A DNA stretch of 64,000 nt from positions 1,826,008 to 1,890,007 of the forward strand of contig OX639992.1 of the NCBI GenBank assembly GCA_951828515.1. Reading direction: 5' to 3'. Both the position numbers and the translations under genes were made by a program. The notes under the pieces were generated by a model. The model saw only the letters and a program-made list of their open reading frames with translations, was not told where the DNA came from and ran no database searches. Source of the DNA: an uncultured Poribacteria bacterium (GTDB lineage: Bacteria; Poribacteria; WGA-4E; WGA-3G). Positions within the stretch are counted from its first letter, which is position 1. Each line of letters opens with the position of its first letter. This document shows, one piece after another, positions 1-64,000 of this stretch.

Positions 1-192
1 TTTAATTTTACCTTACGGACTTTTAATTTTACCTTGCGGGTAAGTAACGCACTTTGGAACTTTACGCTTTCCGTGTTTGAGTCGTTCTCTACTTCGTTAC
101 GAACTTGGGTCTTGAGGCGAGGCAAGACATATCGCCTTCGGCTATAGGCTGCCGTCTCTGGCTCAGTTTTTCAAGATCCCACATAGAGCGAA

Positions 193-762
193 CTACTCAA
201 ACAGGTGCGCGACTGGACAGGTAAAACCCGGTATGACATCCTCACCAGTGAGTATATCATCACGTGTGAGCATCTCAATATCCGTCTCAGAACGATATAC
301 CGTTACGGTTTGGGAAACAGGCTCAAGCACCCAGACGAGACGGGTTCCGGCGTTCAAATATGCGAGAGCCTTCTCGACAACACGAGATTGGACATCTGAG
401 GGAGAAACGACCTCAACCGCTAGATCAGGTGGTATAGGAAACCCTTTTGTTTTGTCGCCCGTCAACCGTGCAGTCGAAACAAATGCGACATCAGGTTTCA
501 TTACACGTTCCCCAACCCGAAATGTGATCTCTGCAGTGTACAGACGACCCAGTTTATTTTGATACACATACGCGTCCAAGTATCGAATAACATTGACACT
601 AATTTCACCATGCTCTCTCGACGGTGGTGGCATTGGTACTAATTCTCCCTTAACATATTCATACCCCTCCACATCATGCTCGAGAAATTCCTCCAACGTC
701 ATCTTGACACTTTCTGGCGGACGTATTCCCTGCTCAACTTCGTGGATTTCTTGTTGCTTCAT
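193..762 (-). CDS. Uma2 family endonuclease (DUF820, putative restriction endonuclease-like)
   Basis: 189 aa ORF with the C-terminal PDLAVEVVSPS motif and overall layout typical of Uma2/DUF820. A GGAGG RBS lies 8 nt upstream of the ATG at 762. Confidence 0.7.
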   Translation of the reverse strand: MKQQEIHEVEQGIRPPESVKMTLEEFLEHDVEGYEYVKGELVPMPPPSREHGEISVNVIRYLDAYVYQNKLGRLYTAEITFRVGERVMKPDVAFVSTARLTGDKTKGFPIPPDLAVEVVSPSDVQSRVVEKALAYLNAGTRLVWVLEPVSQTVTVYRSETDIEMLTRDDILTGEDVIPGFTCPVAHLFE

Positions 763-874
763 GCTTTTAATCCCTCCGTATAGAAAGTCACCAGTGTGTT
801 AAAGTCCAAGCACCTTTGAATAGGAAAGGCAAGAAGTCTAATGTCTGTTTTACCCGTCGATCTTCAACTGGATC

Positions 875-2107
875 CTAACCAATTTCCGTCATCAACTTCC
901 GAAAAGCGTTGAGTTGCGGGGCAATGATATGGGATGTATCTGTTTTGTTCTCAAGTGCTTCAACGGTTTTGAGTCCGTTGCCTGTGATGGCAAGAACCGT
1001 TGGTTCATCGGGTCGGATGTGCCCGCTCTCTATCAATTTTTTCGTGGCGGCGAGTGTTACACCGCCTGCGGTTTCGGTGAAGATACCTTCTGTGGAAGCA
1101 AGAAGTTTGATCGCATCCACGATTTCAATATCGGTGGCATGTTCGCCGACACCGCCGGAATTTCGGACAGTATCAACAGCATAGATGCCGTCTGCGGGGT
1201 TTCCAATAGCAAGCGATTTAGCGATTGTGTTCGGTCTAACAGGTTTCACAAAATCGCCATTCTCTTTGTATGTATTGACGATGGGTCCACAACCTTCGGC
1301 TTGGGCGACATGTATTTTAGTGTTCGGTTTATCTATTAATCCCAAAATGTGGAATTCCTTTAAAGCTTTGCCAATCTTTGTGATAAGAGAACCACCGGCG
1401 GCAGGTGCGACGATATGTGCGGGTGCCTTCCAACCGAGTTGTTCGATCAGTTCAAAACAGAGAGTTTTCGAGCCTTCAGCGTAGAAAGGGCGGATGTTGA
1501 TATTAACGAATGCCCAGGGATAGACCCCACCGATTTCACTGCAGAGTCGGTTGACCTCGTCATAAGTACCGGTGATACCGACAACTGTAGGACCATAAAC
1601 GAGGGATGCAACGACCTTACCAACTTCGAGATCTGCGGGGATGAAAATGAAGCAATTCAATTTCGCGATAGCAGCGTGTGCGGCTACAGCGTTGGCGAGG
1701 TTGCCAGTGGAGGCACAAGAAACAGTATCAAAATCGAATTCTTTTGCTTTGCTTAAGGCGACTGCTACAACTCGGTCCTTAAAAGAAAAGGTCGGATGGC
1801 AGACGGTATCATCTTTGATATAGAGTTCCTTGACTCCAAGGGCATCTCCGAGATTTTTAGCTCGAATGAGAGGTGTAAATCCGGTGTTCGTGCCATCTGT
1901 TGGTTCACCATCTACCGGCAGGAGATCTGCATAACGCCACATGCTTTGTGGACCGTTTTCTATTGAACACCTTGAAATAGATTTTTGTATCTCCTCATAG
2001 TTATAGTCTACTTCCAGGGGCCCGAAACAGAACTCGCAAACGTGAAGAGGTTCTTTGGGATACTTCTCACCACATTCGCGGCATTTGAGCCCTAATACTT
2101 TTTCCAT
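875..2107 (-). CDS. thrC: threonine synthase with N-terminal zinc-ribbon
   Basis: 410 aa. It has an N-terminal CxxC...CxxC segment, a PLP-lysine motif SFKDR, and the glycine-rich loop of the fold-type II PLP family. The start is preceded by the conserved leader CCGCAAGGAAAATTAAAAT-ATG. Confidence 0.85.
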   Translation of the reverse strand: MEKVLGLKCRECGEKYPKEPLHVCEFCFGPLEVDYNYEEIQKSISRCSIENGPQSMWRYADLLPVDGEPTDGTNTGFTPLIRAKNLGDALGVKELYIKDDTVCHPTFSFKDRVVAVALSKAKEFDFDTVSCASTGNLANAVAAHAAIAKLNCFIFIPADLEVGKVVASLVYGPTVVGITGTYDEVNRLCSEIGGVYPWAFVNINIRPFYAEGSKTLCFELIEQLGWKAPAHIVAPAAGGSLITKIGKALKEFHILGLIDKPNTKIHVAQAEGCGPIVNTYKENGDFVKPVRPNTIAKSLAIGNPADGIYAVDTVRNSGGVGEHATDIEIVDAIKLLASTEGIFTETAGGVTLAATKKLIESGHIRPDEPTVLAITGNGLKTVEALENKTDTSHIIAPQLNAFRKLMTEIG

Positions 2108-2130
2108 ATTTTAATTTTCCTTGCGGTTCG
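2108..2130 (-). promoter_or_regulatory. conserved translation-initiation leader CCGAACCGCAAGGAAAATTAAAAT immediately 5' of thrC ATG
   Basis: The same motif recurs at 1..46 (two copies), 2278..2303, 34029..34055 and 60341..60362, each abutting the ATG of a minus-strand gene. Confidence 0.5.
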
Positions 2131-2467
2131 GTCAGGCAAGTCTGAACCTTTGCGTGCCTTTGCGTGTATCTGGAGGAAACGCCCAAGCAAAACCCCTCCA
2201 TTTCACTACGGACTACAGGCTTCGCAAACGAGGTTTACAACCCTGTCCTCTGCTTACTGACTGCCGACCCCTATTCCTAATTTTCCTTGCGGTTCGGTCA
2301 GGCTGGTTAGGATTTTGACGATCCTCATCGTAATCCAGCCCGGCACGTTGTTTGGGCTTACGTTTTTGGTACTATTAAGATCGTGTGCCCTCGACACTTC
2401 CTTCACAACCCGAAAACGACGACTTCACGAATGAAAGAAGTCGTCGTGGCGTACCATCATCAGAAGA

Positions 2468-3799
2468 TTAAATTGTCAGTTTAACGCTAAATTCGTTCTT
2501 TCCGGATTGTAATGTGAGGCGTATAAAAAGCGAATGTTCACCTATCCATCTGACATCATCGACGTCAGACTCGGTTAATTGTAAACCTTCGTGGTCGCCC
2601 CACACTGCTATCCCATAAGGCATCGTCCTCATTGACTCTATCACAATAGCGATATGTAGCTGCGTTCGGTGTCGCGTCGGTAGAAAACCGGTTAGGACGG
2701 GTTTATTCACCTCGGATTGTAACACCCGTTCACCAGCATAGTTTTTGATTTCAATGGGATCCATAGCACCTTCAACAAAAGTGAACTCGCATGCCGCGTC
2801 GTAGTAAAACATTTTTAACGTAGACTTCGGCTTAGCAGTTTCCTCTTGGATCTCTGTACTCGTTTCTATAACAGCTGTCGGTTCGGTTTTCTGGCAACGT
2901 TTAATGTAATCGTCAACCATTTGAGAAAGAAGTAGCGGTTTTGTGTCTTGAATACCAACGATGTGTGCGAAGTAGGCATCGAGTCGTTCCAACCCCTCTT
3001 GCCCAAGGTGCGCAACGGTAAGTGGGTCGATATGTTCCACATAACCAAGCCATTGATTCCACGCTGTGCTTCCTACATAGATATCATAATGTTGTTGCGC
3101 TGTTCCGTTTAAGAGCGCCGCTCGGAGATTTTGTGTATCTTCGGCAAGATGACCAGCGGTATGGTAAGGTATACCCACAATCTTTTCAAATGATTGTGCG
3201 CTATCTACATCAGTGGTGCCTCGCGTGACAATAGCATCAAGAGACGCGGAAGCCTCAAGCGGGTAGAAACATCCAAAACCTCCGCGGTCGGAAACCTCAA
3301 CTTCGGGAACGTGCGGGTCTGTGTCATCAACATCCGACTGACTCCAGTGGTAACCCCAAAGTCCCTGGAATCCGGTCTGTTCAAGTACCCGTAGAAAAGT
3401 ATCATTCTTGAAGACTGCTCCTGCGATGTTGGGTTCTGCCCAAGACATTTCACGCGTGAGTCTTTCCCGTTCCCTTGTTATATATTCCGGCAACTTCTCT
3501 CGCATCGTGACGAGATGCGATGCCATGGCTTCTGTGCTGGCACCCGGATTTGCGTTCCTTGCCCTCTCCCAGTTTGTTTCCCAGATCTGTCTGATGTCGA
3601 GCATCAACAACGGCGCGTCGCCGTTCTCTGTATGCCATGCTGTGAGTAGTTTCGCGACGACTGGAGCAGATTTGGTATCGACCGCCCACGTTATGGGTAT
3701 ACCGTGTTTGTGCGCGACTTCTGCTAACAGTCGCATGCCCTCAAGCAGTCGTTCTCGGTCTTCCGCCATTGCTGTGCTTACCAATCCGTAACTCAGCAT
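2468..3799 (-). CDS. hypothetical protein (possible divergent polysaccharide-deacetylase/CE4-like fold)
   Basis: 443 aa ORF with good coding character and no recognisable catalytic motif. Its start at 3799 lies 2 nt from the stop of the upstream aldolase gene (3802), which suggests translational coupling. Confidence 0.35.
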   Translation of the reverse strand: MLSYGLVSTAMAEDRERLLEGMRLLAEVAHKHGIPITWAVDTKSAPVVAKLLTAWHTENGDAPLLMLDIRQIWETNWERARNANPGASTEAMASHLVTMREKLPEYITRERERLTREMSWAEPNIAGAVFKNDTFLRVLEQTGFQGLWGYHWSQSDVDDTDPHVPEVEVSDRGGFGCFYPLEASASLDAIVTRGTTDVDSAQSFEKIVGIPYHTAGHLAEDTQNLRAALLNGTAQQHYDIYVGSTAWNQWLGYVEHIDPLTVAHLGQEGLERLDAYFAHIVGIQDTKPLLLSQMVDDYIKRCQKTEPTAVIETSTEIQEETAKPKSTLKMFYYDAACEFTFVEGAMDPIEIKNYAGERVLQSEVNKPVLTGFLPTRHRTQLHIAIVIESMRTMPYGIAVWGDHEGLQLTESDVDDVRWIGEHSLFIRLTLQSGKNEFSVKLTI

Positions 3800-3801
3800 T
3801 A

Positions 3802-4515
3802 CTATTCCAAAAAGACGGTAACGCCCATGTCGGCGTACTTTTGGCGGGTGCTCGGATTACCATTCCTAAAGCAGACAGCGGTTGTAGTCCCCTCCAAAGC
3901 TCTTGCAACGTATTCAACACAGGCATCCACGGTTTGGAGTGCGTGATTTGGATGGCTCTCAATGCTGAACGTCAGATCAGCGGGACCGAAGGAGAGACAG
4001 TCAACCCCCGGCTTAGCGAGATATCGCGCATGTGTGACGGCTTCTATGGATTCAATTTGCATCCAGAGGATACCATTGGAGTTCCACCAATCGGCGTACT
4101 CAAGCCGTTCTCTACCTTCGGAATTTACCCGGGCGGCACCCCCCCAACTCCGAATTCCCTGTTGCGGGTAGTAGAAAGCAGCGACTGCTTCGTTTACGGT
4201 TTCGTCCAATTCCACCTGTGGCACCTCAATACCCGTAGGACCTAAGTCAAGGTAGTTGCCAATGAGATACGCGTTTTGGGTGTGCTTAATCCGAAAGTTG
4301 ACCAGAATCCCCAACTCATTCGCCATGTTACAGAAGGCGACGAGCCGATCCTCGTTGTATGGAGAGTGTTGGCTATCCACGGCGACAAAATCGTAGCCGT
4401 CCTCTTCGACTTTGGCAACGAGCACTTCGGCAGATGCTGCCATAGAGACGTTAGCGCCATAGACGAGTTCTCCGTTATGTATTCGCTGTTTCAAATTTGC
4501 TGCTGACATTGTCAT
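3802..4515 (-). CDS. HpcH/HpaI family aldolase (2-keto-3-deoxy-acid aldolase)
   Basis: This matches the HpcH/HpaI aldolase architecture (MTMSAANLKQRIHNGELVYG...DFVAVDSQHSPY...). The ATG at 4515 has a GAGGG RBS. The ORF extends 44 codons further upstream to 4647, but that extension lacks support. Confidence 0.7.
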   Translation of the reverse strand: MTMSAANLKQRIHNGELVYGANVSMAASAEVLVAKVEEDGYDFVAVDSQHSPYNEDRLVAFCNMANELGILVNFRIKHTQNAYLIGNYLDLGPTGIEVPQVELDETVNEAVAAFYYPQQGIRSWGGAARVNSEGRERLEYADWWNSNGILWMQIESIEAVTHARYLAKPGVDCLSFGPADLTFSIESHPNHALQTVDACVEYVARALEGTTTAVCFRNGNPSTRQKYADMGVTVFLE

Positions 4516-4905
4516 CCCTCGCTTTTTGTTGCAGCTTGCAGGTTTCCAAAACTTGCCGTTAAATAGTGTGTGTGGTGCGTGTAAGTTCAATTTCATAATG
4601 CAAACGCCATAGTAGGTGCTATTCCGAAAGCAAAGCAGGCGTTTCAATTCACGCTTGAACCTTTATAATTATACCCTAAAATCCGTTTCCTGTCAACGGA
4701 TTTGTGTTTTGTATAGAGCAATCAGCAATCAGCAGTCAGCAATCAGCAGTTGCCATTTCCTTTTGCTGTGTTTCAGAGTATTCAGAGTAAAACATGGAAA
4801 GTGATAGGTCTTAGAAAGGGTTGTAAACCTTCACTACAACTGGGTTCTGGGCGGTTTTCATAGCAGGTGTTTTGTAGATTTACTCTGAAAGTCTACAGTT
4901 AGCAG

Positions 4906-5060
4906 TCGGGAATCGGAGTTCCCTCCTACAAGAGTCAGTGTTTAGATAGGGCACGGGTTCTGGGAAAAGTCACGACCGGGAGGTCACTCCTACAGAAGAG
5001 GGAGTCAGGATTCAGAGGTTGCTCCTACAGGAAGGCTTTGGGAATTGACAGGATCGGATT
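4906..5060. repeat. cluster of small-hairpin repeats of the GGGAATCGGAGTTCCCTCCTACAGAAGAG family
   Basis: Units GGGAATCGGAGTTCCC and GGAGGTCACTCC, each followed by TCCTACAGAAGAG. Related copies lie at 9340..9412 and 52791..52830. Confidence 0.5.
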
Positions 5061-5111
5061 CTCAGGGTATGATGCTGGGAATGAGAAAAAATAGAGATGA
5101 TGGAGAATTGC

Positions 5112-5531
5112 ATGAAACCTTATGAATACGTCGAACACACGGCTGATATGGGACTACTGGTTAGAGGGAAAAGTCTGCCTAATCTTCTGAAAAACGCGGC
5201 ACAGGGACTCTTTGAAACGATAGCGGTCGTGGATACAATTGATGAGACAGACTCGGTCGAGATCCACCTTACGGCTGAATCTGTGGAAGATCTCTTCGTC
5301 GGATGGCTTGACGAACTCATCTTTCAGCACGAAACGAAGGAGATATTTTTTAAACGCGCCGACATCAAAGACTGTAGTGAAACAGAGGTATCAGCGACGG
5401 TCTACGGTGAACCGACAAATTTCGATAAACACGAGGTTTACACCGAAATTAAGAGTGTTACGTATCATCAGTTGCAAGTCGTGCGAAAGTGTGATGGTAG
5501 CTGGTTTGCTCAGGTTATTTTCGATCTCTGA
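5112..5531 (+). CDS. archease
   Basis: N-terminal YEYVEHTADMGL is the archease signature (HTAD) and the size is ~140 aa. GGAG sits 8 nt upstream of the ATG at 5112; the ORF track start at 5097 is the alternative. Confidence 0.8.
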   Translation: MKPYEYVEHTADMGLLVRGKSLPNLLKNAAQGLFETIAVVDTIDETDSVEIHLTAESVEDLFVGWLDELIFQHETKEIFFKRADIKDCSETEVSATVYGEPTNFDKHEVYTEIKSVTYHQLQVVRKCDGSWFAQVIFDL

Positions 5532-5541
5532 TACACTGTTC

Positions 5542-7464
5542 CTATGGATAGAACTGATACATTGTGGTGTTCAGAAGGATGTTTAGGAGGCTCCATGTGC
5601 TTCCCATGAGGTAATCACCGAGAACTAATCCTAAGAAGAAGGGGATGGCGCGCCGATAACTCTGGATACCACCGTGTCGAAGGATAAGCCATTTCAATGT
5701 CAAGGCAATTAGCAACGGAATCCAGAGGTCGGACATTTCTTGGTTGCTCGCCATCACATAACCGAGTGGATGCAGGGGTAGCCAAAAGAATTTGACACGA
5801 AGATATGTAAGCACCATCATGACAGAAAAGCCAATACCCATAAATATTACGCCGAGCCAGTCTGTGCTGAGCGGATACGTAATCCAGTTCGTCAACCGTC
5901 CGAAGTATTCTCTCCCGTAACCGAGTGCCCACGGTCCAAAGTAGCCGGAATCCGCACCGAATTGGTAGTAGAGATGCAGTTGGACCCAAAAGGCGACAAG
6001 CCCTCCGAAAATAGTGGCAATAACAACTGTCAAGAGCATCCGGCGTTGGTTAATATTAGCGAGTTCAGCGATTTTAAACGCCTCCAATTGATGCGGCATC
6101 TGCTGCGGACGGTAATCTCGGTTGAAAAAGCAGACGGAGAGTGCCGTTAAGTTCTGAGCCCCAAGACGATGCGTCCCCAAAATAGTGTTTAAGATGTATC
6201 GCGGTGCCTGCCAGTGGTAGGCGTGGACAAAAATGCCGGACTCCGCTCGGATACGTGTTGTCACCAGCGGCGTTATGAGGAACAGAACAGCGAAAGTAAG
6301 CGCAAGCCAGACCGACATGCCCGCCTTGTAGAGGAGAAACGCAAACAACAGAATACCGAGTCCAAAGCCCCATACCGCCACCCGATACGGCATCGGTTCA
6401 TCGTGCTGTTCGGCGGGTGGCTCTCGTCCACGAGAGGGCAGCACACTTTTCAGAACGGCTTTGAAATGCCGTTTGCCCGTCCAACCAAAGAAAAAACAGA
6501 GCCCCACGAATGCTCCGATCGTCTGTTCGTTAAGATAGGGGAAACGCGGGATACTACTCCACCCAACGGCTTTTGCTAAAGCGACTTCGTTCCGATAGAG
6601 AAAATAGAAGAGGGTTGTCGAAAAGAGGACATCCAACGGCATGAGGAACATAATGCCGATAGCAAACGGATAAAAAGCCGTGATGATGGTGCCGTAGAGA
6701 CTCAAGGGTGGCTCCTGAAACGAGAAAAAACGGCGCGTCACCGGAATATGTGGAATCACGGGATAGAGATGGCTCAATCCATTGAAAAGACTGATACCCG
6801 CAGCAATCGCAAAGCCGATCCACATCCGTTTATTTCTGAAGAACGCAGAAGTAGGATTCGTCATTGCCAGTGGGAGTTGAATAATCGGGAAGGTAAGGCG
6901 TTCACGCTGTGCCCACTGCCGACGGAGGATCGTATTGAGGCAGAGAAAGATGAACGCTATCACTGTAAAGAGCAACAACCACGCCGCTACTACTGGTGCC
7001 CAAACCTGTAGATGCATCGGACGGTATAGACTTGACTCTCCTTGGTAGTAGCCCCGAAGTGCGTCTCTATCTGAAACCGTGAGCCATTGCGGGAGGTGGT
7101 GCCAAAATAGGGTGCGCCATTCGTTTTCTTCCGTTGCGAACCAGAAACTGTGTCCAAGTACAGAAAGAATCGCTTGCAGGACATCGCATCCAGCGAGCGT
7201 TGTGGCGAAACTGAGTGTCACGTAGAGAAGTAGTAGTTCACCTTGTCCAAGGGCAAAATCACTGTTTAGGAGACGGATGACCGCGTTAATTAGCATCACT
7301 GCGGTGAGGATGAAAATCACGTTGGAGAGTGGGACGACCCATGTCGGAAAGGTATAGCGCACGACTTCCATCTGGATAAGGAAGTAGCAGTTAATCGGTG
7401 CGGTAATCGCGAAGATACACAAGACGCGCCAGGTCAAGGCACGTTGCTGGGGGAGAGAAGTCAA
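5542..7464 (-). CDS. polytopic integral membrane protein, unknown function
   Basis: 640 aa with at least 14 predicted hydrophobic helices and no recognisable catalytic motif. Confidence 0.5.
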   Translation of the reverse strand: MTSLPQQRALTWRVLCIFAITAPINCYFLIQMEVVRYTFPTWVVPLSNVIFILTAVMLINAVIRLLNSDFALGQGELLLLYVTLSFATTLAGCDVLQAILSVLGHSFWFATEENEWRTLFWHHLPQWLTVSDRDALRGYYQGESSLYRPMHLQVWAPVVAAWLLLFTVIAFIFLCLNTILRRQWAQRERLTFPIIQLPLAMTNPTSAFFRNKRMWIGFAIAAGISLFNGLSHLYPVIPHIPVTRRFFSFQEPPLSLYGTIITAFYPFAIGIMFLMPLDVLFSTTLFYFLYRNEVALAKAVGWSSIPRFPYLNEQTIGAFVGLCFFFGWTGKRHFKAVLKSVLPSRGREPPAEQHDEPMPYRVAVWGFGLGILLFAFLLYKAGMSVWLALTFAVLFLITPLVTTRIRAESGIFVHAYHWQAPRYILNTILGTHRLGAQNLTALSVCFFNRDYRPQQMPHQLEAFKIAELANINQRRMLLTVVIATIFGGLVAFWVQLHLYYQFGADSGYFGPWALGYGREYFGRLTNWITYPLSTDWLGVIFMGIGFSVMMVLTYLRVKFFWLPLHPLGYVMASNQEMSDLWIPLLIALTLKWLILRHGGIQSYRRAIPFFLGLVLGDYLMGSTWSLLNILLNTTMYQFYP

Positions 7465-7528
7465 TGTTAATCCGCCTTAGTGAAAAGCGTTAATCTTTTC
7501 TATCTGTCATGGAAACAGAGACGATTTG

Positions 7529-7795
7529 TTATAAGAAGGTTTTAACATCTTCAGGACTCGCTCCGACTGAGAGAGAAACGTGTCCCCATTCCTCGTTTGA
7601 AAGATGCTTTATTAATTCGTCCCAGATGAGGCTATGTCTCTCTTTCACCAACTTTCCATCAAACTTCCTGCTAACGATGACAATATGGATCAGGTCATCA
7701 AAACCATCGGAGACATCGACCAGATCATTTTCGTCACAGAAGTATCCACTTTTGAGTTTATCGTAAATTTTCTGCTTTAACATTTTGCATGCCAT
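7529..7795 (-). CDS. BolA family protein
   Basis: The region DGFDDLIHIVIVSRKFDGKLVKERHSLIWDEL matches the BolA core (H..vvVvS..F.G...v.RHrlvy..L). Start uncertain (ATG at 7837, 7795 or 7783). Confidence 0.5.
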   Translation of the reverse strand: MACKMLKQKIYDKLKSGYFCDENDLVDVSDGFDDLIHIVIVSRKFDGKLVKERHSLIWDELIKHLSNEEWGHVSLSVGASPEDVKTFL

Positions 7796-7954
7796 GTATA
7801 TATCCTTCGCTAAGATGTTATTGCTTATCCAGTGCATGACTTCTTCAACAGCTTCAATGAAAAAAGTTGCAGCATCACCAGTTGTTTGGCGGGTATAACG
7901 CCACTTTGGGGTCCAACGGTTGACTAAATTAAATTCGGTTGTCAGTCGTCAGTA

Positions 7955-7980
7955 GGCGGGGTTGCAAACCCCGCCAGCAG
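7955..7980. repeat. REP-like hairpin variant GGCGGGGTTGCAAACCCCGCCAGCAG
   Basis: Same family; located ~45 nt downstream of the enolase-family gene stop. Confidence 0.55.
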
Positions 7981-8021
7981 AGAAAAAGAAAACCGTACTG
8001 ACCTTTTGAAAGGATAAAGAC

Positions 8022-9293
8022 TTACCACTGACCATGCACAGGGGTCTCACGTGCTTTCTCGAAAAGATCTGCCCATTCGTCAGTGCCATCGTCAAAGTTT
8101 AATTCGAGACGCGCGCCATCCACCTGTGCCTCACCACCGCCTGCATTGAAATAACTCAAACCATCACCGGACATGTGGATGCAACTGCCATCAGGATAAA
8201 CAGCGGTTTTGATGATACGCGGGACAGGATGAATCGTATAACCGTCAGCGTCTAACTTATCAGCAGGTACACGGAAGCGTTCAACTGCGTCTTCATCGAC
8301 TTCAACGCCTAACCCAGGCGCATCGGCAATCTTGTGGCATCCATCCGAGACTTGTATGGGGTGCGTGAGCAGATGGTCGCTGTAGAGATTAATACAGGTG
8401 ATTGCGGGCCATGTCGCATGTGTGAGTACACTCCCGAGATGTCCTGCCCAGGTTGTCGTCAAGCCGTTTCCAACGATCTGGAGCCAAAACGGCATATCTG
8501 CTGCTGCGCTGAGTTGCCCCTCACGCATCACCTGCGATTTGCCACCACCGATGACAAACCCTGTGCATACGTCCTCACGCACACAAGTGGTATAGGGAGG
8601 TGACCCGAAATGCATGGCGACCTGACACCCAACGGCTTGACGAATCTGCTTGTTTCCGTCAACATCGCTCTGCGGGATGGGAGTCTCAAACATCGCCACG
8701 TTTGGATGTGCAGCGAGTTTTTTCAGGATCGGGATAGCCGTTTCTGCGTCGCGCCACGAACTGTTCGGATCGAGGTCGAGTTTGAAGTCGGCTGGTACGT
8801 TTTCTGAGACTGCCTCTACCTGTGCGGTGATATCCCACCACGGACGCGGTTTATTTTTGAAACTGGTATAGCCGTTTTCCACGGCGTTAGCGGCTTCTGC
8901 TGCCCAGTTTTCAGGGGAGGAGTCGATACACCACCACGAAATTGGAACAGCTTCGCGACACTGCATGCCAAGAAGTTGGTAGATTGGAATCTCTAAAATT
9001 TTTCCGACGACATCAAAGAGTGCCATCTGTAAACCGGCACCAAGCGAATCGTCGTTCATAAGTTCGGCGGGACTTTGTCCAAGCACACGTTCAGCACTGG
9101 TATCACTGACCCGGGAATAGGTATAGTGGATGACGGTCTCGCCCCAACCGATATGTCCAGTATCGGTTGTAACCTTGCACAATTCAAGAAGCGACCAGTT
9201 GTAAACTGTTGATACGCTCTGGGTGGTAATTTGTTGTTGGCGCGGGGTGAAGGGGACATCTACAATCACACGTTCTACGTTCGTGACTTTCAT
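8022..9293 (-). CDS. enolase-superfamily enzyme (mandelate racemase/muconate lactonizing enzyme-like dehydratase)
   Basis: N-terminal KVTNVERVIVDVPF capping-domain start typical of MR/MLE/galactonate dehydratases, followed by a TIM-barrel region. The ATG at 9293 has a TAAGGAG RBS; the 27 codons further upstream overlap a REP hairpin. Confidence 0.6.
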   Translation of the reverse strand: MKVTNVERVIVDVPFTPRQQQITTQSVSTVYNWSLLELCKVTTDTGHIGWGETVIHYTYSRVSDTSAERVLGQSPAELMNDDSLGAGLQMALFDVVGKILEIPIYQLLGMQCREAVPISWWCIDSSPENWAAEAANAVENGYTSFKNKPRPWWDITAQVEAVSENVPADFKLDLDPNSSWRDAETAIPILKKLAAHPNVAMFETPIPQSDVDGNKQIRQAVGCQVAMHFGSPPYTTCVREDVCTGFVIGGGKSQVMREGQLSAAADMPFWLQIVGNGLTTTWAGHLGSVLTHATWPAITCINLYSDHLLTHPIQVSDGCHKIADAPGLGVEVDEDAVERFRVPADKLDADGYTIHPVPRIIKTAVYPDGSCIHMSGDGLSYFNAGGGEAQVDGARLELNFDDGTDEWADLFEKARETPVHGQW

Positions 9294-9309
9294 GGGTAGA
9301 CTCCTTATC

Positions 9310-9336
9310 GGCGAGGTCAGGAAACCTCGCCAGCGG
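9310..9336. repeat. REP-like hairpin GGCGAGGTCAGGAAACCTCGCCAGCGG
   Basis: Member of a family of at least 10 copies sharing GGCGAGGTT-loop-AACCTCGCC-AGCGG. Confidence 0.65.
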
Positions 9337-9479
9337 CGGTGGATAAGCATCGTGATCGGGAGATCGTTCCTACACAAACAAGGGTCGCGATTCGGAGATC
9401 GCTCCTACAGAAGAGAAAAATAAAAAGGGCGAGGGATTCATAAAACCTTCTCCCCCGCCCTATTGTATACCAATACATA

Positions 9480-10307
9480 CTAATACGCAACTTTAATTTC
9501 GCCCCAGAGGGTCGTGAGCTTGTCTTTGACATCGACATCAAAACCGTTTTTGTTTGTAACGAGAATGCTGTCGATCCGTCCCATTCCCCAACTTTCGTGC
9601 CAAACACCGACAGAACCGGCACCCTTGGTAGTGGCTTTGTCGGATTCAAGTATTGGGTCTCCGAGGTCATCGGAGGGTGCGAACAGGTCTTTGATTTCAT
9701 CAAGTTTCTTATACCAGACTTTAACGTTGTTGCCTTGGACCTCAACGCGTCCGAAATAAGCGACAGCATTGGTTTGATCGAGTCCAGCCCCTAAGCCGTG
9801 CGGTACACTGTCTATTTCCTTACCACCATTTTCACAACCGCACTGATCAAGGCATTGTCCGCTCGGACAACACCCGTCTTCCAGACTCATGAAAAGGACG
9901 GCCGCTGTCTCATTATAGCCAAAGACAACGAGATAGCCTTTATCGTCCCCTTTTCTACGGAATTGCAGACCGAAACTATCATCATCACCAAAGGAAAAGA
10001 CGGCTTGGACGATGCCGTCGGTAAAGTTTTTCACACCAGGCAGTTCTGTGTTACCAGAGATACCGCATCCCTCAGCGGTTTGCTTCATGGATCTTTTTCC
10101 ACCGATTTTGCCGCCTTCAAAATCATCCTCACCCCAGATGGTGCCCGCGTTTTCCGGTTTATAGTTTTTGACATTGTTCACATCAGCATTCGGTTTTGCG
10201 TCCTTGGAGCCGGGCTCAAAATCGGCGTAAAACACAACTTGACCGCTGGCGTGAAACGAAACAAGTAGACTCAAAACGAGGCTGAAAAGAAAAAAACGTG
10301 TCTTCAT
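9480..10307 (-). CDS. secreted hypothetical protein, paralog A (Cys-rich core DGCCPSGQCLDQCGCENGG)
   Basis: Signal peptide MKTRFFLFSLVLSLLVSFHASGQ. A GGAGGAG RBS precedes the ATG at 10307. It aligns over its full length with the adjacent paralog at 10564..11388. Confidence 0.55.
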   Translation of the reverse strand: MKTRFFLFSLVLSLLVSFHASGQVVFYADFEPGSKDAKPNADVNNVKNYKPENAGTIWGEDDFEGGKIGGKRSMKQTAEGCGISGNTELPGVKNFTDGIVQAVFSFGDDDSFGLQFRRKGDDKGYLVVFGYNETAAVLFMSLEDGCCPSGQCLDQCGCENGGKEIDSVPHGLGAGLDQTNAVAYFGRVEVQGNNVKVWYKKLDEIKDLFAPSDDLGDPILESDKATTKGAGSVGVWHESWGMGRIDSILVTNKNGFDVDVKDKLTTLWGEIKVAY

Positions 10308-10563
10308 GAATGTCTCCTCCGATTTCATAAAGAGTTGTGTTGCCGTTTATTCACAAGCAACAGCATGATGACAAGGCTATAGGCATCGCTTAGATACCCG
10401 TATCATCAAAGATGCCTTGTCTAAAACTAAAGTGGTGTTGGGTGAGGTACGGAGACCTCACCCGACAAAGATGAGTAGTGCAATGCAGAAAGACTGAGGT
10501 ATGGTAACCTCGCCCTGCAACGCCAGTTGATTCTATGCTATTTGTCTATATTAAGGCAGGAGA

Positions 10564-11388
10564 CTAATAGCTGCTTTTAACGTCGCCCCACGTCGTAGAG
10601 AGTTTGGCGTGCGGGTCGACATCAGTGGTGCCACCAGGACCGGTAACAAGGACGCTATCGACTCTTCCGTTGCCCCAACTTTCGTGCCAGATACCGACAG
10701 TACCGGGTCCCAAATCATCTGCGCCGTCATATTCAGCGACTGGATCGCCGAGTTCACTGGAGGCGGCGAAGAGATCGGACACATCGTCAAGTTCCATATA
10801 CCAGACCTGGATGAGACTTCCGATGACTTCAACGCGCGCAAAATAGGCGACGCTGTTGTCTTGTGAGAGATCTGCACCTAAGCCGTGGTCAACCCCGACG
10901 AGTTCATTCCCCCCATTTTCGCAGCTGCACTGGTCGAGACACTGCCCGGAAGGACAGCATCCATCTGCGAGGCTACCGATGATAATTTGGGGTGTTTCGT
11001 TATAGCCGAATCCGACGAGATAACCGCTGTCGTCTCCGACGCGCCGGAATTGGAAACCAACGCCATCATCGTCTTGCCATGAAAAAACGGCTTGGATGAT
11101 ACCGTCAGAGAAGCCATCGACACCGGGCAGCGGTGTATTACCGGAGATGCCACACCCTTCGGCAGATTGATGCAAGGCACCGCTGCCATCAGGAAATTCA
11201 TCTGACTCCACCCAAACGGTTCCAGCGTTTTCCGGCACCCAATTTGCTGGGTCGTTAACGCTGACATCCGGGATCGCTTTAGAGCCGCTTATTTCAAAAT
11301 CAGCATAGAAAATTACCTGTGCGCTGGCGTGGCCAATCAGTATAACTGAAAAAAGTGTGATGAGCACCATAAGGTGGGTTCTTGTCAT
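10564..11388 (-). CDS. secreted hypothetical protein, paralog B (Cys-rich core DGCCPSGQCLDQCSCENGG)
   Basis: Signal peptide plus full-length similarity to 9480..10307 (shared segments QVIFYADFE, AEGCGISGNT, GCCPSGQCLDQC, VAYF.RVEV, WHESWG). An AAGGAG RBS lies upstream of the ATG at 11388. Confidence 0.55.
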   Translation of the reverse strand: MTRTHLMVLITLFSVILIGHASAQVIFYADFEISGSKAIPDVSVNDPANWVPENAGTVWVESDEFPDGSGALHQSAEGCGISGNTPLPGVDGFSDGIIQAVFSWQDDDGVGFQFRRVGDDSGYLVGFGYNETPQIIIGSLADGCCPSGQCLDQCSCENGGNELVGVDHGLGADLSQDNSVAYFARVEVIGSLIQVWYMELDDVSDLFAASSELGDPVAEYDGADDLGPGTVGIWHESWGNGRVDSVLVTGPGGTTDVDPHAKLSTTWGDVKSSY

Positions 11389-11588
11389 TTTGTCACTCCT
11401 TTATTGGTTGAATTTCCACAAGTTAAGTAGTCTGCCTCAAAGTCAGTTTTGCCTGCTAAGGGCAGATTCTTATCAATAGGATGGTTTCTCGTGAAACCGA
11501 TACCTAAAATATAGCAAAAAAGCAAATTTCTGTCAAGAAAAGATAGAATTTTTATTTTTTGGGAGGCTTTGCCGTTGAAAGGGGAGGT

Positions 11589-11615
11589 GGCGAGGTTAGG
11601 GAATCTCGCCAGGGG
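11589..11615. repeat. REP-like hairpin GGCGAGGTTAGGGAATCTCGCCAGGGG
   Basis: Same family. Confidence 0.6.
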
Positions 11616-11741
11616 TGTGTTAATCAGCAAACAGTTTATAAATTTTAGACGTTCCGATAGTTTTCAGGTGGAAAGAGAAAGAGTAGACAGGCGATTGCTA
11701 TAAGTGGAGCGGAAGTGAAGGGTCTCTAACGCCACGAAAAA

Positions 11742-12650
11742 CTAAAGACTGCTTGATTGCTTATAGTCTTTCAACCTATTTTGCAACGTCCGGACGCTAA
11801 TCTCCAATACTTCCGCGGTTTTCGTTCGATTTTCGTTCTGCCACGCCAAAGTGTCGAGGATAAAGGTTTCTTCCATAGTCTTAAGGCTTGCTCCGAGAGG
11901 AACAGACACAGTTTGTTGGTTTTCAGGTGTGTAATTTTCTTTTGGTATGTTAACTCGCGGTTGCCCAAATGCCAAAATTTCTTCAGGCAGATGCCCAGGT
12001 AACACAGCCTCTCCATCTGACAAGATAACTGCGTGGATTAAAGCGTTTTCTAACTCTCGTATATTCCCGGGCCAAGGGTAGTTTTGGAGACGTGCGAGCG
12101 TCTCTGGTACTATTTTACGCACTGGCTGCGCGTAGGTATTACAATGTTTCTCCACAAAGTATTCTGTCAACATGCGAATATCCTCTCGCCGCTCGCGTAA
12201 GGATGGTAAAGAAAGAGAAACAGCATTCAATCGATAGTAAAGGTCTTTGCGGAAAGTGCCATTATCAACAGCCTCCGAGAGGTTACAGTGCGTAGCCGCA
12301 ACGATTCGGACATCCACTGGAATCGGCTTTGTTCCGCCTAAGCGTTCAATCTCACCCGTCTCAACCGCCCGTAACAACTTCGCTTGTAGGGAAAGTGGCA
12401 TATCTCCAATTTCATCAAGGAAGAGTGTCCCGTTGTGTGCGCTTTCAAATTTGCCGATGTGTTGCGTTTTCGCGTCCGTAAATGCACCTCTTTCATGTCC
12501 AAACAATTGGCTCTCAAGCAGCATATCCGGAATTGCGGCACAGTTGACAGAAACCATTTTGTTCCCCGACCGATCACTGTTTTGGTGTAAGGCACGTGCT
12601 ATCAACGCGTTAGGATATTTATAAAGAGGTCTATTTACTCGTTGGGAAAC
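11742..12650 (-). pseudogene. sigma-54-dependent transcriptional activator fragment (AAA+ sigma-54 interaction domain C-terminal part plus Fis-type HTH); N-terminus missing
   Basis: It encodes ...ALIARALH...VNCAAIP...[10 protein letters not shown]...LLRAVE (ESFGHE-like GHERGAFT loop) plus a C-terminal HTH. The Walker A GESGTGKE and the receiver/sensor domain are absent. The frame opens only at a stop near 12654, inside the 3' end of the upstream gene, and the track start is a TTG. Confidence 0.55.
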
Positions 12651-14635
12651 CTCTTAGCGAGATACTTGGGGTTTGATCTGATGCTGGGTGGATAGCGGAT
12701 CTCCCATACCTTAACGAGTGCTTTCGCGAAATTGTTTGTGGGATAGATAGGTACAAATGCGCTGCTCGGCTCCCCACGCAGAAACGGAGCAGTAGTGGTT
12801 TCCTTTACGGTTAACATGAGATGGGTTGCCCTATGGGATCTCAGAAATTCTAATGCCTCGCGTTCGGTTTCAGCGAAGTTGATATGCTGTCGGTAGAGAG
12901 CTATCCAATGGGGTATGTAGTGGTCCTGATCAACAATGGTTTTGACCCCGGCGAGGACATTGAGTTGACTTCCATGATTCCAGTGCGCGGCAACAACAGC
13001 ATGCCCGGGTAGATTGCCTTTCATCCAATCAAACGCCTGCGCGAGGCTGCCTCTCCCCGGTATAGCCCTGCGAGATTTGATAGCGGCAGGTAGTGCCCGG
13101 TTTGCGTGCCCTCCGACAGGTGCATAGAACAGAATTAGGGTTAACATCAAGACAGGGATTGCTGTTCTTAATAGAAGCTGCGGGACACGGTGTTTCACTT
13201 TATTGGCATAGAAAGTGGCTAAGAACAAGAGGAGGTCTGCGGTAAAGAAGGCGATGGATATCCCGACAAAAAAATTGTAGCGTTTCGCATCCCGTGCCAG
13301 TGCTACCCAAAAGAGAAACCATAGGGTAAATGCAACATAGATGAATTCATTCTTAACAGCACTTCGTCGTCGCCAGGCAAGCACAAGGAATCCAATGACG
13401 CAGGTAGCAACCGCAATACCGAACTCAATATTAACAATGGATGTTCCCAAAAGCGGATCAAGCACACTGCGGTAAAAGGTTGTTCCCGTGAACAGGACCA
13501 GTGGTGCGGCGAACACCAGTCCTTGCCATTTCCAAAAGCGGAAGAGTGCCATAGCAATACCGAGACTCCCCAACACAAAAACACTACCGTAATGCGTCAT
13601 CCAATAGGCAAGAAAAGTGCTTTCCAGTTCCTCAATGCTTTGCATGAGTGCGCTTTGACTGAAAGGCACAGTGGTATCGGTAAGGGTTTTGGACTGCATG
13701 AGGATATAACCGAGTGCGAGCATGATGCTGGCAAGGGTTAATCCAAACGCAAGGGTGCGTGCGTGGAGACGAAGCCAATCAGCGAAAGGTCTCTTTGTGA
13801 TGAGAAGGTGGCGGAGGTAACGGATAACTAAAAGGGCGATCGGTGGGACAAGCATCAGGGCGGCGATGTGCGTTGAAAAGCCTTGCCCGCTTCGATACGC
13901 AGGAGATACAAGATACAGGGGTGGCACGAAGATGCAGACCCAGATGAGATATACCTCTAATCTGTCTTCTGTTTCGGAGGTGAGAAACCGCCATATCTCA
14001 ACCAATAGAATGATACTGAGAAAAACGCCGAAGCCTTCCCAACTGACACCCCCAAGGAACATAGCGAAACCACTCGCGAGTGTCCATAAAAGACACTTAC
14101 GTAGCTGTTGCGATTGCAATGAAGCGAGATAGGTTGTGACGGTGAGGATACCGAGCAGGAGGCACCAGCTGTCTCTATCTCCAAAACCGGCAGTGCTGCG
14201 GTTAATCGCGCCCGGGAGTGTTGCCAGAAGCACACCAACGATGCTTGAAAAGAGAATACCGAAAGTGCGATAAAAAAAGAGACAGAGCGCCCCAAGTCCA
14301 CTGCAGAACCAGACAACGGGTGTGTAGACAGTAACGTGATAGAGTGTAACCTTCGGGAATACCCACGCGATCCCTTTGTGAACGTAGGCGAGGACGTATC
14401 CGTAGAGATTGAGGGTTTGCGTTAAATCTCTACCGAGTGGCAGCCATCGGTTCATATCCCGTTCTGGCAACTTTCCGTTTTCGGAGATGAGCTGCGCCTG
14501 CCAGTAGTAGAAGTAACCATCTGATTCGGTTAGCTGTCCAGCGGGGACATTTGTGATTCCTTGCAGCCGAATGAAAGCGGCAAGGCATAGGATACCGACA
14601 ATCAGAAAGATCGCACTTAATTTTTGTATCTTCAT
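12635..14635 (-). CDS. STT3/AglB/PglB-type oligosaccharyltransferase-like GT-C membrane protein
   Basis: 666 aa polytopic protein. Its first external loop [12 protein letters not shown]....[14 protein letters not shown] parallels eukaryotic STT3 EFDPYFNYR...DDRAWYPLGR. A later [10 protein letters not shown] sits where WWDYG would be. Confidence 0.6.
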
Positions 14636-14776
14636 AACATTATTCTAAACTTTGGACAATTTTAAGCGATACGGCTGTCGTCCCTATGGGGCTGTCCATT
14701 TCGTTTTCATTTCTCTGATTCTTACAGAGGACGGGGTAGTTGCTCCGATGGTGAGCAACTACCGTGATAGGTTGAA

Positions 14777-15025
14777 TTAGTGGCAGGTATTTTCATATTC
14801 ACCACAAGCCTGCTCCGTGTTGTCTTTCGCACTTTCACACCGCTCTGCATTCCCACTGGCACACGCAATACTTTCATTCTCTTGTGCATCACTACACGCC
14901 TGTTGAAGGCTACTACAGTCACTAGCTTCTGCTTTCTGTAACATCCCGTGAAACGTCCCGAAACCAAATGTGAGTGCGAAGATGAGGACGAGGGCTGGAA
15001 TACTTGCAATCAATGTAGATTTCAT
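14777..15025 (-). CDS. small secreted Cys-rich protein
   Basis: 82 aa with a signal peptide (MKSTLIASIPALVLIFALTFG), 6 Cys in an acidic C-terminal half, and an AAGGAG RBS. Confidence 0.4.
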   Translation of the reverse strand: MKSTLIASIPALVLIFALTFGFGTFHGMLQKAEASDCSSLQQACSDAQENESIACASGNAERCESAKDNTEQACGEYENTCH

Positions 15026-15268
15026 GTTTTATTTTCTCCTTTTTCCGCCCCTTGATGGCGCGGAGATTTTACTAAAATATTCCGAACATGCTAAGGCACA
15101 TTCAATATATATCTATGAGCAATTTACATGCCAATAGCAAGAAGCCATACCGTTAGGGGATCTCGGCAAAATACAACTCTGCATATTTTGCGCACTCTGA
15201 AAATTTTACATACCTGACCCTGCATATTTTTCATAATTCCATAAGACGCATGCACCTAATGCAGAATA

Positions 15269-15414
15269 GGAGTTACGCAAAGCGCAATAATGCACGTCGC
15301 ATGAATCAACGGTATTCAGGTTCTCCATATGGCATGAGTCGGGGTGAGTACACCGCAGAATTGCGCTACTACGAACCAAAGCCCGCACAAAAACAGGTAA
15401 ACTATGTAAGTCCT
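15269..15414. repeat. MITE-family member with degenerate left TIR (AGGAGTTACGCAA) and intact right half shared with 29660/53575 copies
   Basis: The right half GAATTGCGCTACTACGAACCAAAGCCCGCAC...TATGTAAGTCCT matches the 29660 element. Confidence 0.5.
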
Positions 15415-15857
15415 ACCTAAGTTGCTACTTAACGTGAGATTGACATAAGCGTATCGTTGGAGCCCTGCCTCATTCTCGCAGGCAGCGGTGGATTGTCGGG
15501 TTTCGCTGTGTTTATTTTTCTGAATGTGTCATGAAAAAGGAGACGTTTGTGGGTAATTTGAAGGATTCTGGGTGTGTCATCGCTCTACCCGACCTACGGG
15601 TCTCTTTCAATTTTTATTATTAAACTCACGTTACTTACAAGATTTTCGCCGTGAAGTCCGCGTTTTTGTATCGTCTCCTGTGAACTTTCGGACGCACAAG
15701 AAACACGGACTAACAGTCTATGCTACAAAGGGGCTACTTGCGCTATTTGGGAAAACTTAATAACACAAAGGGGTGATGAGGCAGGCTTTCAAGTGCGTTT
15801 GCCTACCGAAATTGAAGGATGGAGATTGGAAAGTATGGAATAGGAATGGGAAATTTA

Positions 15858-18731
15858 TTAATTATCGCGCTGAAAACGGAATATCCCATTATGTTCTGTA
15901 CCGACGTAAAGTGTATTACGATCAACAGCAAGGGAGGTAACTGTGTATGGTATTTCTGGAGCAATTTGTTTCCAAGTGTTCGTTCGGCTATCTACTTGAT
16001 AAACCCCGCTGGCACATACACTGTAAAGGGTTGAGCCATCCGTCGCGATCTGATCCATAAGGAGTGGACACCCGTCAGTATCGGTGAGTGCATGCCAGGT
16101 TTCACCCTCGCGTGAACGCATCACTCCTGCGTCCGTTGAGATGTAGAGGGTTGAACCTACAAAGAGAATGTCTTTGTAGTAAGCAAACGGAAAGGCGAGG
16201 CTTTGGGTAATGTTCTTCCAAGTATTTCCACCATCCAGAGACCGGAAGAGGTCCCCCTCTCGTTTACCGGCATAGATGGTATCGTCCGAAGCGGCAAGAG
16301 CGAAACCTGTCTTAAGAGGTGAGATTTCTCCACCATCTTCCAAACCGGTGTGGTGCCACTCCGTCTCGCCGGGTCGCCACCTGAAAAGTTTCCGTCGGTG
16401 TTCCATAAAAACGGCTTCCCCGACGAGGGTAAAACTCCCGTTTGTTCTGTCTTCTGTCAGGAATAAGTTCTCGTCCCATAATTGTTCCGCTTCACGATCC
16501 CTGACGTTTGTTTCTCTGGCTTTTTGGAGCCTCTTCTGCAATTCAGTGTAGAGATCGTCTTCCTCGAAATCCGGCATACCTGGAACTGGTATCAGGGCAT
16601 CACTGCTAACGGGAAGGTAAAAAAGTTGCGTCCGATTACCGGGAACACTGCTGAGATGGAGAGTTGTATTGCTTGTCTGTATCTTTGGATAGACCAGAAG
16701 TTTACCTTCACTCTCCACGTTAAGGGTCTCCCAAGATTCACCACTGTTTTTTGATTTAATAATCTCTCCACCGGTGACTGCATAGAGAGCGTTTTCGACG
16801 GAACTTAGATTTTGAACATTGAAATTCGCGATCCCTGTTACAAAGGGATGCCATGTGTCCCCTCCATCCGTCGAGCGCGTTATTCCGCCGTAATAGGTTC
16901 TGTAAAAATTGTTTTCGTCCAACGCGATAGTAGGAGAAGCTCCAAATGCATGTCGGTCATTTCCAAGATACATCCACGTCTCACCGGCATCATAGGAGCA
17001 TAATATTCCACCAAAACTTATTAACAGAATCTTTTTCCCGATTGGGACGACTCTGACTGCGACTCCCATCTCAGGGGTATGCGGCGTAATATCGGTCCAT
17101 GAATCGCCGAGGTCGGTCGAATAGAAGACTTGGGCTTCAGGACCATGCCGTCGATTTATGCTCGTCCCGACGTAGAGCCTCTCCTCGGCAACTGCCAAGG
17201 ATTTAATACCGTGATCAGTCGGCACCGGCAATTTTTTCCAATTACCGGACAATCGGAAAAGCCCCCGACTCGTTCCGACAAAAAGCGTGTTATCAATGGC
17301 AAGCGCGTCCCGAATATGGAACTCGAAATCACCATCTTCCCGGACAATATCGGATCGCAAGACATGTCCTATGAATTCCCACTGCTTCCCAGCATCTTCG
17401 GAACGAAACACTTCGGTTCTGAGGACGAGGTACATCGTCATATCAGCATTCCCAGACTTGTGTTGCTGAGTGCCATCGGTAATCACCAATGCGACAGGAC
17501 GTCCCTCGGGGCGTGAGCCGAGAACACTCCAGGTTTTACCCCTATCCGTTGAGGCTAAAAGTTCATCGGATGTCAGGAGATAGAGGGTATCCCGGTATTC
17601 TGTCATGACCTTGCTGAATTCTCGCTTCGGACCGCTGGCACTGACAAGTGTCCACGCGTCTGTCTGTGGTGTGAATCGGTAGAAGCCGGGTTTCGCAACA
17701 GCATAGAGGGATTGGTCAGCGGCGAGAAAGAGTCCGGGATATGAAACCTCCCCTGTTCCGTTCGCTTGAATCCATTGCGGTTTCGCGGCGCGAGCGTCTG
17801 CCTCCTTGGGAGGCAAGGTAGCAAGCAAGTTGGGTCCCGGTTGTTGTCCGGCGCCTGTATTTTTGCCGAGCGTATCGGTGTTTCCGAATTGGTTTCTGAC
17901 ATCAGGCTTTAGTTTCAACGGAAGCACAACGGGTGCCTCAACGAATTCAATTGTCATCTCCGATGTTGCGTCTAAACTGTAAGGTTGCTGGAAACGATAC
18001 AGCGCACGTGTACCCACACCAATCATTAGAAGAATGAGAAACGTTGATGCGAAGGAAAACCCCCAGGGCACCCAAGGTTTACTTGCAGAAGGGGCAGTCG
18101 GCTGGAGACGAGCGATTTCTCGCATGACGTTCGCAGTCAGGGTCGACGGTGCTTGGAAAATACCGGAGACATCGTGGAGGAGGTGTTCTTGCGTTTTCAA
18201 TCGCTTGCGAGCCCGGTGGAGCCGACTTTTGATGGTGTTCGGGGATACACCCAAAAATTCACTAATCTTTTCACACGGCATCTCTGCGAGATAGTGCATC
18301 GTTACAACCGTGCGTTCGCTCTCTGGCAGTTTTTGGAGAAGACGCTTGACAAGGTCGCGCTGGTGCTCAACGTCTGCAGCTTCAGCACCTGTTGCCTCAT
18401 ACGCTGCATAGGAGAGTTCCGCCAGTTGGACCCCGGGCATCGCATCCAGAGATGTCGTTGGCTCCTGTTTCTTCCGCATCCACGCGATACACTGACGCGC
18501 CGCAATTACATAAAGCCACCCGAGAAAATGATACGGGGGTTTCAGGAGCGACAACTTTTTGTAAGCTTTCAGGAAAATATCTTGTGTGAGCTCCTGGGCT
18601 GTGTGAAAGTCGCCGATCTTCCGCCACACAAAGGTGTGGATCGGTTTCTGGTATCTGTTGACAAGCACGGTAAAAGCGTTGTCGTCTCCCTCTAAAACCC
18701 GCTGAATTAAGTCAAAATCATTGGTCTCCAT
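15858..18731 (-). CDS. ECF sigma factor fused to transmembrane anti-sigma-like segment and large BNR/Asp-box repeat (beta-propeller) extracytoplasmic domain
   Basis: N-terminal sigma-70 region 2 (DLIQRVLEGDDNAF...) and region 4 (ESERTVVTMHYLAEMPCEKISEFLGVSPNTIKSRLHRARKRL). One TM helix (WGFSFASTFLILLMIGVG). At least 8 Asp-box motifs S/TxDxGxTW (STDRGKTWS, SEDAGKQWE, STDLGDSWT, SYDAGETWM, STDGGDTWH, SKNSGESWE, SLDGGNTWK, SREGETWH). Confidence 0.75.
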   Translation of the reverse strand: METNDFDLIQRVLEGDDNAFTVLVNRYQKPIHTFVWRKIGDFHTAQELTQDIFLKAYKKLSLLKPPYHFLGWLYVIAARQCIAWMRKKQEPTTSLDAMPGVQLAELSYAAYEATGAEAADVEHQRDLVKRLLQKLPESERTVVTMHYLAEMPCEKISEFLGVSPNTIKSRLHRARKRLKTQEHLLHDVSGIFQAPSTLTANVMREIARLQPTAPSASKPWVPWGFSFASTFLILLMIGVGTRALYRFQQPYSLDATSEMTIEFVEAPVVLPLKLKPDVRNQFGNTDTLGKNTGAGQQPGPNLLATLPPKEADARAAKPQWIQANGTGEVSYPGLFLAADQSLYAVAKPGFYRFTPQTDAWTLVSASGPKREFSKVMTEYRDTLYLLTSDELLASTDRGKTWSVLGSRPEGRPVALVITDGTQQHKSGNADMTMYLVLRTEVFRSEDAGKQWEFIGHVLRSDIVREDGDFEFHIRDALAIDNTLFVGTSRGLFRLSGNWKKLPVPTDHGIKSLAVAEERLYVGTSINRRHGPEAQVFYSTDLGDSWTDITPHTPEMGVAVRVVPIGKKILLISFGGILCSYDAGETWMYLGNDRHAFGASPTIALDENNFYRTYYGGITRSTDGGDTWHPFVTGIANFNVQNLSSVENALYAVTGGEIIKSKNSGESWETLNVESEGKLLVYPKIQTSNTTLHLSSVPGNRTQLFYLPVSSDALIPVPGMPDFEEDDLYTELQKRLQKARETNVRDREAEQLWDENLFLTEDRTNGSFTLVGEAVFMEHRRKLFRWRPGETEWHHTGLEDGGEISPLKTGFALAASDDTIYAGKREGDLFRSLDGGNTWKNITQSLAFPFAYYKDILFVGSTLYISTDAGVMRSREGETWHALTDTDGCPLLMDQIATDGSTLYSVCASGVYQVDSRTNTWKQIAPEIPYTVTSLAVDRNTLYVGTEHNGIFRFQRDN

Positions 18732-18906
18732 CTATATCTTCTCCAAAAAATGAGCGTAAGGGCTTTATTATATAGTAACGCGTATAGAGGATCGAAAGGT
18801 TGCATAAAATGCAAGTTTCACGATAAATATTTTCGCCTTTTATAGCCTAAGTTGCTACGTACAAGATTTTATGGTAGATTTTAGAATTACTTTGACACTC
18901 TAAAGA

Positions 18907-18945
18907 GGCGAGAGAAACACCCAAGCAAAAACACCTCGCCAGCGG
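18907..18945. repeat. REP-family variant with enlarged loop (GGCGAGagaaacacccaagcaaaaacaCCTCGCCAGCGG)
   Basis: Its loop module AAACACCCAAGCAAAAAC recurs at 2172..2199 and 33246..33280. Confidence 0.5.
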
Positions 18946-19240
18946 AGAAGGGTCGTTGTTTTTTAGGATGTCTATGTATTTTTAGGATTTACCATAGTTA
19001 TGAAGGAAGAAGAGGCACAGACTAACAGTCTATGCTACGAATATCAAAATTTCTACACAGATATCGCCCCGCTGAGGCTTTAGCGTATTAGCGTTTTCTC
19101 ATTCGTAATTTACCAGAGATGTTCATTTTTTGCAAGGAATTTGGCTAAGAGCGGGTGTGTAAAATTTTGCCAGAAGATTGGGTTGGAAGGGTGGAAACTT
19201 GGAAGCGGAAAGTGTTGGTTGTCAGCGTCAGGTCAATTGT

Positions 19241-19267
19241 GTAAGTCCTAAGATCTTCAGGACTTAC
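19241..19267. repeat. perfect hairpin GTAAGTCCT-aagatcttc-AGGACTTAC built from the MITE TIR sequence
   Basis: 9-bp stem with a 9-nt loop; the arms are the TIR motif in inverted order. Confidence 0.5.
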
Positions 19268-19313
19268 GCAAAATGAAGATTAAGAATTTAATCGGGTAAT
19301 GCGGGTATTAATT

Positions 19314-19358
19314 GTCTGAATCAGGATTTTCAGGATTCAAGGATTTTCAGGATTATAG
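19314..19358 (+). repeat. CAGGATT-array repeat copy 1 (TGTCTGAATCAGGATTTTCAGGATTCAAGGATTTTCAGGATTA)
   Basis: A ~44-bp element holding four CAGGATT half-sites; also present at 48515 and 49552. Confidence 0.6.
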
Positions 19359-19420
19359 AACCTCTTTGATTGAGAACTTTCCTTTATAGAATTATCCAAA
19401 TATTTTATTAGGCTTCATAT

Positions 19421-19569
19421 TGCGTAAAGCAGCAATATATTTCACCCAAAAATGCCTCGCAGTGAGAGTATTTCAGTTATTTAACCCCCTAAAGAATCAA
19501 CGGTATGAATGCCTTATGGCATTCCCCGCCCCTTATCAGGGGGACTTCAAGAGGAAGTGTGTAAGTCCT
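19421..19569. repeat. MITE-family member (right TIR TGTGTAAGTCCT intact; internal module shared with 33112 copy)
   Basis: TTAACCCCCTAAAG...CCCCTTATCAGGGGGACTTCAAGAGGAAGTGTGTAAGTCCT parallels the 33112..33231 element. It overlaps the last codons of the nucleotidyltransferase gene. Confidence 0.45.
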
Positions 19570-19573
19570 AATC

Positions 19574-20251
19574 CTAAAAAAGTTGCTGGGCTGCCTGGAG
19601 GCGTTCGGGAGAGCCGATATCTATCCAATCGGGGTCGGTTTTAAGAACATGAAGGTTTTCTAATTTCGGAAGGACATCGTAGGAGAGAGAAAACACGTCG
19701 CTATCGGGAAACGATCGAGCAATTTTGCTGTTGAAGAGGTAGACACCGGCATTGATATACCCACTTTGGTATGTGGTAGGTTTTTCCAGGAATGCCGTAA
19801 TCTGCCCTGTATCCGAAGAGATGATTTCACCATAAGGACGGGTGTCATCCACCCAAACAGATAGCAGTAAACCTGCCATGTCCTCTCGAAATGTAGATAC
19901 CATTTCGTTGAGCGAGAAATCTCGCCACAGGACATCCCCGTTCAACACAAAGAACGGGGAACTCTGTATGTACCGCATTGCGTTTTTGATAGCACCCCCG
20001 GTGTCAAGTTTTTTATCTTCTTTACAATAGCGAATGGAAATGCCATTGTAAGACTCTCCGATGGTGTATTGGAGCACATCATGGAGGTGCCCAGTCGCGA
20101 GGATGAGTTCTTGGACTCCAACTTCCTTCAGGAATTCACACTGCCATTGTAGAATAGAACGGTTTTTGATTTTTAGGAGAAGTTTGGGGGTATGTTTGGC
20201 GGTGGCCCCCAGGCGAGTCGCATGTCCACCGCATAAAATGATTGCTTGCAT
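19574..20251 (-). CDS. sugar-phosphate nucleotidyltransferase (NDP-sugar pyrophosphorylase family)
   Basis: MQAIILCGGHATRLG N-terminal nucleotide-binding motif; 225 aa. Confidence 0.75.
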   Translation of the reverse strand: MQAIILCGGHATRLGATAKHTPKLLLKIKNRSILQWQCEFLKEVGVQELILATGHLHDVLQYTIGESYNGISIRYCKEDKKLDTGGAIKNAMRYIQSSPFFVLNGDVLWRDFSLNEMVSTFREDMAGLLLSVWVDDTRPYGEIISSDTGQITAFLEKPTTYQSGYINAGVYLFNSKIARSFPDSDVFSLSYDVLPKLENLHVLKTDPDWIDIGSPERLQAAQQLF

Positions 20252-20269
20252 AAATCTATCACCCTTGGT

Positions 20270-20296
20270 GGCGAGGTTAGGAAACCTCGCCAGCGG
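20270..20296. repeat. REP-like hairpin GGCGAGGTTAGGAAACCTCGCCAGCGG
   Basis: Same family; sits between the cytochrome-fusion gene and the nucleotidyltransferase gene. Confidence 0.65.
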
Positions 20297-20443
20297 TTGA
20301 ATGGTCCAGAATCTAAAGCGGTGTTGGCTTCGGGTTCTCTGAGGGTCCAGGCATCGGTTTGGGATCTGGAATGGGCTTCACGATTCCCATTTTCCAACTC
20401 ATAATTTTTCCTCCTTTCTAAAAAATGCATCTGTTTGCGGATT

Positions 20444-22294
20444 TTATTGACACGGTGTGCCGCTTGCCCGCAACAGCTGGTTTGCTCGAAATTGGTGGTT
20501 ATCAACTAAAATCGTAGGAGAGGCTCTAATGCCCAATTCCGCGGCACGTTTTATGTTCTCTCGGAAAAGTTGTTCTGCTTCCGGACTGTCAAATAGTGCT
20601 TGAATCTTCGCGACATCAATGCCGTATTTCTCAGCACAGTCCTCCCAACTCTTGTCCAGTTTTTTGCCGCGGCACAAAATATAGTCGAGATACTTATCAG
20701 GATACTCTCTCGCTATCAGTAACTGCCGAATGTTCTCTGCCACTTCGGGGTAGCCGTGTAGACTGGTGAACGGTGTTACCTCTTGGAGAGAAACAGTCTC
20801 TTTCTCTTGGGCGATAAAGCGGAGTTTAAAGTCAATTTTATCGCCAAACTCCTTCACGATCGGAATAATTTTCTCCTCCGCCTGAACACCGAATGGACAG
20901 TAACTCATTACAAAAAGTTCCAAGGTCGGTTTTCCCATTCGGGAAACCCGAGATGTCAATAATTCCTCAAGGTTCATCGGTTGGCGGCTGTGGTCCACAT
21001 CTTTGGTGTGGAGTGCTACCACTTCTGCAAACCCAGGCGAATGTTTTGTGTCGTGGCACGTAAGACAGAGCGATGTCTCAGCGGCGCGTCGGATATTCTC
21101 TTTCTTCGGATTGCCGACGTGTTGTTTGCCGGGACCGTGGCACGTTTCACATTGCACACCCTTAAAGGTCGATGTCTCATCACCAATCTGAAAACCTGTC
21201 TGGTAACCGAAGCCGGTCGTATGACAGGAAACACAATTCGGATTGAAGTATCGCTCTTTTTTCAACAGCGTTTCAAAAGCGAAAGCATGCCGTGTTGCAG
21301 ACCACTGGAGATATTCTTGCTCATGGCACCGCTGACAGGCAGTCGCTGATACATATCCGTTTTGCGGATCTTGTTCCAGTGGTTGTTCGGCAAAAAGGGG
21401 TTTGTGTTCAGACGATTGGGCAACCTCGCGGTAAAAATCGGTGAGCAACTGGCGCACGGATTCATCTTCTGGGACATCCCCGGTCAGTGCAAGTTGTGCG
21501 GCATGGTGTTGGGTTAGTTCACCGTCTGCATTCACCCAGAGTGCCAAAAAACCGAGTGTTTTCCCCTCAGATGTTGAACCTGCCCAAATCGGTGCGTTCA
21601 TCTGTTGAGTGGGTTCCACCTCTTCAGGACTGATGATGACATCGATATTAGGATGTTCCGTTGAGTTGGGTGTCCCTAAGGCAATCATCAGATTTGTATT
21701 TGGAAACTCTCGCTCAGTTGAAACGGGAACAACGGCAATTGAGAGTTCACCAGCAGTTTGAAGAATAGACGGTTGAGCGTAGGCGTGATTCTCATCAAGA
21801 AATGGGAATGATGCCGCAGCACGTCGCTCGATGAGATACGCATCTCCATAATTGAGGTCGTTTTGACTCAGCGCGATAGCGTCGTATCCCATTATGGACA
21901 TCGCTTTTAGATTTACCTGACACCTCTGTGTATCTATATCCTCGGTGCCATCGAAAATATCTCCAGCGTCAACCAAGAGCGTTGGAACGCCTTGTTGGCG
22001 GATTTGTGATATAAGGAAAGCACGCCTTGGCAAGCCACCGGCTTGTTCTTGATAGCATCCACACGGTTCCAGATGGCTTTTCGTGGCACCTGTATAGAGT
22101 ATCACGACAGAAGGTGGATCTTCACCTTCAAAGAGTGCGATAACGCTTTCAAAGGTTTCACCAATCGGTTGCCGTGCCTGTTGCTTGATTTCCTGAATCT
22201 GTTGCTGTCTGCGGGATTCCGCCCAATGTGTATATAGTGGTGGGACCCCGATAACAAGCGTTAGTAGAATTAAAGTGACGATAGCAAGCTTCAT
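20444..22294 (-). CDS. multidomain secreted/membrane-anchored protein: degenerate 5'-nucleotidase/metallophosphatase-like domain + tetraheme cytochrome c + C-terminal CPFG domain
   Basis: N-terminal hydrophobic anchor. VVILYTGATKSHLE...LLVDAGDIFDG...SQNDLN follows the 5'-nucleotidase pattern (ILHTNDHHS...LLDAGDQFQG...GNHEFD) with the His/Asp ligands replaced. Four CxxCH motifs (CQRCH, CVSCH, CETCH, CLTCH). C-terminal ~200 aa has SYCPFG. Its start is 2 nt from the upstream gene stop. Confidence 0.6.
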   Translation of the reverse strand: MKLAIVTLILLTLVIGVPPLYTHWAESRRQQQIQEIKQQARQPIGETFESVIALFEGEDPPSVVILYTGATKSHLEPCGCYQEQAGGLPRRAFLISQIRQQGVPTLLVDAGDIFDGTEDIDTQRCQVNLKAMSIMGYDAIALSQNDLNYGDAYLIERRAAASFPFLDENHAYAQPSILQTAGELSIAVVPVSTEREFPNTNLMIALGTPNSTEHPNIDVIISPEEVEPTQQMNAPIWAGSTSEGKTLGFLALWVNADGELTQHHAAQLALTGDVPEDESVRQLLTDFYREVAQSSEHKPLFAEQPLEQDPQNGYVSATACQRCHEQEYLQWSATRHAFAFETLLKKERYFNPNCVSCHTTGFGYQTGFQIGDETSTFKGVQCETCHGPGKQHVGNPKKENIRRAAETSLCLTCHDTKHSPGFAEVVALHTKDVDHSRQPMNLEELLTSRVSRMGKPTLELFVMSYCPFGVQAEEKIIPIVKEFGDKIDFKLRFIAQEKETVSLQEVTPFTSLHGYPEVAENIRQLLIAREYPDKYLDYILCRGKKLDKSWEDCAEKYGIDVAKIQALFDSPEAEQLFRENIKRAAELGIRASPTILVDNHQFRANQLLRASGTPCQ

Positions 22295-22296
22295 TG

Positions 22297-23445
22297 TTAA
22301 AAAAACCTATTTATAAGGGAGATTATCCCGAGGTGAAAGGGACCTTTACAGAGCACTGTTAACAATCCGCCGAATGTAATAACAGGTGCAAAACGAATCG
22401 CGGGTTGAATCCGAATCTTGTTATCAAAGTGTGCAAACGCGTTTTCTTTAACTAAACTCTGCAATTCACAGATTGTTTCGGCGGAAAGCCCGACTGGATC
22501 AGTTGTTATGAGCTCGGCACCTTGGCGTTCATTTCTATCCATCTGTTTCTCATAATGGGCACGACCATCCTCGCCTTCCTTTTTGACGATGTGTTCACTG
22601 AGGATCATCCCTACTTGGAGGTGTGACACTTCAATTATTCGATCAAATGCCACACTCGCTAACTGAAGCACGAGCTGCTTCGCTACCACAAAAATGAGTA
22701 GGTAGAAGCCTACAGAAAAGGCAATTCCTACCAGCAGCAGCCCGATGGAGGGGGCAGATTTCAGCATCAACCACCCGCTGAAAAATAAGATGACAACAAC
22801 AGCAGTTGGCGTTTTCAGCAAGGGACCCAAAACCTTTTGCATACCGGCAAAAACGAACAGGACTAATACGAGTCGCATCACTTGATCCAACTGCCAACCC
22901 AAACTATTGAAAAGGTAGGTAAGTCCTGCTCCAATAAGGATAAACTGAAGCAAACCATAGAGTTTCTCTAACAGGGAATCCCGATCAACGGAGGATTTGA
23001 TGAGTTGAATGAGCACTGCCCCTGTCCCCCGGACCCTGATTAACTTTACAATGAGGTAGCCTATTGCCACGATTGTGTAGGGAATGATGATATTGAGTGC
23101 CAATACTACCGGTGGAAACATTGATATCTCTTGTATAGGACCAAACCACCATGAAGGTAGTATTAAACAAAGCCCCCAGAATAACTTAGAGTCGCCGGGT
23201 GAAAAGACACCAAACGTATAGAGTCCGATGGCGATCGCACCACTAACCACAAATAGGATTGCAGCGTTCAAAGGAGTCGTAAGCCCCATAAAACAACCCG
23301 TTATTTGACCGAGGGTGCCTGCGTAAATGAGGCACATTGAACAGAGATTTGGTATTTTGTGGGTCTTTATGTCTGCATAACTTGCATAACCACAGAAGGT
23401 AAGAGCTATAGATAGAAGAACAGTCTCATAAATGAATGTGTTCAC
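22297..23445 (-). CDS. A24-family prepilin peptidase-like membrane protein with long C-terminal extension
   Basis: Both catalytic Asp motifs of A24/TadV/CpaA peptidases are present: ADIKTHKIPN (D-x5-IPN) and FSPGDSKLF (GxGD-KL). The ORF is 382 aa against ~170 aa for CpaA, with extra TM helices and a soluble C-terminal region. GTG start with a GGAAG RBS. Confidence 0.6.
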   Translation of the reverse strand: MNTFIYETVLLSIALTFCGYASYADIKTHKIPNLCSMCLIYAGTLGQITGCFMGLTTPLNAAILFVVSGAIAIGLYTFGVFSPGDSKLFWGLCLILPSWWFGPIQEISMFPPVVLALNIIIPYTIVAIGYLIVKLIRVRGTGAVLIQLIKSSVDRDSLLEKLYGLLQFILIGAGLTYLFNSLGWQLDQVMRLVLVLFVFAGMQKVLGPLLKTPTAVVVILFFSGWLMLKSAPSIGLLLVGIAFSVGFYLLIFVVAKQLVLQLASVAFDRIIEVSHLQVGMILSEHIVKKEGEDGRAHYEKQMDRNERQGAELITTDPVGLSAETICELQSLVKENAFAHFDNKIRIQPAIRFAPVITFGGLLTVLCKGPFHLGIISLINRFF

Positions 23446-23595
23446 AAAAACTTCCTATGATAATAGGAGGGTATTAGTAAACAATGATGGGTGCTTGTGT
23501 TTCCTTAATAAAATAAATTGTACCATCATTGATTTCAAAATACCCGCCATGTCTTTTACACCAAAAGATAGAACTTTAATGCTTACCTTTGATCA

Positions 23596-23892
23596 TCAAC
23601 TCGAGCGACACACATTTATCACTTCGCGGATAACCCTTGTGACAAAGTCGTTTTCAACTGGATCCCAAACCCAGTCTGTACCTACAGCGACTACCTTTTC
23701 TACATACTCATTCCCAGGCCCACAATCACCATCGTTATTGCACTCATCTGCATACGCTGATGAATTAAACACGATAGCTTGGACAAGCATGAGCCCTCCT
23801 GTAGCAATACTAAGAGTCAATGGTGTTTTTATACCTACACGGCCTTCCTCAGAATTGAGAAAGTCTTGAATTTTCGACTTGAGATTTTTCAT
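23596..23892 (-). CDS. small protein, paralog 1: conserved N-terminal leader (MKNLKSKIQDFLNSEEGRVGIKTPL), hydrophobic segment, Cys-rich C-terminus
   Basis: 98 aa. The first ~45 aa are ~80% identical to 25235..25522, and the shared C-terminal motif is C-[ND]-N-D-x-x-C-x-P-G-N. The upstream 60 bp is conserved between the two copies. Confidence 0.55.
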   Translation of the reverse strand: MKNLKSKIQDFLNSEEGRVGIKTPLTLSIATGGLMLVQAIVFNSSAYADECNNDGDCGPGNEYVEKVVAVGTDWVWDPVENDFVTRVIREVINVCRSS

Positions 23893-23986
23893 TCAGTTTT
23901 TCTTTTTTCTTTATACCGGCTCTCACACCCGGTCAGATTGACTCAACCTAGACTGTTTTGCAGGTTGATGCCTTCATAAAAGCACA

Positions 23987-24988
23987 CTATGGTTGTTTTA
24001 GATATCCCCACGACGTTGTCAGCAAATGAACTTGTGGGTGTACAGGCAACGCTCGTGGATCAAACCAACTCCCGAGGCTATTCACCCCTTGATGTGTCAG
24101 TTGCTTTGTCGATCGACGTGTGATATCAACTCTGAAGAGGTGTCTCTGCTCGTCAACCTTCTTTTCATAGAGGAGTTCAGTGCCATCAGGGCTCCACAGA
24201 GGGTGTCTCGCATATCCACCCGCTCTGGAGACGATCCGTTTCCTCTGTGTCCCATCGGGTCTCATAATATGAATCGTGGCCATATCGACTCGATCCAGAA
24301 GCCATGGAGCATCGGAAAAGGCGATCCATTCCGCGTCTGGAGACCATGAAGGGTACTTGTGACGTAAATCACCCAGAGACACTTTCCTCCGGTTCTGCCC
24401 TTCTGGCGAGATGAAAATGAGGGGGTAGCCTTCTCTTTCTTGTTGTGCGAAATTCGCTGCTGCAAAAGAGAAAACGATTCTCTCACCTTCTGGGGACCAC
24501 GCAGGTTGCCCGCCAAACTCCCCTGCGATAGCAAGCGGTTTTTCGTTTTTTCCATCAATGTCAGCTATGTAAATTGCCTCATCATGGTATCGGAAGTAAA
24601 CAATCCCTTTGCCATCAGGGCTCCATGCCGGTGCTGATCTGTCCGCTGCACTTCTAAAAACTCGTTTTACATTCTGACCATCCGCATCCATAAGGAACAC
24701 ATCTCGCTGACCGTCTCGATGAGACACAAAGAGAATATGTTCCCCTGTCGGTGAAAAGACGGGGGCATAATCGCGAGACAAGTGTTGTGTCAATTGGGTC
24801 ACTTCACTGCCATCGGGGTTCATGAGATAGATGTCCAGATTCCCTGTTATATCGGAGGCGAAGACAATCTTCGCTGTTTTCGGGGCTTTTGCCCAAGTCA
24901 GATCCAAAACACTGAAAAAAAACGATACGCAGAAAACGTAGAACATCAAAAGGGTAGGTTTCTTCATAAGTTTCTTTTCTGATAGCAA
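23987..24988 (-). CDS. TolB-like periplasmic beta-propeller protein
   Basis: Signal peptide, then repeated PxWSPDG blades (APVFSPTGEH, APAWSPDGKG, QPAWSPEGER, YPSWSPDAEW, HPLWSPDGTE). Start is either a TTG at 24988 with an AGGAG RBS or the ATG at 24967. Confidence 0.7.
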   Translation of the reverse strand: MLSEKKLMKKPTLLMFYVFCVSFFFSVLDLTWAKAPKTAKIVFASDITGNLDIYLMNPDGSEVTQLTQHLSRDYAPVFSPTGEHILFVSHRDGQRDVFLMDADGQNVKRVFRSAADRSAPAWSPDGKGIVYFRYHDEAIYIADIDGKNEKPLAIAGEFGGQPAWSPEGERIVFSFAAANFAQQEREGYPLIFISPEGQNRRKVSLGDLRHKYPSWSPDAEWIAFSDAPWLLDRVDMATIHIMRPDGTQRKRIVSRAGGYARHPLWSPDGTELLYEKKVDEQRHLFRVDITRRSTKQLTHQGVNSLGSWFDPRALPVHPQVHLLTTSWGYLKQP

Positions 24989-25234
24989 ACTATCACACTC
25001 CTAAAAATGGCATCGTCAGTGAGAGCCCGTGAAGTGAACACAGGGACCTTGCAGAGATACCACTGAGATCGTTTTTCCGTAAAAAAGACAAATAAAGTTA
25101 TCTTGACACAATACAACTTTATTTTTCAATCACCTGTAGGAACTTGGATAAAGTGGCTTGGCGAGATTTTTACAGCGGGCTTTCGCGCCACTTTTTGCCT
25201 CTCGCCAAGTCCGGGATGTTAGTTTCTAACATCG

Positions 25235-25522
25235 TTATTGGCAAAATGTATGTACTTCAACGATGTCTTCCACAACATGTCCTCGCATCGGACAAAAGAT
25301 CTCTTGAGTCCCAACAACAATTGTGACCGTTTGGCAGGTCTGGTTTCCAGGACATTGGGAGTCATTATCGCAAACTCTCCCAGCATCCGCATCGGGGGCG
25401 GTCATCGCTTGTGCAAGCAGAAGTCCACCTGTGGCGACACCGAGGGCTAGGGGTGTTTTCACGCCAACACGCCCTTCTTCGGAAGTCAGAAAGTCACTAA
25501 TACGCGACTTAAGATTTTTCAT
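25235..25522 (-). CDS. small protein, paralog 2: conserved N-terminal leader (MKNLKSRISDFLTSEEGRVGVKTPL), hydrophobic segment, Cys-rich C-terminus
   Basis: 95 aa, with an AAGGAG RBS and 5 Cys in the C-terminal half. Paralogous to 23596..23892. Confidence 0.55.
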   Translation of the reverse strand: MKNLKSRISDFLTSEEGRVGVKTPLALGVATGGLLLAQAMTAPDADAGRVCDNDSQCPGNQTCQTVTIVVGTQEIFCPMRGHVVEDIVEVHTFCQ

Positions 25523-25572
25523 TTGGTTTCTCCTTTCTTTTTACCGGGGATCTCAGACCCGGCAGGATTGAC

Positions 25573-27207
25573 TTAACCGGAACGGTTAAGCCCATTTCCA
25601 GCAAGAGGTACCTCGCGCTGGAAGTGCTTGAAAACAGATTCAACTTCGGCAGGGGTATGGTGTTTGGACAATACTTCTGCTAAAGCGTTTTCAAGGCGTT
25701 CAAATCGGTTTGTCTCCTGCCGATAGACACTCGGATAAGCCATTCCGGTTCTCGGGTCATAGTATCGGCAGAACAGGGGCTGACACAGGGATAGAGGTGT
25801 TGATGATTGGCAGCGTGTATTGGCACGCGCTGAACCTTGCTTAAACAGCCTCACAATCTCCTGAGCGGTGCGTTCCCACGTATATTTTGCTACGAATCCT
25901 TTTGCTACCTCCCTATACTTTTCGCATCTTTCCGTGTCACTTAGTAATTGGTTTATAGTTTCAGATAGATGCTGCATTGGAACCTCCAAATCGTTTCCTT
26001 TTCCAGCAGGACACTGGACAAGTACTCCCGCACCCTCAATTTCCGGCGGTAGTCCATATTTTGAAATCACAACTGCAGGGGTCCCGTATGCCATTGCTTC
26101 CAAAACCAATGAGGGGGAAGTCCCTGGTACAGCAGGGAAACAAACGACATCCAATGCTTGGAAGAATATGGGCAATACTGATCGCGTGCTTTCGTCACTT
26201 GCGTTGAAGATCACCAAGTTGCTCAGCGGATTCCGATATGCGTCAGCCAAAATTGAGTCGTAGACAAAGAAAACAAGGTGTGGGTTTGCAGTCGCGATAT
26301 CCAAGATATTCCGCATTCCAGCGTTTGGTTCAAATCCCGAAATAATACCCACCACGGGCCTCTGTGCAAACAATGGATTATCTGTAAGCACGGCAGCGTG
26401 TTGCTTGGCTAATTCTTTCCCGATAGGTTCAACGACATTGATGCCCTCTGAAATTGTGTGCACCCCTGCAGAGTCCACCCCGAATTCTGAGAGCCAGTCG
26501 GTAAGCCATGTAGCTTTGGACAGAATTAAATCTGTGGATTTCTGTGCCGTGTACGAATTCAAAGCAGATTCAAGGATTAAGGCTTGCATTCGTCTGTCAC
26601 TCTCTAAACAGCGAAGGACCGGCAGATTTTTAGAATAGTATAGGATATCGTGACTTGGAAATTGTCCAAGCAGTAAGATACCATCGTAGCCATCCATTGC
26701 ATACCAAGGGAACCAGAAATTTGAATGCTTCTCAATTATATCGCGATTTGATACGAACCCTCCAAAATCATGTCCCGGCTCCCCATTGATGTTGAAAGTT
26801 TCTAATTCCGCCAGTTTTGAGAGTGCTACCAATAGATGGAACCGGTTCTCGTTTGTTACAGGGTCCTGAACACTTTTTTCTGGAACAAACTGAAAGGGAA
26901 CAAGTAATTTGAGTCTCCTATCTGATTGAGAAGGTATGTAAGTGCTCCAAGTAGGACTTGACAACTGTCCCCGTTGACTGAGCCGTTGCAACCGTTCAAT
27001 GCCTTCAAAAATCTGCTCTATTTTGAATTTCGATCTTAACCTCTCAACAGTTGCATAAAGTGTTTCAGTGAGATTTTGATCAAGGAGTTCCCATTCCACA
27101 TCGTTAATTTCAACAATAGTATCAGATTCTAAGTCAGCGGCGTATTTTCGCCCCGACTGCTCAAATTTGCGGTGTTGATGCACTCGATATCTTGTTTCTA
27201 CCTTCAT
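25573..27207 (-). CDS. GT4-family (GT-B) glycosyltransferase with N-terminal PqqD/RRE-like domain
   Basis: C-terminal PAVPGTSPSLVLEAMAYGTPAVV is the GT4 E-x7-E region. The N-terminal ~90 aa (YAADLESDTIVEINDVEWELLD...IFEGIERLQRLSQRGQL) follows the PqqD pattern v.eLN..a..iw.l.dG..t..ei...l...y...eI..Dv..fl..L...GlL. Confidence 0.7.
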   Translation of the reverse strand: MKVETRYRVHQHRKFEQSGRKYAADLESDTIVEINDVEWELLDQNLTETLYATVERLRSKFKIEQIFEGIERLQRLSQRGQLSSPTWSTYIPSQSDRRLKLLVPFQFVPEKSVQDPVTNENRFHLLVALSKLAELETFNINGEPGHDFGGFVSNRDIIEKHSNFWFPWYAMDGYDGILLLGQFPSHDILYYSKNLPVLRCLESDRRMQALILESALNSYTAQKSTDLILSKATWLTDWLSEFGVDSAGVHTISEGINVVEPIGKELAKQHAAVLTDNPLFAQRPVVGIISGFEPNAGMRNILDIATANPHLVFFVYDSILADAYRNPLSNLVIFNASDESTRSVLPIFFQALDVVCFPAVPGTSPSLVLEAMAYGTPAVVISKYGLPPEIEGAGVLVQCPAGKGNDLEVPMQHLSETINQLLSDTERCEKYREVAKGFVAKYTWERTAQEIVRLFKQGSARANTRCQSSTPLSLCQPLFCRYYDPRTGMAYPSVYRQETNRFERLENALAEVLSKHHTPAEVESVFKHFQREVPLAGNGLNRSG

Positions 27208-27216
27208 TTTACAACC

Positions 27217-28926
27217 TCACGCTGTCGCTTGAATAAAGCCGTAGCATCTCGCAAGTATCGCCTTCGCGGTATCCTCATCTTCAATGAGTTCACTAAGTAT
27301 TGTTTCCACTTCCCTGACGGTATGTTCTTTGAGAAGGCTAATAACCAATCCGTCCTCAACTTTCTGGTTAAAAATTCCGTAGGGATTTACAAGCATTTCA
27401 TATCGCGAATTCATATTGAGTACTATGGACTTCTGTTCTAACCGTTTCTGATGGGTGTTCCAATAAGATGAAAAAAAAGTGTTGAGTCGATTTTCACAGA
27501 ACAATTTCTTTTTCCAATTGAGTTCCGAGAACAAGTCAAGGATACGTTGCGCTGTTTTCTTCCAAGTGAACGTTTGTGCGCGATTCAGTGCCTTTTGAGC
27601 GTAGGCTGCTCGTAGGGAATTGTCGTTTAGCAACAGATTTACCCCTTCCGAGAAGTCAAGTGGAGAAGCATAACTGGCAATGCTCGTGATGTCCTGTTCA
27701 AAGGGAACGGTAGGAACGATCAAACCCGCATCTCCCACGACAGAAGGAACACCATCAAAATCGGAGATGACCGGTGGTACACCGCACGCCATTGCTTCAA
27801 GCACTGTTAATCCGAATGTCTCCTCGCCAGACACGGAAGGGAAACAATATACATCAAAGGCGTTGTAAATCAGCGGTAATTTTTCACGATCATAGAATCC
27901 GATATAGATAAGGTTCTCGGGAATTTTTCGCTGTGCGTATCTACCCTCATTCTGACCCGCCTGCAAAAAGAGAAGATGTGGGTTGAGTTCTGCCAACTTC
28001 AGGTAGATAGATGCCCCCTTTTCAGGTTGGAAACGAGAGAGGTAACCCACGGTGGGCATTGTTTTAATTCGTTCATCTCCTACGCGTTTCGCGAGTTCAT
28101 TCTTTGCCTGTTGTTTATCCATTGGACGGAATAAGTTTAAATCTACACCATTTGCGACAGTATTGAAAACACCTTTATCCCAGACGAACTGGGAATAAAA
28201 TTCGCCAACAGAATCTGTAGGTGCCGTGAAGGCATCATAATCCCGTAGAGCAGTATAGTGTAACAATACAGAACGCACGTTTGTACCACCATGTCCACCC
28301 ACCGAATGCACTTGCATTAGAATCGGAGGGAGTTCGGGACATCGGAATAGTGGGATGAATCCTTCTTGGCTACGGTCAGAGTGGATTGTAAGGATACCTT
28401 CATATTGCGAAGCAATCTTTTCGGGTATACGCACCATGTCGAGCAGACTCAAATCCACTTCGTAGAAATTCTCGCCAAGTTTTCTGTTTTGTGTGCCAGC
28501 AAAGTGAAGTACTGCCTGGTCTTTCAGAGCCTGAATAGTATAAGCGAGAGCAACATGGGTCCCAGCACTGGTATTTTCTATGTCTGAAACAGCATCGGGA
28601 GCCAACCCCTGGACCACCAATAAAAAATGTGGACAATCTCCTTTTTTGAAAAATAATACGTCGGATTTCTCACCACGATTAAGGAGTAAACCCCGTCCCA
28701 CATATTCGATCAATGTCTCAAATGCTTCTTCAATATCACCATCACTGTAAGCGGTTTTTAATGTCTCTATAATTTCCTCTGTCGTCCGTGTCTCCGCGAG
28801 TTTCAGAACATCAGCAATCGCAGCAGAGATTTCGACGAGACTTGCTTTATCCAAGTCTGCGGCGTAAAGTCCACCATCTTTTTCAAAAATATGGAGTTGA
28901 TGAAGAGGTTTCGGAAAATCAAGCAT
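27217..28926 (-). CDS. GT4-family (GT-B) glycosyltransferase with N-terminal PqqD/RRE-like domain (paralog)
   Basis: PSVSGEETFGLTVLEAMACGVPPVISD is the GT4 motif. N-terminal LYAADLDKASLVEISAAIADVLKLAE.RTTEEIIETLKTAYSDGDIEEAFETLIEYVGRGLL is PqqD-like. Start uncertain (ATG at 28926 or TTG at 28950). Only 10 bp separate it from the downstream paralog. Confidence 0.7.
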   Translation of the reverse strand: MLDFPKPLHQLHIFEKDGGLYAADLDKASLVEISAAIADVLKLAETRTTEEIIETLKTAYSDGDIEEAFETLIEYVGRGLLLNRGEKSDVLFFKKGDCPHFLLVVQGLAPDAVSDIENTSAGTHVALAYTIQALKDQAVLHFAGTQNRKLGENFYEVDLSLLDMVRIPEKIASQYEGILTIHSDRSQEGFIPLFRCPELPPILMQVHSVGGHGGTNVRSVLLHYTALRDYDAFTAPTDSVGEFYSQFVWDKGVFNTVANGVDLNLFRPMDKQQAKNELAKRVGDERIKTMPTVGYLSRFQPEKGASIYLKLAELNPHLLFLQAGQNEGRYAQRKIPENLIYIGFYDREKLPLIYNAFDVYCFPSVSGEETFGLTVLEAMACGVPPVISDFDGVPSVVGDAGLIVPTVPFEQDITSIASYASPLDFSEGVNLLLNDNSLRAAYAQKALNRAQTFTWKKTAQRILDLFSELNWKKKLFCENRLNTFFSSYWNTHQKRLEQKSIVLNMNSRYEMLVNPYGIFNQKVEDGLVISLLKEHTVREVETILSELIEDEDTAKAILARCYGFIQATA

Positions 28927-29273
28927 ATTTTTTGTCTCTATATACAACAAACTGAATCAACACATTATTTTATTTCAACTCGAAGAATGCCAATTCTTGA
29001 AATAATGCTCTGTTACAACGACAGATATCTCTAACGAATTTTTTACGTATCACTCAGCATTCTCTATGTTGCAATTCCCGTGCCAATTGGAAGAACCCAC
29101 GCCGTTCGTGAATTTTAGGAAAATGGGACTACGCAAATTTTTCGCAGTCGGCAAATTTTGCATACCGAATCTCTGCAGATATTGCAGAGTTCCAAAAGGC
29201 AGTGGCACCGGCGCGCGATATATCGGGGACGAACACTATGGTAAACTTTAGAATTAACTGTACACTCTGCACC

Positions 29274-29294
29274 GGCGAGGTTAGAAACCTCGCC
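29274..29294. repeat. REP-like hairpin GGCGAGGTTAGAAACCTCGCC
   Basis: Same family. Confidence 0.6.
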
Positions 29295-29360
29295 TACCCG
29301 GGGAGGGGAGAATGTCTGCTTATTTTTTTGGTTTACCATAATAGCGACAAACTCCTTAAC

Positions 29361-29645
29361 CTACTCCCAATCCGCGTGTCCGCTATCAACCATCCTCCGA
29401 TTGACATACAAGTTATCCGAGTATCGCCAGACATGCGCGACTATGCGCCCATAAATATCGGTAGCTACCGACTTGATTGTGACGCGCTTCAGCTCTATGA
29501 GAAACTTTAGATAGGCAGTGGATATTTGTCCTTCGGGGGTGCTGTTTTCAGGGGCATTTATATTTGCCAAGCGAATGCGTTGAGTTGACGTGTTAAAGGT
29601 ATCACCATCAGTTACGGATGTGACGTAGGTTGAATATTCATGCAT
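29361..29645 (-). CDS. thermonuclease (staphylococcal nuclease-like) family protein
   Basis: VTDGDTF...IRLANINAPE...DIYGRIVAHV matches the SNase core (v.DGDT..irL.giDaPE....YGR.la.v). 94 aa with a GGAGG RBS. Confidence 0.6.
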   Translation of the reverse strand: MHEYSTYVTSVTDGDTFNTSTQRIRLANINAPENSTPEGQISTAYLKFLIELKRVTIKSVATDIYGRIVAHVWRYSDNLYVNRRMVDSGHADWE

Positions 29646-29659
29646 CTCTCTACCTCCTC

Positions 29660-29779
29660 AGGACTTACGCAAAATTGGCTTTCATGCCAAAATTGAAGGG
29701 ATATTCCCGAAGAAAGCGCAATGAATTGCGCTACTACGAACCAAAGACCGCATGAAAACGGGTCAACTGCGTAAGTCCT
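29660..29779. mobile_element. MITE-like element (~120 bp) with 12-bp terminal inverted repeats AGGACTTACGCA / TGCGTAAGTCCT
   Basis: It is bounded by perfect TIRs and is intergenic. A near-identical copy (~95% identity) lies at 53575..53694. Confidence 0.7.
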
Positions 29780-29947
29780 ACCTCCTTTTTGAAGGAGTAA
29801 CTTATAGGCGTATGTGGACGGAAACGGAATAGCCGCTATCCCTCACAAATTAGGGATTTATACTACAGTAACGCGGATAGGGTACAGGAAGGTTGCAGAA
29901 AGTGCAATTCTTTGGAAATGTTGTGTGGTTACAATAAATTTGTAATG

Positions 29948-29974
29948 TGGCGAGGTTAGGAAACCTCGCCAGCG
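29948..29974. repeat. REP-like hairpin GGCGAGGTTAGGAAACCTCGCCAGCGG
   Basis: Same family; identical to the 20270 copy. Confidence 0.65.
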
Positions 29975-30252
29975 GCGGTGGAGGTATCCGCTTCTCTTGA
30001 GATTGCCTCGCAGTAAGAGTTATTTGTAGGTTTTACCATAGATGAAGTCAACAATTTCTATTTTAGTGTTAGAGAAATTCGGTATACCGACGTGTGTAGA
30101 TTAAAATGTTTGTTCTATACGAAGCGGAGAATTTTTGAGGGAACTTAAGGAGCAGGAAGGTGGACGCGAAAGAAGGCGCGGTGTCGCGCCTTCCAACATA
30201 TCCATTTTTTTCGACTTGACAGAAGCGAGTAGAAATGCTACGTTACTGAATA

Positions 30253-30699
30253 TTAATTATTCTCGGCACCTTCGTCAATCCAGTCAATGAAAAGTTGGAC
30301 TTGGTCTCCATCCAACGGTGGGCCGCCAGGCGGCATGCCGCCGCCATCAATGCGTTTGACGACAAGGCTTCCTTTGCCATCGCCAGCGACAAAGGCAGGA
30401 CCGTTCGCGCCACCCTTTTTGAAGGTATCGTATTGGCTGAGGTTAAGCCCTGCGACACCGGGTGCGGCGTGGCATCCCGGAACGGCGCATCGTTCAGCGA
30501 GGATAGGCTGGACATCGTCCCCAAAAGAGACCCCTTCCACAACAGGTTCTTCGACAGGAGGAGGCTCAGGTGCTGGTGTCTGAGCAGGAGGAGGCGTTGT
30601 AGCGGGCTGGAGAACATCAGCCATACCGGTGGTATCCTCAGTGGTGTCACCTTCATCCCCGCAACTGGCAACGAAGATTGCAATGAGAAAGAGACTCAT
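30253..30699 (-). CDS. lipoprotein with planctomycete-type cytochrome c (PSCyt1-like) domain
   Basis: Signal peptide with an ASCG lipobox, then a Pro-rich linker. ERCAVPGCHAAPGVAGLNLSQYDTFKKGGANGPAFVAGDGKGSLVVKRIDGGGMPPGG...LFIDWIDEGA resembles the PSCyt1 pattern (C..CH ... GG.sG.a.vpG....S.L...i...MPp ... l..WI..GA). Start may instead be upstream at 30768. Confidence 0.5.
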   Translation of the reverse strand: MSLFLIAIFVASCGDEGDTTEDTTGMADVLQPATTPPPAQTPAPEPPPVEEPVVEGVSFGDDVQPILAERCAVPGCHAAPGVAGLNLSQYDTFKKGGANGPAFVAGDGKGSLVVKRIDGGGMPPGGPPLDGDQVQLFIDWIDEGAENN

Positions 30700-30897
30700 G
30701 GCGAAAATAGGAATAGAAACGGAATGAAGGTATCGTTTACGTGTATGTATCAAAGACGAAGCAATCACGACAGGATTCTCCTTTTTTCAGAAATGTATTT
30801 TTTGGCGTAGTTTGCAAGCCAAAACTTGCTGTTAAATGTGTAGGAATCTCGTTGTTTTGTATGTATATAGAATACCACGATGCAAAGGAGATGTCAA

Positions 30898-31842
30898 ATG
30901 AAAATTCTGATTAACACCGATACGACGGCAGAACAACAACAGCAGATCAAATCGGTTTCTGATGACCTTTCGCTTGTGCACCCACAGAATTCAGAAGAGG
31001 CGCTGCGCGAAATCGTAGATACTGATATTGTGTTGGGTGGATTCAACCGTTCGCTTTTTGAAAATGCGAAACAACTGAAATGGGTACAAGTACTTTCGGC
31101 TGGCGTTGATGGCTTGCTGTTTCCGGAATTTGTTAAAAGCGATGTTATCCTAACGAGCGCGAAAGGGTTTGTTGGTCCACATCTGGCAGATCAGACATGG
31201 GCTTTACTTCTTGGTCTCCTCCGCGGCGTCGGACGTTCGGTTCGCGAGCGGACGTGGGACAATCGAATGTCGATCCGTCTGGCGACGTGGGAACTCAGCG
31301 AACAAACGCTGGGGATTATCGGACTCGGTGGAACGGGGATTGACGTTGCGCGTCGGGCACAAGGGTTCGATATGCGCGTTATCGCTGTGGATCCAGAGGC
31401 AGTTGAAGCACCATCGTTTGTCCATGCGGTTTGGAAGATGGATCGGTTCCATGATCTTCTTGCGGCGTCAGACATCGTTGCTATCTGTGCCCCGCTGACC
31501 CCGGAGACGCACGGTATGTTCGACGATGCGGCGTTTGAACAGATGAAATCGCATGCGCTGCTTATCAACGTCACACGCGGCAAGATTGTCGACGGACCGG
31601 CACTGCTCCGTGCACTCACTTCAGAAAGTATCGGCGGTGCGGGGTTAGATGTCACGCCTGAAGAGCCGTTGCCTACTGACAGTCCGTTATGGGATCTACC
31701 GAACGTGATTGTTACACCACACGTTGCGGGTGGCTCACCGATCCGCTTGGACCGGAGTGTTGGGCTTTTCTGCGATAATTTAGAACGGCTCCTCGTTGGG
31801 AAACCGCTCCTGAGCGTGATTGACAAAGAGAAAGGGTACTAA
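30898..31842 (+). CDS. D-isomer-specific 2-hydroxyacid dehydrogenase family (glyoxylate/hydroxypyruvate reductase or PGDH-like)
   Basis: GIIGLGGTGIDVARRAQGFDMRVIAVD NAD-binding GxGxxG-17-D, with catalytic R/E/H region (VTRGKIVD...VTPHVAG). An AAGGAG RBS lies 7 nt upstream of the ATG at 30898. Confidence 0.8.
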   Translation: MKILINTDTTAEQQQQIKSVSDDLSLVHPQNSEEALREIVDTDIVLGGFNRSLFENAKQLKWVQVLSAGVDGLLFPEFVKSDVILTSAKGFVGPHLADQTWALLLGLLRGVGRSVRERTWDNRMSIRLATWELSEQTLGIIGLGGTGIDVARRAQGFDMRVIAVDPEAVEAPSFVHAVWKMDRFHDLLAASDIVAICAPLTPETHGMFDDAAFEQMKSHALLINVTRGKIVDGPALLRALTSESIGGAGLDVTPEEPLPTDSPLWDLPNVIVTPHVAGGSPIRLDRSVGLFCDNLERLLVGKPLLSVIDKEKGY

Positions 31843-32043
31843 GATGTCAGGTGCTTACGGTACAGGTGCGGTTGTATAGTAATATTAGAAAATCAATGTT
31901 AGATTTTCAGGAAGGGTGGAAGAGAAGGAAGACTGGAAGAAACACCCTATTTCCTATCTTCCAAACTTCCAACTTTCCGACCCAATTGGGATTCAAAACC
32001 TGTATGTTAAACTTGCTTACCGGTGAAGGGGCATAAGTCATAT

Positions 32044-33054
32044 TTAGTCCATATCAGCGATTTTAACGAGTTGCTTCCCGGTATTGCCGCCCTTTAGCAT
32101 GCTAATGAACGCTGCGGGCGCGCTTTCGATCCCACCTTCTTCAATTGTCTCATGATATTTCAACCTGCCCTGTCGCAACCATTCTGACATCTCAACGAGT
32201 GCCTCGGTATGCTGATCGGCGAACTCAGAGACGAGGAAGCCTTCAATCCTCGCGCGCTTAGTGATCATGTGCCAGAGGAAACGCGGTCCTGTCTCCGGTT
32301 TCTCTAAGTTATACTGCGAAATTTGCCCACAAATGACGACGCGCCCCTTGATTCTTAAATTAGTGAAAACGGCATCTGTGATAGCACCACCGACGTTGTC
32401 AAAATAGACATCAATACCATCAGGAAGAAGTCTCTGGAGTTCTTCGTGATAATCGCTAACCTCTTTATAATTAAAAGCGTCATCAAATCCGAGTTCATCA
32501 ACGATGTAAGCGACTTTTTCATCGGTTCCTGCAGAACCGACAACCCGACACCCCTTGATTTTCGCGATCTGTCCGACGACGGAACCGACTGCCCCAGCGG
32601 CACCAGAGACAAATACTGTCTCCCGCTCTTGGAGTTTCCCAATCTCAAGCAAGCCGAAATAGGCTGTTAGACCGGGCATACCGAGAATCCCGGCACCGGT
32701 TGAGATAGGAGCGATTGTCGGATCAATCTTCCTTAAGCCATCACCGGCAGCAACGCCATATTCTTGCCATCCGATACCCGCGTTGACGATATCACCTACT
32801 TGAAAATCCGGATGCTTTGACGCGACAACTTGTGCGATAACACTACCTATCATAATCTCGTCAATTTCCACGTTAGCGGCGTAAGATTTCGCTGCATTAA
32901 TCCGTCCTCGCATATATGGATCCACTGAGAGGTAGAGCGTCTTTACCAACACCTCTCCATCTTCAGGCGTTGGAATCGGCACTTCAACCAAGTTAAAATC
33001 CGACTCCTTTGGGTACCCTGCGGGTCGGGAAGCGAGGGTAATTTGACGATTCAT
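32044..33054 (-). CDS. NADP-dependent oxidoreductase, MDR superfamily (YncB/CurA/PTGR-like alkenal/enone reductase)
   Basis: MNRQITLASRPAGYPKESDFNLVEVPIP...LYLSVDPYMRGRI N-terminus is typical of this family. GAAGAVGSVVGQIAK nucleotide motif. AAGGAG RBS. Confidence 0.8.
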   Translation of the reverse strand: MNRQITLASRPAGYPKESDFNLVEVPIPTPEDGEVLVKTLYLSVDPYMRGRINAAKSYAANVEIDEIMIGSVIAQVVASKHPDFQVGDIVNAGIGWQEYGVAAGDGLRKIDPTIAPISTGAGILGMPGLTAYFGLLEIGKLQERETVFVSGAAGAVGSVVGQIAKIKGCRVVGSAGTDEKVAYIVDELGFDDAFNYKEVSDYHEELQRLLPDGIDVYFDNVGGAITDAVFTNLRIKGRVVICGQISQYNLEKPETGPRFLWHMITKRARIEGFLVSEFADQHTEALVEMSEWLRQGRLKYHETIEEGGIESAPAAFISMLKGGNTGKQLVKIADMD

Positions 33055-33111
33055 TTTAACGTTTCTCCTTTATTCATTTTCAGTTATCGGTTTTCAGTGG
33101 TTAACTGTCAT

Positions 33112-33231
33112 AGGACTTACGCAAAATTAGCAAATATCGGGCTTATGGACGCAAAAAGTGGTATTTTCCATATTTTTAACCCCCTAAATCCCCCTTATCA
33201 GGGGGACTTTAAGAGGGAGTGCGTAAGTCCT
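33112..33231. mobile_element. MITE-like element, same TIR family, different internal module (contains CCCCCTTATCAGGGGGA hairpin)
   Basis: AGGACTTACGCAAAATT ... GAGTGCGTAAGTCCT. It is intergenic between the MDR reductase and PhyH genes. Confidence 0.65.
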
Positions 33232-33281
33232 GTGTCAGTAAGATCGCGAGCGGGGGAAACACCCAGCAAAAACACTCGCTT

Positions 33282-34028
33282 CTACAACGATAGTTCGGGA
33301 TCAGATTTCCTGTGATTAAATTGCACGGGATCTTCACCGTGAACGACGATAAGTTTGTGTTCGGGCGCATCCCAATCGAACACTTTGACAATCGGCAGGA
33401 TGACCCGAACCGCTAAACCGATGCGTCGTTTGTCAGAACGATTTGCCTCCGAGTGATGCAAGGTGCGCTCATTAAAAAGGACAAATTCGCCGGGTTGCAT
33501 TTCAAGGTTGACAATAGTGGTGGTATCAATGAACCCGAGATCGCCCATTTGATTGAACGCCATGTCCGAGGTCGCTTTCACGTGTGGGACCACTTTTCGG
33601 TGTGAGCCGGGAACGATCTGGAGACAACTATTTTCTAATGTTGCGGAATCGACAGCAATCCACGCAGAAATAATAATCGGAGGTTCAAGGGGCCAGTAAT
33701 TAAAGTCTTGATGCCACGGAATCTCTTTCGCGCCCGGTTCTTTGATGAAAAAATTCGTCCGCCAGAGCAGAAGATCGGGTCCGTAGAGAGATGCCATCCG
33801 TTTGACGATCGCTGGATGTGTGGCGAGATTATGAATCAATGTAGAGTCAAGATGGCGGTTGTGCGCCAATTGGTTGTGATCCGGCGGTGCAGTCTCAAGG
33901 ACTGTCTCTATTTCCGAATGCATGTTGAACATATCTTCAGAACTACAAAGTTTGTAAGGACCGAGGTAACCCTGCCGCCAAAACTGTTCCCTTTCTTCGG
34001 CACTCAATGCATGATTTCCGTTCTGCAT
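33282..34028 (-). CDS. phytanoyl-CoA dioxygenase (PhyH) family Fe(II)/2OG oxygenase
   Basis: WHQDFNYWP (HxD) ... later His. 248 aa. Preceded by the conserved leader GCAAGGAAAAATTAAAAA-ATG. Confidence 0.75.
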   Translation of the reverse strand: MQNGNHALSAEEREQFWRQGYLGPYKLCSSEDMFNMHSEIETVLETAPPDHNQLAHNRHLDSTLIHNLATHPAIVKRMASLYGPDLLLWRTNFFIKEPGAKEIPWHQDFNYWPLEPPIIISAWIAVDSATLENSCLQIVPGSHRKVVPHVKATSDMAFNQMGDLGFIDTTTIVNLEMQPGEFVLFNERTLHHSEANRSDKRRIGLAVRVILPIVKVFDWDAPEHKLIVVHGEDPVQFNHRKSDPELSL

Positions 34029-34202
34029 TTTTTAATTTTTCCTTGCGGTTAGATAACGTACGTTTCAAATTTGATGTCCGTTCCATAAATCCGCCTGCGC
34101 CGTTGTTGCAGGCTATAGGTTCCGTACAAATTCTGAGAATCATTATGGTCTTGGTCGGAACGTCGTGGAAAGCAGACAGAGGACATACATTTATAGTAAA
34201 GC

Positions 34203-34384
34203 CCATAATTACTTGGACATTACGGATAGGCGAGGATACAATCCTCGCCAGCGATGGTGTGGGCATAATTACTTGGACATTACGGATAGGCGAGGATACA
34301 ATCCTCGCCAGCGATGGTGTGGGCTTCCTTCACTGAACATAGGCGAGGATACAACCCTCGCCAGCGATGGTGTGGGCTTCTTTC
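34203..34384. repeat. tandem repeat, ~60 bp x3, each unit carrying a REP-like hairpin GGCGAGGATACAATCCTCGCCAGCGATGGTGTGGG
   Basis: The first two units are identical: CATAATTACTTGGACATTACGGATAGGCGAGGATACAATCCTCGCCAGCGATGGTGTGGG. The third has a different left half. Confidence 0.7.
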
Positions 34385-34434
34385 ACTGAACAACTGTCCA
34401 CATATTTTCTGACTTTACTATAAAATCCGCGATA

Positions 34435-35472
34435 CTATTCCTGACAGACATGCACTTTAACTGCGCCGGAGGTCTTATCGGCAGACACTCGAAACGCTTC
34501 AACGATCTCTTCAAGCGGATAGTAGTGTGTCACCAATTTTGTAGCATCGACCTTGCCGGAGTCAATTAATTCAATCGCTGCCTCAAAGTCGGTCTCCATC
34601 CCGCTATACCCGTAGCAGTTAGACCCTGTAACGAATGCCTCTGACCAGACGATCTTGGAAAGATCCACTTCAAGCGGTTTGTAGTATCCCGCGACGAGGA
34701 CAACAGCCCCCTGTTTCCGAACGATATTCATAGCGATGTCAAAGTTTTCCCCACCGCCTACGGTTTCAATCACGGCATCAAAACCGATACCGTCTGTGAC
34801 ATCCTCGACGTATTCTTGCACGTCGGTGTCGCTGACGTTCACAACATGATTTGCACCGAGTGCTCTTGCGAGTTCTGCCTGTTGTTCGTATTTAACAGTA
34901 ATCAGCGTCTCTTTGACACCCGCGGCGACTGCATCCGCTAAAGCGAATTGTCCGATAGTCCCGCCACCGATAATTGCGATGGTATCTCTGGAATTGGCAC
35001 CTGTCCGCGCGATGGCACGATGTGAAACAGCGAGCGGTTCAACGAGTGCTCCTTGCTCAAATGTCATGTCTTTCGGTAATTTAAACAACCCGGAATAGTG
35101 CGTCGAGGTGTATTCAGCGAACCCGCCGTGCATACTCGGAGAGACTCCGGTTCTATTGAAGCAGAGATTATACTGTCCGGTCTCACAATACTTGCAGGTG
35201 CCACAGTGCGCAAAGCATTCCACAGCGACCCTGTCACCAATGTCAAATTTTGTTACACCATCGCCGAGTGCCACGACCACGCCACATGTCTCATGCCCTG
35301 CGGCGTATTCGTGGGATTGCCCCCAATGCCCGAAATAACTGTGCAGATCACTTCCGCAGATACCGGTCTGTTTTGTATCAACGAGTACAAAGCCTGGAGG
35401 CGGTTCGTTCCGTTCGACCTCACGAATTTCAATTTCTTCAATGCCTGTGTAGATAGCGGCTTTCATTCTCAT
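34435..35472 (-). CDS. zinc-dependent alcohol dehydrogenase, MDR family (threonine/sorbitol dehydrogenase-like)
   Basis: GICGSDLH ... GHE ... structural zinc Cys cluster (CAHCGTCKYCETG); GGGTIG nucleotide motif. Confidence 0.8.
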   Translation of the reverse strand: MRMKAAIYTGIEEIEIREVERNEPPPGFVLVDTKQTGICGSDLHSYFGHWGQSHEYAAGHETCGVVVALGDGVTKFDIGDRVAVECFAHCGTCKYCETGQYNLCFNRTGVSPSMHGGFAEYTSTHYSGLFKLPKDMTFEQGALVEPLAVSHRAIARTGANSRDTIAIIGGGTIGQFALADAVAAGVKETLITVKYEQQAELARALGANHVVNVSDTDVQEYVEDVTDGIGFDAVIETVGGGENFDIAMNIVRKQGAVVLVAGYYKPLEVDLSKIVWSEAFVTGSNCYGYSGMETDFEAAIELIDSGKVDATKLVTHYYPLEEIVEAFRVSADKTSGAVKVHVCQE

Positions 35473-37094
35473 GACAGTTTCTCCTTTGTTTCTGGCGTTA
35501 GCAGTTGTTTACGGAGTGCTTGCTTATCAAATTTTCCGACGCTCGTTTTCGGGATTTCATCAACAACGACAAACCGGTCAGGAATCCAAAATTTAGGAAA
35601 CTCAACAGAGAGGTGTTGCCGAAAGTCATCCGAGATGCTTTCATCCGTCCATTGTGTGAGTACAACAACAGCGAGTGGACGTTCACCCCACTTTTCATCT
35701 GGCACGCCGATGACAGCCGCCTCACGTACGGACGGGTGCTTTAGGAGTGAAGTTTCTAAGGCAACACTTGAAATCGACTCTCCACCACTTCGGATAAGTG
35801 CTTTCGCGCGGTCCACAATCTGCACGTAACCGTCTACGTCAATAGTAGCAACATCTCCGGTGCGTAACCACCCATCGGCAGTGAAATATTCCGTAGTAGG
35901 CTGAATATTATAGTAACAACTTGCTGTCCATGGACTCCGCACTTGTAGTTCCCCGACTACCTCTCCATTCCAAGGAAGTTTCGTGAAACCATTAGACGTT
36001 TCAGCTGCGAGACGGAGTTCAACACCCGGTATGGGTTGTCCTTGCTTCGCCTTAATTCGCCATTTTTCAGCATCCGACAAATTTTGATGCACCCCGCGCA
36101 GTTTCGAGAACGTACCCGTCGGTGACATCTCCGTCATCCCCCAAGCGTGGCACACCTCAACACCGAGATTTTTTTCATAAGCTTCAATGAGAGTCGGTGG
36201 CATCGCCTCACCGCCGACTATCAATCTTCGCAACGTGGAGAGGTCCCGCTTCCTTTTCGATAATTCGGGATAAGCCTTTGCCCAGATTGTCGGGACTCCT
36301 GCAGCAACGGTGACACCTGTCTCGGCGATGAGATCAGCGAGGCACACGGGCTTGGCACTCGGAAGCACTATATCCGCACCAGCGAACATAGCCGCGTAGG
36401 GCAGTCCCCACGCCATCGCATGGAACATCGGAACAAGGGGCATCACGACATCTGCCTCTGTTAATCCGAAGACATCGGCTTGATTCACGGCAAGCGTGTG
36501 GAGAAACATGGAGCGATGGGTATAGAGAACGCCTCTCGGTTCCCCTTGCGTCCCACTGGTATAGCAAAGCCCCATTGCCCAGCTTTCGTCAGGAATATTC
36601 CATGAATAGACCGGCTCGGCTTCAGAGAGCAACTGTTCATAAGCAACACTCGGAGGCACGGAAATCGGATTAAAGTGGACAATTTGCTTACATTCTATTC
36701 TCTCTCGTAGTTCCTCAAATGGCTCGGCAAATGCGTCACCCACAAAAATAATCTTGTCTTCTGCCTCGTGGACAATCCGCGCCAGTTGAACGGGAGTGAG
36801 ACGAACATTGAGCGGGTGTAGCACAGCCCCCATGCACGGAATCGCATAGTAGAGTTCCAGATGCTGATAGGTATTGGAAGCGTACGTCCCAACTCTGTCC
36901 CCTGACTGTATAACACCCAATTGCGTGATAGCATCCGCTAACCGTTTCACACGCTCGTATAACGCAGTATAGGTGTAACTATGGAACGTCTGATCGGGCA
37001 GAAGTGTAGTAACTCGCTTACTGCCGTGTATATGGTGAGCATGTTCCAAAATCTGCGCAAGCGTCAAGGGATAGTTCATCATCAAGCCGTGCAT
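35469..37094 (-). CDS. AMP-dependent synthetase/ligase (fatty-acyl-CoA synthetase family)
   Basis: YTSGTQGEPRGV AMP-binding motif I, GWLRTGD motif, C-terminal Lys region. It overlaps the downstream ADH by 4 nt (ATGA). Start uncertain between 37094, 37082 and 37148. Confidence 0.8.
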   Translation of the reverse strand: MHGLMMNYPLTLAQILEHAHHIHGSKRVTTLLPDQTFHSYTYTALYERVKRLADAITQLGVIQSGDRVGTYASNTYQHLELYYAIPCMGAVLHPLNVRLTPVQLARIVHEAEDKIIFVGDAFAEPFEELRERIECKQIVHFNPISVPPSVAYEQLLSEAEPVYSWNIPDESWAMGLCYTSGTQGEPRGVLYTHRSMFLHTLAVNQADVFGLTEADVVMPLVPMFHAMAWGLPYAAMFAGADIVLPSAKPVCLADLIAETGVTVAAGVPTIWAKAYPELSKRKRDLSTLRRLIVGGEAMPPTLIEAYEKNLGVEVCHAWGMTEMSPTGTFSKLRGVHQNLSDAEKWRIKAKQGQPIPGVELRLAAETSNGFTKLPWNGEVVGELQVRSPWTASCYYNIQPTTEYFTADGWLRTGDVATIDVDGYVQIVDRAKALIRSGGESISSVALETSLLKHPSVREAAVIGVPDEKWGERPLAVVVLTQWTDESISDDFRQHLSVEFPKFWIPDRFVVVDEIPKTSVGKFDKQALRKQLLTPETKEKLS

Positions 37095-37240
37095 GTTCTC
37101 CCGGTCCCTCACACAAACAATTGTCCAAGTTTCCCATGATTTTAGCATAAAAGCAGACTTTGTGGTTAAAAAAACTAATACTCTACATCTTTACAACTTT
37201 AATTTGCATTTTACGAAAAAAGAAGACATAATTAACTGTT

Positions 37241-37375
37241 AGGGCTTACGCATAAAGCAGATATTAGAGGATGCAAGAGTAAATATAGTGGATTCTGTAA
37301 TTAATTTTACACCAAACTCGGTGCGGTTAGAAACCGCACCTACCGGCGGTGTGCAGATATTAGAGGATGAAAGAA
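37241..37375. repeat. degenerate MITE-like copy (AGGGCTTACGCATAAAGCAG ... CGGTGCGGTTAGAAACCGCACCTACCGGCGG)
   Basis: It shares its internal module with 37515..37604. The TIRs are mutated. Confidence 0.4.
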
Positions 37376-37514
37376 CAAACGGATAGGGATTTTCCTATGC
37401 CTCCAATCTTTCACGGTTCCAATCCTGCCAGCAGACGAAGGAATCTCGCGTAAGTGTATTAGAATCGGAAACATGTTTGGATGTTTTATACTTTTATATC
37501 CATTTTTTACGATC

Positions 37515-37604
37515 AGGACTTACGCAAAATCACTAAATTTCATCTATTCGGATGCATTCGGTACGGTTGGGAAACCGCACCTACCGGGGAAGTGCGTAAG
37601 TCCT
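37515..37604. mobile_element. MITE-like element (~90 bp), same TIR family, internal module CGGTACGGTTGGGAAACCGCACCTACCGGGG
   Basis: It has perfect TIRs. Its internal module also occurs in a degenerate copy at ~37241..37375. Confidence 0.65.
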
Positions 37605-37637
37605 AACTATTATCAACCTATAAACAAGGAAAACTAA

Positions 37638-40430
37638 ATGTCAATTTCAAATAGTAAACAGTATTTCTGGTACATTGCCGCCATTTTATTTAGCATTGCA
37701 TCAGTGATACCAACGGCTGTCAGTGCAGACACACTCTCAGTCGTTGTTCAAGATCAGAATGGAAATGCTATATCAGAAGCAAAAGTACAAATTGGAAACC
37801 AAGAACAAACAACTGACGAATCAGGAACTGCCACGTTTAGCGATGTCACAGACGCACAGTCAGTGACTGTAATAGCAATCGGATTTTCGAGTAAACGCAT
37901 TAATACCACTGCCGGACAAACTGAAGCAATAGTCAATCTTGCTCCGATTCAAACGATTGAATCCGTTGTAGTCGTCGGGACCCGGAGTATAGGTAGGCGA
38001 GCTTTACAAGCCTCCGTTCCAATAGAAGTCGTTAACAGGGAACAACTCAGCCTTACCGGTCAATCTGAGACAGGGCGTGTGCTTCAGATGTTAGTCCCCT
38101 CCTTCAATTTCTCAAGTTCAAGCATTAGCGATGGCACAGATGCCCTGCGTCCAGCAACACTGCGTGGCTTGGGACCTGACCAGACGCTTGTGCTTGTCAA
38201 TGGTAAGCGTCGTCACAAAAGTGCGTTGTTGCACGTTAACACGTCGGTAGGACGTGGGACCGCTGGAACGGACTTCAATGCGATTCCATCCGCGGCGATA
38301 GAGCGTATTGAGGTACTTCGGGATGGCGCGGCGGCACAGTACGGCTCCGATGCTATCGCTGGTGTTATCAACATCGTGCTAAAAGATGACGTTGACACAG
38401 GCGATGCCGACATCTATTGGGGACAAACATACGAAGGCGATGGCGACACATGGAACGGTAACGCCAACTACGGCATGAAAGTCGGCGAATCCGGTTTCCT
38501 CAATCTCACCGCTGAATGGCGCGATAGAAAACGGACGAACCAGGCAGGTCTTACGGGCGAACGGCAGTATGACTGGATAGATGTCGACCAAGGCAGACCT
38601 CCGGATAAAATGCTTGAAATTGAAAATGATGATGGAACTGTAACCGAAAAACCGGTATGGTTTGACCCGCGCGAATACACTTTTGAACGGCAGAACTTCC
38701 GCATTGGAGATGCCGACTCTTCACAAAAAATTGGATTTTATAATTTTGGACTTCCACTCGCCGCGGGTTTAGAACTCTATTCTTTTGGTGGGCACTCTTC
38801 ACGCCAAAACAACAGTGCCGGTTTTTACCGCCGAGCCAACCAAGCATCACGGACTGTCACCGAAATCTATCCCGACGGGTTCCTACCGGAAATCAATACC
38901 GACGTTGGGGACACATCCATTGCCTTAGGTATAGCATGGACGCATGAAGCGACCGACCTGAATGTCGATGCCAGTATCAATCACGGCTTGAATACATTCG
39001 ACTTTTTGATTTCTAACTCACTGAATGCCTCCTATGGTGCGAGCAGTCCGACCTCCGCGGATGCGGGTGGATTTGAGCTTTCGCAAACGGTGTTTAACTT
39101 AGATGTCACCTATCCACTGGACTACCAATCCTCACTGATGAACCTCGCAGGCGGTGTCGAGTTCCGTCGAGAAGGTTACGGCATCCACGCTGGCGAACCG
39201 CTTTCATGGATTAACGCTGGACTTGGGGCACCGGGTGCCACTGGCGGTATCCAAGTATTCCCCGGTTTCCGACCCGATAACGAATTGGACGAAAGTCGAA
39301 CCAATATTGCAGGTTATGCTGATTTTGAATCCTATCTCAGTGGACAACCCGGAGCAGGTCTTCTTGTCGGGGCAGCGGTGCGCGGTGAGCAGTATAGCGA
39401 CTTCGGTACCACCGTCACAGGAAAAGCGACGGCTCGCTATGACTTGACGAAACAGATTGCGGTTCGTGCGGCGGGCAGCACAGGTTTCCGGGCACCTTCA
39501 CTGCATCAACTCTACTTCAATAACATCAGTACGCAATTCTTGGTAGATGCGACGGATCTTGATGGTGACGGCGATACAACCGAAGTGTTACCACGCGAAC
39601 TCGGCACGTTCCGTAACGACAGCGATGCTGCACGTGCACTCGGGATACCTGAACTCAAAGAGGAAACCGCATTTAACGTCTCCGGTGGTTTCGTGTTGAA
39701 ACCGCTTGAGAAGATGTGGCTCACAGTAGACGGTTTTCTCATCCAAATTGATGATCGCATCGTTCTGAGTGGTAGTTTCAGTGCCGATAAAATTCCAAGC
39801 CTCATCGCGGCAGGGGCAAGCAGCGCACAGGTGTTCACAAACGTCGCACAGACACGCACCCAAGGCGTGGATGTCGCAGCGGGTTATCTCCACGCTTTCG
39901 ACGATGAATCGCTTCTTAATCTGAAGGTTGCGTTCACATGGGCAGATACCGAAGTTATCGGTGCCGTGGATGCGCCAGAAATCCTCATCGGGCTTGAGGA
40001 GACCCTCTTCCCTTCACAGGATCGCTCCATGATTGAGGAGTGGCAGCCGAACACCCGAATCAACTTCAGTGCAGATTACATCATCGGCGATCTCACCATC
40101 GGTGGTGCTTTGCGCTACTTCGGGAGTTACACCGTCCAAGAGGGAAGTGGTGCCGATCCGGCACGGCAGACTTACGGCGGGAAATGGCTTACCGATGTCC
40201 AGAGCAACTATCAACTCAATGAAGGGCTTTCATTGACTATCGGCGTGAACAACTTATTTGACCAACTGCCCGATCTCAATGAAATCGGTCAGTCGCGGGC
40301 TGGAACATTAGAGGATAGCACAGGACATGTCATTGTGGACTCGCCTGGCGTTTTCACGTATTCCAGAAGGTCGGCACCTTTCGGTTTCAATGGCGGACTT
40401 TACTACGCGAAACTATCCTATAGTTTCTAA
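37638..40430 (+). CDS. TonB-dependent outer-membrane receptor with N-terminal carboxypeptidase-regulatory-like domain
   Basis: Signal peptide, then a CarbopepD_reg-like stretch (VVVQDQNGNAISEAKVQIGNQEQTTDESGTATF). Plug region with TonB box. C-terminal barrel ends YYAKLSYSF (terminal Phe). Confidence 0.85.
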   Translation: MSISNSKQYFWYIAAILFSIASVIPTAVSADTLSVVVQDQNGNAISEAKVQIGNQEQTTDESGTATFSDVTDAQSVTVIAIGFSSKRINTTAGQTEAIVNLAPIQTIESVVVVGTRSIGRRALQASVPIEVVNREQLSLTGQSETGRVLQMLVPSFNFSSSSISDGTDALRPATLRGLGPDQTLVLVNGKRRHKSALLHVNTSVGRGTAGTDFNAIPSAAIERIEVLRDGAAAQYGSDAIAGVINIVLKDDVDTGDADIYWGQTYEGDGDTWNGNANYGMKVGESGFLNLTAEWRDRKRTNQAGLTGERQYDWIDVDQGRPPDKMLEIENDDGTVTEKPVWFDPREYTFERQNFRIGDADSSQKIGFYNFGLPLAAGLELYSFGGHSSRQNNSAGFYRRANQASRTVTEIYPDGFLPEINTDVGDTSIALGIAWTHEATDLNVDASINHGLNTFDFLISNSLNASYGASSPTSADAGGFELSQTVFNLDVTYPLDYQSSLMNLAGGVEFRREGYGIHAGEPLSWINAGLGAPGATGGIQVFPGFRPDNELDESRTNIAGYADFESYLSGQPGAGLLVGAAVRGEQYSDFGTTVTGKATARYDLTKQIAVRAAGSTGFRAPSLHQLYFNNISTQFLVDATDLDGDGDTTEVLPRELGTFRNDSDAARALGIPELKEETAFNVSGGFVLKPLEKMWLTVDGFLIQIDDRIVLSGSFSADKIPSLIAAGASSAQVFTNVAQTRTQGVDVAAGYLHAFDDESLLNLKVAFTWADTEVIGAVDAPEILIGLEETLFPSQDRSMIEEWQPNTRINFSADYIIGDLTIGGALRYFGSYTVQEGSGADPARQTYGGKWLTDVQSNYQLNEGLSLTIGVNNLFDQLPDLNEIGQSRAGTLEDSTGHVIVDSPGVFTYSRRSAPFGFNGGLYYAKLSYSF

Positions 40431-40453
40431 GACATCTGTATAAAAATGTTTAC

Positions 40454-40511
40454 AGAGGACTCCTTTTAGTAAAAGTCTCTTACTTTAGGACTACAAGGAG
40501 TCCTCTTTTTA
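40454..40511 (+). terminator. rho-independent terminator (12-bp stem AGAGGACTCCTT/AAGGAGTCCTCT, long loop, T5)
   Basis: The inverted repeat lies 24 nt after the stop of the first TonB receptor gene and is followed by TTTTT. Confidence 0.6.
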
Positions 40512-40569
40512 ATCGCATTATTGTTCAATTTCGCATATTGGACTTATCTATACTAAAAGAATCCTCATA

Positions 40570-43368
40570 ATGTTAATTTTAAGCAATATACGTTACTTCT
40601 GGCACATCGCCATCATTTTATTCGGCATCACATTGATGATACCGATGGCAGCCAATGCCGATATACTTAAAGTAGTCGTTCAAGATCAAAATCGGAAGGC
40701 TGTTCCAGAAGCAAAAATTCAGGTTGGCAATCAAGAACAAACAACAGATGACTTTGGGACCGCCACTTTTAGCGATATAGCAGATGCAGAATCGCTAACT
40801 GTAACAGCAATTGGATTTCTGAAAAAACGAATTAATATCATTTCGGGGCAAACCGAGACCACAGTAATACTGGCTCCCATCCAAACGATTGAATCTGTTG
40901 TAGTCGTTGGAACTCGGAGTATGAGCAGACGAGCTCTGCAGGCTCCTGTCCCGATAGAAGTCGTTAACAGGGAACAACTCAACCTTACGGGTCAATCTGA
41001 AACGGGTCGTGTGCTTCAGATGTTAGTACCCTCCTTCAACTTCCCAAGTTCAACCATTAGTGATGGCACTGACGCGTTGAGACCCGCGACTTTGCGGGGT
41101 TTGGGACCTGATCAGGTGTTGGTACTGATCAATGGTAAACGTCGCCACAAAAGTGCGTTACTTCACGTAAACAGTTCGGTCGGTCGTGGCACTGCCGGCA
41201 CAGACTTCAACGCGATTCCTGCCGCGGCGATAGAACGTATTGAAGTACTCCGAGATGGTGCAGCGGCACAGTACGGCTCCGATGCCATCGCTGGTGTTAT
41301 CAACATTGTGCTGAAGAACGATGTCGATAAAGGCGATGCTAACATTTATTGGGGACAAACTTATGAAGGTGACGGAGATACGTGGAGTGGAAATGTGAGC
41401 TACGGAACGAAAGTAGGAGATTCCGGCTTTCTCAACTTAACAGCGGAATGGCGTGAACGTTATCGGGCAAATCGCGCTGGACTCACCGGGACGCGACAAT
41501 ACGATTGGGTAGAAGCGAATCAAGGCAGAGCACCTGATGCTATACTTGAGGTAAAGGATACAAATGGTAATGTGACAGGTGAAAAACGGGTCTGGTTTGC
41601 CCCACGCGAATATCATTTCAATCGGAAAAATCTCCGGGTCGGGGATTCTGACGCCTCACAAAAGGTTGGGGTTTACAATTTTGGCTTGCCGCTGACGGAA
41701 GGATTAGAGTTATATTCATTCGGTGGTTATTCCACGCGCCAAAACAACAGCTCAGGTTTTTATCGCAATGCCAAAGATGTTAGCCGTAACGTGAAAGCGA
41801 TCTATCCAGATGGTTTTCTCCCCGAAATTAACACAATGATTGAAGATGTATCCATTGCTTTGGGAATGGCTTGGAACCACACCTCAACAGATTTGAATGT
41901 TGATGTCAGTATCAATCACGGTCTGAATACGTTTGACTTTTTCGTTTCTAACTCTCTGAATGCATCCTATGGGGCTGCGAGTCCAACTGTCGCTGATTCC
42001 GGTGGCTTTCGACTCGATCAAACCGCTTTTAATGTAGATGCCACCTATCCGCTTATGTATCAGTCTTCACTGGTGAACCTCGCAGGGGGTGTCGAACTCC
42101 GTAGGGAAGGCTACGGTATTCGAGCGGGTGAACCTGTTTCTTGGCTCAACGCAGGTCTCGGTGCAGAAGGTGCCGCTGGCGGTATTCAGGTATTTCCCGG
42201 CTTCCGACCGGACAATGAAGTCGACGAAAGCCGAACCAATATTGCAGGCTATGCGGACTTCGAATCCTACTTAAGTGGCCAACCCGGAACAGGTCTTCTC
42301 GTCGGTGCTGCAGTGCGTGGGGAACAGTATAGCGATTTCGGTGCAACTGTCACAGGCAAAGCGACAACCCGCTACGAGCTGACAGAACAGGTTGCGGTCC
42401 GCGCTGCAGGTAGCACAGGTTTCCGAGCCCCTCTACTCCAACAACTCTATTTTAACAACATTAGCACACAATTCAAGGCGGACAATAACGATGCTGACGG
42501 CGATGGGGACACAACAGAACTACTGCCTTTCGAGATAGGGACATTTCGGAATGATAGTGCCACGGCGCGCACGCTCAACATTCCAGAGCTCAAAGAGGAA
42601 ACCTCCGTCAATGTTTCAGGCGGCATTGTGGTCAAACCCATTCAAAATCTATGGCTGACGCTTGATGCCTTTCAGATTCATATTGATGATCGGATTGTGC
42701 TGAGTGGAAGTTTCAAGGCTGATGCTGTCCCTGTCTTAGCACAAGCGGGTGTTAACCAAGCACAAGTCTTTACAAATGTCGGACAAACACGCACCCGTGG
42801 TATCGACATAGCTGCAGGTTACCTACATGCTTTCGACAACGAATCCATCCTGAATTTCAAGTTCGCGGCAACGTGGACGGACACTGAAGTTATTGGCGAT
42901 GTGGAAGTTCCCGGTCCTATTCTGATTGGCTTTGAGGAAATCCTTTTTCCGGAACGAGAACGCTCCATCATTGAGGAATGGCAACCGAACACGCGCATAA
43001 ATTTCACAGCAGATTATATTATTGGTCCCCTCAAGCTTGGATCTGCTTTACGCTACTTCGGAAGTTACACCGTTCAAGAAGGAAGCGGAGAGAGTGCGCA
43101 GCGACAAACCTATAGTGGAAAATGGCTCACTGATATCCAAGGGATATATCAACTCAGCAACTCTTTAGCACTGACGTTAGGGATAAACAATTTTCTTAGT
43201 CAACTACCTGACCTGAATGAGGTGGGACAAGCGCGTGGTGGCACCCTCATAGATAGTACTGGAACAGTTATTGCGGATTCACCAGGCGTTTTCACGTATG
43301 ACCGTAGGGCTGTCCCTTTCGGTTTTAACGGTGGATTTTACTACGCGAAGGTATCCTACAGTTTTTAA
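40570..43368 (+). CDS. TonB-dependent outer-membrane receptor (tandem paralog of 37638..40430)
   Basis: About 70% identical along its length to the upstream receptor, with the same domain order. It ends YYAKVSYSF. Confidence 0.85.
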   Translation: MLILSNIRYFWHIAIILFGITLMIPMAANADILKVVVQDQNRKAVPEAKIQVGNQEQTTDDFGTATFSDIADAESLTVTAIGFLKKRINIISGQTETTVILAPIQTIESVVVVGTRSMSRRALQAPVPIEVVNREQLNLTGQSETGRVLQMLVPSFNFPSSTISDGTDALRPATLRGLGPDQVLVLINGKRRHKSALLHVNSSVGRGTAGTDFNAIPAAAIERIEVLRDGAAAQYGSDAIAGVINIVLKNDVDKGDANIYWGQTYEGDGDTWSGNVSYGTKVGDSGFLNLTAEWRERYRANRAGLTGTRQYDWVEANQGRAPDAILEVKDTNGNVTGEKRVWFAPREYHFNRKNLRVGDSDASQKVGVYNFGLPLTEGLELYSFGGYSTRQNNSSGFYRNAKDVSRNVKAIYPDGFLPEINTMIEDVSIALGMAWNHTSTDLNVDVSINHGLNTFDFFVSNSLNASYGAASPTVADSGGFRLDQTAFNVDATYPLMYQSSLVNLAGGVELRREGYGIRAGEPVSWLNAGLGAEGAAGGIQVFPGFRPDNEVDESRTNIAGYADFESYLSGQPGTGLLVGAAVRGEQYSDFGATVTGKATTRYELTEQVAVRAAGSTGFRAPLLQQLYFNNISTQFKADNNDADGDGDTTELLPFEIGTFRNDSATARTLNIPELKEETSVNVSGGIVVKPIQNLWLTLDAFQIHIDDRIVLSGSFKADAVPVLAQAGVNQAQVFTNVGQTRTRGIDIAAGYLHAFDNESILNFKFAATWTDTEVIGDVEVPGPILIGFEEILFPERERSIIEEWQPNTRINFTADYIIGPLKLGSALRYFGSYTVQEGSGESAQRQTYSGKWLTDIQGIYQLSNSLALTLGINNFLSQLPDLNEVGQARGGTLIDSTGTVIADSPGVFTYDRRAVPFGFNGGFYYAKVSYSF

Positions 43369-43520
43369 CGGTTGCTAAAATCCAAAAGAGGCAGGCATGG
43401 TTGAAAACCGCGTCTTTTTGCATATTAAAATTATTAAGTTTTCCCGTAGGAGCAATCCTCGAATCGCAACTTCTTTAATAGAAGCGACAGAAAACTGAAA
43501 ACAGAACGATCCCCGTGAAG

Positions 43521-45422
43521 TTATGTGATGTTTTCAGCAAAACTCTCAGCAGATGGCCATATTGAGCAAAAATAGGAGAATAAGTTTTCCGTGCGCTGAC
43601 TAATTTGCGGTGAATCCCAGATACTATGTTGACAAATTTCCTTATTCATCACCAAAAGGGAATTTTGAAATAAAGATGTTTTCTTCTCAGGAAACGGATC
43701 GTTTGACATACTGGAATTGTGCCTACCTGTGACAAGCGTCAGGTTTCCTATGCTTTGTAGGAAATTACTTCTTAGATTTGCCAATGCAAATGATAGTTTA
43801 TACGATTCATTAATTAACCCATTTTCAGACGGTTCGGTTTCCCATTCTGGGTTATTCGCGCGGTATTCACTCCGAAACAGGTCTTTATAATAAATCCTGT
43901 CTTTGGACTCAAAAACAAGTTTATCATCCCCTTTTATACCCAGTGGTAAAGACCAAGTTCTCTGCCATTTCTCAGGCATTATATGCTCAAGGCTAAGCTT
44001 ATTGTCAAAAACCAACGTACCAGTCTCAAGAAACCGGTTCTCTTCCCGCTTCATTAGTTCAATTCGATACAAAATGTAACGAATGACGTTTTTGTTTACA
44101 CCATAGGGAACAGGTCCTAACGTCAAAAAAGTTTTAACTTCAGAATCAGTCGGCCACTTAGTCGCGTTTGCCGTTTCATCAGATAATAGGCTTATGAAGT
44201 TTCCTAAGTTGAAGTTTCGTCCCTTCAGCCTCCGAATTAAGCGAGAAAAGAATTGGGTATAACTCTGAGTACCTCGTTTGATACACAGCAAACGACGCAT
44301 TGTATAAGACTCCAAAATATGTAGGACTTTGGAAAATTCTGGGCCGGATACCTTCAATTCATTTATTATAAATAGTATAAATGGGTGTACGGTTGCAATA
44401 TCAAATATTTCGTAAAACAACATCGCTCTTCCAATTTCTGAATCGAGGCTACAATTTGTCATTTCTTGATAAACTTCTGAATATCTTTTCAGTTCGGAGA
44501 GCTCATATTCAATTCTATTGTTTACCGCAAGATTTCTCTGATATACATTAAACAGAGGCGTAACATTCTCCGCGCCTAGCTTTGCCATGACAAAGTGTTG
44601 GAAAAAGAGTTCAGATAACGCTATTTTCGTTCGCGCGACCGTTCTTTCTGTTTCCCAATAAGGAGTCTCAAAATGATTCCAATAATCTCTATATAACCTA
44701 TCTCTATCCTCTTCAATCCGAGCCCTCAGAAATAGATTGTTCCTGAGCAAATCAAATTGGAGTAGAGGTTTACCCCTTGCATTGAGCGACTCAAAAATTT
44801 TTTCAGGCTCGTCATTTGAACCAAGCAATATCTGGACGAACCCAAAGTCACGTTGGATAGAACGAAATAGCCTTCGAGTTTTTTGCTCATCACGGTCAAC
44901 ATAATTTTCAATTTTATTCTTGAAATAACCATAGGCTTCGTGCATAGTCTGGGGACCACTATCTGCACTTTTATCAATTAATGAAATGAATGCATCCTTG
45001 TCAAAATCTGTTGGGATAAGTTTGTACTGTTGTTCATCGTTTGAGTCGTAACCTTCATTCCGTAGGTACCGTTCGGTTTGAATCTTAATCTTTTTAAACC
45101 CATACGATTTACAAATATCTCTAAGGGCACAGAGGATGATTTGAAAGGTCGTTAAGCGTTGCTGTCCATCGATAATTTCATACTGTTTTACTTCATCCAC
45201 GTTGCTCGTTTTTTGCTGTATGACGATAGCACCCGTAAAGTGAGGAGAATGCTGCCCTTGGTGTTCATCTGAGAGTTTCTGACGAATTTTCCCCATTATA
45301 TCATCCCATAAAGGTTCCCATTGATCATCCAGAGTCCAGACGTAATGGCGTTGAAAGAGAGGAATTATGAACTGAGTTTCGCCACTAAATAAAGCATCTA
45401 CATCCACACTCGTTGTATCCAT
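43521..45422 (-). CDS. GmrSD-like DUF262/DUF1524 protein (type IV modification-dependent restriction endonuclease family)
   Basis: N-terminal IPLFQRHYVW and IIDGQQRLTT (the DGQQR ParB-like NTPase motif of DUF262). C-terminal LEHIMPEKW His-Me/HNH-like DUF1524 motif. 633 aa with an AAGGAG RBS. Confidence 0.75.
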   Translation of the reverse strand: MDTTSVDVDALFSGETQFIIPLFQRHYVWTLDDQWEPLWDDIMGKIRQKLSDEHQGQHSPHFTGAIVIQQKTSNVDEVKQYEIIDGQQRLTTFQIILCALRDICKSYGFKKIKIQTERYLRNEGYDSNDEQQYKLIPTDFDKDAFISLIDKSADSGPQTMHEAYGYFKNKIENYVDRDEQKTRRLFRSIQRDFGFVQILLGSNDEPEKIFESLNARGKPLLQFDLLRNNLFLRARIEEDRDRLYRDYWNHFETPYWETERTVARTKIALSELFFQHFVMAKLGAENVTPLFNVYQRNLAVNNRIEYELSELKRYSEVYQEMTNCSLDSEIGRAMLFYEIFDIATVHPFILFIINELKVSGPEFSKVLHILESYTMRRLLCIKRGTQSYTQFFSRLIRRLKGRNFNLGNFISLLSDETANATKWPTDSEVKTFLTLGPVPYGVNKNVIRYILYRIELMKREENRFLETGTLVFDNKLSLEHIMPEKWQRTWSLPLGIKGDDKLVFESKDRIYYKDLFRSEYRANNPEWETEPSENGLINESYKLSFALANLRSNFLQSIGNLTLVTGRHNSSMSNDPFPEKKTSLFQNSLLVMNKEICQHSIWDSPQISQRTENLFSYFCSIWPSAESFAENIT

Positions 45423-45766
45423 ATCTAAACTCTCCTTACATGTTATGACCTATCTAAAGATTGCCGAAATGCCACAAAATCCACTTTCTTATGGGAGCGA
45501 ACAAGGCCACAAGAATAGTTAAATTATTAATATTACATTGTGTCAGATTCCAAAAATGTTGTCAAATGAAATCCCATAGTCATCCAGTTCACCTATAAAA
45601 ACAACACCCGTATCTTGCCATACCCATAGTAGGAATGATTCCTCAATAGCACCTTTTTCATAGAAAGGGCGGAAAATCGAATGATTTCGTTTGGATATTT
45701 CTATTGCACCTATTTGGACAATATGCTAAATTGGAACGAGATTTGAATCTAAAGGAGAGTTATTGA

Positions 45767-46330
45767 ATGCATCGACATCTCTTAATCGTTTGTGCGACGT
45801 TACTTTTTATAGGTGCCATTATTGCGCTGAGCATCAACTCTGTTGAAAGCCAGAGTGATATGGTGCAGCGCGGGAAATACCTCGTGGACACGGTGGGTGC
45901 GTGCGGACATTGTCACACACCACGCGCCGGTGCTGAATATAATATGGACATGTATCTCGCCGGACATCCAGCGAACGCGCCTTACCCACGCTACAATTTC
46001 AGCATGATGCAACAGGGCATCTTCATCCTGACATCAACACAAATGACAGCATTCTCCGGTCCGTTCGGAACGAGTTTCTCATCAAACTTGACCCCGGACA
46101 AAGAAACCGGATTGGGCGAATGGACAGAGAAAATGTTCATCCAAGCGATGCGTACTGGACTCCATCAAGGCATAGAAGGCAATCGGAAGATATTTCCACC
46201 GATGCCGACGAAACACTACGCCCAAATGAACGATGAAGACTTAAAAGCAATCTGGGCGTATCTCAGGACAACTAAGCCTGTTAAAAACGAAGTGAGTTCG
46301 CCGTTGAATTCACGGGGACGACCGTATTAG
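45767..46330 (+). CDS. c-type cytochrome (single CxxCH), membrane-anchored
   Basis: N-terminal hydrophobic anchor; GACGHCHTPR heme-binding motif; distal Met candidates. AAGGAG RBS. Confidence 0.6.
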   Translation: MHRHLLIVCATLLFIGAIIALSINSVESQSDMVQRGKYLVDTVGACGHCHTPRAGAEYNMDMYLAGHPANAPYPRYNFSMMQQGIFILTSTQMTAFSGPFGTSFSSNLTPDKETGLGEWTEKMFIQAMRTGLHQGIEGNRKIFPPMPTKHYAQMNDEDLKAIWAYLRTTKPVKNEVSSPLNSRGRPY

Positions 46331-46478
46331 TTAGCCGTCAGCCATCAGGGCGTTCCGCTGCGCTCCACTCTCGGGTGTCAGCAATCCATTTATGGTATTT
46401 TAAGATTCTGACTGCCACACGTCCCGCTGAACGCTAACACCTACGTCGGGGCAACTCAAAAATTCGGAGACACACTTT

Positions 46479-47714
46479 ATGGTATTAGAAAAAAAATCAG
46501 TACGAATCGCCGTTGTCGGTATGGGTATAGGCAAACCCAATGGGACGGCACTCGCCAGCAATCCACGAGGCAATGTTGTCGCACTCTGCGATTTGCTTGA
46601 AGATCGGATGAAAGACTTCGCCAAAGATTTACCGGGCGAGGTCAAATTCTATACAGATTATAAAGAGATGTGCAAAGCCAGCGACATCGACGCAGTATTT
46701 GTTGGCACACCGAACCAGTGGCATGTGCCGATAGCATTAGAAGCGGTGCGGAACGGCAAACACGTCATGGTAACGAAACCACTCGCCGATTCTGAGGAAG
46801 CGGCGCAAAAACTTGTCGCGGAAGCGGAAGACGCAGGCGTTGTCAATATGATGTCGCTCTCTACGCGCTTCGGAGATACTTGCCAACACCTCGGCACCCT
46901 CGCACGCGATAATTATTTTGGTGAACTCTACTATGCCCGTGCGCGGAGTGTGCGTCGCAACGGTATCCCGGCATGGAATCTCGGCTTTATCAAGAAGGGA
47001 GGCGGTGCGTTTCGTGATATGGGTGTCCACGTTCTCGATTCAGCGTGGTGGATTCTCGGATTGCCGAAACCGGTCGCAGTGCTCGGTGCCGCCGGTGCGA
47101 AATTTGGGCCGCGGGGACGCGGCTACTGGAATCGCAGTCAACCGCCACAGGAGACCTACGAGCAGTACGAGTCAGATGACTACGCAGGTGGTTTCATTAC
47201 CTTTGAAAACGGGCTCGGTTTACAGGTGGAAAGTTTCTGGGCATCACACCAACCTGATGAATTCCAGATAGAACTCTTTGGCACAGAAGCCGGCGCGACG
47301 ATGAGTCCCTTACGACTCTACCGCACGGACGAATCGGGCACGTCTGAGGATATAAACGTCAATCTACCACCGGGTAAATACAGTAACTCATGGGATGCGA
47401 TCGCCGATCACTTCATCGCATGCATCTTAGACGACGTAAAGTGCCAGGCACCGCTCCGCCACGGATTGATTGTTCAACAGATGATGGAAGGGTTGCTCAA
47501 AAGTGCTGAGACGGGACGTGAAGTCCAGATTGAAGAAATTGGAGACCAACCAAAGCGTGGAAATACAAAAATGTCCGTGCCGAAAGTCAAAGAACTGCGC
47601 CGATTGCGCGACGAAGAAAATTGGACCTACGACGAGCTTGCTCAGAAGTTCGGCATAAGTGATACCTGTGCATGGAATATCTACCAGCGAAATACATGGA
47701 AACACGTGAAGTAG
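46479..47714 (+). CDS. Gfo/Idh/MocA family oxidoreductase with C-terminal HTH-like extension
   Basis: RIAVVGMGIG Rossmann start with the family-typical core. An extra ~50 aa C-terminal tail reads VKELRRLRDEENWTYDELAQKFGISDTCAWNI, which resembles a sigma-r4/resolvase-type helix-turn-helix. Confidence 0.7.
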   Translation: MVLEKKSVRIAVVGMGIGKPNGTALASNPRGNVVALCDLLEDRMKDFAKDLPGEVKFYTDYKEMCKASDIDAVFVGTPNQWHVPIALEAVRNGKHVMVTKPLADSEEAAQKLVAEAEDAGVVNMMSLSTRFGDTCQHLGTLARDNYFGELYYARARSVRRNGIPAWNLGFIKKGGGAFRDMGVHVLDSAWWILGLPKPVAVLGAAGAKFGPRGRGYWNRSQPPQETYEQYESDDYAGGFITFENGLGLQVESFWASHQPDEFQIELFGTEAGATMSPLRLYRTDESGTSEDINVNLPPGKYSNSWDAIADHFIACILDDVKCQAPLRHGLIVQQMMEGLLKSAETGREVQIEEIGDQPKRGNTKMSVPKVKELRRLRDEENWTYDELAQKFGISDTCAWNIYQRNTWKHVK

Positions 47715-47752
47715 TAGAATCCTATATTGAAGACGCTGGAGAGGTTTAAAAA

Positions 47753-48475
47753 ATGACCTTCGACCTAACAACGCTTCGCGACGATTTTGCAAGAAACGGT
47801 TTCGCTATTACACCGAATCTGTTTACGCGGAGTGAAGTTCAACATCTCAAATTAGAGTGTATTGACCTTCTCGAAGCCGTTAAGGCAGAAACAGGTGCAG
47901 CCGCTGGACACGGTGTGTATGTCGGTTTAGCTGCGCGAAGCCCCGTTTTCCAAGCGGCAGTCGGTGATGCGCGGATACTCGATATTTTAGAAGGCATCCT
48001 CGCACCGGATATTGAGTTCCTGAGCGATAAGATGGTTTTCAAAAGTGAGACGACGACTTTCGCCAGCCCTTGGCACCAAGACTGGTCGTATTGGTATGGC
48101 GCACACAAGCTCTCGATCTGGGTCGCCCTCGACGATGCGACTGTCGAAAACGGGTGTCTCAAACTCTTTCCGGGTTCCCATAAATCCGCTATTGTCCACG
48201 ATGGTGATGCCAGTGATGGCAATGGGTTCGGGAATCGACTCCGTCCGGGGGCAGTTGATGAAAGTCGCGCTGTTACCGCGGAGGTCGAAGCAGGGGGTGC
48301 CGTCTTTTTTCACGATTTGACGCTTCACTCCAGCCATCCCAACATATCCGGCGAAGAACGCTGGGTTTGGATCCCCACATATCGCGACGCGAACGCGGAG
48401 GACACCGATTATCCGTGGGCTGTTGCTGCGAAAGTTTTAAGGGGCGAAAAATTAAGGGAACGGATGGAAGGATAG
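47753..48475 (+). CDS. phytanoyl-CoA dioxygenase (PhyH) family Fe(II)/2OG oxygenase
   Basis: WHQDWSYW (HxD) ... LHSSHPN distal His; 240 aa. Confidence 0.75.
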   Translation: MTFDLTTLRDDFARNGFAITPNLFTRSEVQHLKLECIDLLEAVKAETGAAAGHGVYVGLAARSPVFQAAVGDARILDILEGILAPDIEFLSDKMVFKSETTTFASPWHQDWSYWYGAHKLSIWVALDDATVENGCLKLFPGSHKSAIVHDGDASDGNGFGNRLRPGAVDESRAVTAEVEAGGAVFFHDLTLHSSHPNISGEERWVWIPTYRDANAEDTDYPWAVAAKVLRGEKLRERMEG

Positions 48476-48514
48476 AAGAATGGAAGGCTGGGAAGAGTGG
48501 AAGGGGAAGAGATC

Positions 48515-48557
48515 GTCTGAATCAGGATTTTCAGGATTCAAGGATGTTCAGGATTAG
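48515..48557 (+). promoter_or_regulatory. CAGGATT-array repeat copy 2, intergenic upstream of sugar-phosphate isomerase gene
   Basis: Same 44-bp element, in the same orientation as the flanking genes. Confidence 0.4.
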
Positions 48558-48628
48558 GAAGTGCCAGCGCGATTCTTGGGACAACCAAGAATTTTCGCTT
48601 ATTCCGACTCACAACTATAGGAGAAGTT

Positions 48629-49483
48629 ATGTTTAAAAATTTGAGTACCGGTGCGATCAGCATCCGGGCAAATATGACAGAAGGTTTAGCGTTAGCAAAA
48701 AATTCCGGTTTTGAAGGTCTCGACCTGAACATTGACGAAGCCAACCAACTCGCCCAGGAACACTCCGTCCAACACGTCAAAGACCTCTGGTCAGAAGCAG
48801 GTATCGCTATGGGCGGATGGGGGTTCGGTGTGAACTGGCGTGGTCCTGATGCTGATTACGATGCTGGTTTAGCACAATTGCCCGAACGCGCAGCACTTGC
48901 CGCAGAGTTGGGTTGCTATCGGACAACCACTGTTGTCGGACCTGCCTCCAATGACATGACCTTTCAGGAGAATTGGGATTTCTCTGTGAAACGGCTGCGT
49001 CCTATTGCCGAGATTCTTAAAGAACACGGGCATTCAATCGGGCTTGAATTCATCGGACCGGCAACGAGTCGCAAAGGTTCTAAGTACCTCTTCGCCTATT
49101 CGATGGATGCGATGTTAGGGCTTGCCGCCGCTGTCGGTACAGGAAACGTTGGACTGCTGTTCGATACATGGCACTGGTACACCTGTCGTTCCACGACCGA
49201 CGATGTTCGCAAACTCTCTGTATCGGATGTTGTTTACGTCCACATTAACGACGCGCCTGCTGGTATTGACCCGTATGACCAGATTGACAATATCAGGTGT
49301 CTTCCCGCCGAAACCGGGGTCATCCCGCTCACTGAGCTGATGCACATCCTGACGGAGATCGGCTATGAAGGACCTGTGACACCGGAACCGTTCAGTCAAA
49401 AGGTGGCAAGCATGGAACCCGCAGACGCAGCGAAAGCCACTGCGGAATCGTTGGATCAGGTGTGGGAAAACGCGGGGCTATAA
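48629..49483 (+). CDS. sugar phosphate isomerase/epimerase (xylose isomerase-like TIM barrel)
   Basis: GFEGLDL ... GLEFIGP ... FDTWHW ... VHINDA pattern of AP-endonuclease-2/xylose-isomerase-like TIM barrels. AGGAGA RBS. Confidence 0.7.
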   Translation: MFKNLSTGAISIRANMTEGLALAKNSGFEGLDLNIDEANQLAQEHSVQHVKDLWSEAGIAMGGWGFGVNWRGPDADYDAGLAQLPERAALAAELGCYRTTTVVGPASNDMTFQENWDFSVKRLRPIAEILKEHGHSIGLEFIGPATSRKGSKYLFAYSMDAMLGLAAAVGTGNVGLLFDTWHWYTCRSTTDDVRKLSVSDVVYVHINDAPAGIDPYDQIDNIRCLPAETGVIPLTELMHILTEIGYEGPVTPEPFSQKVASMEPADAAKATAESLDQVWENAGL

Positions 49484-49551
49484 GTGTTCTGTCTACCATA
49501 GGCGCGCTGCATGAAGATTCAGAATTTAATTCGATTATGTGGTGCGTCCAT

Positions 49552-49595
49552 TGTCTGAATCAGGATTTGCAGGATTCAAGGATTTACAGGATTAT
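49552..49595 (+). promoter_or_regulatory. CAGGATT-array repeat copy 3, intergenic upstream of RraA-like gene
   Basis: Same element, in the same orientation. Confidence 0.4.
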
Positions 49596-49674
49596 GGGTG
49601 CCTCTCATTTGAAAATCATCCTTCGATGGTTACCAATGGAGCAGATTTTACTAAGTACAGGAGTGTGACTTAAC

Positions 49675-50481
49675 GTGCAACTTATCCACAAAGAGAGCAT
49701 CCTCGCGATGACCCACTTATGGGAAGGCGACCGATTCCCTGATGGGCGCCCGCGCGTCTCGGACGATATTATTCAGCGGATGAAGGCTATCAGTATCGAG
49801 CAGGCGTGGGGTGTCCTGCACGGCAACGACTATAAGTTTCAATTTGCTGGCGACTGGATGAATCTTCATCCGGATCGGATTCTTGTCGGTAGAGCGGTGA
49901 CGTGCGCTTTTGTGCCGATCCGTCCTGACTTCAACGATGCGATTTCTGCCCAAGGCGAAAAAGAAGGATGTGTCGGCGGTCAAAACTCATGGGTAATCGA
50001 TACGCTCGTCCGCGATGATGTCATCGTTGTTGATCTCTTCGGCAAAGTGAAAGATGGGACTTTCGCCGGGGACAATCTCGGCAACTCCATCTATGCGAAA
50101 ACACGGACAGGAATGGTAATCGACGGTGGTATCCGGGATCTGGATGGTATCTACGAATTGCCAGATTTTGCTACGTTCGTGCGCGGTGTAGATCCGACAG
50201 GTATTGCGAACGTCACACTCACGGGCATCAACATTCCCATCCGCATTGCGGAAGCGACAGTTTTACCGGGAGACGTGGTTTTAGGGAGACGTGGTGGAGT
50301 CATCTTTATTCCACCACACTTCGCACAACAGGTCGTTGAACAAGGCGAGGAGGTGGCTCTCCGAGATCGGTTCGGGCATCAACGGCTACGCGAAGGTGTG
50401 TACACGCCAGGCGAAATAGATAGGAAATGGTCTGAGGAAATCGAGGCAGACTTTGCGAAATGGCGTGAGGATCAGAAATAA
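49675..50481 (+). CDS. RraA-like protein (RraA/4-hydroxy-4-methyl-2-oxoglutarate aldolase family)
   Basis: VVDLFG...AGDNLGNS...GMVIDGGIRD matches the RraA/DlpA signature (D..G....a..G......A...G..G.ViDG.iRD). GTG start with a GGAG RBS; an alternative ATG is at 49708. Confidence 0.55.
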   Translation: MQLIHKESILAMTHLWEGDRFPDGRPRVSDDIIQRMKAISIEQAWGVLHGNDYKFQFAGDWMNLHPDRILVGRAVTCAFVPIRPDFNDAISAQGEKEGCVGGQNSWVIDTLVRDDVIVVDLFGKVKDGTFAGDNLGNSIYAKTRTGMVIDGGIRDLDGIYELPDFATFVRGVDPTGIANVTLTGINIPIRIAEATVLPGDVVLGRRGGVIFIPPHFAQQVVEQGEEVALRDRFGHQRLREGVYTPGEIDRKWSEEIEADFAKWREDQK

Positions 50482-50565
50482 AAGCTCCGCACGCCGCAAT
50501 TCAGATTGACGACAACGCAGACTCCTGCTAAAATTAAGAGAAACCCACAGACACGGAGGGGACGC

Positions 50566-51393
50566 ATGAAACCTCTTAACGACTTCGCTCTCAAACAACG
50601 AAAATATCTGCCGACCTTCACAAAAGCCACCGGAAAACCTACCGTTTACATACCAGGCTACCCGTATGAGGACGAGCACCCTATACCCGCAACCGGATTC
50701 CACGGAGAACAGATCAACATCTTGTATGAACAACTCTCCAGTTATTTCGCAACGCACACCCATATCTATATCGGCGTTGACAACTTCATCTATTACCGTG
50801 AAGGCGATACCACGAAGAGCGTCGCACCCGATATTTATGTCGTCTTAGGCGCAGCAAAATTTCCACTCCGCAGGAGTTTCTACACTTGGGCAGAAGGTGC
50901 GGTGCCAACGGTGCTTTTTGAGTTTTTGTCGGATTCGACAGCCGATGAGGATCGAGAAGAAAAGGTACAGATATATCTACGGGATATAGGGGCACAAGAG
51001 TATTTCATCCATCAACCCGAGATGGAGAAACCTGCAGAGTTTCGCGGGTGGCGGCGGGACCCCTCAGGCGCGATTGTTGAGATGCCCGCGGATGCACAGG
51101 GAGATTTATTTAGCGAGTCCTTAAATTTGTCGTTCCGGTGGACAGATCAACATCATAGCCATGTCCGGTTGTTACGTCCTTATCTGCCGGATGGCACTCC
51201 GATCACGACTGCTATAGAAGAGCGGAACCTTCGCGCAGCAGCGAAACTGCGTGCGGAAGAAGCAGAAGTCCGTGCGGAAGAAGCAGAAGTCCGTGCGGAA
51301 GAAGCAGAAGTCCGTGCGGCAGCAGAAGCGCGCCGACGGCAGGCATTAGAACTTGAGTTGGAACACCTTCGCCGCCGACTCACAGACCGATAA
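50566..51393 (+). CDS. Uma2 family endonuclease (DUF820) with C-terminal heptad tandem repeat (RAEEAEV x3)
   Basis: PDIYVVLG...PTVLFEFLSDST is the Uma2 core. A GGAGG RBS lies 7 nt upstream of the ATG at 50566. The C-terminus is coiled-coil-like and encoded by a 21-bp x3 tandem repeat. Confidence 0.7.
   Translation: MKPLNDFALKQRKYLPTFTKATGKPTVYIPGYPYEDEHPIPATGFHGEQINILYEQLSSYFATHTHIYIGVDNFIYYREGDTTKSVAPDIYVVLGAAKFPLRRSFYTWAEGAVPTVLFEFLSDSTADEDREEKVQIYLRDIGAQEYFIHQPEMEKPAEFRGWRRDPSGAIVEMPADAQGDLFSESLNLSFRWTDQHHSHVRLLRPYLPDGTPITTAIEERNLRAAAKLRAEEAEVRAEEAEVRAEEAEVRAAAEARRRQALELELEHLRRRLTDR
51250..51330 (+). repeat. in-frame 21-bp tandem repeat (CGTGCGGAAGAAGCAGAAGTC x3 + partial) inside Uma2 gene
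   Basis: Encodes RAEEAEV x3. Confidence 0.7.
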
Positions 51394-51711
51394 CAGAGAA
51401 AACACGTCACTGGCCAAGCGATCAACCTCGCCCACTGCTGCGCTTTGACCGATATTCTGTTTTATGCGTCCATCCTAACAAAAACTTTACAGACCCTTTG
51501 AAAATATTTGACATTTAAACGGAAAATGTAGTATGATTGGGCTTTGGTTCCTGTAAAAAGCATGTGCGATTGTTTTTAATGAAAGTAATGACCATGCGGG
51601 TTTTACTTTTTCATTAGCACTCAATTTTTACATGAGCTAATTCGGTATTTTGTTATTTTTGATTATAGATCGGCAAACTACACTATAGACTCAGAATCCA
51701 CAGGAAGCCCT

Positions 51712-52302
51712 ATGACACCTGAAGGGATAGTCGTTGCGGCGGTTGAGCAATATTTTTCGCAGCCCAAATTCCAAAAATTCTCTACAAAACAAGAATATCA
51801 AATTAAGATGGGCTCTGATAAACGCAGAGCAGACGTTGTGCTTATGAATAGCAAAGGCGATCTTGCGGCTATTGCAGAATGCAAGCGTCAGGGGGTAGAG
51901 GGAGATGGAATCGATCAATTGAAGTCTTATCTCAGTGCAACGGACACATCTTTAGGGATATTCGCGAATAGTACGGAACCCGATTCATGGAATTTCTACG
52001 AAAATCTAGGGAGAAACCGATTTAGAGAGATAACGACACATTCTGAGTTTGAAAAACAGGTTGTAAAAGGTGGAGATAACTTTGTAACTCGCGCATTAGA
52101 TTTTTTTAGACAGTTTCTGCGACCTAAACCTGGCAACATCAAGAGTGATGACAGGAAACCTACCGGCATAGAAATAGATGAAGAGTCCGCGGAACCAATT
52201 CCCCCGGTAATATCCCCAAAACGACACATTGACTCTATAATTCCCAAGGACAGACCTTTGCAAAAACGTGAGTTTGATAAAGGAGACGGATTTTATTATT
52301 AA
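51712..52302 (+). CDS. PD-(D/E)xK nuclease-fold protein (type I restriction enzyme R N-terminal domain-like)
   Basis: RADVVLMNSKGDLAAIAECK gives D...E.K spacing typical of HsdR_N/Mrr-like PD-(D/E)xK nucleases; 196 aa with an AGGAAG RBS. Confidence 0.5.
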   Translation: MTPEGIVVAAVEQYFSQPKFQKFSTKQEYQIKMGSDKRRADVVLMNSKGDLAAIAECKRQGVEGDGIDQLKSYLSATDTSLGIFANSTEPDSWNFYENLGRNRFREITTHSEFEKQVVKGGDNFVTRALDFFRQFLRPKPGNIKSDDRKPTGIEIDEESAEPIPPVISPKRHIDSIIPKDRPLQKREFDKGDGFYY

Positions 52303-52958
52303 ACTCACGTTGATTTAGGGATTTGTATATGTACCGCGATCCATCAGCGAAAGGCATGGATGAGGTAAATAATCGACTCAGTGAGGACATAATAACACTA
52401 CGCACAATGGACAGACAACGGAAACAGACAATCGCGTAGCAACAGCAAAACAGAGATGATGGTTGCCGCGATAAAATCATCGGGTACGCAATTATTGGTA
52501 TTATTGGTATTATTTTCGCACTGATAGGTGCCTTGTCGGAAGGGTGTTAAAAAAATAATCCCTGTCCTATCGTCGCAAAACTACAGCCTGCTATCCTGAT
52601 TCCAGCAACAAATGCTGACGAACAAAAAATCCGAGAAACCCGTGGCATCCGCGTCAATCCGCGATTCAGACGGATACCTCTCGCCGTAAAGCAAAATAAT
52701 TACACACCCAGAACTCCACAAACTAACACGTTTATGCTACAAAGAGGCCCTGTGAATTCTAACATTCACTAAAAAAATTGCCTCGTAGAGCAACAGGTCG
52801 GGAATCGGAGTTCCCTCCTACAGACGAACTAATCGCTCTGGGCATTTTCAACGGCTTGTGGAAGGATTATCAAGGGGTACCTGAAGGGTTGATTTAGAAA
52901 AGTATTTTGAAAATGTGATTCCAGTAGAAACGAGTAGCGGAAAAAGATGTTGCAACTT

Positions 52959-53366
52959 TTAGAAGAGTTTTGCTTTTTTATTTCCCCATTTTGGATCAAC
53001 TGAAGGTGCACAAAGACAGTCGCGATTGTGTTCCAAAGCCGCTGCCTCACGGTAATGACCACCATTTTCCAATTCGCGTATTTTCTGATTATAGTGCTCA
53101 AGCACGCGTTGGTATACTTCCTCTGCAGTCAAACCATCAGCAAACGCCCGATCTATTTCAGAATCGCAGTCAAAAAAAGCGTCGGAAATACGCATCAAAA
53201 CGATGAAGTCCTCATTGTATCCAAAGTAGGCAAGGCACCCATGGGTCCCAAAGTCAGGTCCGAGTTTAGCAGCAGTTTGACAAGCAAAAAAATGAACAAC
53301 CTTGCTATCTGATTCCTCAGATTGATAACTCCCTATATCAAAAATAGAGTTGCAATGTTCTCCCAT
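52959..53366 (-). CDS. hypothetical protein
   Basis: 135 aa ORF with no RBS and no recognisable motif. Coding status uncertain. Confidence 0.25.
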   Translation of the reverse strand: MGEHCNSIFDIGSYQSEESDSKVVHFFACQTAAKLGPDFGTHGCLAYFGYNEDFIVLMRISDAFFDCDSEIDRAFADGLTAEEVYQRVLEHYNQKIRELENGGHYREAAALEHNRDCLCAPSVDPKWGNKKAKLF

Positions 53367-53574
53367 ATAGAAGGGACAAGCAGTGAAATGGAACTTGTGT
53401 TGGTTCTCCTTCTACCACTTCTCGTAAAGAAATCCATTGACCATCGGAAGTTATAGCCACTGGACGACTCCAATGGTCTTCGTGAGGCATTGGTGCGTTA
53501 TTCGCCATGAGTGTCTCCTTAAGGAATCAGAACCCAAACTATTTTTTTTAAACTGGTTGATATTTCTAAGTATC

Positions 53575-53694
53575 AGGACTTACGCAAAATTGGCTTTCAT
53601 GCCAAAATTGAGGGGATATTCCCGAAGAGAGCGCAATGAATTGCGCTACTACGAACCAAAGACCGCACGAAAACGGGTCAACTGCGTAAGTCCT
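53575..53694. mobile_element. MITE-like element, second near-identical copy (TIR AGGACTTACGCA)
   Basis: It shares ~95% identity over 120 bp with 29660..29779 and has the same TIRs. Confidence 0.7.
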
Positions 53695-53867
53695 AAAGTA
53701 TTATACGATAAAACGAAATAAAAGTCGAAAATAGGACTGGGTGCCACTATGTGAAAAATTTGACTTTTCGTAGTGTATATGTTATACTTTAAAATGAAAT
53801 TTTTCAGGCAGCTACACTTAAGATAGGGTTGTAGAAGCGGTATTGTGCGTTGTTATCTGGATGAAAA

Positions 53868-54818
53868 ATGAGAATCGCCAAAAATCTGACAGACCTCATC
53901 GGGAATACGCCAACGATCCGCCTGAACGCCTTGCCCAGCAAGGACGATGCGACTATTTTCGCGAAACTGGAAGCCTACAACCCGGGTGGCAGTATCAAGG
54001 ACAGGATTAGTTATGCGATGGTCGTTGATGCCGAAGAACGCGGTATCCTTAGAAAAGGGGATACCATCGTTGAACCTACAGCGGGTAACACAGGCTTAGG
54101 GCTTTCTATCGTCGGTATCGCGAGAGGTTATCCTGTCACTTTGACGATGCCAGAAAACGTCAGTCGTGAGAAATACGAACTCCTTTCCGCCTTCGGTGCG
54201 AAAATTGTGCTAACACCAGAACACGGTGGTATGGCAAGTGCCATTTGGGAGGCAGAAGAGATTGTCAGACGACACTCGCGGCATTATATGCCGAACCAGT
54301 TCACAAACTCTGCGAATCCAGAAATCCACCGGCGCACGACTGCAGTCGAAATTCTTAAAGCAATCGGTAGCGACATCGATTTTTTCGTTACTGGGGTTGG
54401 AACAGGTGGTACATTGACAGGCGTTGGGGAAGTGTTGAAAACAGAATGCCCCGATGTGAAAGTTGTCGCAGTGGAACCGCGGGTTTCAGCCGTGCTTTCC
54501 GGGGGTCCCCCGAATCCGACGCGAATTGATGGTCTCGGTGCGGGAATGATCCCCGAAGTGCTCAATGTAGATGTGATTGATGAAGTCATCACGGTCTCCG
54601 AAGAAAAAGCCTATCAAATGATGAAATCAATTTCAACAAGCGAAGGTTTGTTAGTCGGTATGTCGTCGGGTGCGAATGTGTACGCTGCCTTAGAGGTTGC
54701 AAAAGACCAAGGACCGGATAAAACTGTCGTTACAATTCTCCCCGACACAGGGGAACGTTATTTCAGTTTGAGTCGTTACTTTGAAATCGAATCGGACATC
54801 ATGGAGGCACTCCCTTAA
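53868..54818 (+). CDS. cysM: cysteine synthase (O-acetylserine/O-phosphoserine sulfhydrylase, CysK/CysM family)
   Basis: PLP-lysine motif SIKDRISYAM and glycine loop GVGTGGTLTG. 316 aa. Sits next to cysH, cysO-like and mec-like genes. Confidence 0.85.
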   Translation: MRIAKNLTDLIGNTPTIRLNALPSKDDATIFAKLEAYNPGGSIKDRISYAMVVDAEERGILRKGDTIVEPTAGNTGLGLSIVGIARGYPVTLTMPENVSREKYELLSAFGAKIVLTPEHGGMASAIWEAEEIVRRHSRHYMPNQFTNSANPEIHRRTTAVEILKAIGSDIDFFVTGVGTGGTLTGVGEVLKTECPDVKVVAVEPRVSAVLSGGPPNPTRIDGLGAGMIPEVLNVDVIDEVITVSEEKAYQMMKSISTSEGLLVGMSSGANVYAALEVAKDQGPDKTVVTILPDTGERYFSLSRYFEIESDIMEALP

Positions 54819-54842
54819 AGTGTCCTGTATGGGAAACCAAGT

Positions 54843-55011
54843 GGAGTCTGCCTACTCTATGCTGTGGACGGCAGAGCGGAGTCTGCCTACTACTATGCTG
54901 TGGACGGAAACCGAACGGAGTCTGCCTACTACTATGCTGTGAACGGAAACCGAACGGAGTCTGCCTACTACTATGCTGTGAACGGCAGAACGGAGTCTGC
55001 CTACTACTATG
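54843..55011 (+). repeat. tandem repeat, 5 units of GGAGTCTGCCTACTACTATG(CTGTGGACGG + 6-9 nt); last unit provides the RBS and ATG of cysH
   Basis: Five copies of a ~28-bp core with 6-9-bp variable joints, read directly from the sequence. Confidence 0.7.
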
Positions 55012-55776
55012 AAGCCAATTGACGAAGAATTGACGTATTCAGTAGATCATGCTCTCTGTCAAGAAATTGTCTTGACGGAGGCTCCTCAAGAAATTCTTTT
55101 CTCTCTGTTTAAGCGGTTCAAAGCGCGCGCCGCAATTGTCACAAGCGGGCAACTATCGGGCATGGTACTGCTCCACCTGGCTGCCGAAAACCAATTGCCG
55201 TTTCGGGTCTGTACGCTTGATACACTTCGACTTTTTCCTGAGACCTATACCTTCCTTGAACAGGTGGAATCGCGCTACGGTATCCAGATCGAACAGATTC
55301 AGCCTGACCCACAAGAAGTACAGCAGATGGTGACAGAGCACGGCGAACACCTGTTTTTTGACAGCAAAGCGAAACAGGAATACTGTTGTAACATCCGAAA
55401 AGTTCGTCCGATGCAACGGCTCCTGGAAACGTTGGATGTTTGGATAACGGGTTTACGACACGACCAATCGGATGCGAGACAACAACTCCGAAAGGCAGAA
55501 ATCATATCTTCAACGACACATCCTGTGCTCAAGGTCAGTCCGCTTCTTCAGTGGACAACTGACGAGGTGTGGCAATTTGTTCGTGAAAACGAAATTCCTG
55601 TGAATCCGTTGCTTGAAGCAGATGACCGTGGTCATTATTATGAATCGCTTGGGTGCATCATCTGCACAACATCCATAAAACCCGGAGAACCGAAACGAGC
55701 AGGACGGTGGCGTTGGCAGAACGCCCCCTCTTCAGAAGAAAATACCAAAGAGTGTGGATTACACTACTCGATTTAA
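55009..55776 (+). CDS. cysH: phosphoadenosine/adenosine phosphosulfate reductase (CysH family)
   Basis: PAPS-reductase fold with C-terminal redox motif KECGLH (ECGLH signature). Its start codon lies inside the last unit of a 5x tandem repeat. Confidence 0.8.
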   Translation: MKPIDEELTYSVDHALCQEIVLTEAPQEILFSLFKRFKARAAIVTSGQLSGMVLLHLAAENQLPFRVCTLDTLRLFPETYTFLEQVESRYGIQIEQIQPDPQEVQQMVTEHGEHLFFDSKAKQEYCCNIRKVRPMQRLLETLDVWITGLRHDQSDARQQLRKAEIISSTTHPVLKVSPLLQWTTDEVWQFVRENEIPVNPLLEADDRGHYYESLGCIICTTSIKPGEPKRAGRWRWQNAPSSEENTKECGLHYSI

Positions 55777-55921
55777 TGGCTGTCAGCAAGATGGCTGTCG
55801 GCTGTCAGCCGTCGGAAACCTTTAGTAAAGAGGTTTCCTGATAAAGTAGAGTCTTCTTTCTGACTACTGACCGCTGATGACCGACTGCTAATGGCTAATA
55901 AAAAAGGAGAAAATCTATTTC

Positions 55922-56209
55922 ATGTCTGTAACAGTCCGTATCCCAACCCCGCTGAGACGTTTGACACAAAACTTGGCTGAGGTTGAAGCAGAAGGTGCCA
56001 ATATTGAAGGTATCATCGACAATCTTGAAGTAAACTATCCAGGGATGAAAGAACGTCTCTGTGATGACGGCGGAAATATCCGTCGGTTTGTAAATATCTA
56101 TCTCAACGACGAAGACATCCGCTTCCTCGATGGAAAAGCGACCGCTGTCGAAGATGACGCTGAAATCTCAATTATTCCCGCGATCGCTGGCGGATGCAGT
56201 CTATCTTAA
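55922..56209 (+). CDS. cysO: ThiS/MoaD/CysO-family sulfur carrier protein with C-terminal GG-CSLS extension
   Basis: 95 aa beta-grasp. It ends ...IIPAIAGG followed by 4 extra residues CSLS. AGGAGA RBS. Adjacent to a JAMM protease gene. Confidence 0.7.
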   Translation: MSVTVRIPTPLRRLTQNLAEVEAEGANIEGIIDNLEVNYPGMKERLCDDGGNIRRFVNIYLNDEDIRFLDGKATAVEDDAEISIIPAIAGGCSLS

Positions 56210-56315
56210 TGACTATTGCTTGCCAATGCCAGTAACGGTCAGAGACTCCGATGTATTGGCTGTCAGAGAGATTTTCAGCGTTTCTTTCTGACAGCTGACG
56301 GTTAATTGCTATTCG

Positions 56316-56780
56316 ATGACAACTTTGAAACCAGAAATCCTCAGCGAGATTTGTGACCACGCGAAATTGGAGTTTCCCAATGAATGTTGCGGTATCATTC
56401 TGGGGACTGAAACACAAGTATTTGTTCGGAAATGCCGGAACATACAGAATGAATTGCATCAGGAAGATCCAGACACATATCCGCGCGATGCCCGCACAGC
56501 GTACGTCATACACCCTGACGATTTAATCGCCATTCACAAAGAGTCTGACACACAGCAACGGCAGATTAAGGCGTTCTACCACTCACACCCAAACCACGAG
56601 GCGTACTTCTCCGAAAAAGACAAGGCAGATGCAACCGTATGGGGTGAACCTGCTTATCCGGATGCTACATATTTGGTTATCTCAATTTACGACACCGAAA
56701 TACGCGCGGTGAAGGCTTTCGCATGGGATGAAACAGGGAAAGATTTTATTGAGATCAAGGCACCGTTTGGAGAAACCTAA
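56316..56780 (+). CDS. mec: JAMM/MPN+ metalloprotease (Mec+/QbsD-like, sulfur-carrier C-terminal processing)
   Basis: EFPNECCGIILG (Glu) ... FYHSHPNHEAYFSEKD gives the HxHx7Sx2D JAMM zinc motif; 154 aa. Confidence 0.75.
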   Translation: MTTLKPEILSEICDHAKLEFPNECCGIILGTETQVFVRKCRNIQNELHQEDPDTYPRDARTAYVIHPDDLIAIHKESDTQQRQIKAFYHSHPNHEAYFSEKDKADATVWGEPAYPDATYLVISIYDTEIRAVKAFAWDETGKDFIEIKAPFGET

Positions 56781-56828
56781 TACAGTAGAAGCGATTTCCC
56801 GAACACGACCCTCATTGAGGCGAGAACC

Positions 56829-59177
56829 ATGCAACGCTTGCGAGTCCTTTTGGTGAAGCTTGCGAACCAAAACTTGCGCTACAAATGTCAGCAATTGATG
56901 TCGGACCTGCGCGTTGTCAAAACCTCTGGATTCAGGTCCTACGTTGGACTTCTCACCTTTTCCGCCGCTTCCCTCGCCATTGCCTTAGGAATCACCCTCC
57001 AAAAATACATTGTTTTTGAATACCACTCAAATTCGGGTATCGTCGGCTGGCTCAGTGTTCATGCGTATCCGAAACAGCAGGAATACTTCTTCTATCTGCT
57101 GGCACTGCTTGGTATCCCCACAACAATATATCTGTACTGGCTCGCGTGGTGTGTCTATTCGCGCTGGTGCGCCCAACGAACCGCCCAACCGATACAGCGT
57201 GTGCTGAAAGCAAACGCCTTGGCATCCATTCCGTTGTGGCTTTGCTGGCTACAGGTCTACTCTATCGGTCAGGGTATACTAACAGGCTTATTCGTACCGA
57301 TGAGTCTATCCATTTTGCTAAAATTGGTACTGTTGTATAAGCGGTACTTCCCTACACTGTGGACTCCAGATATTTCTGATGACAGAGACACCCACAACGC
57401 AGCCTGCAACAACGGCGCAGGCGGATTAATAGAAAAGCAGCCTAATCCTGAACCTCACTTTATAACTCCGCAAGGTACAATTAAAAAACGTGGTGGACTT
57501 GAATACCTTATCCTTCCCATTTTCATCTATCTCCTTATCTACTCTGGAAACATCCACGGCAAAATAGATTTATTTCATGAGGGTGAACGCCTCGCACCTC
57601 TCAATGAAATGCTGCACGGCGCGGTGCCGTTTCGGGACATCTATATCCAGCATGGACTCTTCCAAAACGCTTATCTGGCATGGTTGGGTAGCCAATTCTT
57701 TGAACCAACCCTATTCGGTATGCGTTCAATGGAGGACATATTGGACCCACTGGGTTATATCGCTCTCTACGTGCTCGGTTTGCAAGTATTCCGAGGTAGA
57801 TTTTTGACCGCTTTTATCTGTGTGATTATTGCCTCTGGGACAGAGTTTTGGGTAACTGCAAGACACAGCCTGGGCTTAATTAGTTTCGCCTTCGTAGCGA
57901 ATTCCCTTACGCACTTCCAAAAGACTCGCCCGAACCAGGTCCCTACATTTGTATGGAAATTGCTCCTCGCTGGGATCTCCACGAGTTTGGCGTTTTGGTA
58001 TAGCACTGAAATCGGGCTCTACACGCTGGGTGCCATCGGATTATTCCTGGTTATATATGTGTTCCAAGGCGGCTTTGGAACAGAGAATGGAAGAGGGCGA
58101 GGTTGGAAACCTCGCCAGCGGGAGGGAAGGGGAAGAGAATACCTGATCCCCTTAATCAGTTATGGCTGCGGGGTGCTGTTAGGTTTTCTCTCGGTAGGTA
58201 TCTATTTTTTATCGCACGGTGCCTTGGATGATGTAATCTGGAATTCCTATATCCAGTGTCGCTATCAACTCGCAACGTGGGGACTTGCTTTTCCATCTCT
58301 ATCGGAAACACTTGCCCTCTTGTCAACAGAGGGTTGGAACGCTTTCGTTTTCAGCGAAGGATTTCGATGGTACCTGCCCGTTTGCATCTTTTTGATCGTC
58401 GCGGCGTATCTGACATATCGGTGCTTATGTGGAACTGCATCAGAACCCAACGCGATGAAACTACTGCTGTTATTGCTCGGTGGCATTGCATTCTTCCGAA
58501 CTGCATTGGGACGTTCAGATGGTGGACATCTGATTTACGGCGCAACCTTTTTATGGCTGCTCTGTCTATTCCCATTAGAGAGAGGCATTTCCAAAATGTT
58601 CCGTGCGTGTCTATCGTTTTTAAGAGGGAACGGACGTTGGCAGTCCGCATTGAAGGCAGTGTGGGTGCTAATTCCGATGGCAATATTCTGTTGGTATGTA
58701 GGGCAAGCGCATCAGCCGTTGGCAGGTTTCCGAGAGAAATGGCAAAGATTGCGTCAGAACCCGTTCAAACAACGCGTTGTAACGCAGGAATTAGTGCGCG
58801 CAGGAAAGGTGGACATCCCAGACGATCAAGTTCAACAGGTTCAAAAGGTGGTCGCTTATATCCAAGAAAATACAGCACAGAACGAAAAGATTTTCGATTT
58901 TACGAGCCAGGGTGCCTACTACTTCTTCGCAGACCGACTGAGCGTTACCCGATTCCATCAAGTCTCGTACGCATCAACACCTGAGATGCAGCAAGAAGTT
59001 ATCTCAGCCCTTGAAAAGGACAAAACGCGTTTAGTGATCTTTAAAACCGGAGGTTGGTTCGATGCTGTTGACGATATTCCTGTCGAGGAGCGGCACCCCC
59101 TGATCGCGGAATACCTGCAGGCGAACTATGAACTCGCGGTGAACATTAACGAAACGGAGATTTTGCTTCGGAGATAA
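56829..59177 (+). CDS. large polytopic membrane protein, unknown function (contains an in-frame REP-element insertion)
   Basis: 782 aa with many TM helices and a GAGG RBS. Residues ENGRGRGWKPRQREGRGRE are encoded by a REP-like hairpin at 58096..58121. Confidence 0.5.
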   Translation: MQRLRVLLVKLANQNLRYKCQQLMSDLRVVKTSGFRSYVGLLTFSAASLAIALGITLQKYIVFEYHSNSGIVGWLSVHAYPKQQEYFFYLLALLGIPTTIYLYWLAWCVYSRWCAQRTAQPIQRVLKANALASIPLWLCWLQVYSIGQGILTGLFVPMSLSILLKLVLLYKRYFPTLWTPDISDDRDTHNAACNNGAGGLIEKQPNPEPHFITPQGTIKKRGGLEYLILPIFIYLLIYSGNIHGKIDLFHEGERLAPLNEMLHGAVPFRDIYIQHGLFQNAYLAWLGSQFFEPTLFGMRSMEDILDPLGYIALYVLGLQVFRGRFLTAFICVIIASGTEFWVTARHSLGLISFAFVANSLTHFQKTRPNQVPTFVWKLLLAGISTSLAFWYSTEIGLYTLGAIGLFLVIYVFQGGFGTENGRGRGWKPRQREGRGREYLIPLISYGCGVLLGFLSVGIYFLSHGALDDVIWNSYIQCRYQLATWGLAFPSLSETLALLSTEGWNAFVFSEGFRWYLPVCIFLIVAAYLTYRCLCGTASEPNAMKLLLLLLGGIAFFRTALGRSDGGHLIYGATFLWLLCLFPLERGISKMFRACLSFLRGNGRWQSALKAVWVLIPMAIFCWYVGQAHQPLAGFREKWQRLRQNPFKQRVVTQELVRAGKVDIPDDQVQQVQKVVAYIQENTAQNEKIFDFTSQGAYYFFADRLSVTRFHQVSYASTPEMQQEVISALEKDKTRLVIFKTGGWFDAVDDIPVEERHPLIAEYLQANYELAVNINETEILLRR
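58096..58121. repeat. REP-like hairpin GGCGAGGTTGGAAACCTCGCCAGCGG located inside a CDS
   Basis: Same family; inserted in-frame within the 56829..59177 membrane protein gene. Confidence 0.6.
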
Positions 59178-59275
59178 TATTATTAGTTATCAGTCGTCAG
59201 TCATCAATTTTCAGTTAAGAGATGATTTCCAAACGAAAACGGTTGTCGTTTAACCGAAACCGCTTTAATCAATAA

Positions 59276-60340
59276 CTACTTTTGTTGTTCAATGAAGATT
59301 CGGTAGATGTCCTCAAAGAGTCTGACATCTGTGAGTGTATCTTCGGCTGAAGATCGGAAGGGTTCATTGTTGCGGACATTCGCCACAAAGTATTCCGCTT
59401 CCCTGTGGTATGCCCAGGTCCAACTCGGTCTCGGAATCGGACGTGTGATTTCCTGTTCTTCTCCGGCTCGATAGACTTCAACCTCTGCAGGCGTATTTTT
59501 CAAAAGCAACGGTGGTGCCCACGTATGAACCCATCCGTTCTCAAAGTAGATTTGACTATGCTCATCCCACCGGTAGTGAGAGACATGTCCGGTCTCTAAC
59601 GTCACACGGATGCCATCCATATCGAAGATAACAACACCAGAATATCCGTTAGGGTCTAAATCGACGACTCTGATGCTAACGTTGTCGCCGGCATCAAGAA
59701 ACCAGCGCATCAGATTAATATTGTGCGTGTACTGTTGTAAATATCCTAAATAAGAACCGCGCCACTGTTCGGGTATCCACTCTGGGGTTTTGACAGGTGC
59801 GCTCGGCTTTGTTTCTGTTGTCCCATCCATGTGGGTATCGAGATTACACACCCAGTCGCCACCGAATCCGTGATTCCTTGCATACGTCAAGCGTCCGAGT
59901 TCATCTGTTTCTCGGAATTGTGAGACCTTTGCCTTGACGATCTCGTTTCCGGCATCGTACCGTTTCATATAACCGACCATCAACTTTTTGCCAGACGCCT
60001 GCGATGCTGATACAATAGCTTCGGCTTGTTCAACGGAAACAGCCATCGGTTTCTCCATGAAGACGTGCTTACCTGCTAAAAGGAGATCCTTCGCGATTTC
60101 ACCTTGTAATGCAAAGTCGGCAGATACGGCGACTGCTTCAATATCGGCATTTTGTGCGAGTTCACCGTGGTCCCGGTAAAGTTGAGGAATACCAAAACGG
60201 CTTTGGACTTTCTTTCCCAACTCCGTACGGACCTCTGCGAGTCCAATGAGTTCACAGTCTGGAATGCTTGCAAAATTTGGGATGTGGACCTTCTGTGCCA
60301 TGAACCCACAGCCGATATAACCGAGTCGAATGTTTTCCAT
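59276..60340 (-). CDS. Gfo/Idh/MocA family oxidoreductase
   Basis: IRLGYIGCGFMAQKVHIPNF Rossmann start, EKPMAVSVEQAE motif. Preceded by the conserved leader variant GGGCAAAATTAAAAT-ATG. Confidence 0.8.
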   Translation of the reverse strand: MENIRLGYIGCGFMAQKVHIPNFASIPDCELIGLAEVRTELGKKVQSRFGIPQLYRDHGELAQNADIEAVAVSADFALQGEIAKDLLLAGKHVFMEKPMAVSVEQAEAIVSASQASGKKLMVGYMKRYDAGNEIVKAKVSQFRETDELGRLTYARNHGFGGDWVCNLDTHMDGTTETKPSAPVKTPEWIPEQWRGSYLGYLQQYTHNINLMRWFLDAGDNVSIRVVDLDPNGYSGVVIFDMDGIRVTLETGHVSHYRWDEHSQIYFENGWVHTWAPPLLLKNTPAEVEVYRAGEEQEITRPIPRPSWTWAYHREAEYFVANVRNNEPFRSSAEDTLTDVRLFEDIYRIFIEQQK

Positions 60341-60497
60341 ATTTTAATTTTGCCCTAACGGGAGGTATCAGGTGTTGTGTGGCAACGTCCCCGAAATCCA
60401 AAGATCCGCTTTTCGCCTTCGGCTACAAGCTGCCACCGTCCGCTAAGTTTTAAACTTACCCGTACGGGATGGTCCTCCAGATAATTCAAAAAGATGT

Positions 60498-60944
60498 CTA
60501 ACGAAGATAGCGCGCCTCTATCTGCTCAACCGCGGTTTGAGCCCCTTCCCTTACAAGTGCGGAGGCATCGTCTCGGGCAAGTTGCTTCAGTTTACCGAGA
60601 CTGAGGCTCGCTTCCAGTTTACCGAGGGCGACTGCGACGAAATAGCGTACATCGGCATCTTCGTCGTCCAGTGCCTCTAAGAGTACGTTTGTATCCATTA
60701 CGGTGGCAAGATGTCGGTCAGCATCACCGATATTAATCAACGCCTGCGCGGCGAGCCGCCGCGAATGAATGTCTCCGTGAAGGAGGGAGGAGAGCAAGTC
60801 GTCGTTTCCTTTGGAAATGACACCTAAGTTATCCCAATCACAATCCAAACAGAACCATGAATTACCATCCAACCGACGGAGGTTCGCATTTTCGCACGAG
60901 GGACATTCCTCAAATTCCTGTTGTTGACTTATGATTTTGTCCAT
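60498..60944 (-). CDS. HEAT/PBS-lyase-like repeat protein with N-terminal zinc ribbon
   Basis: CPSC...CLDC zinc ribbon, then HEAT-like repeats (RRLAAQALINIGD ... DADVRYFVAVALGKL). AAGGA RBS. Confidence 0.55.
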   Translation of the reverse strand: MDKIISQQQEFEECPSCENANLRRLDGNSWFCLDCDWDNLGVISKGNDDLLSSLLHGDIHSRRLAAQALINIGDADRHLATVMDTNVLLEALDDEDADVRYFVAVALGKLEASLSLGKLKQLARDDASALVREGAQTAVEQIEARYLR

Positions 60945-61004
60945 TGTCCTTGATTACGGCACACGCTATGTGCCTCCTACTTTTCGCGCCGTATTCGGCG
61001 TATA

Positions 61005-61412
61005 TCAGTTCCCATTTTTGGTAGTCGTCATAGCTTCGTCAATCGTAGGGTTTCCTTCTAACTCAGGTAACTCGCGCCAGATTTCAGGACCCTCTGGTTT
61101 GAAATTAATTGTCGCGATGAACTGCATACCGTGATAGAAGTTAATTTTGAATTTGCCGCCGCCGAAATTTTTCCTGAGATACTGCAATGGGGCTTCAATC
61201 AACGGACCCATTTCGTCTGCGTGATAGAAAGCAAGCGGTTTAAACCGTACTGTATTGCCGACAGGTTCTTGCACGAGTAACTGTGCCGACGTAGCAGGAA
61301 AAAGCACCTGAAACGCTTGCCAAAGGTCGGAAACAGTGGGATCCAGTTTCCCAATGCGTTTTTTAAAGTCGTTCTCAAGATATTCTGAGAAGGTATTGAA
61401 AACCCAGTCCAT
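61005..61412 (-). CDS. hypothetical protein
   Basis: 135 aa ORF with no motif recognised. Confidence 0.35.
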   Translation of the reverse strand: MDWVFNTFSEYLENDFKKRIGKLDPTVSDLWQAFQVLFPATSAQLLVQEPVGNTVRFKPLAFYHADEMGPLIEAPLQYLRKNFGGGKFKINFYHGMQFIATINFKPEGPEIWRELPELEGNPTIDEAMTTTKNGN

Positions 61413-61604
61413 GATTTAGCCATCGGTTATCGGTTGTCGGTAGGGTATGCAGCAGTTGCAATAATAGTTTCGTACACCACAAACTGCTCTTAACCGATAA
61501 CTGACAACTGACAACCACTCCTCTGATAACTATTACAGCGGTGCCTTTAAGAAGTCCTTCCAATCAAAATTGGGCAGAGGAAACTCCTCCGTGGCTTTGC
61601 ATTG

Positions 61605-62018
61605 TCAAAATGTCGCCGCTTTCTCGAAAAACTCAATATCTACACGTTCAACACCGGCTTGTCGTGCATTTTCAGCGACACGCTGGACAACCATCTCACG
61701 GACAAACGGAATTGGTATCCGCTTGACTCGGTGCTCGACTTCCTCTGTACAAGGTACTGCAGTGTTATCAAGGAAGGGACCGTCCTGAAGTGCGGCTTCA
61801 GCAGGGTGGTCGCAAGTCTCAGGCACGAGTTGTTGCAGTCGCATCGAGACATAACCCGTCACCCACTGCTTGAACTCCTCAGTTTTCTCGGTACCAACTT
61901 CACCGACATCGGAACGCTGTTCCAACTTTTCGTTGATACTGACGAGCAGACTTTCCAGACGTGTCAAGCGTTCTTCTACACTCGTAAGCCGCTCGTGCGC
62001 ATTTGTTTGCTCACTCAT
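61605..62018 (-). CDS. hypothetical protein with PCP_red-like (protochlorophyllide-reductase C-terminal-type) domain
   Basis: C-terminal KRIPIPFVREMVVQRVAENARQAGVERVDIEFFEKA parallels [37 protein letters not shown] in the ORF at 63583..63975. N-terminal coiled coil. AAGGAG RBS. Confidence 0.4.
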   Translation of the reverse strand: MSEQTNAHERLTSVEERLTRLESLLVSINEKLEQRSDVGEVGTEKTEEFKQWVTGYVSMRLQQLVPETCDHPAEAALQDGPFLDNTAVPCTEEVEHRVKRIPIPFVREMVVQRVAENARQAGVERVDIEFFEKAATF

Positions 62019-62028
62019 GTTCTTCTCC

Positions 62029-62748
62029 TTAAATTACCCAATACTTCCAGAGGTCTTCTGGAATTTCGTATTTAATCTCCTCCCGTTTTTTATGGGAGTA
62101 ACGTGCGAAGATCCCAAAACGGGGGACATCTTTGACATTCGCTGAACCGGTATGGCAGAGAAACGCGTGCCACAACACAACATCGCCAGGGGCACCGATA
62201 AACTCACAAGGTCCCTCTGGTGATAAATCCGAAAGCACATGCCATCCCCACTCCTCAATATCATAGAAACTGCCATCAATCTGCTCTGGATATTGAAGGA
62301 AGTACTTGTGCGTTGAAGAGTGACTCTGGGGCCAAAAGACGAAAGCCCCGCCACCGGGTTCGACATCATAGAGGTAGGTCGTTGCACCGAGCATAAAAGG
62401 GCTCCAACCACCGGGACCGTATGCGTCAATATGTCCACTACCGGGCATCGACCACTCTTCTTCAGGGTTGGGCCACTTGACAAGCGGTGAACCACCACCC
62501 CCAGCAAATTGACCGCCACCGAGTTGTTCGGTAATCTCCTGCATCACAGGCAACTGCCCAAACAATGGCGAAAAACTGAAGTTTTGCACCACGTAATCGC
62601 CGGGCCATGTTTCTGGCGTTTCCATGCTGGAATTAAAATGCTCCCAGACCTGGGTCCGCCATCCCTCAATTATCTCAGGATTAATCAAATTCTTAAGGAT
62701 TAAGTATCCATGTTCCTGAAAAAATGCTATCTGATCTGCTGTAAGCAT
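62029..62748 (-). CDS. phytanoyl-CoA dioxygenase (PhyH) family Fe(II)/2OG oxygenase
   Basis: GSGHIDAYG (HxD) ... LCHTGSAN distal His. The ATG at 62748 is the likely start; the track ORF extends to 62814. Tandem paralog of the next gene. Confidence 0.7.
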   Translation of the reverse strand: MLTADQIAFFQEHGYLILKNLINPEIIEGWRTQVWEHFNSSMETPETWPGDYVVQNFSFSPLFGQLPVMQEITEQLGGGQFAGGGGSPLVKWPNPEEEWSMPGSGHIDAYGPGGWSPFMLGATTYLYDVEPGGGAFVFWPQSHSSTHKYFLQYPEQIDGSFYDIEEWGWHVLSDLSPEGPCEFIGAPGDVVLWHAFLCHTGSANVKDVPRFGIFARYSHKKREEIKYEIPEDLWKYWVI

Positions 62749-62801
62749 CTGGGTTCCCTCTATCGGTAAAGGACTGATGGCTGATAACTGACAACCACCT
62801 C

Positions 62802-63527
62802 TTAAATTGCCCAATATTTCCAGAGATTCTCTGGGATCTCATATTTAATCTCATCCTGTTTTTTATGGGCATATCGCGCAAAGAGACCAAAACGCGGGAC
62901 GCTTCTCACATTTTCCGATCCGGTATGACAGAGAAACGCGTGCCATAGCACAACATCACCCGCAGCACCAATAAATTCATGGGGTCCCTCTGGGGACAAA
63001 TCCGAGAGGACGTGCCACCCCCAACCCTCAATATCATAGAAACTGCCATCGATCTGTTCAGGGTACTGAAGGAAGTACTTGTGCGTTGAAGAGTGGCTCC
63101 GGGGCCAAAAGATGAAAGCACCCGCCTTGGGTTCAGCATCATAAAGATAGGTTGTCGCCCCTATCATAAAGGGGCTCCAGCCAGCAACAGCCCCATACGC
63201 GTCGATGTGTCCATCCTTGGGCAGTGCCCACTTTTCTTCAGGATTGGGCCACTTGATAATCGGTGACCCGCCACCGCCTGTAAAGAACTGTCCGCCACCA
63301 AGCTGATCGGTGATCTCTTGCATCACAGATAGATGCCCAAACAACGGTGAGAAACTGAAGCCTGGAATCTCATAATCGTTGGGCCACGTCTCCGGTGTTT
63401 CCAAGCTGGAATTAAAATGCTTCCATATCTGGGTCCGCCATCCCTCAATTATCTCAGGATCAATCAAATTCTTAAGGATAAGGTATCCGTGTTCCCGAAA
63501 AAATGCTATCTGCTTTGTCGTCAGCAT
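62802..63527 (-). CDS. phytanoyl-CoA dioxygenase (PhyH) family Fe(II)/2OG oxygenase (tandem paralog)
   Basis: About 75% identical to 62029..62748 (MLTTKQIAFFREHGYLILKNLIDPEIIEGWRTQIW...). The ATG at 63527 has an AAGGA RBS. Confidence 0.7.
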   Translation of the reverse strand: MLTTKQIAFFREHGYLILKNLIDPEIIEGWRTQIWKHFNSSLETPETWPNDYEIPGFSFSPLFGHLSVMQEITDQLGGGQFFTGGGGSPIIKWPNPEEKWALPKDGHIDAYGAVAGWSPFMIGATTYLYDAEPKAGAFIFWPRSHSSTHKYFLQYPEQIDGSFYDIEGWGWHVLSDLSPEGPHEFIGAAGDVVLWHAFLCHTGSENVRSVPRFGLFARYAHKKQDEIKYEIPENLWKYWAI

Positions 63528-63582
63528 ACGAATTCCTTCTGTGGTTGTTTGACGCACAGCGGCGTGCGCCTACTATCTTGCA

Positions 63583-64000
63583 TTAGCGTTTTGGTCTGAA
63601 GGATGGAATACCAGTTTTATCAAATCTTTTCTTGACAGCCTGCATCAACTCAGGGGTAACCTCGCGATAACCGTGTTCGCGTGCGTATTTTTCAACGCTT
63701 TTGACGACCATGCCACGCGCAAACGATGGCACACGCTTCAACCGCTTTTCTGCCGCCGGTGTCCACTGCAAATCATAATCGGTTTCTGTCGCAAAAGCAA
63801 TCTTTTTCTCAATTTGAACGGGGGGTGTGTTGTGTTGTCCAGGCTGATATTCACACGATGCGTCTTCGGCAAGATAGTTGCCTGTAGTGGCATAGGCACG
63901 CGCCCTGCAACCGCCGCAAACTTCCCTGAATTCACACGCACCGCACTTTCCTTCAAGCAGATTCCGGTTCCGCAAATCCTGAAAAGTCTTTGATTCATTC
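63583..64000 (-). CDS. partial CDS (N-terminus outside window): Cys-rich SPASM/twitch-like segment followed by PCP_red-like domain
   Basis: The frame stays open to the window edge. [18 protein letters not shown] resembles the terminal Cys cluster of radical-SAM auxiliary domains. The C-terminus shares the RVP.FARGMVV..VE..ARE.G domain with 61605..62018. Confidence 0.4.

Follow-up and report, generated by a model that had tools for sequence, protein, structure and literature searches.

An RRE-bearing GT4-type glycosyltransferase pair encoded beside leader-bearing peptides in Candidatus Poribacteria

Searches for new RiPP pathways that do not depend on RiPP class rely mainly on RiPP recognition elements (RREs). 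Glycosylation of RiPPs is, to our knowledge, rare, and the enzymes responsible for it have so far lacked an RRE. On the minus strand of the window analysed here (the whole stretch of 64,000 nt, from an uncultured Poribacteria bacterium), a tandem pair of ORFs (27217..28950 followed by 25573..27207) had been predicted to encode two GT4 glycosyltransferases, each with an N-terminal PqqD/RRE-like domain. Does this pair recognize a peptide rather than build a polysaccharide? All features described below lie on the same strand.

Glycosyltransferase domains of the two paralogs

Both members of the predicted pair are present and exceed the gathering cut-off of the Pfam model Glycos_transf_1 (PF00534; 26.4 bits), with 84 bits for the first protein (GT-A) and 39 bits for the second (GT-B; the fold of that name is always written 'GT-B fold'). 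They are paralogs that align from end to end with 26% identity, both in the N-terminal ∼90 aa and in an extension at the C-terminus. The first ORF as listed opens at TTG 28950, but ATG 28926 is most likely the true start, since the homologues found begin with MLDFPK or close variants. The resulting 569-aa protein (27217..28926) consists of an RRE/PqqD-like winged-helix domain (residues ∼8–85; 28672..28905), a catalytic region of the GT-B fold (residues ∼96–474; 27505..28641) and a conserved C-terminal domain (residues ∼476–569; 27220..27501), an organization identified with Pfam, AF2 and Foldseek. Of the two proteins, GT-A was the one modelled, and its full-length AF2 model (pLDDT 89, pTM 0.88) found MshA as its best Foldseek match (3c4q, E = 3.7e-19), followed by GlgM, SPS, PimA and BshA, and sequence profiles of both the GT-A and the GT-B families matched solved GT4 enzymes. 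For the C-terminal domain, a β-hairpin and three helices with an invariant His535, we detected neither similarity to the N-terminal RRE of GT-A (hhalign probability 0.2%) nor a similar PDB sequence.

Within the pair, only GT-A carries the canonical GT4 motifs. These are SR298FQPEK303G (SR298xxxEK303G) and SGE368E369TFGLTVLE377, whose E369 and E377 form the EX7E motif; both are invariant or nearly so in 24 homologues. The catalytic region of GT-A also contains HxxGGHGG (207–214). The canonical E-x7-E region originally ascribed to both enzymes was thus borne out for GT-A but not for GT-B (544 aa; 25573..27207), in which Pfam, motif and profile analyses revealed an RRE, a degenerate GT4-like domain and a C-terminal domain. 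At the EX7E site, GT-B reads PGTSPSLVLE370, with a two-residue deletion and no first Glu; at the SRxxxEKG site it reads SGFEPNAG, without the Arg and the Lys, and the N-lobe HxxRGHGG motif is also absent. Arg, Lys and first Glu were missing from all 32 GT-B family members examined, while the second Glu is kept in close members (LVLEAM) and lost in many divergent ones. Because of the loss of Arg, Lys and first Glu, GT-B is probably a non-catalytic partner of GT-A, although an EX7E motif that lacks its first Glu is not proof of inactivity.

The N-terminal RRE domain

The PqqD-like pattern on which the original prediction drew (LYAADLDKASLVEIS...GRGLL in GT-A, KYAADLESDTIVEIN...QRGQL in GT-B) occurs in both proteins and is kept across hundreds of homologues. 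In a single-sequence check, the Pfam PqqD model (PF05402) gave E = 0.12 for GT-A and no match for GT-B; as this model was insufficient alone, family profiles and structure prediction were required. A combined N-terminal profile matched residues 6–80 of 5WGG with E = 1.6e-9, and a profile of GT-A sequences only matched the same structure with E = 1.3e-11. With a GT-B-only profile, residues 6–89 of 5WGG were the best match in the PDB (E = 8.8e-13), above every glycosyltransferase. This structure is that of CteB (PMC10177961), the N-terminal domain of which is an RRE (PMC8172795). The corresponding domain of GT-B (residues ∼9–86; 26950..27183) also aligns with the RRE of GT-A. The predicted N-terminal fold is a winged helix-turn-helix of ∼80–90 aa, with three β-strands followed by three α-helices, and RREs were the best matches in both structure searches. 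Profile homology to the CteB RRE, the β3-α3 fold and the structure searches together uphold the predicted RRE/PqqD-like identity and show both N-terminal domains to be homologous to an established RRE, of the type found in radical-SAM/SPASM maturases. The proteins outside the family that share this domain are SCIFF-, CcpM-, nif11- and QhpD-type radical-SAM/SPASM peptide maturases. The RRE is strongly conserved in both paralog families, which together comprise >1,700 homologues at E ≤ 0.001.

Leader-bearing peptides and the conserved cassette

Two small ORFs that the original prediction had named as leader peptide candidates lie close to the pair: precursor-like peptide 1 (95 aa; 25235..25522), with an n-region that contains F11xxSExG17, a hydrophobic stretch and a 5-Cys core, and precursor-like peptide 2 (98 aa; 23596..23892), with the same leader and a 3-Cys core. 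They are 47% identical and share the leader MKNLKS(R/K)I(S/Q)DFLxSEEGRVGxK...; variants occur at other loci, for example MKTNLRGKIREFxQSEEGKVG. The 80 sequence sets examined (the window and 79 related loci, ±10 kb) yielded 107 unique peptides of this family; it corresponds to 303 protein-database clusters, and all clusters with a source name read 'hypothetical protein [Candidatus Poribacteria bacterium]'. The cassette has 1–5 such peptides of ∼70–100 aa, built from FxxSExG, a hydrophobic stretch of ∼20 residues, AxA (present after the hydrophobic segment in ∼80–87% of peptides) and a hypervariable core, in most peptides with 4, 6 or 8 Cys. The two window peptides are atypical: their Cys numbers are odd (5 and 3), and their cores are unusually long. 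Every one of the 107 mined peptides has the E and G of FxxSExG, and when 22 sequences from the divergent subfamilies were aligned, F, E and G showed no variation. The first 45 residues contain no Cys, and the entropy of the core exceeds 3 bits except at Cys positions. No Ser or Thr is universally conserved in the cores (G[TS]C was found in only 82/210), and the acceptor may even be the conserved Ser of the leader motif. The leaders of 6/22 peptides weakly resemble the N-terminus of HxsA3 (best E 2.1e-5), a substrate of another radical-SAM/SPASM system. Membership of the Flp or type IV pilin families was considered for the peptides and not supported, with no Flp or pilin Pfam match at E<1, no EY motif of pilins in the peptides and no assembly genes among the ORFs scanned.

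Short precursor-type genes, in which the leader is conserved and the core varies, adjoin an RRE-bearing enzyme, the arrangement that marks a RiPP cluster. Since both small ORFs belong to a >300-member family of leader-bearing peptides adjoining these enzymes, the context supports a peptide rather than a polysaccharide as the putative substrate of the pair. Leader distances correlated with those of the RRE with a Spearman coefficient of 0.33, compared with 0.18 for the GT core, a weak signal confounded by shared ancestry.

Our scan kept 76 distinct related loci, and every one of them has the cassette. Almost all are labelled Candidatus Poribacteria, with none assigned to another phylum; two genomes have at least five loci each. 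Two glycosyltransferases were present in 78/80 sequence sets and peptides in 62/80, and the order of GT and peptide genes is conserved down to ∼31% GT identity. A PD40/TolB-like β-propeller with a signal-like N-terminal segment (23987..24988 in the window) was found in 43/80 and follows the peptide genes in many loci. In 59/80 sets there is an archaeal-type A24 aspartic (class III signal/prepilin-type) peptidase, in the window a protein of 382 aa (22297..23445) with Asp25 in YADIKTHKIPN and Asp85 in PGDSKL. Its Pfam score falls just below the cut-off (26.0 versus 26.5 bits); among diverse homologues, Peptidase_A24 was found in 10/10 (best E 4.9e-8) and Arc_PepC in 8/10, and both Asp motifs (YxDxxxxxIxN and GD[AS]KL) are conserved in ∼60 homologues, in agreement with membership of the A24 family. 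By sequence, it did not match any solved structure, and in three loci (L001–L003) a methyltransferase takes the place of the A24 catalytic N-terminus. A fusion of UshA-like metallophosphoesterase, c554-type multihaem and DsbA/thioredoxin domains, with a membrane or signal segment at its N-terminus (20444..22294; 44/80 sets), is a candidate for the oxidoreductase that would act on the Cys-rich cores in the periplasm. A sugar-1-phosphate nucleotidylyltransferase (19574..20251) is a possible supplier of NDP-sugar, but its cassette membership is uncertain (19/80). Among 10 flanking ORFs scanned in the window (three of which had no Pfam match at all), there were no pilus-assembly domains, and neither these ORFs nor the gene lists of related loci included a Tad or T4P ATPase, platform or secretin. 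We also saw no flippase, polymerase or other polysaccharide-cluster genes in the cassette.

Proposed mechanism, alternatives and known systems

We cautiously lean towards a RiPP-like cassette that is specific to Candidatus Poribacteria and serves the leader-guided glycosylation of secreted mini-proteins. The RREs would dock on the conserved N-terminal leader of the neighbouring 70–100-aa precursors, and GT-A, which retains the GT4 donor-binding Arg/Lys and EX7E, would move a sugar from an NDP-sugar to a precursor residue, probably Ser or Thr, in the cytoplasm. GT-B would hold the substrate as a probable non-catalytic partner, as GtfB does with GtfA. The leader is also laid out like an extended or class III signal peptide (a charged n-region that closes with Gly, the hydrophobic segment and AxA), from which the A24 peptidase would cut off the n-region at the membrane. 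The variable core, in most cases with 4, 6 or 8 Cys, would be freed outside the cytoplasm, where the UshA/multihaem/DsbA fusion may form its disulfides by oxidation. Given the AxA, a plain Sec/SPase I route could suffice, which makes the proposed role of A24 less certain.

Alternatively, the small ORFs could encode proteins resembling Flp/type IV pilins or archaeal pilins. The A24 peptidase would then process their class III signal peptides, and the products would stay in the membrane or build a filament, with the GT pair as a dedicated pilin glycosylation machine rather than part of a RiPP pathway. This would fit the A24 and Arc_PepC peptidase, a conserved neighbour with intact Asp motifs, and the leader itself, with its charged n-region, invariant terminal Gly and ∼20-residue hydrophobic stretch; by eye, it appears to resemble the Flp leader ('...FLKDExG|'). 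We nevertheless consider it unlikely, given the lack of Flp/pilin matches, the lack of Tad/T4P assembly domains among the flanking ORFs scanned and the gene lists of related loci, an AxA past the hydrophobic segment that suggests core release, hypervariable Cys-rich cores unlike the globular domains of pilins, and the multiplicity of the system, with as many as five different peptides in one locus and, in two genomes, five or more loci. It is similarly improbable that the RRE-like domain is a relic or a protein–protein or regulatory module of a GT4 pair making a glycan or glycolipid, such as a cell-envelope polysaccharide, next to unrelated secreted proteins. Public annotation does read 'glycosyltransferase involved in cell wall biosynthesis', the closest solved GT4s (MshA, PimA, GlgM, SPS and BshA) use small-molecule, lipid or glycan acceptors, a nucleotidyltransferase gene is nearby, and our search for an acceptor site in the peptides gave none. 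However, strong conservation of the RRE in both paralog families, nearest RRE relatives that outside the GT family are all peptide maturases, a gene order with leader-bearing peptides that persists at low GT identity, and a cassette without visible polysaccharide-cluster genes all argue against it.

A further alternative leaves leader guidance unchanged and concerns GT-B only, which might be a second active enzyme with another donor or catalytic arrangement; working in sequence, GT-A and GT-B would then equip the peptide with a di- or oligosaccharide. GT-B still scores above the Glycos_transf_1 threshold, its close relatives retain the second Glu, and both proteins retain the RRE and the C-terminal domain; yet the loss of the donor-diphosphate-binding Arg/Lys, the first Glu and the N-lobe Gly-rich motif, in divergent members also of the second Glu, is typical of pseudoenzymes, and we regard two active enzymes as quite improbable.

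Extending the leader-guided glycosylation model, we tentatively raise the possibility, doubtful as it is, that Poribacteria encode a previously unrecognized class of ribosomal glycopeptides or mini-proteins. Their leader would serve at once as dock for an RRE-GT4/pseudo-GT4 heterodimer, as class III-type signal peptide and as A24 substrate, with many orthogonal cassette copies per genome, each with different disulfide-rich glycosylated cores and often with PD40, possibly acting as effectors or bacteriocins in the sponge holobiont. An RRE-guided GT4, if true, would offer a new programmable form of leader-directed glycosylation relevant to peptide engineering. The cassette would join three usually separate fields, namely the recognition of RiPP leaders, the processing of class III signal peptides by A24 enzymes and active/pseudo-enzyme glycosyltransferase pairs in the style of GtfA/GtfB. 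Its expansion among uncultivated symbionts of sponges, with five or more loci in each of two genomes and >300 peptide clusters, points to secreted molecules of the sponge holobiont that form a major and as yet unexplored family.

Among known systems, radical-SAM/SPASM maturases (the CteB/ScfB SCIFF maturase, 5WGG; CcpM; nif11- and QhpD-type enzymes) are homologous over the N-terminal ∼80 residues (E down to 8.8e-13). Like the GT pair, they bear a β3-α3 winged-helix RRE at the enzyme N-terminus and, judged by family names and descriptions, also act on Cys-rich substrates (six-Cys SCIFF, Cys-rich CcpM); their catalytic domain is radical SAM/SPASM, whereas that of our pair is GT4 of the GT-B fold, without Fe-S motifs. 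In the accessory Sec system, GtfA, a GT4-family protein glycosyltransferase, and GtfB, an inactive substrate-binding partner of the GT-B fold, O-GlcNAcylate serine-rich repeat adhesins, which carry an unusually long signal peptide and are glycosylated before export. The NCBIfam GtfA model (TIGR02918) gave a weak match (E = 0.004), and homology to the Poribacteria pair is at the level of the GT4 superfamily only; GtfA/GtfB have no RRE, act on huge serine-rich adhesins and work with a dedicated SecA2/Y2 translocon, which is absent from the Poribacteria cassette. Glycocins are ribosomal, disulfide-containing secreted peptides glycosylated in the cytoplasm before export, a trait that the cassette may share. 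Their SunS/ThuS/GccA-type enzymes are GT2 (GT-A fold) without an RRE, and their precursors have double-Gly leaders processed with ABC-transporter peptidases, in contrast to the RRE and A24 peptidase found here.

With archaeal A24 peptidases (FlaK/PibD/EppA), the cassette enzyme shares the Peptidase_A24 and Arc_PepC architecture and both Asp motifs, and the cassette leaders, with a charged n-region, Gly and a hydrophobic stretch, resemble class III signal peptides. Here, however, the host is bacterial, the neighbourhood has no genes for pilus or archaellum assembly, and the putative substrates also bear AxA and a Cys-rich variable core. In LPP RiPPs (Nat Commun 2026, PMC13381572), the leader is removed by a signal peptidase I of archaeal type and the pathway includes an RRE, so that, as proposed for the cassette, a secretion-type peptidase is recruited to an RRE-dependent RiPP pathway; they differ in that the peptidase is SPase I rather than A24, the RRE is discrete, the chemistry is of the kinase/NTP-transferase kind and the hosts are Bacillota. 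RRE-glycosyltransferase fusions have been flagged before, by RRE-Finder (Kloosterman et al. 2020, PMC7470986; for example, KIF29242.1 of the cyanobacterium Hassallia byssoidea) and in a 2025 structure-based RRE survey (PMC12710340), in which the fusion is of family GT2 (PF00535). The idea is the same, as these are RiPP tailoring enzymes predicted by bioinformatics only, none of them characterized. The Poribacteria pair is distinguished by its GT4 family (PF00534), the combination of an active and a degenerate member, the extra C-terminal domain and its place beside an A24 peptidase and signal-peptide-like leaders.

A compact cassette around two GT4-fold proteins

Between 19.5 and 29 kb, the minus strand of the window carries a compact cassette headed by two tandem genes for GT4-fold proteins, which we call GT-A (27217–28926, 569 aa counted from the ATG; the mechanical ORF start is a TTG at 28950) and GT-B (25573–27207, 544 aa, 9 nt downstream of GT-A). 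The two are paralogs, with 26% identity from residue 8 through the C-terminus. They are followed on the same strand by a small precursor-like ORF, peptide 1 (25235–25522, 95 aa), a PD40/TolB-like propeller (23987–24988), a second such ORF, peptide 2 (23596–23892, 98 aa), an A24-type peptidase (22297–23445, 382 aa), a UshA-like/multihaem/DsbA fusion whose start overlaps the end of the A24 gene (20444–22294), and a sugar-phosphate nucleotidylyltransferase (19574–20251). Scanning 19000–29600 for promoters and terminators gave no more sites than expected by chance, and the exact GT-B protein had no match among the encoding-contig records.

Two neighbouring features were also seen. A fusion of an ECF-type sigma-70 factor with a large BNR/sortilin-like β-propeller (957–1023 aa) adjoins the cassette at 15858–18731 in the window and also, at about 1.5–7.1 kb of the related loci L001–L003, in a 58%-identical relative; it may be a dedicated regulator. 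Directly upstream of GT-A, a 94-aa ORF (29361–29645) resembles, by eye only, a staphylococcal-nuclease (thermonuclease)-type fragment.

Domain architecture of GT-A and GT-B

The original prediction gave both proteins an N-terminal winged-helix domain resembling PqqD and RiPP recognition elements (RREs), on the basis of the motif YAADL...[ST]LVEI[NS]...G.LL. We found this motif in GT-A and GT-B, and it is kept in hundreds of homologues of each. Single-sequence searches with Pfam PqqD were inconclusive (E = 0.12 for GT-A, no match for GT-B), and family profiles were therefore required. A profile built from 37 N-terminal domains of both families returned one significant solved protein, 5WGG/5WHY (chain A, residues 6–80; E = 1.6e-9). 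The same 5WGG match was obtained with the GT-A family profile alone (E = 1.3e-11) and with that of the GT-B family (E = 8.8e-13), where it ranked above all glycosyltransferases. This protein is the SCIFF maturase CteB (PMC10177961), which has an established RRE at its N-terminus (PMC8172795). In NCBIfam, both GT proteins weakly matched the N-terminus of a ScfB-related rSAM/SPASM maturase.

AF2 models of the isolated N-terminal domain (pLDDT 73) and of full-length GT-A (pLDDT 89, pTM 0.88; N-terminal domain roughly 95) displayed the RRE topology (β11–16, β19–24, β29–33, α35–43, α49–56, α62–77), distinct from the N-lobe of the glycosyltransferase fold, which begins near residue 100. When 1.84 billion representative proteins were searched exhaustively by HMM, this type of N-terminal domain turned up in only 298, about 45 of them full-length RRE-GT4 proteins of 530–580 aa; the weaker matches were CxxxCxxC radical-SAM proteins that NCBIfam places in the SCIFF/CcpM/nif11/QhpD peptide-maturase families. 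Given the CteB homology, the RRE topology, the separation from the N-lobe and these maturase relatives, the segment is not a piece of the N-lobe lacking a winged helix, the outcome that the original prediction had named as speaking against it. Both GT proteins thus carry a homologous RRE domain and, as far as domain identity goes, the earlier reading is supported.

Both proteins passed the Pfam Glycos_transf_1 threshold. Their catalytic regions differ. Residues ∼100–474 of GT-A form a GT-B fold (the fold class, not our second protein), with MshA, GlgM, sucrose-phosphate synthase, PimA, HepE and BshA, all retaining GT4 enzymes, as its nearest counterparts. Its motifs SR298FQPEK303G and E369-x7-E377 line up with the equivalent motifs in solved GT4 enzymes and vary little or not at all among 24 homologues with identities as low as 32%. 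The GT-B counterparts read SGFEPNAG and PGTSPSLVLE: Arg, Lys and the first Glu have been lost, and two residues are deleted. GT-B likewise lacks the HxxRGHGG motif that GT-A has in its N-lobe, and its more distant family members have lost even the second Glu. The canonical E-x7-E ascribed to both enzymes hence applies to GT-A only: the GT4 site is intact in GT-A and degenerate in GT-B.

After the GT fold, both proteins have a conserved domain (∼90 aa in GT-A) that AF2 predicts to combine a β-hairpin with three helices and that contains an invariant His535. It spans residues ∼476–569 of GT-A (27220–27501, minus strand) and 478–544 of GT-B (25576–25776, minus strand), and may be a second winged-helix-like module. 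As for a second RRE, the sequence gives no support (hhalign probability against the N-terminal profile 0.2%). A profile search of the PDB returned only MgrA (E = 0.16), so that no kinship to any solved protein was detectable.

Peptides and linked genes across related loci

We gathered related loci using the full-length GT-A alignment. The 76 distinct GTDB loci kept as best matches were all labelled Candidatus/uncultured Poribacteria, save a few labelled 'uncultured bacterium', and two genomes (OZ246958.1 and CAXXEU010000002.1) held at least five loci each. Gene content was counted within ±10 kb in 80 sequence sets, the window and 79 related loci. GT-A-type and GT-B-type genes co-occurred in 78 of the 80, leader-bearing peptides were present in 62, the A24 peptidase in 59 and the UshA/cytochrome/DsbA fusion in 44. 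PD40 propellers, which often come after each peptide gene, were counted in 43. The GT pair is therefore persistently linked to peptides with a leader and a variable core and to the A24 peptidase.

Peptides 1 and 2 are 47% identical, and their first 45 residues are nearly alike. From the loci we mined 107 unique peptides. Searching the database with a profile gave 303 clusters, none with a Pfam domain; all those with a source name were Poribacteria 'hypothetical protein' entries. An n-region of ∼28 residues contains F-x-x-S-E-x-G-x-V-G-x-K, in which E and G are conserved in 100%, F in 96% and S in 92% of the mined peptides; F, E and G were also invariant in a 22-sequence alignment including divergent subfamilies. 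A hydrophobic stretch of ∼20 residues and then A-x-A (78% and 87%) follow. The core (median 39 residues) is conserved only in its Cys positions: Cys makes up 15% of it. Peptides mostly have 4, 6 or 8 Cys, the last of which lies at most 5 residues from the C-terminus, and the first 45 peptide residues are Cys-free. G[TS]C was present in 82 of 210 cores, and a universal glycosylation site was not found in them.

No peptide matched the SCIFF-type model TIGR03973. Six of 22 diverse leaders weakly matched the N-terminus of HxsA3 (NF038309; best E = 2.1e-5, well under the family cut-off), the substrate of another rSAM/SPASM system (His-Xaa-Ser). Over 33 locus pairs, comparing leader divergence with RRE divergence gave a Spearman correlation of 0.33 versus 0.18 for the GT-A core, a signal too weak and too confounded by shared ancestry to serve as evidence of co-divergence. 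A small subfamily in L050, L054, L055 and L077 shares the leader motif (F.xSETGSVG.K), but its cores are short, rich in Ser/Thr, free of Cys and end in ...AI (e.g. L055 2786–3046 and 3306–3521). Its members adjoin the RRE-GT pair, plus A24, in L050, L054 and L077, L055 being a 5.9-kb fragment with neither. The occurrence of such peptides beside the pair suggests that the GT recognizes something other than Cys.

The A24 family (∼378 aa) keeps the catalytic Asp motifs YxDxxxxxIxN and GD[AS]KL in about 60 homologues and has an archaeal architecture, Peptidase_A24 plus Arc_PepC (10/10 and 8/10 diverse members matching, respectively), in a bacterial phylum. Its profile matched no solved structure by sequence, and no NCBIfam model covers it. 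In L002/L003 (16632–18332) and L001 (16909–17661, truncated), the A24 position is held by a SAM-dependent methyltransferase with a C-terminal A24-like membrane part, and both Asp motifs are missing; a domain swap and an assembly artefact are both conceivable. The fusion at 20444–22294 joins a UshA-like metallophosphoesterase, a c554-type multihaem cytochrome and DsbA/thioredoxin. It scored 220 bits against NF041198, 'UshA-like (seleno)protein' (cut-off 275), and it carries EPCGC, which looks like a Cys version of the 'PCGU' motif implied by the model's short name, UshA_like_PCGU.

Proposed pathway and known systems

For the cassette we infer binding, glycosylation and further functions as follows. 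The RREs would bind the leader n-region in the cytoplasm, and GT-A would glycosylate the precursor, probably at Ser or Thr, with GT-B as a putative non-catalytic partner, by analogy with GtfB for GtfA. The A24 peptidase would trim the n-region at the conserved Gly, and the core, freed after AxA, would be oxidised by the DsbA-containing fusion; immunity, chaperone and receptor are candidate roles for the PD40 partners.

Other, less likely readings can be set beside this one. GT-A and GT-B may both be active and act in sequence, as their shared Pfam assignment might suggest; the losses in the GT-B site speak against this. The peptides may instead be pilin-like, with the GTs as pilin glycosylation enzymes, a reading to which the prepilin-type peptidase lends itself; or the RRE may be vestigial and the enzymes may assemble a cell-envelope glycan. 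Pilus-assembly, flippase or polymerase domains were absent from the 10 flanking window ORFs scanned (3 without a Pfam match) and from the gene lists of related loci examined.

The original observation is real, and its account changes in two respects, the correction for GT-B and a much broader context. The glycosyltransferases so far known from RiPP pathways, those of the glycocins, belong to GT2 and are not known to carry an RRE. RRE-glycosyltransferase fusions have been listed without characterisation by RRE-Finder, with a cyanobacterial example (PMC7470986), and by a 2025 survey (PF00535, i.e. GT2; PMC12710340). The Poribacteria 'srp RiPPs' are unrelated azol(in)e peptides. Our literature search found no paper joining A24/prepilin peptidases with RiPPs or their precursors; a signal peptidase I of archaeal type, reported in 2026 as a recruit to an RRE-dependent pathway (PMC13381572), is an analogy from a different system. 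Compared with these systems, the Poribacteria cassette is an undescribed, lineage-specific and multi-copy setting for a putative RRE-directed tailoring enzyme.

Follow-up and report, generated by a model that had tools for sequence, protein, structure and literature searches.

Gene content and organization of the locus

In the 64-kb stretch of poribacterial DNA analysed here (the window), positions 53868-56780 hold four plus-strand open reading frames encoding a cysteine synthase, an APS reductase, a ThiS/MoaD carrier and a JAMM protease (Table 1). The four-gene sulfur cluster announced in a preliminary description of this DNA is confirmed, since the reading frames are co-directional, lie where it had placed them and match the expected Pfam families. 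The order cysK-cysH-carrier-JAMM is kept across 35 poribacterial loci (L001-L035), with carrier identities as low as 72%, the exceptions being two loci whose contigs end before cysK (L008 and L017) and one without a JAMM gene (L033). Because the order is so widely kept, the arrangement is not due to chance, and the synteny is strict across the phylum. The gene order had also been said to match that of actinobacteria, which does not hold, as cysH is absent from the mec-cysO-cysM cluster of Mycobacterium tuberculosis; linkage to a PAPS reductase defines a separate class of neighbourhood (Iyer et al., 2006, row 4e; PMC1779556). The large membrane protein listed last among the cluster genes lies directly 3' of the JAMM gene in most poribacterial loci and is a candidate member of the system. 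Among the other large open reading frames of the window, Pfam detected no sulfite reductase, ATP sulfurylase, CysE or E1, and literature searches combining Poribacteria with sulfur, Moco, ThiF or MoeB returned nothing relevant.

Table 1. Features of the poribacterial sulfur cluster and its surroundings (positions in the window).
Feature	Positions	Strand	Basis or remark
Sigma-70-like promoter candidate, TTGACT-17-TATACT with upstream TG	53760..53788	+	About 80 bp 5' of cysK
CysK-type (OASS-A lineage) PLP cysteine synthase, 316 aa	53868..54818	+	Pfam PALP 2.9e-71; NCBIfam cysK
39-nt tandem repeat, 4.8 copies, filling the cysK-cysH spacer	54832..55011		Repeat analysis
Assimilatory APS reductase (CysH), iron-sulfur type, 255 aa	55009..55776	+	PAPS_reduct 4.7e-43
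CysO/MetO-type ThiS/MoaD sulfur carrier, 95 aa	55922..56209	+	Pfam ThiS 1.3e-14
Cys-Ser-Leu-Ser cap after Gly90-Gly91, putative JAMM-removed propeptide	56195..56206	+	Sequence; orthologue variability
JAMM/MPN+ metalloprotease (Prok-JAB), 154 aa	56316..56780	+	Prok-JAB 4.9e-20
Multi-pass membrane protein neighbouring the ThiS/MoaD cluster, 782 aa, no family match	56829..59177	+	Pfam/NCBIfam scan; synteny
ThrC-like PLP enzyme with N-terminal zinc ribbon, MetM-like clade	875..2107	-	Homology; 52 kb from the cluster

The CysH protein carries the iron-sulfur-cluster cysteines (CC and GCxxCT) and the catalytic ECGLH motif, all of which align with the Pseudomonas aeruginosa APS reductase 2goy; this is also its best solved match (5.3e-41, versus 2.7e-12 for the Escherichia coli PAPS reductase 1sur), and all 35 poribacterial orthologues retain these motifs. 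Against the NCBIfam models it scores 220 bits with NF002537 (cutoff 154) and 198 bits with the APS reductase model TIGR02055, under the cutoff of 235.

Upstream of cysK, the promoter candidate ties as the best match of the region (10/12), the overall number of matches being that expected from shuffled sequence and the support being positional only. The final copy of the spacer repeat supplies the start codon of cysH, and the number of copies differs among strains. The RNA structure of the array is no better than that of shuffles (z = -0.83), and an Rfam scan of the whole window matched no family, so that no riboswitch precedes cysK.

The capped carrier and its JAMM protease

The carrier gene is preceded by an AAGGAG ribosome-binding site, and the best solved match of its product is M. 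tuberculosis CysO (3dwg_C; 1e-22, 51% identity), with Amycolatopsis orientalis CysO (4n6e_B) at 2.9e-19. The protein ends in IPAIAGG-CSLS, with G90-G91 encoded at 56189-56194 and the AGG of residues 89-91 aligned with the C-terminal AGG of CysO; since CSLS follows the two glycines, a free GG end requires processing. As first described, this capped end is real: the same 95-aa product is found on 19 contigs from independent assemblies, including long-read megabase contigs of several samples. Orthologues of many species bear related xxLS tails with a shared CTx TCx TAA ending.

Among poribacterial orthologues the tails read xxLS, LF, FF, SSDDERD or other short forms, or are missing, and they vary in both length and sequence, while the core of the carrier is at least 77% conserved. 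In two tail-less loci (L024 and L029) a stop codon stands exactly after GG and is followed by a remnant ending TCC TAA, and in the clade whose tail reads SSDDERD, the start codon of the JAMM gene overlaps the codons of the tail. The cap is thus evolutionarily labile and behaves like a disposable propeptide. Carriers that stop at GG are a minority, 34 among 128 representatives; capped ends dominate the family and the CSLS tail is not special in this respect.

Trimming of capped carriers by a JAMM protease is known from QbsE (GG-CF) with QbsD, CxnE (GG-decapeptide) with CxnF and PtmS2 (GG-MV) with PtmS1, in which the cap must go before adenylation (PMC5925218, PMC6006322). The analogy with QbsE and QbsD drawn in the preliminary description therefore has a sound half, the precedent for trimming, and a half that fails, the parallel with GG-CF: the residue after GG is not a conserved cysteine but may also be R, S, I, K, L, F, T, H, N or Y. 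A QbsE-like GG-Cys reading was accordingly rejected, and the resemblance of CSLS to CF is coincidental. The idea that the tail might plug CysK in the manner of the CysE C-terminus was likewise set aside, the tail being too variable and sometimes absent.

The JAMM motif E...H(S/T)Hx7SxxD is intact in the protease of the window, as NECCG and HSHPNHEAYFSEKD (HSHx7SxxD), and in 34 of 34 poribacterial orthologues. Its gene adjoins that of the carrier in 34 of 35 poribacterial loci; all 31 tailed carriers have a JAMM gene nearby, and the sole locus without one (L033) is tail-less. A strict rule by which a tail requires a linked JAMM gene was nevertheless rejected, because in other phyla all ten CysK-type carrier loci are tailed yet show no JAMM gene within the fetched flanks, so that capped carriers do not generally need a linked JAMM gene. 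The protease is distant from CysM-linked JAMM proteins (32-61 bits) and tentatively about 25% identical to M. tuberculosis Mec+. It is a putative processing enzyme that would both remove the cap and hydrolyse the adduct formed after the GG of the carrier.

The cysteine synthase and other candidate partners

The preliminary description had called the synthase a CysM, an identity that has to be revised to CysK-type: the protein passes the NCBIfam cysK equivalog TIGR01139 (398 bits, cutoff 351), fails the cysM model (268 bits, cutoff 394) and shares 34% identity with M. tuberculosis CysM, which is not among its best 60 solved matches. The synthase scores 301 bits against M. tuberculosis CysK1 (2q3b) and up to 333 bits against solved CysKs. 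Both the PLP-lysine motif SIKDR and the phosphate-loop motif GVGTGGT are present. Arg220 of CysM has reportedly been credited with O-phosphoserine specificity, and a check of such specificity residues had been suggested; the counterpart in the poribacterial synthase is aligned as the Asp of PTRIDGLG (BLASTP and MAFFT agree, although an Arg would fall there if the loop were shifted by two residues). In eight of the nine CysM-like enzymes that adjoin JAMM genes in other phyla, the same position is a Lys.

The synthase also departs from canonical CysKs in motifs of substrate or partner binding, with TAGNTG, PNQF and PTRIDG in place of TSGNTG, PQQF and GPHK(I/L)QG. Every one of the 120 poribacterial CysK homologues shows these substitutions, which are absent both from solved CysKs and from the carrier-linked CysKs of other phyla; the homologue search returned poribacterial orthologues only and is uninformative on paralogues. 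In other phyla, CysK-type synthases adjoin carriers without a JAMM gene, and JAMM genes are paired only with CysM-like synthases, directly following a cysteine synthase in nine of nine loci.

A second PLP enzyme, the MetM-like ThrC homologue near the left edge of the window, is possibly a second client of the carrier. It is 62% identical to one carrier-linked MetM-like protein and scores 505-581 bits against most of them (three partial or fused ones excepted), compared with 157-181 bits against solved bacterial threonine synthases. The carrier itself is 64-68% identical to its nearest relatives outside Poribacteria, which are MetM-adjacent, versus 51% to M. tuberculosis CysO. Outside the phylum a MetM-like gene is found next to or near the carrier in 41 of 47 evaluable loci (35 adjacent, 6 nearby), whereas the two adjoin in none of the 35 poribacterial loci. 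The window holds a single carrier in its 64 kb, and the MetM-like gene has none of its own.

That the window lacks a MoeZ/MoeB-like enzyme, as initially noted, was upheld by Pfam and by a ThiF-type profile (built from 17 cluster-linked E1s and an E. coli MoeB sequence, the E1 hits being checked as Pfam ThiF), which gave a best E-value of 0.64 against the six-frame translation. The same profile found no E1 within 10 kb of the 35 poribacterial loci, and the flank past the left edge of the window contains neither an E1 nor a carrier. In a set of 5.8 billion proteins no poribacterial E1 surfaced; the matches were all MoeB-like proteins, those with an organism label being of Mariprofundus type (Zetaproteobacteria), Deltaproteobacteria or Thermodesulfobacteriota.

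Proposed pathway and relation to known systems

The cluster probably serves Candidatus Poribacteria as a sulfur-assimilation module based on a protein thiocarboxylate, and its most likely function is the JAMM-matured, protein-thiocarboxylate-dependent delivery of sulfur to the synthesis of cysteine and possibly of homocysteine. We infer the biochemical steps, the existence of an E1 and the choice of PLP acceptor(s) as follows. The APS reductase would yield sulfite, which enzymes encoded elsewhere would reduce to sulfide. The carrier would be translated with a short cap free of sequence constraint (here CSLS), and the adjacent JAMM protease would cut it off and expose the Gly-Gly end, whose terminal glycine an unlinked E1 of the ThiF/MoeZ type would adenylate on the way to the thiocarboxylate. 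Sulfur would then pass to a PLP enzyme, for which the adjacent CysK-type synthase, yielding cysteine, is one candidate and the distant MetM-like protein, yielding homocysteine, a plausible second acceptor. Finally, the same JAMM protease may hydrolyse the adduct of carrier and amino acid, releasing the product and recycling the carrier. Several points speak against this reading. CysM, with its Arg220, is the one carrier-dependent cysteine synthase so far characterised, and the poribacterial enzyme seems to lack an equivalent of that residue. Carrier-linked CysK-type synthases of other phyla go without a JAMM gene, and the use of a protein thiocarboxylate by a CysK-type enzyme is here without precedent. 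The E1 searches of the window, of the surroundings of the poribacterial loci and of the large protein set disclosed no poribacterial E1, capped carriers also occur away from any JAMM gene in the flanks covered, and the JAMM protease of the window is but distantly related to those linked to CysM.

The genes could instead be co-regulated but mechanistically separate, the synthase being a plain OAS sulfhydrylase that takes free sulfide formed downstream of CysH, and the carrier and JAMM protease a relocated MetO and Mec serving only the MetM-like enzyme. This is unlikely, although it would account for the cysK equivalog match and the resemblance to sulfide-using CysKs, for the MetM-adjacent position of the nearest outside relatives of the carrier, for the carrier-linked CysK-type synthases of other phyla that do without a JAMM gene, and for a MetM-like gene without a carrier of its own in a window that holds only this one. 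Set against these points, in 35 genomes the carrier is never beside a MetM-like gene and always beside cysH, and beside cysK wherever the contig reaches that far; elsewhere the JAMM gene is positionally tied to a cysteine synthase and not to MetM; and motif substitutions found in all 120 poribacterial homologues argue against a plain housekeeping CysK.

More doubtful still is the proposal that one JAMM-gated carrier feeds two enzymes, a remodelled CysK-lineage synthase and an unlinked MetM-like homocysteine synthase, in a rewired MetO/CysO system. Here the altered entrance of the CysK (Ser to Ala in the Asn loop, HK to TR, Gln to Asp, and an acidic C-terminal extension) may accept the protein thiocarboxylate, which may replace free sulfide or the CysE tail at the synthase. 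If true, this would be the first CysK-type cysteine synthase dependent on a protein thiocarboxylate, and the carrier would be a shared sulfur hub for cysteine and methionine.

It is very unlikely that the carrier and the JAMM protease form a ubiquitin-like conjugation and deconjugation pair (as SAMP or TtuB) or belong to another thio-cofactor pathway (molybdopterin, thiamine or tRNA thiolation), their linkage to cysK and cysH reflecting shared sulfur regulation. Their best NCBIfam matches are indeed SAMP1 (55.9 bits) and desampylase (62.8 bits), and pairs of JAB and Ubl proteins acting in regulation have been proposed (PMC1779556) and demonstrated for SAMP1 and HvJAMM1 (PMC4443979). Both scores nevertheless fall below the cutoffs of 60 and 130 bits, and the carrier is much nearer to CysO (1e-22) than to the SAMPs, of which the SAMP1 homologue of Methanosarcina acetivorans comes closest (7.9e-05) and SAMP1 of Haloferax volcanii reaches 0.007-0.02. 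No gene for an E2, MoaE, ThiG or tRNA thiolase lies near the cluster, and across the family the carriers are linked to genes for MetM-like enzymes, cysteine synthases, E1s and sulfate assimilation. Lastly, an artefactual CSLS tail (through an error of sequencing or assembly in the stop codon, or a wrongly called end of the reading frame) is next to impossible, as two tandem stop codons (TAA, then TGA) follow the tail, and a sequencing error, named in the preliminary description as a refuting outcome, is ruled out by the 19 contigs, from several samples and technologies, together with the orthologue tails.

The sulfur-assimilation module favoured here is a fresh example of a known system rather than a new mechanism, capped ends being common and variable in the family. 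In M. tuberculosis the CysO/CysM/Mec+/MoeZR pathway (Rv1334-1336 and Rv3206c) likewise has an unlinked E1 (PMC3227635), and shares with the poribacterial cluster a carrier (51% identical), an adjacent JAMM gene and a clustered PLP cysteine synthase. The poribacterial synthase differs in being CysK-type, 34% identical to CysM and with Asp at the Arg220 position; the carrier is capped, whereas CysO ends at GG; the JAMM protein shares only the tentative 25% or so of identity with Mec+ given above; and the gene order differs and includes cysH.

In Streptomyces albulus a MetM/MetO/Mec/MoeZ pathway makes homocysteine (Hasebe et al., 2024, after the summaries in 10.1101/2024.10.14.618325 and PMC12172450), and, according to the account in the same GapMind 2026 preprint (10.1101/2024.10.14.618325), a Mec-type JAMM protease is needed to mature the MetO terminus. 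Compared by description, the likeness lies in the closest outside relatives of the poribacterial carrier, directly downstream of MetM-like ThrC homologues, and in the MetM-like gene of the window; unlike MetO, the poribacterial carrier sits between cysH and the JAMM gene. As in QbsE, CxnE and PtmS2, residues follow GG and a JAMM gene lies alongside, but those systems feed siderophore or antibiotic biosynthesis, whereas this carrier stands among genes of primary sulfur assimilation.

Of the neighbourhoods classified by Iyer, Burroughs and Aravind (2006; PMC1779556), classes 4c and 4d combine ThiS/MoaD and JAB with a cysteine synthase, and class 4e combines them with a PAPS reductase and other sulfate-assimilation genes. 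The poribacterial cluster resembles class 4d in having a cysteine synthase and no E1 but lacks ClpS; it has the PAPS/APS reductase of class 4e but no nearby E1, SirA or sulfite reductase.

The cluster opens no long-standing question and overturns nothing. It would extend protein-thiocarboxylate biosynthesis of sulfur amino acids, known from actinobacteria, to an uncultivated phylum of sponge symbionts, and it raises the questions of whether the thiocarboxylate of a carrier can serve a CysK-type enzyme and whether the syntheses of cysteine and homocysteine draw on one carrier. A further likeness is to the Hcy system of Wolinella succinogenes (HcyS-Ala, HcyD, HcyF and MetY), in which the carrier is reportedly capped after GG, a JAMM protease is said both to trim the cap and to cleave the carrier adduct so that the amino acid is freed, and the genes reportedly cluster with those of sulfate assimilation. 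It is said to make homocysteine through an O-acetylhomoserine sulfhydrylase, with the E1 inside the cluster. The cap after GG, the JAMM protease and the clustering with a sulfate-assimilation gene recur in Poribacteria, where, unlike in that system, no E1 was found in the cluster. Capped ends are the rule in the carrier family and not the exception, and the labels assigned by annotation pipelines ("cysteine synthase A", "threonine synthase" and "MoaD/ThiS family protein") would hide the pathway.

The four-gene cluster and its synthase

Four open reading frames running in one direction are present at 53868-56780, as the preliminary description had it, and they encode a cysteine synthase, a sulfonucleotide reductase (CysH), a ThiS/MoaD-type sulfur carrier and a JAMM protease. 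A promoter-like TTGACT-17-TATACT lies about 80 bp 5' of the first gene, with a match frequency no higher than in shuffled sequence, and an Rfam scan of the window gave zero matches. The reductase carries all of its CC and CxxC iron-sulfur ligands as well as the C-terminal ECGLH; among solved structures its best match is the APS reductase of P. aeruginosa (2goy, 5.3e-41), and the PAPS reductase of E. coli scores 2.7e-12.

Features of the cluster, its flanks and related genes (window positions)
Feature	Position	Strand	Evidence
ThrC-like PLP enzyme, 410 aa	875-2107	-	N-terminal zinc ribbon; MetM-like clade
GmrSD-type restriction gene	43521-45422		
Interval from RraA-like gene to cysK	50506-53721		Strain-variable insertion site
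PLP enzyme, 316 aa	53868-54818	+	Pfam PALP 2.9e-71; NCBIfam cysK TIGR01139
39-nt tandem repeat	54832-55011		Occupies cysK-cysH spacer
Sulfonucleotide reductase, 255 aa	55009-55776	+	PAPS_reduct 4.7e-43
Short repeats, spacer before carrier	55778-55808		GGCTGTCAG type
ThiS/MoaD protein, 95 aa	55922-56209	+	AAGGAG just upstream
Short repeats, spacer after carrier	56258-56266		GGCTGTCAG type
Prok-JAB protein, 154 aa	56316-56780	+	NECCG and HSHx7SxxD intact
Multi-pass membrane protein, 782 aa	56829-59177	+	49 bp past JAMM; no Pfam or NCBIfam match

Loci for comparison were obtained from a scan with each species represented by one genome, which returned 80 loci, and from six additional strain loci; their ORFs were called and searched with the window proteins. 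Comparisons also covered a provisional M. tuberculosis Mec+ sequence and the HcyS/HcyD system of W. succinogenes. The order cysK-cysH-carrier-JAMM is found in all 35 poribacterial loci, except for two that end before cysK (L008 and L017) and one without JAMM (L033), and in most of them the 782-aa membrane protein comes next. The catalytic motifs of JAMM and CysH are intact in every poribacterial orthologue.

The synthase had been described as a CysM, but it is of the CysK type. It passes the cysK equivalog TIGR01139 (398 bits, cutoff 351), whereas M. tuberculosis CysM clears the cysKM subfamily model only; against M. tuberculosis CysK1 its score is 301 bits, and it shares 34% identity with M. 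tuberculosis CysM (query sequence identical to 3dwg_A). CysM Arg220, the residue that sets O-phosphoserine specificity, aligns with an Asp of the window enzyme. Three conserved motifs differ from those of canonical CysK: TAGNTG replaces TSGNTG, the carboxylate-binding Asn loop, PNQF replaces PQQF, and PTRIDG replaces GPHK(I/L)QG, whose HK pair contributes to serine acetyltransferase binding. All three changes occur in 120/120 poribacterial homologues and in none of the solved CysKs or the carrier-linked CysKs of other phyla. An acidic C-terminal extension of about 10 residues is likewise seen in the poribacterial enzymes and in neither of these two groups.

The carrier tail and its probable removal

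The carrier ends in IPAIAGG-CSLS, and two stop codons, TAA and TGA, come next. This capped ending, noted in the preliminary description together with the caveat of a sequencing error in the stop codon, is real: the exact 95-aa product, CSLS included, is found on 19 contigs from several samples, long-read assemblies among them, and an error is therefore excluded. The tail itself is variable. Among the closest 120 carrier clusters, whose 91-residue core is at least 77% identical, 27 have no tail, and the others end in xxLS (RNLS being the most frequent), LF/FF/IL, 7-residue SSDDERD-like or other short forms. In two tail-less alleles (L024 and L029) the stop codon directly follows GG and precedes what is left of the former tail, ...TCC TAA. 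The clade with SSDDERD-like tails (L027-L032, of which L031 has the five residues SSDDK) has its JAMM start codon embedded in the tail codons in a different frame (GATGATG...), which implies that carrier and protease are translationally coupled there.

The wider family was sampled with 150 representatives at 50% identity, and in 128 of them a GG motif can be recognised. Just 34 of the 128 stop at GG; 49 carry one to nine extra residues and 45 longer extensions or fusions, with a NIL domain, rhodanese, E1 (the ThiF/MoeB/MoeZ-type activating enzyme), cysteine synthase or tandem carriers as partners. Since most GG-bearing representatives have extra residues, and tails vary or are lost, capped ends are normal in this family; from these comparisons, the cap appears to behave as an unconstrained, dispensable propeptide. 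Capped carriers have already been held to require a JAMM protease in the pairs QbsE/QbsD, CxnE/CxnF and PtmS2/PtmS1 (PMC5925218, PMC6006322), and the maturation of MetO, the sulfur carrier of the homocysteine synthase MetM, by Mec is likewise described (10.1101/2024.10.14.618325). A linked JAMM is not universal, as ten loci of other phyla have a tailed carrier and no JAMM in the flanks covered.

Carriers fused after GG were also observed in other phyla, with a NIL domain (Pfam NIL 1.2e-13 in L052), a MetM-like enzyme (L045), a second carrier or a cysteine synthase (loci L042, L052, L063, L076, L077 and L045; database homologues P0242, P0260 and P0348). In all such fusions proteolysis would be needed for a free GG end.

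The proposed route of sulfur and the MetM-like gene

In 51 carrier loci outside Poribacteria, a ThrC-like zinc-ribbon PLP enzyme directly precedes the carrier or is fused with it in 35, is one gene off in six and is lacking in six, four being not assessable. This is the gene arrangement of MetM/MetO, which makes homocysteine from O-phosphohomoserine (10.1101/2024.10.14.618325, PMC12172450). The window encodes such a protein, labelled thrC (threonine synthase) by NCBIfam, which is 62% identical to a carrier-adjacent gene product of Ca. Brocadia and scores 505-581 bits to carrier-adjacent genes, bar three partial or fused ones; with solved threonine synthases of bacteria it reaches 157-181 bits. 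It has no adjoining carrier, the sole carrier of the window being that of the cluster, 52 kb off.

The partners of carrier-adjoining synthases outside Poribacteria differ with synthase type: JAMM directly follows in 9/9 loci with a CysM-like synthase and is found in 0/10 with a CysK-type synthase, 8/10 of the latter having a ThiF-type E1 in the cluster. The poribacterial combination is a CysK-type synthase with JAMM and without a nearby E1. The reported absence of an activating enzyme from the window holds; by profile search, ThiF-type genes are also absent within 10 kb of every poribacterial locus, and no poribacterial E1 is among the best 120 matches in a large protein set (the seed included an E. 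coli MoeB sequence, whose matches were confirmed as Pfam ThiF). An unlinked E1 is usual for such systems, and in the M. tuberculosis pathway the E1 (MoeZR) is encoded elsewhere (PMC3227635).

The reading that we favour, and hold to be probable, is that JAMM would mature the carrier, an unlinked E1 would charge it, and the carrier would pass sulfur from the sulfate-assimilation (CysH) branch to the neighbouring CysK-type synthase and perhaps to the MetM-like enzyme too; JAMM would also detach the amino acid from its carrier adduct. In the main rival reading, which appears rather unlikely, CysK would take free sulfide, and the MetM-like enzyme alone would be served by the carrier/JAMM pair. Such neighbourhood types were already catalogued in 2006 (PMC1779556), and the biochemistry of related systems has been worked out, so that the cluster belongs to an already known kind of system, with two modest twists, the divergent CysK and the relocated MetO-like carrier.

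Repeats and strain-variable DNA

The ATG of cysH lies within the final copy of the 39-nt repeat, whose copy number varies among near-identical strains: five in the window and L003, three in L002, two in L004-L007 and one in L001. Neither excess RNA structure nor an Rfam match was found for this array. The two spacers flanking the carrier gene hold 3/4 of the window copies of the GGCTGTCAG-type repeats (0.3 expected). Elsewhere in Poribacteria (L009-L021), the related strings ggctgtcggctgtcag and gttatcag occur 3' of the carrier stop codon, and in one database homologue (P0014) the carrier reads through into such a repeat. The window and L003 carry Uma2 and HSDR_N-like genes at the insertion site upstream of cysK, which is empty in L001, L002, L004 and L006 and contains T5orf172/MUG113 plus other genes in L005.

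Follow-up and report, generated by a model that had tools for sequence, protein, structure and literature searches.

GTAG REPs have stems of 6-9 bp and a terminal GTAG tag, fall into subfamilies with complementary stem changes, and occur in tandemly reiterated clusters and occasionally as intragenic copies (PMC3733652). In classical REP clusters (BIMEs) the orientation alternates, and most described families contain few head-to-tail dimers (PMC3733652). MIRUs insert at start codons with -4 coupling (PMC12548453). Our literature search on REPs or repeats in Poribacteria returned nothing relevant. The unit length of MIRUs is ~46-101 bp, and that of RPEs (Rickettsia palindromic elements) is ~100-150 bp.

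Herein, we analyzed a 64,000-nucleotide stretch of a Candidatus Poribacteria genome (hereafter, the window), in which reading of the sequence located five head-to-tail copies of GGAGTCTGCCTACTACTATG at positions 54843-55011. Together with a degenerate half-unit, this array fills the 190-nt spacer between cysK/M and cysH, which encodes an APS/PAPS reductase. We consider it likely that a small REP-like, GTAG-tagged palindromic Poribacteria repeat has formed this array as a head-to-tail cluster in the cysK-cysH spacer of one lineage. The operon comprises the following features.

53760-53788, plus strand: promoter-like site TTGACT-17-TATACT with TG before the -10, a consensus match only
53868-54818, plus strand: cysK/cysM-like, PLP-dependent cysteine synthase (PALP, E=2.9e-71)
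55009-55776, plus strand: cysH, assimilatory APS/PAPS reductase of 255 aa (PAPS_reduct, E=4.7e-43)
55922-56209, plus strand: ThiS/CysO-like sulfur carrier, a downstream operon gene with synteny kept
56316-56780, plus strand: JAB/Mec-like protease, a downstream operon gene with synteny kept

The promoter-like site, located ~80 nt 5' of cysK, is a candidate for the operon promoter. The cysK and cysH genes were syntenic in all 89 of the 89 Poribacteria loci where both were located. CysH carries the motifs CC...CxxC and a C-terminal ECGLH, and its 2406 homologues are named phosphoadenylyl-sulfate reductase by the sources; an exact-protein look-up of CysH retrieved no identical record, and those of the CysK and JAB proteins retrieved one contig only. 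The array itself was resolved into the units below.

54825-54842, plus strand: degenerate half-unit CTGTATGGGAAACCAAGT, similar to the 'a' spacer CTGTGGACGGAAACCGAAC, forming the left array edge
54843-54877, plus strand: unit 1, core shortened by a 1-nt deletion, spacer b' (CTGTGGACGGCAGAGC)
54878-54916, plus strand: unit 2, exact core and 'a' spacer (CTGTGGACGGAAACCGAAC)
54917-54955, plus strand: unit 3, exact core and TGA-bearing 'a' spacer (CTGTGAACGGAAACCGAAC)
54956-54991, plus strand: unit 4, exact core and 'b' spacer (CTGTGAACGGCAGAAC)
54982-55011, plus strand: canonical complete element ACGG-CAGA-ACGGAG-TCTG-CCTACTAC-TATG, with its hairpin at 54984-55001

The fivefold tandem repetition reported in the preliminary description proved to be real, as the reading of the sequence, Tandem Repeats Finder (54832-55011, period 39, 4.8 copies, 88% matches, score 255) and the comparison with shuffled sequences were in agreement, the 20-mer GGAGTCTGCCTACTACTATG occurring exactly at 54878, 54917, 54956 and 54992 with 0 expected (100 shuffles). 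The copy at 54843 (CTACTCTATG) shows a 1-nt deletion relative to GGAGTCTGCCTACTACTATG, and the unit starts are spaced with periods of 35, 39, 39 and 36 nt. The array edge was found to lie earlier than first described, at the half-unit from 54825, which begins 6 nt past the cysK stop and is homologous to GTAGGGAAACC in a sister clade (L017; labels of this form denote the related loci compared with the window). The 30-nt conserved parts are separated by CAGAGC, AAACCGAAC, AAACCGAAC and CAGAAC, and these stretches, being 6-9 nt long and recurring rather than unique spacers of similar length, bore out the earlier statement that the locus is not CRISPR-like, as did the lack of cas genes among the neighbouring genes. 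Each unit was likewise confirmed to carry GGAG 13 nt before an ATG (12 nt in unit 1). The ATGs of the array (54859, 54895, 54934, 54973 and 55009) are spaced by 36, 39, 39 and 36 nt, and therefore all five share one frame. The last unit indeed bears the cysH start and an SD-like GGAG; the last three bases of the element at 54982-55011 are the cysH start codon, and this ATG at 55009 is the earliest possible start of the 255-aa PAPS_reduct ORF, with ...CTACTACTATGAAGCC common to all close relatives.

Comparison of the cysH upstream region with that of relatives, together with the copy-number check proposed earlier, revealed 2, 3 or 5 units, indicating that the array is prone to copy-number change. 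Among independent assemblies, five units were present in the window and in L003 (a long contig from another sample), three in L002 and L008, and two in L001, L004-L007, L009-L013, L015, L018, L020, L021 and L093. Over the 7 kb around the array, the window and L003 share 99.56% identity, and this ~99.5%-identical strain nevertheless has a different five-unit arrangement, the two arrays differing by one spacer type and one TGG/TGA. At the position of unit 3, which looks like a recombinant of a TGA-type and an a-type unit, L003 has TGG, and its b' spacer is placed one unit earlier. The more distant Poribacteria are devoid of such a repeat before cysH; of the 66 loci from more distant species, 37 have a cysK-cysH spacer of 3-35 nt, and unrelated REP-like inserts occupy this spacer in some more distant Poribacteria. 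The array is not an assembly artefact: although short-read assemblies handle tandem repeats poorly, the chance that an assembler collapsed or expanded the repeat is negligible, as the entire 190-nt array fits inside a typical read pair, five units were also found in an independent contig (ptg000430l, 6.3 Mb), and clean arrays of two or three units, distinguished by point differences, are present in several other assemblies.

The complete element reads GAC-GGCAGA-ACGGAG-TCTGCC-TACTAC-TATG on the cysH strand and GTAG-TA-[GGCAGA]-CTCCGT-[TCTGCC]-GTC on the minus strand. Like a REP, it forms a stem-loop with a 6-bp stem (GGCAGA/TCTGCC) and a 6-nt loop, both at 54870-54887, where the GGCAGA arm of unit 1 pairs with TCTGCC of unit 2, and at 54984-55001, and immediately 3' to the stem the plus strand reads CTAC, which corresponds to GTAG on the minus strand. 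The element hairpin folds at -9.9 kcal/mol; the 'a'-type units (units 2-3) lack the canonical hairpin and have an alternative fold of -9.5 kcal/mol. The covariance model matched both units 1/2 (54862-54901, 32.1 bits) and the canonical element (54976-55015, 34.3 bits, E=1.3e-7), and the T.CTAC columns were invariant in the 15-sequence family alignment. Besides the array, the 64-kb window contains at least 10 family sites, as listed here.

4905-5035, plus strand: intergenic cluster (family D9) of three sister-subfamily copies in head-to-tail order, GTC-GGGAA-TCGGAG-TTCCC-TCCTAC and its variants
9349-9415, plus strand: two head-to-tail copies of the sister subfamily with 35-nt spacing (39.8 and 24.5 bits)
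43438-43475, minus strand: single non-seed member GCGAT-TCGAGG-ATTGC-TCCTAC (26.7 bits, E=2e-5), flanked by convergent genes
52792-52829, plus strand: single intergenic member GGGAA-TCGGAG-TTCCC-TCCTACAG (36.2 bits)
56777-56814, minus strand: degenerate non-seed member (21.1 bits, E=9e-4), antisense in the spacer between JAB and the next gene of the same operon
60950-60988, plus strand: weak member TAC-GGCACA-cgcta-TGTGCC-TCCTAC (15.1 bits, E=0.05), bridging two subfamilies
63553-63580, plus strand: degenerate TACTA-type copy GACGCACAGCGGCGTGCGCCTACTATCTTGCAT at a radical-SAM/PhyH junction

In the first of these clusters the copies start at 4905, 4969 and 5004, giving spacings of 64 and 35 nt. 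The pair at 9349-9415, which adjoins a different hairpin repeat, lies between two minus-strand genes and is therefore antisense to transcription; the member at 60950-60988 also sits between minus-strand genes. The member at 56777-56814 is kept in L003, L004, L005, L008 and L009, and the copy at 63553-63580 is orthologous to a clean copy at position 18080 of L001.

The sister subfamily takes the form GTC-stem-TCGGAG-stem-TCCTAC and was recovered by an independent repeat search as family D9 (6 copies, 35-nt head-to-tail pairs). A hairpin scan found 6 window sites, as against 0.65 in shuffles, and the sister subfamily was also present in many other loci. The stem variants comprised GGGAA/TTCCC, GCGAT/ATCGC, GAGAC/GTCTC, GGCACA/TGTGCC and GGCAGA/TCTGCC, the table of stem covariation being circular because its seeds were chosen by the hairpin scan. 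Covariance model R1 recovered the non-seed window members at 43438, 56777, 33238 and 60950, and, across 419 kb of DNA from other Poribacteria (49 species and strains), gave 39 matches with E<0.01. Within the DNA examined, the exact TACTAC subfamily occurred at about four further types of locus; copies with the same architecture and different, still-complementary stems were found in L001/L007/L010 (position 18080), L058 and L080. The search for further 'a'-type units yielded one partial relative, in L080, and a metagenome match (L092) was dismissed as chance, being a bare 20-mer in unrelated coding sequence with dissimilar flanks.

The preliminary description had taken the unit for a duplicated copy of the native cysH ribosome-binding site, a view that could not be sustained given that it belongs to a dispersed hairpin family occurring in both orientations and even within a gene, in which GGAG is the loop motif. 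All window copies lie between ORFs, the exception being the intragenic copies of L094-L097, and the orientation relative to the flanking genes is mixed. The family resembles the GTAG REPs and BIMEs of Di Nocera et al. 2013 (PMC3733652) and Nunvar et al. 2010 (PMC2817692) in its 26-38-nt hairpin, 5-7-bp stem and terminal GTAG. It further shares with GTAG REPs the tandem clusters, the mostly intergenic position and the occasional intragenic copies; dispersal at ~1 copy per 6-10 kb in the DNA examined and apparently complementary stem changes between subfamilies may be further points of likeness. As in the GTAG-1/-2 families, a dinucleotide separates the tag from the stem, and a conserved 3-nt motif (GAC/GTC) marks the opposite end. 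Whereas BIMEs alternate, the order here is strictly head-to-tail, an arrangement under-represented among the described families: the five units share one orientation, as do the pairs 4969/5004 and 9349/9384, and an inverted pair of family copies was seen in L080 only. It also differs in its conserved hexamer loop (N)CGGAG and in that two of the five units ('a') lack the canonical stem. In the search for a RAYT that could be linked to it, the 17 window proteins scanned against Pfam included no Y1 transposase, and in L068 no ORF of RAYT size was an obvious candidate near the clusters or between their inverted copies.

L094 and L095, which are unrelated loci, carry an identical 30-mer (ACGGCAGAACGGAGTCTGCCTACTACTATG) antisense inside a 438-aa gene, and L096 and L097 have diverged copies of it. 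This element is in frame, encodes IVVGRLRSAV in a conserved Poribacteria protein of 420-448 aa, and takes the place of a hypervariable surface loop in the L094-L097 loci. Intragenic REPs have been reported (PMC3733652), and like these and the RPEs, the 30-nt element sits in frame (antisense) within a protein gene, in the related Poribacteria loci only; it differs from RPEs in that the segment takes the place of residues of the loop and is not simply inserted.

The following upstream ORFs (uORFs) precede cysH in the window.

54829-54942, plus strand: uORF of 37 codons across units 1-3, in the cysH frame and ended by the TGA of unit 3
54973-54981, plus strand: two-codon uORF ATG CTG TGA within unit 4, with the cysH start 27 nt further on

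Translation from 54829 gave MGNQVESAYSMLWTAERSLPTTMLWTETERSLPTTML, which includes the short peptide MLWTETERSLPTTML predicted earlier for the upstream units; units 3 and 4 translate to ML* only. The longer uORF is probably not a gene: it is not conserved among relatives, and gene callers disagree on it, giving 52, 29 or 30 aa, or none. Among relatives, the uORF is in frame and open, in frame and stopped, or out of frame; it is open in L013, L018 and L021, as an in-frame extension of 12-13 aa, and ends in an ATGA (-4) overlap with the cysH start in L001, L007, L010, L015 and L020. For the window and most relatives, the uORF shares the cysH frame and either stops at least 27 nt upstream or is open. 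The upstream ATG is ATA in L093 and is kept in all other repeat-bearing relatives. The ATG-to-ATG spacings, all multiples of three in the window, could hint at selection on the frame; spacings of 35 and 38 nt occur in relatives.

It might be supposed that the repeat is coding, either for a small repeat protein or for an N-terminal extension of CysH, through a 52-aa ESAYYYAV(N/D)G frame or a MLWTETERSLPTT frame. ORFs of 52-53 aa do span the array, callers give 29-52-aa ORFs in L003, L005 and L008, and the open extension in L013, L018 and L021 points the same way. However, the indels that are not multiples of three (unit spacings of 35 and 38 nt in relatives) break all frames, in most strains TGA/TAA stops cut through the frame of cysH, at its other locations the unit is non-coding or antisense, and it is wholly missing in more distant Poribacteria, which leaves this reading with a minimal probability. 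A RiPP-like precursor or coding repeat in the ESAYYY frame was rejected, since the frames are disrupted among relatives.

We then considered regulatory elements. No terminator-like site was detected in the array (54843-55011) or the cysK-cysH spacer, and a promoter in each unit was rejected as the array contains no consensus match. Rfam returned nothing at gathering thresholds across the whole window, and at permissive thresholds one chance-level match (13 bits, E=0.59). The fold z-score of the array was -1.25, not better than shuffles, and that of a two-copy relative was -2.3. The hairpin is retained neither in every unit nor in every relative, the GGCAGA/TCTGCC pairing being broken or missing in many of the latter (GGCATA/TTTGCC, TCAGCC, 'a' spacers). 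A conserved RNA structure or a riboswitch-like switch between alternative hairpins was rejected, given the unkept pairing and these fold z-scores. The attenuation or leader-peptide device envisaged in the preliminary description found no support either: translation revealed no Cys codons in the uORFs, which are unconserved, there is no terminator-like site, the fold is no better than shuffles, and L093 has ATA in place of the upstream ATG.

CsrA recognises GGA in hairpin loops, with ANGGA as its site. The ACGGAG-loop hairpins could accordingly be imagined as sites for a CsrA-like RNA-binding regulator, or for a DNA-binding or nucleoid protein, which would govern the sulfur operon. The five identical motifs at regular spacing would suit such a platform; ACGGA would fit ANGGA in the loop, and the last site would cover the SD. 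Moreover, several proteins are known to bind REPs/BIMEs (PMC2817692). The probability of this reading is nonetheless very low, in that the hairpin forms at no more than two of the four junctions between units (54870-54887 and 54984-55001), the motif is strewn at unrelated genes in both orientations, the loops of sister copies are UCGGAG or CGGGAG, and no regulator gene was found among the neighbours of cysH.

The array might also be an adaptive tuning or contingency tract, in which selection keeps repeated SD+AUG modules and the copy number sets cysH translation via decoy initiation, a termination-reinitiation relay or start unmasking. In favor of this are the GGAG-13-ATG in every unit, the unit number varying between close strains, the single frame common to all window ATGs, the upstream ATG kept by the repeat-bearing relatives bar one, and the ATGA overlap in five relatives, which has the classical -4 coupling geometry of MIRUs (PMC12548453). 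Nevertheless, we regard the proposal as unlikely. Not only does L093 lack the upstream ATG, but the frame, length and peptide of the uORF vary, being open in three relatives, stopped in most and out of frame in five; GGAG is the loop motif of a family also found antisense, in 3' regions and inside coding sequence; no other gene of the window has an SD spacing as long as the 13 nt seen here (GGAG-ATG 5-12 nt); and the predicted fold of the array does not surpass shuffles.

The tandem intercistronic repeats with a unit number that varies between strains are shared with MIRU-VNTR loci, a likeness in layout. MIRUs also contain a small ORF able to couple with the gene that follows, and the ATGA (-4) overlap in five relatives may be a counterpart of this. 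Unlike MIRUs, the units here are 35-39 nt long, have a GTAG hairpin and occur in an unrelated phylum; the internal ORF is unconserved and, in the window, in frame and stopped rather than overlapping; and members of the family lie both along and against the direction of transcription. Simple-sequence contingency loci similarly have a start-codon-adjacent tract whose unit number changes between close strains; they differ in their unit length (1-9 nt, vs 36-39 nt here), and a copy change here shifts neither the cysH frame nor a promoter spacer, with no evidence of on/off switching.

More speculatively, and with at most a slim chance of being correct, the GGAG-loop hairpin with its terminal (A/T)TG might be a portable translation-initiation cassette, the family seeding SD+start modules, or antisense CUCC anti-SD-like loops, between operon genes; at cysH, a variable number of these modules, retained by selection, would then set APS-reductase translation heritably in a sponge symbiont. 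If so, this would be a MIRU-like system made from REPs.

Returning to the favored interpretation, as the unit is a dispersed REP-like hairpin repeat, the array would represent an ordinary kind of repeat and not a dedicated regulatory device. The ancestor of the lineage would already have possessed two units, and recent unequal recombination or replication slippage would have generated three and then five, along with recombinant units. It is most likely that a cysK-cysH-cysO-mec mRNA carries the spacer. The last element appears to have been co-opted, its terminal TATG providing the cysH start and its loop GGAG, 13 nt upstream, presumably serving as the SD, since it is the sole SD-like motif. 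The upstream units would be by-products that extended a spacer of <=35 nt, as in 37/66 of the more distant species loci, to 190 nt and added decoy SD/AUG sites and short uORFs, which may weaken or relay the translational coupling of cysH to cysK. Any effect of the array on cysH translation is probably incidental. With the last unit co-opted and the upstream units as by-products, the copy variation would therefore amount to drift of a selfish repeat in the manner of MIRU-VNTRs, perhaps accompanied by a modest side-effect on tuning.

The array reveals no new regulatory mechanism, and its significance lies elsewhere. Apparent duplications of ribosome-binding sites in the genomes of uncultivated symbionts can be REP-like selfish repeat clusters, and gene callers call for caution at such loci, as spurious 29-52-aa ORFs arise here and cysH is called as 255-288 aa in relatives. 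The cysK-cysH spacer offers a ready VNTR marker to separate Poribacteria strains in sponge metagenomes. An abundant GTAG-type family with an unusual head-to-tail layout is present in a phylum in which it has no apparent earlier description, and in one lineage this repeat has supplanted the native translation-initiation region of cysH, a core gene of sulfur assimilation.

The DNA comes from a Candidatus Poribacteria genome, within a phylum of sponge symbionts, and the closest CysH homologues as well as 80 of the 80 related loci in a species-level genome collection were found in Poribacteria MAGs. The array was located in an operon-like row of genes, as listed below.

Genes and partial repeat at the cys locus (window positions)
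53868-54818, cysK/cysM-like cysteine synthase, first gene of the row
54825-54842, degenerate half-unit ahead of the five array copies
55009-55776, cysH, assimilatory APS/PAPS reductase (PAPS_reduct protein with CC...CxxC and ECGLH motifs)
55922-56209, ThiS/CysO-like carrier, same row
56316-56780, JAB/Mec-like protease, same row

The 190-nt cysK-cysH spacer was nearly all repeat, with five copies of the core GGAGTCTGCCTACTACTATG starting at 54843 (carrying a 1-nt deletion), 54878, 54917, 54956, and 54992, which were joined by CTGTG(G/A)ACGG plus CAGAGC/CAGAAC (type b) or AAACCGAAC (type a). An exact 20-mer occurred four times in the array, with 0 expected by chance, and the upstream uORFs comprised one of 37 codons from 54829 and ML* at 54973. 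The five-fold tandem array of the preliminary description was thus confirmed, as were its spacing, start codons, and uORF peptides on a sequence and translation check; its reading as a duplicated cysH ribosome-binding site and start, serving as a coupling, attenuation, or slippage-prone tuning tract, was supported in part.

When public metagenome contigs were searched for the 20-mer, three of them matched (L092, L093, and L094). L093 contained a further Poribacteria cysK-cysH spacer with 2 units, the upstream ATG being lost by mutation to ATA, and L094 was an unrelated locus carrying an identical 30-mer, ACGGCAGAACGGAGTCTGCCTACTACTATG, antisense within a gene for a 438-aa protein. The L092 match, an isolated 20-mer, was attributed to chance. 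In relatives of the 438-aa protein, the same hypervariable loop lacked the element or held different inserts, and the element, identical or diverged, was found again in L095, L096, and L097, whose flanks have clearly diverged. The loop host was a 420-448-aa hypothetical Poribacteria protein family with a hypervariable surface-loop region (L094 copy, 866-895); in some species the antisense 30-mer translates there as IVVGRLRSAV (checked at the DNA level), and the inserts VFPVGVVSNRTQ or SVSERDASCPPEKGGRGVVQ in the same loop of other species may represent translation of further repeat elements.

Scans that allowed mismatches or were anchored on the hairpin, run on the window and related loci, identified further copies in which the flanks were the same (GAC...CCTACTAC-YWTG) and the stems different yet complementary. 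With 15 representatives as its seed, a covariance model recovered the array together with four non-seed members.

Further copies of the element (the last four are the non-seed members)
L001, L007, L010, radical-SAM/PhyH junction, stem GGCACA/TGTGCC
Window ~63553, degenerate orthologue of the radical-SAM/PhyH-junction copy
L058, stem GGCACA/TGTGCT
L080, stem GGCACGC/GCGTGCC
Window 43438, minus strand
Window 56777, minus strand, next spacer of the same operon
Window 33238, plus strand
Window 60950, plus strand, GGCACA stem joined with a TCCTAC tail

The stem covariation table (93.8% paired, 19 double changes) illustrates the family rather than proving it, since the seeds were chosen for having a stem. 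Independent support was provided by a repeat search, in which a sister form, GTC-GGGAA-TCGGAG-TTCCC-TCCTAC (family D9), appeared six times in the window, including two head-to-tail pairs 35 nt apart; by a loop/stem/tail scan, which detected 6 window sites versus 0.65 in shuffles; and by the covariance-model hits in the window and in relatives, the latter amounting to 39 hits (E<0.01) across 419 kb of DNA representing 49 other strains/species, distant ones included. Across related loci, the loop/stem/tail scan yielded 13 distinct stem/loop variants. Element density in the DNA examined came to about one copy every 6-10 kb.

Other repeats were also observed in the window. A second tandem array (34204-34392), flanked by minus-strand genes for PhyH (33282-34028) and zinc-ADH (34435-35472), had three units (60/60/53 nt) in head-to-tail order; two were 100% identical, and every unit held a REP-like hairpin unlike that of the cysH array, ATAG-GCGAGGA-TACAA-TCCTCGC-CAGCG; a related GGCGAGGTT...AACCTCGCCAGCGG hairpin occurred singly at 9310, 11589, 20270, 29949, and 58095. 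A repeat of about 123 nt (29658-29780, 53573-53695, and 15358-15418; two copies 98% identical) contained another TACTAC-tailed hairpin, GCGCAA-tgaa-TTGCGC-TACTAC-GAACCAAAG, and one copy preceded cysK by about 170 nt. Between an RraA-like gene and cysK lay an additional block of about 3.4 kb (50506-53366), which carried genes for an HSDR_N_2 protein and a putative restriction endonuclease of the Uma2 family as well as small ORFs. It was shared with L003 and absent from L001, L002, L004, and L006, and L005 had a different insert with T5orf172/MUG113 genes; the block beside the cys operon looks like a variable island. Within the Uma2-family ORF (50506-51393), a perfect 21-nt x3.3 tandem repeat (CGTGCGGAAGAAGCAGAAGTC, 51250-51319) would encode an in-frame 7-aa repeat. 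Also present were a 7-nt tandem repeat, AGCAATC x4.6 (4717-4748), in an intergenic region shared with a REP triplet; a dispersed 46-nt element with CAGGATT(T) short repeats (19311-19356, 48512-48557, and 49550-49595); and tandem paralogues of TonB-dependent-receptor-like (37638-40430 and 40570-43368; about 73% DNA identity) and PhyH-family genes (62029-62814 and 62802-63557; about 81%).

GGAG, regarded in the preliminary description as part of a duplicated cysH ribosome-binding site, proved to be the conserved loop motif of this dispersed element family. Because it occurred at sites antisense to transcription (9349/9384, 56777, 60950, and 63553), in 3' regions, and inside coding sequence, it was not placed there as the cysH Shine-Dalgarno. 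The element's GGAG was the only SD-like motif ahead of the cysH ATG, at a spacing of 13 nt, the longest among the window's genes (GGAG-ATG 5-12 nt there). The TATG giving the cysH start belongs to the element, since it is identical at an unrelated locus; the last unit overlaps the start, and the proposal that the fifth unit supplies it held. Sister lineages start cysH otherwise, at ATGATCGAG-AAGCCA giving MI[ETA]KP..., and other sister-lineage loci are without ATG at that point, their CysH being called as 268-288 aa. In L017, L019, and L030 (about 2890-3001), the usual cysH ATG is mutated (GGCAATCATTGAG; proteins P0001, P0002, P0060, and P0061), and gene callers extend the sister-lineage CysH to that length through repeat-derived sequence. 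This comparison suggests that the original cysH initiation region has evidently been replaced by the element.

Of the 66 species loci that fall outside the repeat-bearing lineage, 37 had only 3-35 nt between the cysK stop and the cysH start, indicating that the repeat in this spacer is a lineage-specific acquisition. Other lineages had quite different hairpin repeats in the same spacer (L014/L016, L032, L057/L060, and L068), at locus coordinates of about 2770-3000, including a tandem pair of GTAGGGCGAGGGCCTGTCCCTCGCC in L068 and GGTTCGGT...ACCGAACCTAC elements in L060. The spacer is a phylum-wide hot spot of 3 to 227 nt, with unrelated GTAG-type hairpins by species.

Copy number was compared among the species-level loci and ten others fetched via an identical ThiS protein. 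Every genome with CysH at least about 91% identical had the same repeat spacer, as did one sub-lineage at 89% (L001, L007, and L010). Most relatives had two units, L002 and L008 three, and the window and L003 (a 6.3-Mb contig, sample ERZ18545484) five. The window and L003 were 99.56% identical across 7 kb around the array, yet their joining spacers were ordered b'-a-a-b and b'-b'-a-b, respectively, with one additional TGG/TGA difference; the tract thus changes by whole units faster than flank substitutions accumulate, and an assembly artefact is excluded by these whole-unit differences. Unit number changes by recombination or slippage, bearing out the description of the tract as slippage-prone. 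A single event, either duplication of one unit or an unequal crossover, could have produced each of the two arrays from an ancestor with four cores. Some units were spaced by 35 or 38 nt, so that the multiples of three seen in the window do not hold generally.

On the element's minus strand, the consensus reads GTAG-(TA|GA)-stem-CTCCG(T/A)-stem-G(A/T)C. GTAG-tagged REPs have 6-9-bp stems and a terminal GTAG, to which some families add a dinucleotide that stays unpaired and, at the other end, a conserved 3-nt motif, and show subfamilies with complementary stem changes, tandemly reiterated clusters, and occasional intragenic copies (PMC3733652). The Poribacteria element is alike in architecture, structure, and distribution, but differs in its strict head-to-tail order, conserved CGGAG loop, and no transposase yet linked. 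The array is a head-to-tail cluster of this REP-like element, its last unit overlapping the cysH start, and is of a kind already known, a REP/BIME-like, MIRU-like VNTR. In the way it works here, the array most resembles mycobacterial MIRU-VNTR, a family to which it does not belong. In both cases a short and apparently mobile repeat sits at the start codon of the next operon gene, is tandem and strain-variable in copy number, and in some instances contains an ORF with -4 coupling. CRISPR, a leader-peptide attenuator, a simple-sequence contingency locus, and known riboswitches were rejected.

As for expression, the cysK-cysH mRNA would include the transcribed spacer, with the last unit serving as the cysH initiation region. 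Extra units would lengthen the intercistronic distance, which matters for coupling efficiency (review, PMC12548453), and would add decoy starts and short uORFs, which may lower the number of ribosomes reaching cysH or pass them on to it. The hairpins are weak (about -10 kcal/mol) and might have a slight influence on segmental mRNA stability, which one source mentions as a role long proposed for REPs (PMC3733652). The array folded no better than shuffled sequence, a consensus scan found no promoter- or terminator-like site within it, a promoter-like site lay upstream of cysK, and Rfam gave no match. Relative to cysH, the upstream frame was open in L013, L018, and L021 and ended at a TGA or TAA stop in most relatives, and in L001, L007, L010, L015, and L020 it was out of frame and overlapped the cysH start as ATGA; the GGCAGA/TCTGCC hairpin was broken in many relatives. 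The upstream units behave as by-products, their ATG being lost in L093, and we consider it unlikely that the array is a dedicated, selected tuning device at cysH. The REP-like cluster instead represents a selfish hairpin repeat co-opted as the cysH start in an uncultivated symbiont lineage, and the array is of practical use as a strain marker.
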